Origin: Chrysomallon squamiferum
Taxonomy: Eukaryota; Animalia; Mollusca
DNA length: 64,000 nt
Direction of reading: 5' to 3'
Assembly: GCA_012295275.1 (NCBI GenBank)
Contig: CM022667.1
Location: forward strand, 8,556,001 to 8,620,000
This document shows, piece by piece, positions 1-64,000 of the stretch (positions are counted from its first letter, which is position 1; each line of letters opens with the position of its first letter). A program made the translations under genes and the position numbers. The notes below the pieces were generated by a model that did not search any database, was not told the origin of the DNA, and saw only the letters and a program-made list of their open reading frames with translations.

Positions 1-399
1 CAATTTTAGATGAAATGCTTTGACGATAGAAACAAAAATAAACAACAAAAACAAAAAACTTGTGATTTTGTTTTCATTATTTTGAAGCAAGTTATTTATT
101 TTGTCTGTTTTAACAGCTGTAACATCTGATATTATTTATTTATTAACATGTGTATATATTTACATAAACATTTCTGTATCTATGCACATAACACATCATA
201 TAGTCTCCATAACTATTCAGTACAGTTGTAACACTTTTCTGTTAGTTCTAACATACGTTTAAAACTTCACCTTAGTTACCACTGGCAACAGCTGTTTTTT
301 ATTATTGTTGTTATTATTTTATTGTGTTTTATTATTATTATTATCAAAAAAAAAAAAAATTGAAACTGTTTAACAACTGAGTGAGTTGTGGCCCTTTAG

Positions 400-20694
<20,295 letters not shown>

Positions 20695-20704
20695 CTTCAT
20701 CACT

Positions 20705-21030
20705 CAACACCACTGTGATCAGATCTCATCACAACACCACTGTGATCAGATCTCAACACAACATGATTGTGTTGTGATTTAACACAGTGATTGTGATTAG
20801 ATCTGAACACATCGTGATTGTGTTGTGATTTAACACAGTGATTGTGATTAGATCTCAACACATCATTATTGTGATTAGATCTCAACACATTGTTATTGTG
20901 ATCAGATCTAAACACATCAATTTTGTTGTGATTTAACACAGTGATTTTAATCATATCTTAACATAGTGACTATGACAAGGTTTTAACACATAGTGACAGT
21001 GATTAGATTTAATACAAAGTGATTTTTAAT
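20705..21030 (+). repeat. Degenerate tandem repeat (aacacc/aacaca..gtgatyagatct) in the CD109 3' UTR
   Basis: Begins just after the stop codon. Confidence 0.75.
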
Positions 21031-21992
21031 CTTATCTTTTCACACCCACAGAGACTGTCAAAGCGTCTTACATCATGAAACTGTCGTACATATTCTTATT
21101 TTCTCATAGGGTAATTTCGTACATTTGCTTAGACCCCACAACAGAAAGTAAATTTTATATATACACACTGAACAAGTTAAATAACCCACATTTTGAAGTA
21201 TATTTTCTGTATATGGAGCTCTTCAACAAAGTCTGGACAATTTCCCTACGTTTGACAGAAGTTTGAATTCGCTGTCATTGTGTTAAATTTGCATTTTGGA
21301 ACGGAACAGTTTTAAAAATTTGTTTGGACCTTAACATATATTGTCCTAAAATTATTTCAGATTTTAAAATGATGAGTCTTCAGCCTGGAAACAGACTGTC
21401 GTCAGTTTGTATTTTTATACTAAATATTTGTTACTCTTTTGAAATATATATTTATTTACAAATTATTATTTTTTTAAATCTAAGTTAATGTTTACCAAGA
21501 ACTGCTAAATACTTAAAAGGCTGCAATACTTTTACTGTTTTAAATTTTACTGTTGATTTTTTTTTTTTTTTTTAATTATACATAATGTTGTATCTGGTTG
21601 TAGCAATATGGTGCAGAAATATTTGTAAATATTTCTTTGTATTAATGTTTTTAAAAATATATATAATGCTTCTTCTGTAATATTGCTTCTGGTATTTTAT
21701 AATAATTGCTGAAAAAAACTTTCATTGATATTATGTTTTGTTATTATTTATTATTATTATTTTTTTAATACTGGTATTTATTATTATTATTACTATTCTG
21801 ATTATTAAATATATTATAAATAATAGTGATGAAAATACATTGTTTTTTTTTTATCTAAACCTAGAAACATTTAATATTAAATTTCATATTTTCTAACCTT
21901 TCAAGAATAATAATAATAATTAACAAATAACCTTCCAGTTTTATCAGGTGGAATGTTTTTAAATCAAAATTCTGTAATCTTTTGATATTTCT

Positions 21993-22087
<95 letters not shown>

Positions 22088-24251
22088 TAACAAAAATATC
22101 AGGTTGCATTTTCATTAAAACATTCCAAATTATTTGTGCCTTTGTAACATGTTGTCGTTGTTGTTTACTCCAGGTTCAGATGCAGAACTCAGTGTGGGCT
22201 TACTTACTGTCGATTCTGCTTATGGCTGACATCATAGGGCAGTTATTGAGGAATTATTATTATTTTAATTTTTTTTTTAATTTGACTAAGCCAGTTAATT
22301 CAGATCAATGAGGTATCAGAATTAGAGAGAGATCAACATGTAAAAAATAAAGTTTAGTTAATTTTCAGTTCTGTGATTTATCATCATGAAAGTTATCTCC
22401 CTTAGAATTAATGGTTTCTTTTTATTTCAGAATTATTTTTTTTTAATTAATAACAATAATTTTTTTTTTTTTTTTTTTTTTTAATTTTTTTTATTTATTT
22501 TTTTTTTTTTTTTATTTCAGAATTAATTTTTTAAATTAGTTTTTGTTTTATTAATATCATTATTATTATTGTATTGTTATTGTTACATGTTTTTTTTTTA
22601 TATATTTCTAATACTGAGAAGTTTATTTTTACTTAGATTTTAACCTGCAGGGCAGCAACATGACATTGTTTTAGTTCTGTTTAAAATATTTCTACTTCTC
22701 ACATTCCTCTTTGATATCACCTTACAGGTAATAATGCAATTTATTACAATTTTTTTACATTCATATACAAACATACACACTAAACATTATTTATGAACAA
22801 GTTATTATTATTTTTTTTAAATGTTTATTTTAATTATGGATTAGTTTTTTGTTTATCTTTTTTCTTTCTCTAGACATTTATGTTTTATTTATATATATTT
22901 ATATATTCTTATTGGATTATTCATAATAATTTTATTTATATATTTTTCTTTATCTTATTTATAATTATTAATATTATTTTCTCTCTCTGTTCCTTCTTTT
23001 TCGTGAAAATAAATATGATTAATCTTTTTCTTTCTTTCATTTTTTTTTAAATAATCAAATTTGTACAAAAATTATTTTTGCTTATCAAGTTGATATATTT
23101 AATTTAACAGTTAAATTACAGTAAATAAAACCATTACTCTCAGGATTTTTAATTGTGATCCTTATTTTAAATTATTTTATCTAACAAGTATGTATGTTTT
23201 GAACCATGTAACAAAAATACCTGTGTCTTAATCATCAAATATATAATGATAGCAGAAAATATCTTTGTGCCTTTTTTGTGATTCTTTTTGTAACAAATAA
23301 ATATTGTACTAAGGCTGTATTTCCATGAGTTCTATTTTATTCTATTTTTATTTTGTTTTATTTTATTTTTTATTACCTTATTTTTAATTATTATTATTAT
23401 TATTATTTTATTATTATTTATTTATTTATTTATTTATTGTCATTAATAAGCACATACTAAGAAAATTAAATATCGTTTGTAACAGAACCACTCATTGTTC
23501 GAATTACAATAAACCTAGAAAACAAAAAAACAAAATGTATATAACAATTCGACCACTTAGTTACAAAATGAAACTGAAAGGATTATTTACTTCTGAAAAT
23601 ATCTACAAAATAAAATGTTGAACTTACTGAAATATTCTACTTTTAAAATCCAAACCATTAATAATTTGTCTTTCCTTAAATGCAGTTGTCATTGTAGTTG
23701 CTAAGCGAGGTGAGTTAATTGTCGACGTCATATATATTCCACGTAGAACCTAAAACTAATGAAATCTACCTCACCAAAATGAACATTCACTGTCACTTGA
23801 TTATGGTTAATTAACTGAAATACATTTTTATGATTAAAGTTAAATATATAGTCTATGAAAAAAATGCTTGGAGTTTTTGCGGTGAACTCTCATCCATGTG
23901 ATAATGCTTATTTCATTTGTTTTCAAACGAGCAGTAACAATAATAATAAAAATAATAATAATTCCAAAAATAGAATTGTTGAAAATAATACAATCAAACA
24001 GTATAACAATCCAGCAGTAACATCATCATTTTATCTGAATAGAAATGTAAAAAGTTTGTTATAAATTTGGGATAAGATAATTATGCATAATTTATCCACT
24101 CTTTAATATAAAATCACAGAAAGTGTAATATATCAAAATATTCTTTTGTCTTTTTATGATTCTTTTTTAAACTATGAATCACTTCTCACATTCTAATTTA
24201 TTGATTTTAAAAATATGACAGTTATAACATTCTGTACTGATAAAAAGAAGA

Positions 24252-28692
<4,441 letters not shown>

Positions 28693-29585
28693 TTTGCAAT
28701 CGCACAAAACTAAAGAAAACAAAAATATGTAAATAAAGATAAATAATATTATATTAATCGAGAAATGCAATACAGTAACAATTAATATTTGTTAATTAGT
28801 TTAAAAATAAATAAATAAAAAATAAATACAAATTACATTTCTATCGTGTTTTCCAATACAACAAACCTCTTTCTAAATGAACCTGACCTAATTTCCGATG
28901 CCATGGCCTGAAACGTTTGGCTTTGAAAGATTAACAGGCTTGGTTATAAACGATAATATATTTTTATTGGTAGAAAAAAGAAACTTATTTAGTGCATGAT
29001 TTGCAACTGTTAGCATCTCATTATTCTTGTAAACACCTACATCTTTATAAATTCATTAAGACAGTCCCTGAGTCCAAAAGTCCTAAACCTTTTAAACTCT
29101 GGTAGGAATCCCGGATTTGTATTTATAGACAATATCTGCAACGCCAAATTTCATTGGATAAAATATTCTAATGCAGACAATAGCATTCAAAATATTTCGG
29201 TATATTTCGTAAAATCATGAAATATTGCTAACAAATCGAAGTACACATACATTTATTTTTATAAACAGATTACTTAATTAATTCTAAATGATACTATATA
29301 TTAACAATAACACGTGCAAGAAATAACAGTCGTTTTAATTCGTCAAAAAATGTTGTTATTGTTGCTAAATTATTAGTTCTATGAATCAAACTACTTTCGA
29401 AATAAAGTCACATTGGAGTTCAACGTTTGTAAAATAAAATGTCAGATATTGTGAAATATTTTACGAAACAGGGTGAGAGACATTTTTTGTTTTGTTTTAC
29501 TTTTTGAGTTTTTTTCTTTCTTTCTTTTTTTTTTTTTTTTTTTTTGCACACTCGCACACATACATATATAACATTCCCCAAAAAG

Positions 29586-29643
<58 letters not shown>

Positions 29644-30134
29644 TATATACATGTATACATCTTAGTTGGGTTTTGGGGTGGGTTTTTTTTTTTTTTTTTG
29701 CCAACTAACCCTCTAACGTTATTCTTATTTCATTATGCAAGTTACTTCCGCCAATAATGGTGGCGTTCCCCAGTTCTGAATTCCTGAATGTGTCATGTCA
29801 TTTGTCAAAATGATTATCATTTAATGAGGATTGTTTTCTTTTTCTTTCGTTAAAAACACACACACACACGCGCGCGCGCGCGCACGCACACACACAAACA
29901 CACACACACACACAATTTGAAATTATTCTAAATTGAATTAACTCCCTTGAACTGAATGTTACGATAATATTCGATGTTAACCGAACCTTACATCTTAGGA
30001 GAGGGAGACATTTATTTATGGTAAAGTGGAAAACACCATTTATGTCAAATTGATTTTTATTGGACTATGCAAATAGAAAGAAGCATGGATGCCAATTCTT
30101 AGTTTTTCCGCGAAGGATAAATAAACACCTACAT
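28693..30134. promoter_or_regulatory. Probable divergent promoter region between DHRS4 and TK2
   Basis: Head-to-head start codons 1.44 kb apart; ETS-like ACTTCCG near 29744; CA/CG alternating tract 29856-29913. Confidence 0.5.
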
Positions 30135-30474
30135 ATGAAATTAAACCGCGTGTTGTTCCGCTCAAAGCTGAAAAACCTTTGGGGTCTGATGATGTCAAAG
30201 GATGTTTTGCCGAAGCAAAAAGGCGTTTTCAGCCAACAAAATGGAATAACATCACTAGCGAGTATGCGTTTTGCATTAACACTTTCTTTTTTTTTTTTTT
30301 TTTTTTTATATCTATTGTTAATCAGTATATTACGTAATACTTACCATTTACATTAAATGAAACTTTAAAGTTTATACTGTTTGGTTTTTGAGGTTTAAAT
30401 GAAAGTGATTGATAAAATTAAACTATAATTCCCTTTATTTAATTATTTATTTTTAACAGAAATTGAAAATGAAA

Positions 30475-30511
<37 letters not shown>

Positions 30512-30747
30512 TTATTATTTTTTATGCATGCGTGCAGATATTTATGTATTTAAGGATAATTGAAATGTATGTATGAGTATAATGTGAAAATAATAATAAA
30601 TAAATAAATAAAAAAGATTAATGTAAAGGAATAGCAGTCCCAGAATTTAAATTCCATTATTGCGAACACAATTATGTATACGGAACTGTTTTAAAATTTT
30701 ATTTATTTGATTTTTAAAACATCATCATTATTATTAGTAGTAGTAGT

Positions 30748-30789
<42 letters not shown>

Positions 30790-31711
30790 AGGTGATTTAG
30801 CTACAGTGCCAGATGGAAAGAGGCGCCAAAAATGCACGGTGAGTTTTACTGTAATTTTGCAGCGAAGGACAACTTCGTCTAAAAATATACAATTCCAGTA
30901 AGCGTGACAATGGCTGGCTACAGTTGACAGCATGTTTGGATATCATGACCTAAAACGACCTTAGTCAAAGTCAAACATGTTTTAAGTGCATGTATATTAA
31001 TAAATATCTGTATACACACATTTCAAGTACATAAGTACACAATCATGGTTGTCTTGGTAGTCAAGTGGTATCATTGTCTGCCTTCACAGTTTGGTAAATT
31101 GCAATATGTTCAGACTTGTTTGTGACGTCATGACCAGTGTCAGTTTGTTCCTGAATATTGTTTAAGCAGTCTATTTAGGACAACAAAAAATTAATGTCTA
31201 AATACACCTACAAATTGTTGTTGTTACCATCATAATCATCATTTTTGTTATTGTTGTTATTATTATCATTCTTCTTCTTCTTCTTCTTCTTCTTCTTATT
31301 ATTATTAGATATGAATAATAATTTGCACTGTAATATATATATTTTTTTTTAAATTAGGAAATGCCTGTAAATAAAAGATTAATTAATAAAATATAACAAA
31401 TTTCAGATTTGTGTGGAAGGAAATATTGGAAGTGGCAAAACCTCACTGTTAAGTTACTTCAAAGGGAATTCACAAATTGAGGTAATTTATTATCTAAAAC
31501 AAGCACTACATGTGATCTGAAGAGGTCTACTTTGAAAATGAAGAAATCCAGCATCATATATGAGAAGAGAGAGAGAGAGAGAGAGAGAGAGGTTGTGTGT
31601 GTCTTGAGTTAATTGTTTCCTATTCTTGTTTTGTCAACTTCAGTTGGCACAAACATTTTTTAGTTTTGTTATTAAAAATTTCTCAACTATTAATAATGTG
31701 TAAAAAAAAAA

Positions 31712-31754
<43 letters not shown>

Positions 31755-34700
31755 ATAATGTCTTTGCATGAGAAAATGAGATAAGAATTGACTTTATGCA
31801 TCAAAAATTTAATATGATATTTTGGATTTCAAGTTTTTGTAGACATACAGGTAGATACAAGATTGCAAAATAATTTACCATCTCGGTGTAGCTGAAATTT
31901 TGACCATGTTCAGATTTTATTAGTCCTCTGGTGTTTATTATGATTCAGTGTAAATACATATTTTGTGTTTTCTTTTATCTTTGAAAATAACATTAAATTT
32001 TATTGTAGGTAGTCGATGAACCAGTGAATCTGTGGAGAAATATCCCAGGATGCAATGGCCAGGCCCACAATGCACTGGTAAGAATCTTGTGTTGAAATAT
32101 TTATAACAACCAGTCTAGTTTCTAATTAGCCAATTTGTGTAGTTAATGAATTTGACAGCAGTAGTAAATGATCTAGCAAGTACAGTGGTACTTTGATTTA
32201 ACATTTACTCTTTATCTAGGTAGAAGTAATTTTTGTTTTATTAACAAATAACATTTTATTATTAGAATGTTCGTCAGTTTCTCTTTTTTCAGACTGTTGT
32301 TACATTTTCAGTTTGTTTTTTTTTTATGTCAAAACATGTCACCATTTAAACAATATTTATCCCAATGTTGTTCAGCAGCTCTGAACAAATTCCTAATATA
32401 AATATTCTGCAGCTCATTAAAGCTGTCATATGTCAAGATTTTATGCTGACAAAAGTTGAAAGATTCTAACCTAACTACGCCATGCTTAAAACAAACAGAC
32501 CCACAAGTCATGTGACACTGATTCGTTATAGATGTCGCCACTGTCAAAACATTTACACTGCTGATACTGTTAAAGTCTAAATAGTAACAAAGCTGAAACT
32601 GCTGCCAAGGAATTTAGCTTTTCACCTGCCAGCTGATTAATTACTGCATCAGGCTGTTAATGATGTTGTTACAGATTTTACAACAGTTAAATGAATTCTT
32701 CTCTAAGTACACACAGCAGTAAATCAAATCATATTACACTAAGGTTGCATTTTATAATTTTTATGTTCCTTTTAATGTTCATTTTAAAATTAAATATTAT
32801 AATAATGATGATTTTGAAATTTTTGCCAAAACATCAAAGACTTTAAAAAAACTTCTCTGTTGCTTGATTAAATAAAACAGTTTGATACCAAAAAAAAAAA
32901 TCTGTATCATTTAACTTTCTGATCTTGCAGATTAATTTAGAATAAATATCCAATACAGCGGTGTTTTTTTATTTAAATGTTTACCCTCCTATCTGGACTT
33001 TATAAATCTATTAACAATATTCCAATGTGACGGGGGTGGGTAATAATAATAATATGGACTTTTTATTGATTTTAAAATCAGATAAAATTATTCACTTGTT
33101 TTGATGAAATAAACATGCATTTTTTTAAGAGACTGGAATGTAATGTACCACACACGCACGCACTAATGCACGCACACACACACACACACACAATAATGTA
33201 ATATGGAAAAAATCATGTTTTAATGTAATTTTCAGGATTTGCTGTACCGAGACCCCATCAGATGGGGTCTGACGTTTCAGACGTATGTTCAGCTGACCAT
33301 GTTAGACATTCACACTCGACTGCACATTCAGCCTATTCGTATGATGGAGAGATCACTTTTTAGTGCGCGGTACTGCTTTGTAGAAAACCTCTACAGAAAG
33401 TTAGTAATTCCTTCTTCTTCTCATCTTTTTACTTTTTTTTTTTTTTGCACATTAATTTCTCTTGTCATCTTACATGATAAATAAATCCATCATTAAATAA
33501 GAATCATTGTTTACTCCAATTTTTTTTTTTTTTTTTTTTACTAATGTATTATTTAATTGCTATTCTTTTTTTAATTGATTTTTCTAAAATTCTGGAAATG
33601 TCATTTCCAATCTTTTTATTTAATATATAGATACACACACAGAGACACAATTATTTCAAGAATAAAATTTGTATATTTTTAGTATTTTGATAATATTTCA
33701 TGTCTTTTATTTTTGTATTATTTTATTGTTTCTATTAATTAAAATAATATTTTCCATTTACTATTATTATTTTTTAATATGTTTTAAAATTTATATTTTG
33801 TATTTATTTTTATTATTATCATCTTCATCATTATTATTAAATATGTGTTTTTTTCAGTATTATTTATGTTTTTTTTTTTAAATTTATTTATTTATTTTTC
33901 AGTGTAAAAATTCCAGAAATTGAGTACTGTGTTTTAGATCGGTGGTTTCAGTGGATTTTGAAAACACAAAATATTAACATTGACCTAATAGGTAAGATTT
34001 TGGGACATGATGGAAATGTTTGGAATTTTTACTATGGAAATCTGTGTTACCAGTAACAATATGGTTGAACTGTTTACTAGTTAAATCTTTGGTCCAAATA
34101 ACCACACATTTGAAATCCTTATTACCAATAAACTCATGTGTGAACTGTTTACTAGTGAAATTTTCATTACCAGTAACCACACAGGTTAAATTGTTTAATT
34201 AGGAAACCATTGTTATTAGTAACTTCAAGGATAAATTGTTTACCAACAAATCTTGGTTTGCCATTAATCACACAGGTCAAATGGTTAATAGGTGTGATAA
34301 ATGTATCTAATTTTTACTAATGCACTCTTTTAGTCAGATGAATTAATTACTTATTTTATAATAACAACTGTTTATGTTATTCCTAAATAATACAATGAGA
34401 AGAAACTCAGGATGTGTGAGTGACTCTTAGCAAAATGTATTGTATATAAACACCTTCCCACAGAGACAAATATACAACATGTTTACTGTACGAATGTATT
34501 TGGAATGGGAAATGAGTGCTCCTATCATATCATATCTAAATGAGGAAAAATATTTTATTAATCGTGGGGGCAAAAAAAAAAAAAAAAACTTGTTATTTTG
34601 TTACTTAAATGTTTTATAGTCCGAATTTCTTTAAATATCTTTAACATTTCTGTGTTTATTCCAGTTTACTTGCAGACAGACGCAGAAGTTGTCAATGAAC

Positions 34701-36360
34701 GAATCAAGAGACGTCACAGGACAGAAGAAGCAGGAATACCACTGGTGAGTTTTCTTTTAGTCTGACTGACAGACTGACAGACTGACTGAAGACAGTTAAC
34801 GTGCTAAATCAAGCAAGCTGCCATGAAGCAGTCCTTGAAAGATGGGGCAACATTTTCTGACATACCTGTGACAAGTGAAGCATGGAACTACTAAATAAAC
34901 TTCAAAGTTACTGACTTTATTATTTTTTTTTTTTAATGATTAATTAGCGTAATTTTTGGTTATTCTTTAATTAAAATTTAAAAAAATAATAATTAAAAAA
35001 AAATACATACAAAAGCTGTCATGTTCATTTGTCATTTTTTTTTTTTTTTTTTTATTTATCACTTTAATAAAACCTGTTTCATTTTTTTTTTTTAATATAT
35101 TGGGTTGGCAACTAAATTCCTGCCATTTTAAAAACACAATAGATTTAAACAAAACGGCGGGAACTTAGTTGCCAACCCAATATTTTTTAAAAATAATTTC
35201 TATATTAAATGTCTCTTCGTGTTGCCACAAAAAATACCTAATATCATTTACATTTTATTCTGAGCTGTTCGTTTTGGGGGTTGGGTTTTTTTTTTACGAG
35301 ATCTATCCATAATAATCTAATTGTATCTCATAAATTTCAGTCTCTTTAATTCACTGATAACAGACATTATGAGTGTGCTTTAACTAGATTTTAGGTAAGT
35401 TTATCATCGTAATCATCTTGATCATCTGCCTTGTTATCAGAATCATCTATGAAGATGTTGCAGAATGATAAGAAACTTAGTTCAAGTTTAATATTTTTCC
35501 AGGAATATCTGCAAACTCTGCACACTCTGCACGAAGACTGGCTGATACACAAGAAATTTCCTTGTCCATCTCCTGTCCTTGTAAGAAACCTTTTGTTGCA
35601 ATTCTTTTTATCCATCTTCTGTGTAGTCTGATTAAAATCTGGGTTTTTCTCTTAAAATCTCAGAGAATCGTTAATAACTGTCTATTCTCAGTTTGGCTGT
35701 GACCATTATAAATGAGTTAGGCAGTTTGTAAAAGCACAAGAGGCAGGAACTGCAAATATTACATCAGTAAAGTTGATGTTGATGCTTAATATTTAAAGGA
35801 AATGCCTAAACAACTATAAAATGACCCAAAGCTCTGTCAGTAGAAACGGAATAGTTCTCTTTCATTGCACCAAATTTTAGATAAGGGAGGTAATTACAAT
35901 CATGAATTTAAACAATTTTTCATTCCAAAATTTAAAATGTGAGGTTAGGTGAAAATTTGCCAGAATCTTAATCATGAATTTTTATCCATTTATAATGTTT
36001 GTTTTTCTTTTAAATGTGATTAAGATAGTATGAAGTGTTTGTGTATTTATAATTTGAAAACAAAATACAAAATACAAAATGTGAATTATATATATATATA
36101 CGTATATGTAACAGGTTTTTTTTATTTTCAAAAGTTTTAATTTTCATGTAATTGTGAATTTTAAAACTTACTAAAAACTGACTTTTTTTTTTAAAGCAAC
36201 CAAAGCCATTTCATTATTTAACTAATACGTTTTTTTATGGGTTATTTATTTATTTATTTATTTATTTTAGGTTGTTGATGGAAACAGCAGTCTTGAAGAT
36301 ATGGTTTGTCACTATGAAGATCTTGAACAAAAAATATTTCAAGCAAAATCATACATTTAA
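30135..36360 (+). CDS. TK2: Thymidine kinase 2-like / deoxynucleoside kinase with probable mitochondrial presequence
   Basis: Exons 30135-30261 (basic presequence [17 protein letters not shown]; start less certain), 30792-30838, 31407-31481 (P-loop [10 protein letters not shown]), 32009-32077 (EPVNLW), 33236-33399 ([15 protein letters not shown]), 33903-33991, 34665-34744 (lid [10 protein letters not shown]), 35503-35580 (EYL..LHEDWL), 36271-36360 stop; phases consistent. Confidence 0.92.
35100..35180. mobile_element. 81-bp mariner-type MITE in TK2 intron 7
   Basis: 30-bp terminal inverted repeats (TTGGGTTGGCAACTAARTTCCYGCCRTTTT, 3 mismatches) flanked by TA on both sides (35098-35099, 35181-35182). 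Confidence 0.85.
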
Positions 36361-39300
36361 TTTGGTCAAAAACAAAACAAAAAATAATTTTAAAAAATCA
36401 CCGGAATGGAAATGTATGTTTACTTTATTAAGAAAAGGTTGTATGTAACATGTGATGTTCTGAGAAAAACATTGAAAAGCACATTTTCTAATTGAAAAAA
36501 TGTTAATATCAAATACTATGATTATTAATTTAACACTTAAAAAGATATGAATTAAAAGCATTTTAAAGAAGTAATGAAAAATGACAGCGAAAGAAAACTA
36601 TTTATTATAAATAATTATCACTACTATATATTTTTTTCAATAAGGTAACATTCTATATTTTACAAGAGAGGTGGTGGTTAAGGAGACTATTCCGTTCAAA
36701 TCTTTTCTTAATGAAGTAACAGTATGTAAAATATTTCCCATGAAACTGAAAAGACCGAAGAGTCAGTAAAAGCAGAGTACTCAGATTTATGAATGAAGTG
36801 AATTTTGACTGTTGTTTTTATGTGTGTTTGAGGTAAAGTGCGATTTAGTCGCTATATTTTTTGTATTTTGCACGATGCTATTGCTCTGCAAAACTGAAAA
36901 AAAATATTATTTAGTTAGTATATGGATTTTTAAAATTTCTTTTTGTACAGAATTTGCCCATGCATGCTTAAATTGAACAAAAATAATGTTTGTTTCATTT
37001 AGGAATATATGCTTGTGGTGTACTTGTTTCTACACATGTGACACTGTATTGCAAGAAAGAAAACAGTGTTTGAATGTTTGGTACAGTCAGAATGTGTATG
37101 AAAAATGTCTTTTTAATTTTCTACTTGGACACAGCATTTACAAAATCTCAAAGTATGGATAGGTATATTTTGAAAGATTTCAAAATATTTTATAAAAGGC
37201 ATTAAGAATATGTAAACTGCCATTTATAATCGTTGTTATTTCAGTTTTTAATATTGAATTTGTTTTCTTTTTTTCTGAGATTTAGTAATTATCTGCAATA
37301 TAAATACTCAGTAATCAAAAACATCTTTGTTTGTTAGTTAATTATTAAATGTTTTATTTTACAGAACAGTTTTTATTGTGAACTTTGAAGTTTATTTTGT
37401 CGTTATGTGAGTTTAGTCAACATCCTTATTACCATCCCATATAAAACTTTATTTACTTTTTATGTACAACCTGCTTTGCTAAAGCTTTTCAAAAAATGTA
37501 TTTTTAAACTAATTCAAAGACTGTCAGTTAGATTGCTGTTTGTAGTATTTATGGGGTTTTTTAAGATTTGTTGCTGTTTATATCTTTTGTTTGTTTTCTA
37601 GTCACCAATGGGTGTAAATGGACGTTGTCTATCAGCATTTGCTGTTATGCCTTCGTTAATTTACTTTTTGTGTGTGTTCAGTTACATTAATTACTTCTAT
37701 TACTTTTTATTATTGTAATTATTATAATCATAAAATCACATTGTTGTTCTAAATATTACACATAATTAAATAATGAAACAGATTTGTATCACTAGTACCA
37801 ATTTAAATTTAAAATAAATTTTGAATTAAAAAAAAAATTAAAAAAAATAATTGTTGATAAATGTGTGTATGTGTATATATGATGATGCACTTAAAAATTA
37901 TTAAAAATCCTTTTTTTTTCTTTCTTTTTTTAACTTTTATTGCAAATGTGAAATGTTTGTTTGTTGTTATACCATATTTACCATTTTCAGTCAACACGGA
38001 ACCACATATAACTGGCATTCTTTTAATAATAAAATATTTGTATTATGAATATTTGTTTCATTTTGTTTCCAGTATCTGAACATGTCCTTCTGTGGGTTAT
38101 TTTATTTATTAAGAATAATTATTATCCAATTCTGAATAAAAAATATAATTAATTTAATAATTTTGAAAAGGGACTAGACACAGCATGATGTTTAATTTGT
38201 TGATGGGAAGGGGATTTGAATCCTCTGTATCTCAGATTTTAATCACCAAGTGAAAAACACATTTATTTTATTACTTTTTGACAGTTCAAATTCACGCTGG
38301 CTAATTTAAGTAATGTGATAACTACTTATAGTTTATTAGTATAGATCAATCTCAGTAAAAAAAAATATTTTTTATTTCTTTGAACTATAACCCATTTTAA
38401 GATATTTGGCCATTTCACCCAAACTGTCGATAGAAAAACTGCTGATGCTTACAGAACCAATATTGCTCTCAATTACAATACAGAGTTTGACAGATTCCTT
38501 TCAACAACATTGTTACGGGAGAAACTTGGGTAACAGGATCCATGATGGCTCATGTAAGAGACCAATGAGCCACTAATCGGGTCCTTTGGGACATGATCTC
38601 AAACAGTAAAACAAGCTAAAAATACAAGTAAATCTTTTTTTAATTTTTTTATTCTGGTCATAAATTTCATCTGAAAAGCAGCTACTGCAATAAACTAAGG
38701 AGTGAATTACTTTTTCAACACACTGACCTCAGTCTAGGCCATTCTGTGCTATTGACTTAGTTGCCATGGTTTCAGAGTAGTTTCAAACGTCCTAAACCAA
38801 TGCTAAATCTTACTCAAGATTGAACTCGTCAAAACTGACACTGAGTTGTAAGATTCCCTTCTGCCTTTCGGTAGTTTGCACAAGAAGTTTATGAAGGACA
38901 TCCAACACCAAATCTGCCTCAACAGAGCTTGTATGTTCCTGGACAGGCTGAATAAATGCACATGACACCACTTTCATTGAGTTAGTCCAGTGTACTAGAG
39001 AAACACATAGCTGATTGATTAAAACTGTATTTGTAAGTCAAAAGAAATTACTAACAAAAAACACAAACCTGTACAGGATCTATGAAATAAGTAACACCAT
39101 CTCAATATTAAACTGTAACCAAAACAAACAAAAAATTACTCAAGTTAGTCAAAAACCTGTTAACTTTTGTATTGGTGACCTGTTGCAAAGTTCTCTAAAC
39201 AGTATATAGTAGTTCCATTGATGGTGCATAGATGTCACCACCATTTTGCAGTCAGGAGTTTATGGGGTGGCTCAAAGATTCAAAGGTTTCCCTGTTTCAT

Positions 39301-39904
39301 AGAATTTGCTACACACGATTAAACATGAAACTAATTACACTAAATAAAAGATAACTTGTTGCTACGTTTTTAATAAAAAAGCAAATCTGTTGTTATTTTT
39401 ATCATTCAGTGTATACCTGTTTCATTATGTGTATTGTTCTTAACATGTATGTTAAAAATAAATCGTATATCTGGGAATCAATCATTCGATTAAGTGTGCT
39501 GGACATAATTTCGATCATTTCATTTTCGATACGAAATAAGAAGTGGTACAAAGACAAATACTTGTTTACACTGGTCCACATATACATGCACATATATGGA
39601 TAAATGAGTGCACCAACCTGTCGTCCTTATACTCAAATACGTACACTAGTAAAGCAGTAAAAATAGTGACTATGAATAATTACGCAATGATCATGATGCA
39701 TTACAATATTATGAATATACACGATCGTAACAGTGGACGAACTGTTTAATGACTGAATCGAATGATACAGGTATAAAGATCCGAAAGTGACTTAATATAA
39801 GTAACTTTTTTCTTCTTCTTTTTTTTACTTTATTATAATTATTCTTAATAATTAATATAATGATTGTAGAGAGCAACTCTTCCCAATTCAAAGCTTACGA
39901 AACA

Positions 39905-39992
39905 AGAAACCGGAAGTAAACTGGTACTTCTCTTTGTGAAAATATATTAAAAAAACCAGTCTAATGAAAAAAATGACGCTTGGGTTTTCCTA
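39905..39992 (+). promoter_or_regulatory. Candidate CYLD-type proximal promoter motifs (ETS CCGGAAGT 39910, TGACG, kB-like GGGTTTTCC 39982); duplicated at 54810-54892
   Basis: Motif matches only, 70-155 nt upstream of the ATG in both copies. Confidence 0.4.
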
Positions 39993-40063
39993 TTTTTGTT
40001 TGAGGAAGCTTAATGTTCTCTTGGTGATAAATATATAATAAAAATTGTAAGTTGTTGTTCATA

Positions 40064-43000
40064 ATGAATGACCATGGTTCACAATTTTTCATTCTTCTTG
40101 TCCAAAAGCTTGGGAAGAAAAAAGATAAGGCTGTATTTTCATCACTACGATCGGGTTCTCGATCAAAAACTGTTCTCGCTGGGTCGCTTCTATTTTTTAT
40201 TGATCAGTTGTCCAAAGGACAGGATTACGCACTTATTCTCGAAACATTCGACTCAGACTGTCTTCAGGTAACGTGTATTCCTGGAGAGGTGGAATTAATA
40301 GAAAGAGAAGTCCAAGAATTATTAATTCCAATACCAAATTGCGCAGAACGTTTAGCTGTTTATCAAGACAAGGAGTGGCTAGCAGAAGTACAGACTCTTA
40401 AAAAAGGAGACAGAGTTTTTGTTAAAATGAAAAATCATGAAAGTGAATTGGAAGGAATTGTTAAATACCGTGGCCCTTTACCAGAGAGTGAAGGAATATC
40501 ATTTGGAATTGAATTGGTATGTGTGTTGTATCCGGTTTTCTTTAACTCACACTAATTAAAAATAAAATATAAATATAAAACAAATTGTGTGTGTGTGTGT
40601 GTGAAGAACAACCAGACCTCACACACATACACATATGTAGACGTATACATATACACAGTAACTTATGTTTAATTAATAAACTCCTTAGCCAAAACAATTG
40701 TAATGTAGTGATTAAGTGAGTTATCTCCCCTTGAAAACTTCATTAATTTGTTACAGATCTTTTGGGTTATTGGAGATTTACAGTTTTTTGTTTTGTTATT
40801 ACATAAACATTTTTTATTTTCAAAACAACACTTTTAATATAATTGCTTTTCAAACATTTTATTTTTTAAAATTAAATTTGTTATTATTATTATTATTCCT
40901 GCTGAGAAGAAAATATATTAGTAGAGATAACTATCTTTGATCTGGCATTTAATCTTTCTGCATTTTGCTTTTTATATCTACATTGAAAGTGAAGTAGGAG
41001 TTGCATTTCCTTCAAATTATATGTTGAACTGGTGTCTTTGATGATAGTACTTTAACCATTTTAATGTAAAATTATGGTGCAACACCTCCCTAGCAGCAGG
41101 TATTTTTTTGTGAAATTATCTCAGTGAAATATAATTTAGTGTATTATGTCAAGATATCTCATCATTGGCAGTCTTCTGTCATGTTGAGATATCTTGCCAA
41201 CAGTATTATTCTGTTATACTGTTACATATAACCATTGTCACCAAAAGGGTTAAACCTTCAGACTATGCTAACTATAGAGTTGTAGAAGATATAGACATTA
41301 TATATACCAACAGTATTATTCTGTTATACTGTTACATATAACCATTGTCACCAAAAAGGGTTAAACCTTCAGACTATGCTAACTATAGAGTTGTAGAAGA
41401 TATAGATATTATATATACCAACAGTATTATTCTGTTATACTGTTACATATAACCATTGTCACCAAAAGGGTTAAACCTTCAGACTATGCTAACTATAGAG
41501 TTGTAGAAGATATAGACATTATATATACCAACAGTATTATTCTGTTATACTGTTACATATAACCATTGTCACCAAAAGGGTTAAACCTTCAGACTATGCT
41601 AACTATAGAGTTGTAGAAGATATAGACATTATATATACCAACAGTATTATTCTGTTATACTGTTAACATATAACCATTGTCACCAAAAGGGTTAAACCTT
41701 CAGACTATGCTAACTATAGAGTTGTAGAAGATATAGACATTATATATACCAACAGTATTATTCTGTTATACTGTTACATATAACCATTGTCACCAAAAGG
41801 GTTAAACCTTCAGACTATGCTAACTATAGAGTTGTAGAAGATATAGACATTATATATACCAACAGTATTATTCTGTTATACTGTTACATATAACCATTGT
41901 CACCAAAAGGGTTAAACCTTCAGACTATGCTAACTATAGAGTTGTAGAACATATAGACATTATATATACCAACAGTATTATTCTGTTATACTGTTACATA
42001 TAACCATTGTCACCAAAAGGGTTAAACCTTCAGACTATGCTAACTATAGAGTTGTAGAACATATAGACATTATATATACCAACAGTATTATTCTGTTATA
42101 CTGTTACATATAACCATTGTCACCAAAAGGGTTAAACCTTCAGACTATGCTAACTATAGAGTTGTAGAAGATATAGACATTATATATACCAACAGTATTA
42201 TTCTGTTATACTGTTACATATAACCATTGTCACCAAAAAGGGTTAAACCTTCAGACTATGCTAACTATAGAGTTGTAGAAGATATAGACATTATATATAC
42301 CAACAGTATTATTCTGTTATACTGTTACATATAACCATTGTCACCAAAAGGGTTAAACCTTCAGACTATGCTAACTATAGAGTTGTAGAAGATATAGACA
42401 TTATATATACCAACAGTATTATTCTGTTATACTGTTACATATAACCATTGTCACCAAAAGGGTTAAACCTTCAGACTATGCTAACTATAGAGTTGTAGAA
42501 GATATAGACATTATATGTACCACCGAATTAACAGTTGTCAACAGAGACAGATAAGTATATTTCTGTGCATAATTTTCAACAGAATTCTCTGATGATAATA
42601 ATAAGATATTGTTTCTTATGACTGTGCAGTGACACATAGGAAAGAAAAGTTATATTAATTATTTAGTTAATTATTTTTTAAATTATTATTATTATTATTT
42701 ATTATTTATTTCTTTCTTTAATTATCTACCCCACCCCCAATCAGATTTGTTTCTAACCATATTTATCTACTTCGCAGGATAAGAAAGGATTAGGAACTTG
42801 CGATGGAATGTTCAGAAAACAGAGATTCTTTACCTGTCCGCCTGACAGTGCTGTGTTTTGTGCCGCTCATCACGTTCGGAAACGAAGCGTTGACAATAAC
42901 CCTCATGTGTGGGTGAAAGAAACTCTGAGCAGTCCTGTGTCTGTTAGTGAAGATGTGCAAGAGAGACTCAAGATAGGAGATAGAGTTGTATGGATGAGTG

Positions 43001-44722
43001 ACCACGGGCCCGAACCAGGAAGTGTGAAATGGATCGGCATTCTGCCTGGAGATCTGAAAGGGGAAACAACTGTTGGGGTTGAATTTGTATGTTTGTTTTT
43101 ATGTTACTTGGTGTGGAATGCTGGTGTGTCGCAATGAAATATTCAAATTTAACATTTACATGAATTTAATACTTACAAACAAATATATATAGATATATAC
43201 ACAGACATATACACACACATACAAATTTACTATCTGTACACGTAATTTACGTAAATAATGAGATTTCAGGTATTATTCGAAATGGTTTGTAACAAAGATA
43301 ATAAAGAAAACAATAATTCTAAAATAAGAGTAGTTCTAAAAATTAGTTTAAAAAACACTATTATATATTTATTTATTTTATTTATAAATTACTTCAGTTA
43401 TTTTAAAGAAAACTCTATTTAATAGTTAGTTTGAAATACTAACATTTTGTTAGCTTTTAAAATTAATACCAAAGGATGAAAATAATTAAATTTGGAATGT
43501 TCCCAAACTAAATATTATTTTGATTTTCTTTTAATGGTTACTTGTGCTGCTGAGACGAAAATGTCTTTTGAACTAATTTCATATTCTATCCAGTTAATGC
43601 ATACTAGCTTATTAAATGCTGCATTATAACTTAACCAAGTTAATGTGCTTGTAAAAGAACACAGCAGAATAACTCATAGAATGGTATTTACTATTTCATA
43701 AAGTTGTAACACATTTGTTAAACATTGGTAATATGTTTTTACATAGCTTTCTGTGGAATGCTAGTGGTGTTAATTAATTTATTTTATTCTATAAAAAATG
43801 TTATTTGTTTATTTTGTTATTCATTTATTCATTTTACCATGTGTTGTTAACTTTCAGGATGAGGCAGTTGGTTCTGGAACGGGAAAATACAAAGAACACA
43901 GATTATTTTTCGCCAAGCAGAATCATGCAGTTCTTATTCCTGTGTTAGGCCTTATAAAAGAAGAAGAATTTTATTCTCCTATTAATGGTGAGTACATTCC
44001 ATCTATATATTATTCATCATTACTTTAATAATAAAACTTCAAGAGAATGGATGTCAATTTTTTTTTTTTTTGCCGTGACAGATAAATAAACATCTATATA
44101 CAAAATTAGACAGCATTTTGTTCCACTCAAAGCTGAAAAAGCTTTGGGCTCTGATGATGTCAGAGGCAGTTTTGCCAAAGCAAAAAGGTGTTTTCAATCA
44201 ACCAATAACATCACTAGCGAGTATGTGTTCTGCATTATCATTACTTTTTGGGGGGTTTTTGTTATTCAGTATATTAGGTAATACTTAACATTTACATTTA
44301 AATGAAACTTATTATTATATTATAACTTAAATTTATATTATTGGATGTTGTCAGTTTAAATGAAAGTGACTGAAAAAAAAATTAAATATAATTCCATTTA
44401 TGTATTTATTTTTAAAAGAAAATAAAAGTGAAATAAAAGGAAGTTTTTTTTAACTTTTTTCATTCTATGTGTGGAAACATTTATTTATATATTTAGGACA
44501 ATTGAAATGTATGTGTATAATGGGAAACTAATAATAATAATAATAATAATAATAATAGTAAAAATAGTGAAAATAAAAGAATAAAAACAAACAAAGGATT
44601 AATTTTAAGCAATAGGAGACCCAGAATTTAAATTCAGTTATTGCCAACACAGTTATGTACTAACTAACGTGTATGTGGAACTCCTTCCTTTAAAATTGTA
44701 TTTATTTAATTTTTAAAACATG

Positions 44723-44757
<35 letters not shown>

Positions 44758-47655
44758 CGCAGGTGATTCAGCTTCAGAGGCAGCTGAAAAAACACACAAA
44801 AAATGCATGGTGAGTTTTACTGTAATTTTGCTATGGGCAATTTTGTTTAAAAATATACTACAGTGGCTGGCTACAATTGACAGCATGTTTGGATATCATG
44901 AGCTTGACAAACTAATAGTGAAAGTAAACGTGTTAAATAAATATTTATTAACAAATATCCACATACATGCATATTCATGTTACAAATACAAACATGGTTG
45001 TCTTGGTAGTCAAGTGGTATCATTGTCTGCCTTCACAGTTTGGTGAACAGATGCAATATGTTCGTGGTGTCTAATATTTGTGAGGTCGTTACTGACTACA
45101 TCCTCCTATGTCTGTGCATTCCTGAATATTGTTAATCAGAGTCTGTTTAAGACAACGGAATATTCATTTCTAAATACAAACAGAAATTGTTGTTGTCATC
45201 ATCATCATTAACATCTTCATTATTGTTACTGTTGTTGTTATTATTATTGTTGTTGCTATTGTTCCTATTATGCCATTCAAGATATGAAAAATAATTTGCA
45301 ATATAATATATATATATAATTTTTTAAATTATGAAATGTCTGTATATAAAAGATTGTTTAATAAAATATAAAAGTTTTCACATTTATGTAGACAGAAATA
45401 CTGGAAGTGGCAAAAGTCACTTAAGTTACTTCAAAGAGTATTCACAAATTAAGGTAATTTATTATCTAAAACAAGTACTAACTGTGATCTGGAGAGGTCT
45501 ACTTTGAAAATGAAGAAATCCAGTTGCAAAGCATCATAGAAAGAGAGAAAGAAAGAAAGAGAGAGTGAGAAAGTTACATTAACCAGGTATGTATTTAGTT
45601 AATCAGTTGTCATTCTTTTTTATTATTATTATTTATTATGAATTTTTTTTCACTATTATTTTGTTTATTATTATTATTTTTTATTATCTCCATCTGAAAC
45701 ATTTGTTTCTAACCATATTTATCTACTTTGCAGGATAAGAAAGGATTAGGAACTTGCAATGGAATGTTCAGAAAACAGAGATTCTTTACCTGTCCTCCTG
45801 ACAGTGCTGTGTTTCATGCTGCTCATTGCGTTCGGAAACGAAGCCTTGACAATAACCCTCATGTGTGGTCGAAAGAAACTCCGAGCAGTCCTGTGTCTGT
45901 TAGTGAAGATGTGCAAGACAGACTCAAGATAGGAGACAGAGTTGTGTGGATGAGTGACCACGGGCCCGAACCAGGAAGTGTGAAATGGATCGGCATTCTG
46001 CCTGGAGATCTGAAAGGGGAAACAACTGTTGGGGTTGAATTTGTATGTTTGTTTTTACTTTACTTGTTGTGGAATGCTGGTGTGTCACAATGAAATATTC
46101 AAATTTAACATTTACATGAATTTAATAATTAGAAACATACACACACACACACAAATTTAAACATAGAAATATATACAAAAATGTATAAATGTAATGTAGA
46201 AACAAAAACATCACAGATGTTATATAATGAGATTTCATGTAATATTTGAAATGGTTTGTAGCAAAGATAAGAGAGAGAACAATAATTACAGATTAGTTCT
46301 GAAAATAAGTTTTAAAACCACTATTTTATTAGTAAATAACTTTGATTTTGTTACTACAGATCTATTTAATGGTTAGTTTTAAATACTACCATTTTGTTAG
46401 CTTTTAAAATTAATTTGAAAATAATTGAATTTGGAATGTTCCCAAACTAAATATTATTTTGATTTTCTTTTAATGGTTACCTGTGCTGCTGAGACGAAAA
46501 TGTGTCTTGAACTAATTTCATATTCTATCCAGTTAATGCATACTAGCTTATTAAATGCTGCATTATAACTTAACCAAGTTAATATGCTTGTAAAAGAACA
46601 CTGCAGAATAACTCATAGAATGGTATTTACTATTTCATAAAGTTGTAACACATTTGTTAAACATTGGTAATATGTTTTTACATAGCTTTCTGTGGAATGC
46701 TAGTGGTGTTAATTAATTTATTTTATTCTATAAAAAATGTTATTTGTTTATTTTGTTATTCATTTATTCATTTTACCATGTGTTGTTAACTTTCAGGATG
46801 AGGCAGTTGGTTCTGGAACGGGAAAATACAAAGAACACAGATTATTTTTCGCCAAGCAGAATCATGCAGTTCTTATTCCTGTGTTAGGCCTTATAAAAGA
46901 AGAAGAATTTTATTCTCCTATTAATGGTGAGTACATTCCATCTATATATTATTCATCATTACTTTAATAATAAAACTTCAAGAGAATGGATGTCAATTTT
47001 TTGTTTGCCGTGACAGATAAATAAACTTCTATATTCAAAATTAAACAGCATTTTGTTCCACTCAAAGCTGAAAAAGCTTTGGGCTCTGATGATGTCAAAG
47101 GCAGTTTTGCCAAAGCAAAAAGGTGTTTTCAATCAACCAATAACATCACTAGTGAGTATGTGTTCTGCATTATCATTACTTTTTGGGGGGTTTTTGTTAT
47201 TCAATATATTAGGCAATACTTAACATTTACATTTAAATGAAATTTATTATTATATTATAACTTAAATTTATATTATTGGATGTTTTCGGTTTACATGAAA
47301 GTGATTGAAAAAAAATTAAAATATAATTCCATTTATGTATTTATTTTTAAAAGAAAATAAAAGTGAAATAAAAGGAAGTTTTTTTTAACTTTTTTTATTC
47401 TATGTGTGGAAACATTTATTTATATATTTAGGGGTAGGACAATTGAAATGCATGTGTATAATGGGAAACTAATAATAATAATAATAATAATAATAATAGC
47501 AAAAATAATAAAAATAAAAACAAACAAAGGATTAATTTTAAGCAATAGGAGACCCAGAATTTAAATTCAGTTATTGCCAACACAGTTATGTGATAACTAA
47601 CATGCATGTGGAACTCCTTCCTTTAAAATTGTATTTATTTAATTTTTAAAACATG

Positions 47656-47700
<45 letters not shown>

Positions 47701-50603
47701 TATCGCAGGTGATTCAGCTTCAGAGGCAGCTGAAAAAACACACAAAAAATGCATGGTGAGTTTTACTGTAATTTTGTTTACAAATATACTACAGTGGCTG
47801 GCTACAATTGACAGCATGTTTGGATATCATGAGCTTGACAAACTAATAGTGAAAGTAAACGTGTTAAATAAATATTTATTAACAAATATCCACATACATG
47901 CATATTCATGTTACAAATACAAACATGGTTGTCTTGGTAGTCAAGTGGTATCATTGTCTGCCTTCACAGTTTGGTGAACAGATGCAATATGTTCGTGGTG
48001 TCTAATATTTGTGAGGTCGTTACTGACTACATCCTCCTATGTCTGTGCATTCCTGAATATTGTTAATCAGAGTCTGTTTAAGACAACGGAATATTCATTT
48101 CTAAATACAAACAGAAATTGTTGTTGTTGTCATCATCATCATTAACATCTTCATTATTGTTACTGTTGTTGTTATTATTATTGTTGTTGCTATTGTTCCT
48201 ATTATGCCATTCAAGATATGAAAAATAATTTGCAATATAATATATATATATATATTTTTTAAACTATGAAATGTCTGTATATAAAAGATTGTTTAATAAA
48301 ATATAAAAAATTTCACATTTATGTAGACAGAAATATTGGAAGTGGCAAAAGTCACTTAAGTTACTTCAAAGAGTATTCACAAATTAAGGTAATTTATTAT
48401 CTAAAACAAGCACTAACTGTGATCTGGAGAGGTCTACTTTGAAAATGAAGAAATCCAGTTGCAAAGCATCATAGAAAGAGAGAAAGAAAGAAAGAGAGAG
48501 TGAGAAAGTTACATTAACCAGGTATGTATTTAGTTAATCAGTTGTCATTCTTTTTTATTATTATTATTATTTATTATGAATTTTTTTTCACTATTATTTT
48601 GTTTATTATTATTATTTTTTATTATCTCCATCTGAAACATTTGTTTCTAACCATATTTATCTACTTTGCAGGATAAGAAAGGATTAGGAACTTGCAATGG
48701 AATGTTCAGAAAACAGAGATTCTTTACCTGTCCTCCTGACAGTGCTGTGTTTCATGCTGCTCGTTGCGTTCGGAAACGAAGCCTTGACAATAACCCTCAT
48801 GTGTGGTCGAAAGAAACTCCGAGCAGTCCTGTGTCTGTTAGTGAAGATGTGCAAGAGAGACTCAAGATAGGAGTTAGAGTTGTATGGATGAGTGACCACG
48901 GGCCCGAACCAGGAAGTGTGAAACGGATCAGCATTCTGCCTGGAGATCTGAAAGGGGAAGCAACTGTTGAGTTTGAATTTGTATGTTTGTTTTTACCTTA
49001 CTTGTTGTGGAATGCTGGTCTCTCAAAATAAATATTCATATTTAACATTTACATGAATTTAATGCTTAGAAACAAACAAACACACACACACATACAAGCA
49101 CTCATTTACTGTCTGTACACACAGAAATATATACAAAAATTTATAAATGTAATGTAGAAACAAAAACATCACAGATGTTATATAATGAGATTTCATGTAA
49201 TATTTGAAATGGTTTGTAGCAAAGATAAGAGAGAGAACAATAATTACAGATTAGTTCTCAAAATGAGTTTAAAAAACACTATTTTATTAGTAAATAACTT
49301 TGATTTTGTTACTAACGATCTATTTAATGGTTTGTTAGTATTTAAAATTAATATCAAAGGATGAAAATAATTAAACTTGAAATTTGCAGGATAAGAAAGG
49401 ATTAGGAACTTGCGATGGAATGTTCAGAAAACAGATATTCTTAACCTGTCCTCCTGACAGTTCTGTGTTTTGTACCACTGATAGAGTTTCGAAACAAAGC
49501 ATTGTCAGCAACCCTCATGTGTGGTTGGAAGAAACTCTGAGCAATCCTGTGTCTGTTAGTGAAGATGTGCAAGACAGACTCAAGTTAGGAGTTAGAGTTG
49601 TGTGGATGAGTGACCACGGGCCTGAACCAGGAAGTGTGAAATGGATCGGCATTCTGCCTGGAGATCTGAAAGGGGAAACAATTGTTGGGGTTGAATTTGT
49701 ATGTTTGTTTTTACATTACTTGGTGTGGAATGCTGTGTGTCATATTAAATATTCAAATTTAACATTTACATGAATTTAATAATTAGAAACACACACACAC
49801 ATACACAAACTCACATACACACACACACACACACACATATTTACACATAGAAATATATACAAAAATGTATAAATGTAATGGAGAAACAAAAACATCACAG
49901 ACGTTATATAATGAGATTTCATGTAATATTTGAAATGGTTTGTAGCAATAATTACAGATTAGTTCTGAAAATGAGTTTTAAAACCACTATTTTATTAGTA
50001 AATAACTTTGATTTTGTTACTAAAGATCTATTAAATGGTTTGTTTTAAATACTACCATTTTGTTAACTTTTAAAATTAGTATCAAAGGATGAAAATAATT
50101 AAATTTGGAATGTTCCCAAACTATAAATATTGTTTTGATTTTCTTTTAATTGATACTTGTGCTGCTGATACGAAAATGTCTCTTGAACTAATTTCATATT
50201 CTAACCAGTTAATGCATACTAGCTTATTAAATTCTGTGTTATAAACCTTACCAAAGGTATGTACTTATTAAAGAACACTGTAAAATAACTCATAGAATGG
50301 TGACTGTATTTACTATTTCATAAAGTTGTAACATATAAACCCTCTCCCATTATATTTGTTAAACACTTTTAATATGTTTTTACATAGCTTTCTGTGTGGT
50401 GGTATTAATTAATTAATTTGTTTTTATCTATAAAAAAAAAAATTATTTATTTATTTTATTTACTTTGGTTTATTCAATTTCAGGATGAGCCAATTGGTTC
50501 TGGAACGGGAAAATACAAAGGACACAGATTATTTTTCGCCAAGCAGAATCATGCAGCTTTTATTCCTGTGTTAGGCCTTATAAAAGAAGAAGAATTTTAT
50601 TGA
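40064..50603 (+). CDS. Truncated chimeric CYLD paralog: tandem CAP-Gly modules joined by a TK2-derived exon, no USP domain (about 720 aa if all exons are used; may be a pseudogene)
   Basis: Exons 40064-40516, 42778-43086, 43858-43987, 44763-44809 (TK2-derived), 45734-46042, 46797-46926, 47709-47755 (TK2-derived), 48672-48980, 49390-49698, 50484-50603 (TGA). All AG/GT intact, phases compatible, 2163 nt with no internal stop. Confidence 0.6.
41197..42522. repeat. 110-bp tandem repeat, 12 units, intron 1 of the CYLD paralog
   Basis: Period 110 (41197, 41307, 41418, 41528...), near-identical units. Confidence 0.97.
44042..45560 (+). pseudogene. Degenerate copy of TK2 exons 1-3 with introns (copy a)
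   Basis: Collinear with 30085-31570; first ATG lost, exon 3 acceptor CAG->CAC and P-loop disrupted, exon 2 splice sites intact. Confidence 0.9.
46981..48500 (+). pseudogene. Degenerate copy of TK2 exons 1-3 (copy b)
   Basis: Near-identical to copy a, offset about 2.94 kb. Confidence 0.9.
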
Positions 50604-50667
50604 CCTGTTAATGGTTAGTATATTTCATCTATATATTATTCATCATTACTTTAATAATAAAACTTCA

Positions 50668-51155
50668 AGAGAATGGATGTCAATTTTTTTGTTTTGCTGT
50701 GACAGATAAATAAACATCTATATACAAAATTAAACAGCATTTTGTTCCACTCAAAGCTGAAAAAGCTTTGGGCTCTGATGATGTCAAAGGCAGTTTTGCC
50801 AAAGCAAAAAGGTGTTTTCAATCAACCAATAACATCACTAGCGAGTATATGTTCTGCATTATCATTTCTTTTTTTGTTTTTTTGTTGTTCAGTATATTAG
50901 GCAGTACTTAACATTTACATTTAAATGAAATTTATTATTATATTATAACTTAAATTTATATTATTGGATGTTTTCGGTTTAAATGAAAGTGATTGAAAAA
51001 AAATTAAAATATAATTCCATTTATGTATTTATTGTTAAAGGAAAATAAAAGTGAAATAAAAGGAAGTTTTTTTTAACTTTTTTTATTCTATGTGTGGAAA
51101 CATTTATTTATATATATAGGGGCAGCACAATTGAAATGCATGTGTATAATGGGAA

Positions 51156-51195
<40 letters not shown>

Positions 51196-51362
51196 GTAAA
51201 AATAAAAAAATAAAAACAAACAAAGGATTAATTTTAAGCAATAGGAGACCCAGAATTTAAATTCAGTTATTGCTAACACAGTTATGTAATAACTAATGTG
51301 TATGTGGAACTCCTTCCTTTAAAATTGTATTTATTTAATTTTTAAAACATGATTATTATTAA

Positions 51363-51404
<42 letters not shown>

Positions 51405-52072
51405 CGCAGGTGATTCAGCTTCAGAGGCAGCTGAAAAAACACACAAAAAATGCATGGTGAGTTTTACTGTAATTTTGCAGCAAAGGACAATTTTGTTTAA
51501 AAGTATACTACAGCGGCTGTCTGCAGTTGACAGCATGTTTGGATATCATGAGCTTGACAAACTAATAGTGAAAGTAAACGTGTTAAATAAATAATTTATC
51601 CAAAAACATCAGACATTTTATATCATTGTTAATTCGGTTTTTAATGTTGAATATTCTTTTTTCTTTTCTTTTTTTATGAGAGTAAAAATTATTAAATGTA
51701 ATATAATGTCCAACTATCAAAAACAACTTTGTTGATGTTAGTTAATTATTAAATGTTATTTTATAAAACATGATTTATAGTTTATTATGGGAAATATTGA
51801 ATTTAGACAACATCCTTACAGCCATCCAAGATAAAACTTTATTTACTTTATATGTACAACCTGCTTCAATAAAGCTTTTCGAAACATTTATTTTAAAAAT
51901 AATTTAAAGACTTTGTTATTTGTGTTTTTTAAATATTTATTTTTTATAACCTTTTGTTTGTTTTCATGTCACTATGACAGTAACGCTTTGTTTAATTATT
52001 CTAAATATTGTCAAAGGCAGTTTTGCCAAAGCAAAAAGGTGTTTTCAATCAACCAAATGGAATAACATCACT
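50668..52072 (+). pseudogene. Degenerate TK2 copy c: exons 1-2, then jump to TK2 downstream sequence, plus an extra exon 1 fragment
   Basis: Exon 2 homolog at 51410-51456; 51620-51970 matches 37225-37605; 52009-52072 matches TK2 exon 1. Confidence 0.85.
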
Positions 52073-52590
52073 TAACCATATCCTAATAGGGCCTCGATCA
52101 ACCTGTGGACATTTTTTCTCAGCGTTATTTATGTGTCCTGTTTTCAGTGTTTGTTTAAGTTAGAAAATTGGCCCCATCTTATTTACTAAGCCACAGATCA
52201 CAGTTTAGGTTATACCTACATTTAGAATCTACTGGTAATTTTTTTTTACTAATTATAATATTTTATATTGTTCTACTGTTACGGTATTAAAGTACAGTTT
52301 TTGAAAATGTCTTTAACATAGTTACTATTTACCTAAATAGCTTACTTTAATACAGTCTAACATCTTGTAATTAACCTGTATTTATCATTAAAGTAAGTAA
52401 ATATGTTACCCATTCATTTCGACAAATATTCCTAACTGTATTCACTGTTAAGCTCTTGTTAATTAAGTTCAGTTACATTAATTAGTTTTAACATTTCTAT
52501 TAATTTTTATTGATTATTGTAATTGTATTTAAAATAAATTTTGAATTAAAAAGAAAAAAATAATTACATTGATAAATATGTATGTGTTTT

Positions 52591-52626
<36 letters not shown>

Positions 52627-54964
52627 AGATGTGAAAGCGGGATTCAAATACTTTTTGGAAAGATATTTCAACATGACAGCAAATTTGCAGGTTTACCAAT
52701 GTAAATGACAAAGAACATCTATTACATAATGTATTACAAATTCTGCAGGATTATAATGAAACATTTCCCAATTATTAAGAACATTTTTTTTTTTTTTTTG
52801 GCAAATATGAAATGTTTGTTTGTTCTTACAGAATGTTTAACATTTTTGGTCACCATGGGACCACATGTAACTGGTACTCTTCTTTATAATAAAATATTTG
52901 TGTTATGAAGATTTGTTGTGTTTTGTTTGCAGTATCTGAACATGTCCTGTGGGTTATTTTATTTATTTTTTATCAAGCTGTTCTTTTATTCATTTAGTCT
53001 TATTAAGAATAATTCTTATCCCATTCTGAATAAAAAATATAAGATATTTAATAATTTTGAAAAGGGACTAGACACAGCATGATGTTTAATTTGTTGATGG
53101 GAAGGGGATTTGAATCCTCTGTATCTCAGATTTTAATCACCAAGTGAAAAACACATTTATTTTACTTTTTGAGTTCAAATTCACGCTGGCTAATTTTAGT
53201 ACTGTGATAACTGCTTATAGTTTATTAATATAAATCAATCTCAGTAAAAAAAAAAAAAAATTCTTTGAACTATAAGCCATTTTAAGATATTTGGCCATTT
53301 CACCCAAACCTTCGTAACTGTTGATAGAAAAACTACTGATGCTTACAGAACCAATATTGCTCTCAATTACAATACAGAGTTTGACAGATTCCTTTCAACA
53401 ACATTGTTATGGGAGACACTTGGGTAACATGATCCATGATGGCTCACCTAAGAGACCAATGAGCCACCTATTGGGGTGCTGTGGGACATGATCTCAAACA
53501 GTGAAACTAGCTTAAAATATTTTTATTTTTAAATTTATGTCGTAACTTTCATCTGAGAAGCACCTACTGCAATAAACTAAGGAGTGAATTACTTTTTCAA
53601 CACACTGACCTCAGTCTAGGGCATACTGTGCTATTGGCTCAGGTGCCATGGTTCCAGAGTAGTTTCAAAAATCCTAAACCAATGTTAAATCTTACTCAAG
53701 ATTGAACTCATCAAAACTGACATTGAGTTGTAAGATTCCCTTCTGCCTTTTGGTAGTTTGCACAAGAAGTTTATGAAGGACATCCAACACCAAATCTGCC
53801 TCAACAGAGCTTGTATGTTCCTGGACAGGCTGAATAAATGCACATGACACCACTTTCATTGAGTTAGCTCAGTGTACCAGAGAAACACAGCTGATTCACT
53901 AAAATTGTATTTAGAAGTCAAAAGAAATTACTAACAAAAAACACACACCTTTTCAGGATCTATGAAATAAGCAACACCATCTCAATATTAAACTGTAATC
54001 AAAACAAACAATAAATTACTCGTTAGTCAAAAAACTTAACTTTTGTATTGGTGACCTGTTGCAAAGCTCTCTAAACAGTATATAGTAGTTCCATTGATGG
54101 TGCATAGATGTCACTACCATTTTGCAGTCAGGAGTTTATGGGGTGTCTCAAAGTTTCAAAGTTTTCCCTATTTCATAGAATTTGTTGTACATGATTAAAC
54201 ATGAAACTAATTATAATAAATAAAAGATAACTTGTTGCTACGTTTTTAATAAAAAGAGCAAATCTGTTGTTATTTTTATCATTCAGTGTATACCTGTTTC
54301 ATTATGTGTATTGTTCTTAACATGTATGTTAAAAATAAGTCGTATATCTGGGAGTCAACCATTCGATTAAGTGTGCTGGACATAATTTCGATCATTTCAT
54401 TTTCGATACGAAATAAGAAGTGGTACAAAGACAAATACTTATTTACACTGGTCCACATATACATGCACATATATGGATAAATGTGTGCATCAACCTGTCG
54501 TCCTTATACTCAAATACGTGCACTAGTAAAGCAGTAAAAATGTGACTATGAATAATTACGCAATGATCATGATCATGATGCATTACTATATATAATTATA
54601 ATATAATGAATATACACGATCGTAATACTAATAGTAATAGTGGACGAACTGTTTAATGACTGAATCGAATGATACAGGTATAACGTTCCGAAAGTGACTT
54701 AATATAAGTAACCTTTTTCTTCTTTTTTTTACTTTATTATTATTATTCTTAATAATTAATATAATGATTGTAGAGAGCAACTCTTCCTAATTCAAAGCTT
54801 ACGAAACAAGAAACCGGAAGTAAACTGGTACTTCTCTTTGTGAAAATATATAAAAAACAGTCTAATGAAGAAAATGACGCTTGGGTTTTCCTATTTTTGT
54901 TTGAGGAAGCTTAATGTTCTCTTGGTGATAAATATATAATAAAAATTGTAAGTTGTTGTTCATA

Positions 54965-57900
54965 ATGAATGACCATGGCTCACAATTTTTCATTCTTCTT
55001 GTCCAAAAGCTTGGGAAGAAAAAAGATAAGGCTGTATTTTCATCACTACGATCGGGTTCTCGATCAAAAACTGTTCTCGCTGGGTCGCTTCTATTTTTTG
55101 TTGATCAGCTGTCCAAAGGACAGGATTACGCACTTATTCTCGAAACATTCGACTCAGACTGTCTTCAGGTAACGTGTATTCCTGGAGAGGTGGAATTAAT
55201 AGAAAGAGAAGTCCAAGAATTATTAATTCCAATACCAAATTGCGCAGAACGTTTAGCTGTTTATCAAGACAAGGAGTGGCTAGCAGAAGTACAGACTCTT
55301 AAAAAAGGGGACAGAGTTTTTGTTAAAATGAAAAATCATGAAAGTGAATTGGAAGGAATTGTTAAATACCGTGGCCCTTTACCAGAGAGTGAAGGAATAT
55401 CATTTGGAATTGAATTGGTATGTGTGTTATATCCCGTTTTCTTTAACTCACACTAATTAAAAATAAAATAAAAATATAAAACAAATTGTGTGTGTGTGTG
55501 TGTGTGTGCGTGTGTGTGTGAAGAACAACCAGACCTCACACACATACACATATGTAGACGTATACATATACACAGTAACTCATGTTTAATTAATAAACTC
55601 CTTAGCCAAAACAATTGTAATGTAGTGATTAAGTGAGTTATCTCCCCTTGAAAACTTCATTAATTTGTTACAGACCTTTTGGGTTATTGGAGATTTACAG
55701 TTTTTTGTTTTGTTATTTCATAAACATTTTTTATTTTCAAAACAACACTTTTAATATAATTGCTTTTCAAACTTTTTATTTTTTTAAATTAAATTTGTTA
55801 TTATTATTATTATTATTATTCCTGCTGAGAAGAAAATATATTAGCAGAGATAACTGTCTTTGATCTGGCATTTAATCTTTCTGCATTTTGCTTTTTATAT
55901 CTACACTGAAAGTGAAGTAGGAGTTGCATTTCCTTCAAATTATACGTTGAACTAGGTTTCTTTGATGATAGTACTTTAACTTCTGTCATGTTGAGATATT
56001 TTAATGTAAAATTATGGTGCAACACCTCCTCAAAAAGGGTTAAAGCAGCAGGTATTTTTAGTGAAATTATCTCAGTGAAATATAATTTAGTGTATTATGT
56101 CAAGATATCTCATCATTGGCAGTCTTCTGTCATGTTGAGATATCTTGCCAACAGTATTATTCTGTTATACTGTTACATATAACCATTGTCACCAAAAGGG
56201 TTAAACCTTCAGACTATGCTAACTATAGAGTTGTAGAAGATATAGACATTATATATACCAACAGTATTATTCTGTTATACTGTTACATATAACCATTGTC
56301 ACCAAAAGGGTTAAACCTTCAGACTATGCTAACTATAGAGTTGTAGAAGATATAGACATTATATATACCAACAGTATTATTCTGTTATACTGTTACATAT
56401 AACCATTGTCACCAAAAGGGTTAAACCTTCAGACTATGCTAACTTCAGAGTTGTAGAAGATATAGACATTATATATACCAACAGTATTATTCTGTTATAC
56501 TGTTACATATAACCATTGTCACCAAAAGGGTTAAACCTTCAGACTATGCTAACTTCAGAGTTGTAGAAGATATAGACATTATATATACCACCGAATTAAC
56601 AGTTGTCAACAGAGACAGATAAGTATATTTCTGTGCATAATTTTCAACAGAATTCTCTGATGATAATAATAAGATATTGTTTCTTATGACTGTGCAGTGA
56701 CACATAGGAAAGAAAAGTTATATTAATTATTTAGTTAATTATTTTTTAAATTATTATTATTATTATTTATTATTTATTTCTTTCTTTAATTATCTACCCC
56801 ACCCCCAATCAGATTTGTTTCTAACCATATTTATCTACTTCGCAGGATAAGAAAGGATTAGGAACTTGCGATGGAATGTTCAGAAAACAGAGATTCTTTA
56901 CCTGTCCTCCTGACAGTGCTGTGTTTTGTGCCGCTCATCGCGTTCGGAAACGAAGCGTTGTCAATAACCCACATGTGTGGGTGAAAGAAACTCTGAGCAG
57001 TCCTGTGTCTGTTAGTGAAGATGTGCAAGAGAGACTCAAGATAGGAGACAGAGTTGTGTGGATGAGTGACCACGGGCCTGAAGCAGGAAGTGTGAAATGG
57101 ATTGGCATTCTGCCTGGAGATCTGAAAGGGGAAACAACTGTTGGGGTTGAATTTGTATGTTTGTTTTTACATTACTTGGTGTGGAATGCTGGTGTGTCGC
57201 AATGAAATATTCAAATTTACATGAATTTAATACTTACAAACAAATATATATAGATATATACACAGACATATACACACACATACAAATTTACTATCTGTAC
57301 ACGTAATTTACTGTAGAAATATATAAAGACTATTATAATATAGAAACAAAAACATCACAGATGTTAAATAATGAGATGTCATGTATTATTTGAAATGGTT
57401 TGTAACAAAGATAATAAAGAGAACAATAATTCTAAAATAAGAGTAGTTCTAAAAATTAGTTTAAAAAACACTTATATATTTATTTATTTTAAAGAAAACT
57501 CTATTTAATGGTTAGTTTGAAATACTAACATTTTGTTAGCTTTTAAAATTAATACCAAAGGATGAAAATAATTAAATTTGGAATATTCCCAAACTATAAA
57601 TATTGTTTTTATTTTTATATTTTAATTGATACTTGTGCTGGTGAGAACAAAATGTCTACTGGGCTAATTTCACATTCTAACCAGTTACTGCATACTAGCT
57701 TATCAAATGCTGCAGTGTTAGTTTTTCCAAGGGAATCTGATTTTAAAAGAACATTGTAGAATAGCCCATAGAATGGTGACTATTAATATTTCATGCAGCT
57801 GTGACAGACAACCCCCCACCTTTACATTTGTTAAACATTTGTAAGTATAATATGTTATTTCATAGCCTTCTGTGAAAGTTGATGGTATATTAATTAATTT

Positions 57901-58307
57901 GTTTTATCCTGTAATATTTTTATTTATTTATTTTGTTTTTCATTTATTCATTTTACCTGTGTTGTAAAATTTCAGGATGAGGCAGTTGGTTCAGGAACAG
58001 GAAAATACAAAGAACACAGATTATTTTTCGCCAAGCAGAATCATGCATCTCTTATTCCTTTGTTAGGCCTTATAAAAGAAGAAGAATTTTATTCTCCTGT
58101 TAATTGTAAGCATCATTCATCTATATATTATTTATCATTACTTTATAAATATCTCTACGCTGTGCATTTGACTGTTCAGTTGTTTTCCAAGAAACCTCAA
58201 ATATTAGTTGCAGGTAAATGGTTTATAAGACAAGGAATAAAAACATTAAGTTCAGGTCCTTTTCATGATGCACTATCATGTGACAGTGGATAAATGTGTG
58301 TGTGTGT

Positions 58308-58347
<40 letters not shown>

Positions 58348-61126
58348 GGTATTTGAAACAAGTAATTGTTGGTTATGATTATATATTCATTCATTATTTT
58401 TATATATAACATTAATTTTAATTAAAATATTTATTTTATTTTTTAAATTTATTTATTGTGTTTTAGCTAATAATATTCAGCAATTTAACTATAACCAGCA
58501 ATTTATTAATTAAAATTTGTTTTATTATGTTTATAATAAACAAGTATATTTATTTTTTCTTTCTTTATTAGTATATGCATTCATGTTATGATTTTTTACT
58601 TATTTATTTATTAATTTACTTTTTTTTTTTTTTTTTTTTTTTTAAGCTAATATTCCTAAAACAGTAACTGAAAATACAGTGGAAGATTCAAAACCAAAGA
58701 GTCATTTTAAAGATGAAAGACCTTCACCCGAGTTTGACAACAATGAAGTAGCTTTGAAATCAATGGGCCATAAGATGGGGAAAGGAATGAACCCACTTTA
58801 CGAGTTTAACAAACACCAAGGTACGAACTACGTCAACTTTAATAAATATCTCATTGTTAAACAAAATTCACAACCAAAAACGTTAACATACCAAATAAAA
58901 GTTGATGGATCTAAATTAAATCTAAATAAAAAAATCTTTATCCTTGCAGGTTATTATTTTGTTGTTTTATGTTTTATCACTGTTGATGAAGCATGACAAT
59001 AAAATAATTATTTTACTAAAAGTTTCGTATTCTTTGCCATCGAATGCTGTTTGCAGAATATTTAAATGCCACCATCTTGCTCTGGTGACATCACTGAGTA
59101 CACAAAGACTGTTCTGTGAAGAAACATGATATCGCCATAGTGATCAGATATTTCTCATTCTACACCTTTGTTTGTAATGTGCATGTATACTAACATACTT
59201 TGCTGCTATTTAAAAACTGTAGTTGACACCATTATAAATTAGTAGTATTTAAAATATACTTTTTTCTTTCCTTCTCTTAAATCAGTTTCAAAGAGAGTGA
59301 AACAAATGCCATTATCCTCTTTAAGGTGTCTCTTTAGAACAGTGTCTTGATATAATCAGAAACTGGAAGTTGTTTTTATTTCTTAGTTTAATATGTCTCT
59401 TTAGAGCTGTATGTCTTGTGAAAATAATCACAAACGTGAATTCAGTTTTCTCACTTGCAGACTAACTAGGGAAGTTTACTTGATATATTTATTAAATACT
59501 TCCTTCTTTATTTCTGTTGTCTTACATTATGTGTAAATATCACAGACGAAGGACACTGTAAACTTTTGAAGTATTGCACACTTATCATTAAGAACATCTT
59601 TACTTTCTTTTTTTTCTTCTTCCCCCATACATCGTGCATGTGTGTTAAAGACATCTTCAGTGAAGTAAATATGAATCTGTTTTACTTAATTTGAAGACAT
59701 TTTTAAAAACATAAATAAATAGGTATGTCTGTGTGTTTTATGTGCTCTTTCCACCTCTTATGTTACAGGATGTAGTTTTCTTGACTCATGGATTTAAACA
59801 TTCTTCCTGCTTTAATAATATTGAGCAAATAAATACATTAAAAAAAAATATATATCCCCCCCCCCCAAAAAGAAGTTATTTGCGGTTGGTGTCAGCTTAA
59901 CTTTGGGCTGTGAATTGAATTCTTAATGCAAACATTCAAACTAGTTGTATCACTGATAATATCACAGCTCACCTCATTATAATGAGGTGAGTCACTCTGC
60001 TAAAAATAGACACAAGTAATATCTGGTGATATGTGGGGAATCCCTCCAACATGAAACTGAGTCCTGATGTATTTGTTCAGTCTTTTTTTTTTTTCCCCAA
60101 TGAAGAAATACCAGCAGAGAGTTGTAGCTCACAATCCTGAATACAAATGCAAACCACATCATGGTTAGTATTTAATATTTCAGTGCTGTCTTATTTATTT
60201 TACTCCTGAAGAAAATATGAAGTGTGTTTTTAAATGACATGAAAGTGGGAGGAGACAATATGTTAAATAAATATAATAAAAGATTTTTCTATGTTTAATT
60301 TTTTATTTTGCTTAATTAAATAAATCATTGTTTGTCTTTAATATTTTTTAAACAGATTCTGTGTTTTAGCCTTTCTAAGCGTAAAGAGTGTACTCTGTGT
60401 TTTTTTGAGTTTTGTGTTTAATTAGACTTTTCATCAGTTACTGACACAGGTTCAGCGGTGTAGCCATGGAAACTGGCAAGATCTGAAGCTGCATCTCTGT
60501 CCAAACATGACACCCATCTGTCAGATATCTTTACCATATTTTCAGCTCAGAAATTTCAGTCAGGTTTAATAGAAAGTACTCAGTGATGCCTGTCTCCCCT
60601 TCTCCAGGCAGTGCCTAGGTCATGTGCCGTGTTTGTGTATGTTGGGTGTGGCACTGTATGGGAAGCCTGTGTATCTGTGCAAGAAATAAAGATTTATAAT
60701 GATGTACACTTTCCCAGAGGAAGGAAAGAACAGCATGTTTCATCTTTGATAGTGTTTGTGAGTCATTGTTTGGAATGGGTAAAGACAGCCGATGTTCTCA
60801 GTGTGTGATCTATTTATTTAGAAATTGTAATGATTCATACATTTTTATTTGTTGGTCTATAATACTCTGTTTAAAAAAAAAAAAAAAAAATAGAAAAACA
60901 AATTCATCACTGTAAAGAAGTAGAAAAGAAATGATTAATGTAAGCTTTTAGATTTAAAACACATACCTAAATAAATACATACACCCACCCATATCTGTGT
61001 TTCTGTTTAACTGTCTATTTATCTAATCCATCTGTCTGTCTGTCTGCCTGTATGTCCATCACAGAATTTATTTATTTATATATGTATTTATATATTTATG
61101 TATTTATTTATATATATATATATGTA

Positions 61127-61159
<33 letters not shown>

Positions 61160-61543
61160 GTATTTATTTGTATATGTATGTATGTATTTATTTATATATG
61201 TATGTATGTATGTATGTATTTATTTATTTATTTATATATGTATGTATTTATTTATTTATTTATGTATTTATTTATTTATGTATGTATTTATTTATTTATA
61301 TATGTATTTATTTATTTATATATGTATTTATTTATATATATATGTATTTATTTATTTATTTATATAAATATGTATCTATTTATTTATTTATGTATTTATG
61401 TATTTATTTATTTATTTATTTATATATGTATTTATTTATGTATTTATTTATTTATATATGTATTTATTTATATATATATGTATTTATTTATTTATTTATA
61501 TAAATATGTATCTATTTATTTATTTATTTATGTATTTATGTAT

Positions 61544-61578
<35 letters not shown>

Positions 61579-63015
61579 TATATGTATTTATTTATGTATT
61601 TATTTATTTATATATGTATTTATTTATATATATATTTATATATATACTTATATATGTATTTATAGATTTATTTATTTATTTATACAGATGTCAGTAAGCC
61701 AGGTTTGGAGGTGGTCAGTCCCATGTCTCCAAAACTACAAAAAGCTGATCCAGACTTGACTCTGGACTCCATGGTGGAGGTGCTCGGCAACCCCACGCTG
61801 TACGGAGTCATTCGCTGGATCGGAGCCACGGAGGAGCAGCCATACAAACAAATAGCAGGCCTGGAAATGGTCACTAAAATAATTTTATAAACTATTTTTT
61901 TAAATCACAGTAACAGTAACGTTTTCAAAATTACTTCTTCTGTTTTAAATTGATACGTTGTAACTCGTTTTCAACATAATCATAAATAATGTTTTAAAAA
62001 AAAAAAAAATTTAATTCTTTTTGCTTTCTTCTGTTTTTTTCTTTCTTAAAGAATGTTTATATATGTATATTAATATTTGTAAAATGTCTGTGACTAACAT
62101 TAATATATGCATTTGTTTATGAATGAAATATTTTATAAATTAAATTTAGTAAAAAGAAATAAAAACGAACAAAAAAAATCCAATAAACATTAATTAGCAT
62201 CATGTCTCAATCTAAGACAAACACACACACACACATATTTCATTTAATATTAAAATTATTTTAATTTTATGTATTTATTTATTTATTTATTTATTTTAGG
62301 AAGAAGAAATATCGGCTGGGACTGACGGAACGTTTAAAGGAAAGCGCTGTTTTCAGTGTGCACCGAAACGAGCGCTCTTTGTACCACTGTACAAGTGTAA
62401 GAAAGACCAACGCTTCCCAGCAAAAACAGCCATGGAACTGCAAGGAGCAGAAGGTAAACAGGGATATGTGTGCTACCATCAGCCCGTTTGTCAGTCCAGT
62501 TTCAGTTCTCCACCATATTTGTCCCTTAAATGTGTCATTAATAACAACATGTTATTGTTTATAGAAATTAAAATTACATTATAATGAATATTTTTTTTTT
62601 TTTTTTTTTTAATCACAGTGTTACGGTAAATTTCTTATTGTTTTTCACACGACAAACCAAAAAAATATAAAGCAGAAAGAAAAAGAAAACAGTATAAAAC
62701 CCTTACAGAAGCAGTATTAATAAAGTGATGTTTTATTTTCATCTGTATTTTTATAGCATTTGGTACAAAACCAACTCCAGTTATCAAAGGCTCAGTTTGT
62801 CCTGCGACTTGTCTTGATGTTCAAATGATAGGAAAGAACAAAGGGATTCAGGGACATCACAACTCCTGTTACTTGGACGCCACTCTCTTTGCTATGTACG
62901 CTTTCACTACTGTGTTTGACAATATTCTACACAGACCGAGGAAGCCGGGTGATTTGAAAGAGTATGACGAAGTGCAGAGAGTTCTCAAAGATATGATTGT
63001 TAATCCACTGCGAAA
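54965..63015 (+). CDS. CYLD: Ubiquitin carboxyl-terminal hydrolase CYLD (three CAP-Gly domains and start of USP domain); continues beyond the window
   Basis: Exons 54965-55417, 56846-57154, 57976-58105, 58647-58820, 61688-61869 (YGVIRWIG..AGLEM), 62300-62453 (GTDGTFKGKRCFQC), 62757-63015 (Cys box KGIQGHHNSCYLDATLF..IVNPLR); phases consistent. Confidence 0.94.
56148..56592. repeat. 110-bp tandem repeat, 4 units, CYLD intron 1
   Basis: Same unit as 41197-42522. Confidence 0.95.
59968..60163 (+). promoter_or_regulatory. Candidate internal CYLD promoter and alternative first exon
   Basis: 24-bp perfect palindrome 59968-59991, AP-1 TGAGTCA 59988-59994, NF-kB GGGGAATCCC 60035-60044, ATG 60100 open to G|GTTAGT at 60163 (phase 1, matches exon 61688). 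Confidence 0.45.
61066..61684. repeat. (TATT/TATG/TA)n low-complexity tract
   Basis: Visible; source of spurious YLFI ORFs. Confidence 0.95.
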
Positions 63016-63978
63016 GTGAGTGTTCACTGCTGTTAATACGCTACAAGAACTAGTGTCACTTTAGAGATATGATTGTTAATCCACTGCGAAAGTGAGTGTT
63101 CACTGCTGTTAATACTCTACAAGAACTAGTGTCACTTTAGAGATATGATTGTTAATCCACTGCGAAAGTGAGTGTTCACTGCTGTTAGTACTCTACAAGA
63201 ACTAGTGTCACTTTAGAGATATGATTGTTAATCCACTGCGAAAGTGAGTGTTCACTGCTGTTAGTACTCTACAAGAACTAGTGTCACTTTAGAGATATGA
63301 TTGTTAACCCACTGCGAAAGTGAGTGTTCACTGCTGTTAATACTCTACAAGAACTAGTGTCACTTTAGAGATATGATTGTTAACCCACTGCGAAAGTGAG
63401 TGTTCACTGCTGTTAATACTCAACAAGAACTAGTGTCACTTTAGAGATATGATTGTTAACCCACTGCGAAAGTGAGTGTTCACTGCTGTTAGTACGCTAC
63501 AAGAACTAGTGTCACTTTAGAGATATGATTGTTAATCCACTGCGAAAGTGAGTGTTCACTGCTGTTAGTACTCTACAAGAACTAGTGTCACTTTAGAGAT
63601 ATGATTGTTAACCCACTGCGAAAGTGAGTGTTCACTGCTGTTAGTACTCTACAAGAACTAGTGTCACTTTAGAGATATGATTGTTAACCCACTGCGAAAG
63701 TGAGTGTTCACTGCTGTTAGTACTCTACAAGAACTAGTGTCACTTTAGAGATATGATTGTTAATCCACTGCGAAAGTGAGTGTTCACTGCTGTTAATACG
63801 CTACAAGAACTAGTGTCACTTTAGAGATATGATTGTTAACCCACTGCGAAAGTGAGTGTTCACTGCTGTTAGTACTCTACAACAACTAGTGTCACTTTAG
63901 AGATATGATTGTTAACCCACTGCGAAAGTGAGTGTTCACTGCTGTTAATACTCTACAAGAACTAGTGTCACTTTAGAG
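62989..63978 (+). repeat. 76-bp tandem repeat, 13 units, reiterating the last 27 nt of a CYLD exon plus 49 nt GT...AG
   Basis: GTGAGT at 63016, 63092, 63168 ... 63928. Confidence 0.97.
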
Positions 63979-64000
63979 AGACAGTTATAATACTAATCCT

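What the first reader, a model, noticed from the sequence alone, without database searches (positions are those of the whole stretch)
40064..50603. New chimeric gene: CAP-Gly-only CYLD paralog stitched in frame by a captured TK2 exon
Seen: CYLD exon 3 ends in phase 1 and exon 2 starts in phase 0, so tandem e2-e3 units would frameshift. Between each unit sits a TK2 exon 2 homolog (47 nt, phase 1->0, intact AG/GT; 44763, 47709) that restores frame, while the neighbouring TK2 exon 3 copy has lost its acceptor. The path e1-e2-e3-T-e2-e3-T-e2-e2-e3 is open for 720 codons and stops only in the last e3 (TCT->TGA, 50601). All four e2 copies keep 309 nt and open frames, and the CYLD upstream region is retained. 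Established: CYLD CAP-Gly domains mediate microtubule and partner binding, and the USP domain removes K63/M1 ubiquitin to damp NF-kB. Inference: a catalytically empty, multivalent CYLD decoy or adaptor co-regulated with its parent, born by exon shuffling with a phase-adapter exon.
Basis: partly seen in the sequence, partly recalled or inferred. Interest (0 to 1): 0.87.

Follow-up and report, generated by a model that had tools for sequence, protein, structure and literature searches.

The report
Spliced CYLD–TK2 chimera with repeated CAP-Gly2
In a snail genome, an old duplication of two neighbouring genes left a transcribed, spliced, enzyme-less copy of the immune regulator CYLD, in which a leftover exon of the neighbour keeps three repeats of one binding domain in frame; it likely makes a binding protein, but it may instead be a slowly decaying gene.

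Summary
RNA contigs show e3 spliced to T (2 of 2 RNA runs) and T spliced to e2b/c (1 of 2); DNA from two studies holds copy-specific variants. T was not captured alone: one old tandem duplication (about 16% diverged) joined CYLD exons 1-3 to TK2, and the e2-e3-TK2 block then re-duplicated. A third T (51410) was missed. The 720-codon product has CAP-Gly1, three whole CAP-Gly2, two orphan half-domains and a damaged hybrid. It lacks CAP-Gly3 and USP, so an NF-kB decoy is less likely than a tubulin or ubiquitin binder. Selection evidence is mixed. dN/dS in the added exons is 0.8-1.1, yet 57 variants include no indel (5 expected), and changes in whole CAP-Gly2 are conservative (P about 0.03, uncorrected) while orphan halves drift. 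The 5' end is kept fresh by gene conversion. No protein, 3' end or full-length molecule was shown. It is an Sdic/SRGAP2C-type truncated chimeric duplicate, unusual in expanding inside one reading frame.

The parts
37925..40063 (+). copy of the CYLD upstream/promoter region; 2-11% diverged from 52784-54964, falling towards the ATG
40064..40516 (+). e1a: CYLD exon 1 copy (N-terminus + first half of CAP-Gly1); 4 of 453 nt differ from the parent
41197..42522 (.). 110-bp minisatellite in intron 1, 12 copies (4 in the parent)
42778..43086 (+). e2a: second half of CAP-Gly1, linker, first half of CAP-Gly2; an e2a-matching RNA contig is seen in X7
43858..43987 (+). e3a: second half of CAP-Gly2, ends in phase 1; identical to e3b
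44033..44044 (+). primary duplication junction: CYLD intron 3 joined to TK2 5' UTR/exon 1
44044..44220 (+). TK2 exon 1 copy: no promoter, start codon lost, 6-nt deletion, donor intact; lies inside the e3-T intron (also at 46983 and 50670)
44763..44809 (+). T1: TK2 exon 2 copy, 47 nt, phase 1 to 0; 12 of 47 nt differ from TK2
   Evidence: spliced to e3 and to e2b/c in RNA (T1-T3 cannot be told apart)
45382..45453 (+). TK2 exon 3 copy, acceptor lost, frame open, no Pfam dNK match left
45734..46042 (+). e2b: orphan CAP-Gly1 half + linker + first half of CAP-Gly2
   Evidence: e2b-type RNA contigs in X7 and X8
46797..46926 (+). e3b
47709..47755 (+). T2, identical to T1
48672..48980 (+). e2c: lost its e3 partner by deletion; core CAP-Gly changes W85R, G87S, G100E, V101F
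49390..49698 (+). e2d: acceptor rebuilt at the deletion junction, pyrimidine-poor; an e2d-type RNA contig is seen in X7
50484..50613 (+). e3c with TGA at 50601, three residues after the end of the last CAP-Gly2 match and 10 nt before the donor
51410..51456 (+).
   Evidence: terminal role is inference
51457..52784 (+). TK2 intron 2 copy joined by deletion to a copy of the TK2 3' region; several AATAAA/ATTAAA; candidate 3' UTR
   Evidence: inference
30135..36360 (+). parent TK2 (exon 1 30135-30261, exon 2 30792-30838, exon 3 31407-31481; 3' end approximate)
54965..63013 (+). parent CYLD: e1 54965-55417, e2 56846-57154, e3 57976-58105, then CAP-Gly3 and the start of USP; runs off the window

Best explanation
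This is a transcribed and spliced 3'-truncated CYLD duplicate, inferred to have arisen by a tandem duplication spanning the adjacent TK2 gene and CYLD exons 1-3, and it likely encodes an enzyme-less protein whose working parts would be CAP-Gly1 and three CAP-Gly2 domains that bind microtubules or ubiquitin. Shown: the exon layout, the open 720-codon path, the junctions e2-e3, e3-T and T-e2b/c in RNA, and copy-specific variants in independent DNA. Inferred history: (1) the duplication put TK2 exons 2 onward behind CYLD exon 3, in frame, under the CYLD promoter; (2) the block e2-e3-[TK2 exon 1 to intron 3] re-duplicated in tandem, and because 309+130+47 = 486 nt each unit adds 162 codons without a frameshift; (3) deletions removed the TK2 kinase exons and one e3-T pair; (4) gene conversion from the parent refreshes everything upstream of about 43456. 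Inferred action: avidity binding through repeated CAP-Gly2, competing with or supplementing CYLD at tubulin/HDAC6 or on ubiquitin chains, under weak constraint confined to the whole domains.
For: Junctions: a loose end behind e3 reads T in X7 and X8; the X8 loose end before e2 is reproduced exactly (letters and 0.7 agreement) as a mix of e1 and T; record 26 has the 1 difference expected of e2b/c; the loose lengths (44 and 28) match a k=31 branch. RNA contigs matching e2a, e2b and e2d (0, 10 and 19 differences; 0, 10 and 20 expected) have depths of the same order as parent-type contigs, a poor measure of level. One origin: TK2 copy exon 1 and introns 16-17%, CYLD intron 2 end 15-17%, intron 3 15-20%. 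Three CAP-Gly2 score 149, 149 and 139 against 156 for the parent, and the stop falls after the last. No indel among 57 distinct variants against 5.0 expected from intron rates, P 0.0065. Changes in whole CAP-Gly2 are milder than random (P 0.034 with 4 likely parent-lineage sites dropped, 0.0001 with them), while orphan halves are neutral (P 0.38, 0.64). Human CAP-Gly1/2 bind microtubules and CAP-Gly2 binds ubiquitin (PMC8511506, passages); the N-terminal part acts without the catalytic domain (PMC2775896, passages).
Against: pN/pS against the parent is 0.78 (e2b), 0.80 (e2c), 1.14 (e2d) and 0.82 (e3c), and 0.69-4.1 between copies; a neutral copy against a constrained parent would give about 0.5 (inference). 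With three species, 15 of 32 e2 changes and 6 of 9 e3 changes hit conserved sites, as chance predicts. Over all 36 changes the profile test gives P 0.083, the site-conservation measure within CAP-Gly2 gives P 0.49, and the 28 P values are uncorrected. e2c's 7 private changes are worse than random (P 0.996). One stop against 2.3 expected gives no signal. The unused TK2 exon copies also carry only net in-frame indels, and AT-rich introns may overstate the exon indel rate. Two orphan half-domains and a damaged hybrid could misfold. No protein, full-length molecule or 3' end was seen; both RNA runs come from one study.
Confidence: 0.5

Rival explanations
1. A transcribed pseudogene. The CYLD promoter and splice sites still work and conversion keeps the 5' end intact, so RNA (and perhaps unstable protein) is made, but nothing depends on it and the repeated units drift.
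For: pN/pS 0.8-1.1 in the added exons; invariant core residues hit in e2c and F18L in e2d; a stop in the oldest e3 copy; T differs from TK2 exon 2 at the neutral rate (12 of 47, P 0.076); the T1=T3 identity is expected by chance (P 0.11); 0-5% divergence upstream of 43456 includes intron, so it reflects conversion rather than selection.
Against: No indel in 57 variants; milder changes in whole CAP-Gly2 than in orphan halves; all used splice sites are intact while the unused TK2 acceptor and start codon are lost; RNA persists after 16% divergence.
Confidence: 0.35
2. One reading: a dominant-negative decoy that raises NF-kB signalling by competing with CYLD at receptor complexes.
For: Shared promoter region; human CAP-Gly2 binds ubiquitin (PMC8511506, passages), so three copies could shield chains; truncated duplicates such as SRGAP2C and CHRFAM7A antagonise their parents (PMC6169893, passages).
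Against: CAP-Gly3 and USP lie in parent exons at 61690 onward that were not duplicated. NEMO binds CAP-Gly3 and LUBAC recruitment goes through USP-SPATA2 (PMC8511506 and PMC11165066, passages), so the known routes to the complex are missing.
Confidence: 0.08
3. The copy is an alternative 5' end of CYLD itself. Transcripts skip the stop-bearing e3c and splice into the parent's exon 2, giving a long CYLD with extra CAP-Gly domains and an active USP.
For: The path e1a to e2d, then e2P-e3P, is open for 827 codons; e2 is phase 0-0.
Against: No such junction among the rows shown (24 of 132 loose-end rows shown; only unit 1 laid); it needs a 7-kb skip across e3c, T3 and the parent's promoter, past several AATAAA.
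Confidence: 0.05
4. Assembly artefact (false duplication).
For: Units 1 and 2 are near-identical over part of their length (e3a = e3b; T-e2 intron 0.7%). Some unit-1 letters are absent from the listed DNA contigs (44279 in X1 and X2, 42872 in X2), so the unit number may differ between individuals or be collapsed.
Against: Copies differ from the parent by up to 16-20%; e2b/c-type and unit-3-type variants stand in DNA runs of two studies; the chimeric junctions are in RNA.
Confidence: 0.02

Closest known systems
Sdic (Drosophila melanogaster; sw + AnxB10)
   Same: A duplication spanning two adjacent genes, fused and trimmed by deletions, then expanded in tandem, with conversion from the parent (PMC7475035, passages). 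The product also derives from a microtubule-related gene (dynein intermediate chain; recalled).
   Different: Sdic expanded as whole gene copies; here the expansion is of exons inside one reading frame, made possible by the neighbour's exon. Sdic has shown function and positive selection; this locus has neither.
3'-truncated human duplicates SRGAP2C, ARHGAP11B, NOTCH2NL; fusion gene CHRFAM7A
   Same: They keep the parent's promoter and N-terminal domains, lose the C-terminal part, and often splice into downstream neighbours; some antagonise the parent (PMC6169893, passages).
   Different: There fusions rarely keep an ORF (under 2% for NOTCH2NL-NBPF, per that paper); here the foreign exon is inside the ORF twice. 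The duplication is far more diverged (16%), and no heterodimerising domain is known for CAP-Gly.
CYLD N-terminal fragment released by MALT1 cleavage (human R324)
   Same: Unit 1 has the same content, CAP-Gly1 + CAP-Gly2 without CAP-Gly3 or USP (PMC11165066, passages); an oyster paracaspase cleaves human CYLD at that site (PMC5978004, passages).
   Different: Genetically encoded and multiplied rather than cleaved; whether the snail CYLD is cleaved was not tested.
CLIP-170/CLIP-115-type multi-CAP-Gly microtubule binders
   Same: Tandem CAP-Gly domains without an enzyme; mollusc CAP-Gly2 matches CLIP-170 (Restin) domains at E 0.001-0.004.
   Different: No coiled coil (recalled as a CLIP feature); a GSGTG loop in place of GKNDG; derived from CYLD.

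Membership tests
CYLD deubiquitinase | three CAP-Gly domains including CAP-Gly3 | tested here: not met
   CAP-Gly3 exons occur only in the parent
CYLD deubiquitinase | C-terminal USP domain | tested here: not met
   USP match only from 62762 on, in the parent; the path stops at codon 721
CYLD deubiquitinase | descent from CYLD (N-terminus, CAP-Gly1, CAP-Gly2) | tested here: met
chimeric 3'-truncated tandem duplicate (Sdic/SRGAP2C type) | duplication spans two adjacent genes, with a junction | tested here: met
chimeric 3'-truncated tandem duplicate (Sdic/SRGAP2C type) | spliced transcript joins exons of both parents | tested here: met
   e3-T in 2 of 2 RNA runs, T-e2 in 1 of 2 among the rows shown
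chimeric 3'-truncated tandem duplicate (Sdic/SRGAP2C type) | gene conversion with the parent | tested here: met
   divergence steps from 0-5% to 11-19% at about 43456, introns included; no formal conversion test run
chimeric 3'-truncated tandem duplicate (Sdic/SRGAP2C type) | selection on the product | tested here: inconclusive
chimeric 3'-truncated tandem duplicate (Sdic/SRGAP2C type) | protein made, with a phenotype | not testable with these tools
   needs proteomics or knockdown
dominant-negative NF-kB decoy | keeps the parent's recruitment surface (NEMO or SPATA2 binding) | tested here: not met
   CAP-Gly3 and USP absent (PMC8511506 passages)
dominant-negative NF-kB decoy | co-expressed with the parent | tested here: met
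   parent e3-e4 and chimeric e3-T contigs stand in the same two RNA runs; cell type unknown
transcribed pseudogene | disabled reading frame | tested here: not met
   720 open codons; the only stop follows the last whole domain
transcribed pseudogene | neutral evolution | tested here: inconclusive
   pN/pS near 1 but no indels and mild CAP-Gly2 changes

The most novel reading that the evidence does not exclude
A selected new gene: a multivalent CAP-Gly2 protein built by a neighbour's exon that makes a non-symmetric exon pair repeatable. It would act as a ubiquitin-chain or microtubule clamp, or as bait for bacterial proteins aimed at CYLD CAP-Gly2 (a bacterial factor binds this domain in mammals; PMC13623971, abstract), tuning host-bacterium relations in this snail.
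Probability: 0.15. Interest if true: 0.8.

Novelty: new variant of a known kind. Interest (0 to 1): 0.5.

Why it matters
It is an RNA-supported case of a foreign exon turning a frame-breaking exon pair into a repeatable module, caught part-way between birth and either function or decay, with the parents next door and the steps readable. No enzyme-less CYLD paralog of this kind turned up in the paper searches or among 58 long relatives. If it is translated it is a natural test of what CYLD's CAP-Gly2 does without the catalytic domain. The kind of origin is well known and function is unproven, which caps the interest.

Tried and rejected
No whole genome was held, so other copies elsewhere in the genome are unchecked. 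A metagenome scan gave 2 short, uninformative matches among 195 candidates, so there is no sister-species locus. Among the 58 of 152 relatives of 250 aa or more, none shows the repeated e2-e3 layout; USP-less ones look like cut gene models (not verified) and three with 7-8 CAP-Gly lack the CYLD N-terminus. None of 74 TK2 relatives lists a CAP-Gly family. The human CAP-Gly2 structure matched too weakly (E 0.16, not reaching the ubiquitin-binding Phe) to test that site. Earlier-findings look-ups were empty. One search timed out and was rerun; (bacterial promoter scan) was irrelevant. Contig depth was not used as copy number. Rejected: 'T conserved by selection'; 'TK2 exon 3 acceptor loss needed for frame'; 'exon captured on its own'. 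No structure or complex prediction was run.
Full report
Setting. The window is from a gastropod: the nearest named relatives are Gigantopelta aegis CYLD-like (61-63%) and TK2-like (87%). TK2 (30135 to about 36360) and CYLD (54965 onward) lie in tandem on the + strand with the finding between them. No whole genome was held.

Observation. All exon claims hold. The path e1a-e2a-e3a-T1-e2b-e3b-T2-e2c-e2d-e3c is open for 720 codons and stops at TGA 50601; without T it stops at codon 299. A third identical T lies at 51410-51456.

Origin. Self-comparison shows TK2 30082-31589 (exon 1 to intron 3) copied at 44044 and 46983, and 30082-30981 at 50670, followed by a copy of the TK2 3' region and then the CYLD upstream region. 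This is the layout of one tandem duplication running from the TK2 5' UTR to CYLD intron 3. Substitution divergence agrees on both sides of the junction: TK2 exon 1 15.7%, introns 17%, end of CYLD intron 2 15-17%, start of intron 3 15-20%. At birth CYLD exon 3 (phase 1) could therefore splice in frame to TK2 exon 2 onward (inference). The block e2-e3-TK2(exon 1 to intron 3) then re-duplicated; its junction lies in GA-rich sequence on both sides, and the intron before e2b is 14-15% from the parent, so this step is also old. A deletion removed the e3-T pair after e2c and rebuilt e2d's acceptor; another removed the TK2 kinase exons after T3. Upstream of about 43456 the copy is 0-5% from the parent back to about 38850 and 5-11% beyond, introns included, against 11-19% downstream, which indicates recent conversion. 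T is thus a relic, not a separately captured exon. The TK2 exon 3 copy is 72 nt, phase 0-0 and open, so its lost acceptor does not bear on frame.

Expression. Nine runs hold the stretch, two on record as RNA. I laid 4 of the 9 (RNA X7 and X8, one study; DNA X1 and X2, two studies) on 42560-44380, which draws contigs from all copies. In both RNA runs a contig leaves e3 into T. In X8 two contigs enter e2 from other sequence; their printed consensus and 0.7 agreement are reproduced exactly by mixing the e1 end with the T end, and the shorter one has the single difference expected of e2b/e2c. The loose lengths, 44 and 28, are those of an assembly branch right after T plus G, so T has a second continuation, most simply its unspliced intron (inference). 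The e2-e3 joint is in both RNA runs and neither DNA run; the parent's e3-e4 splice is in both RNA runs. RNA contigs match e2a (X7), e2b (X7, X8) and e2d (X7) by difference counts; X7 record 19 and X8 record 30 match no copy exactly. Limits: contigs, not reads; 24 of 132 loose-end rows were shown, so T-e2 in X7 and absence in DNA are not established; T1-T3 are indistinguishable; no full-length molecule. DNA runs hold e2b/c-type and unit-3-type variants, so the duplication is real, but the unit number may vary.

Product. Pfam places CAP-Gly positions 2-33 in e1, 37-65 at the start of e2 and 34-62 in e3, so introns split the domains. A profile built from G. aegis and Haliotis domains reads CAP-Gly1 (112-186), CAP-Gly2 (215-290), T, half CAP-Gly1, CAP-Gly2 (377-452), T, half CAP-Gly1, a damaged hybrid (539-613), CAP-Gly2 (642-717), stop. 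CAP-Gly3 and USP are not duplicated. The stop is 10 nt before the e3c donor; if T3 opens the last exon the message would escape junction-dependent decay (inference; untested). AATAAA lies 112-130 nt after each T, so shorter products ending after T1 or T2 are possible.

Selection. Against: pN/pS to the parent 0.78-1.14 for e2b, e2c, e2d and e3c (0.55 for e3a, 0.14 for e2a, 0.10 for e1a); conserved sites hit at chance rate with three species; 1 stop against 2.3 expected; T at the neutral rate; e2c's private changes worse than random. For: 0 indels in 57 distinct variants against 5.0 expected (P 0.0065; 8 of the 57 are shared by all copies and may be parent changes). On a 143-sequence profile, changes in whole CAP-Gly2 are milder than random (7 changes, P 0.034 after dropping 4 likely parent-lineage sites; 11 changes, P 0.0001 before) while orphan halves are neutral; the site-conservation measure shows no such effect, all changes together give P 0.083, and nothing is corrected for the 28 tests. 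The pattern fits weak constraint on the parts that can fold, but does not exclude drift.

Mechanism. In human CYLD, CAP-Gly1 and 2 bind microtubules, CAP-Gly2 and 3 bind ubiquitin weakly, and CAP-Gly3 binds NEMO (PMC8511506, passages). The N-terminal part binds HDAC6 and delays cytokinesis without the catalytic domain (PMC2775896, passages). LUBAC recruitment runs through USP and SPATA2 (PMC11165066, passages). A protein of CAP-Gly1 plus three CAP-Gly2 would most plausibly gain avidity for tubulin or ubiquitin chains and lack the known routes to NF-kB complexes. These activities are not shown for mollusc domains, and I could not map the ubiquitin-binding Phe. A bacterial factor binds mammalian CAP-Gly2 (PMC13623971, abstract and outline), which makes a bait role conceivable but speculative.

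Comparison. The origin matches Sdic (PMC7475035, passages) and the 3'-truncated, fusion-prone human duplicates (PMC6169893, passages). It differs in that the expansion is inside one reading frame and depends on the neighbour's exon. Five paper searches (listings seen, open-access library only) found no such CYLD paralog, and none of 58 long relatives has this layout. No supplements were read.

Verdict. Real, expressed, origin solved. About even odds of a weakly constrained binding protein, 0.35 for a transcribed pseudogene. New variant of a known kind; interest 0.5.

Noticed in passing
window 62989-63979: 76-bp tandem array (about 13 copies) whose unit holds the last bases of a CYLD USP exon and its GT donor, so the 5' splice site is repeated many times.
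   Followed up: no
window 48672-48980: Four of e2c's 7 private changes hit sites conserved in 90% or more of homologs. The DNA contigs shown are e2c-type at 42869 while the RNA contigs are e2b-type, hinting that e2c is used less; assembler collapse is not excluded.
   Followed up: partly
window 43858-43980 (X7 record 23): An RNA contig has parent letters at 2 of the 5 sites that separate e3P from e3a in that range and paralog letters at the others: conversion into the working CYLD allele, or assembler merging.
   Followed up: partly
window 44044-44220: The TK2 exon 1 copy keeps its donor and has a possible acceptor near 44081; use of it would put a stop two codons after e3 (read from sequence). 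Low-depth RNA covers it in X7 and X8, and X8 record 31 leaves it at 44205 for 140 unexplained letters.
   Followed up: partly
window 52009-52072: Isolated 64-bp piece of TK2 exon 1 that lacks the 6-nt deletion of the three larger copies.
   Followed up: no
window 51868: AATAAA present in the copy of the TK2 3' region but not at the matching TK2 position near 37470; a candidate poly(A) signal for the chimera.
   Followed up: no
window 41197-42522 and 56148-56590: 110-bp minisatellite in intron 1: 12 copies in the paralog, 4 in the parent, 98-99% alike.
   Followed up: no
window about 24300-28650, minus strand: Exon-like pieces of a short-chain dehydrogenase (DHRS4-like; name recalled, not tested) head to head with TK2.
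   Followed up: no
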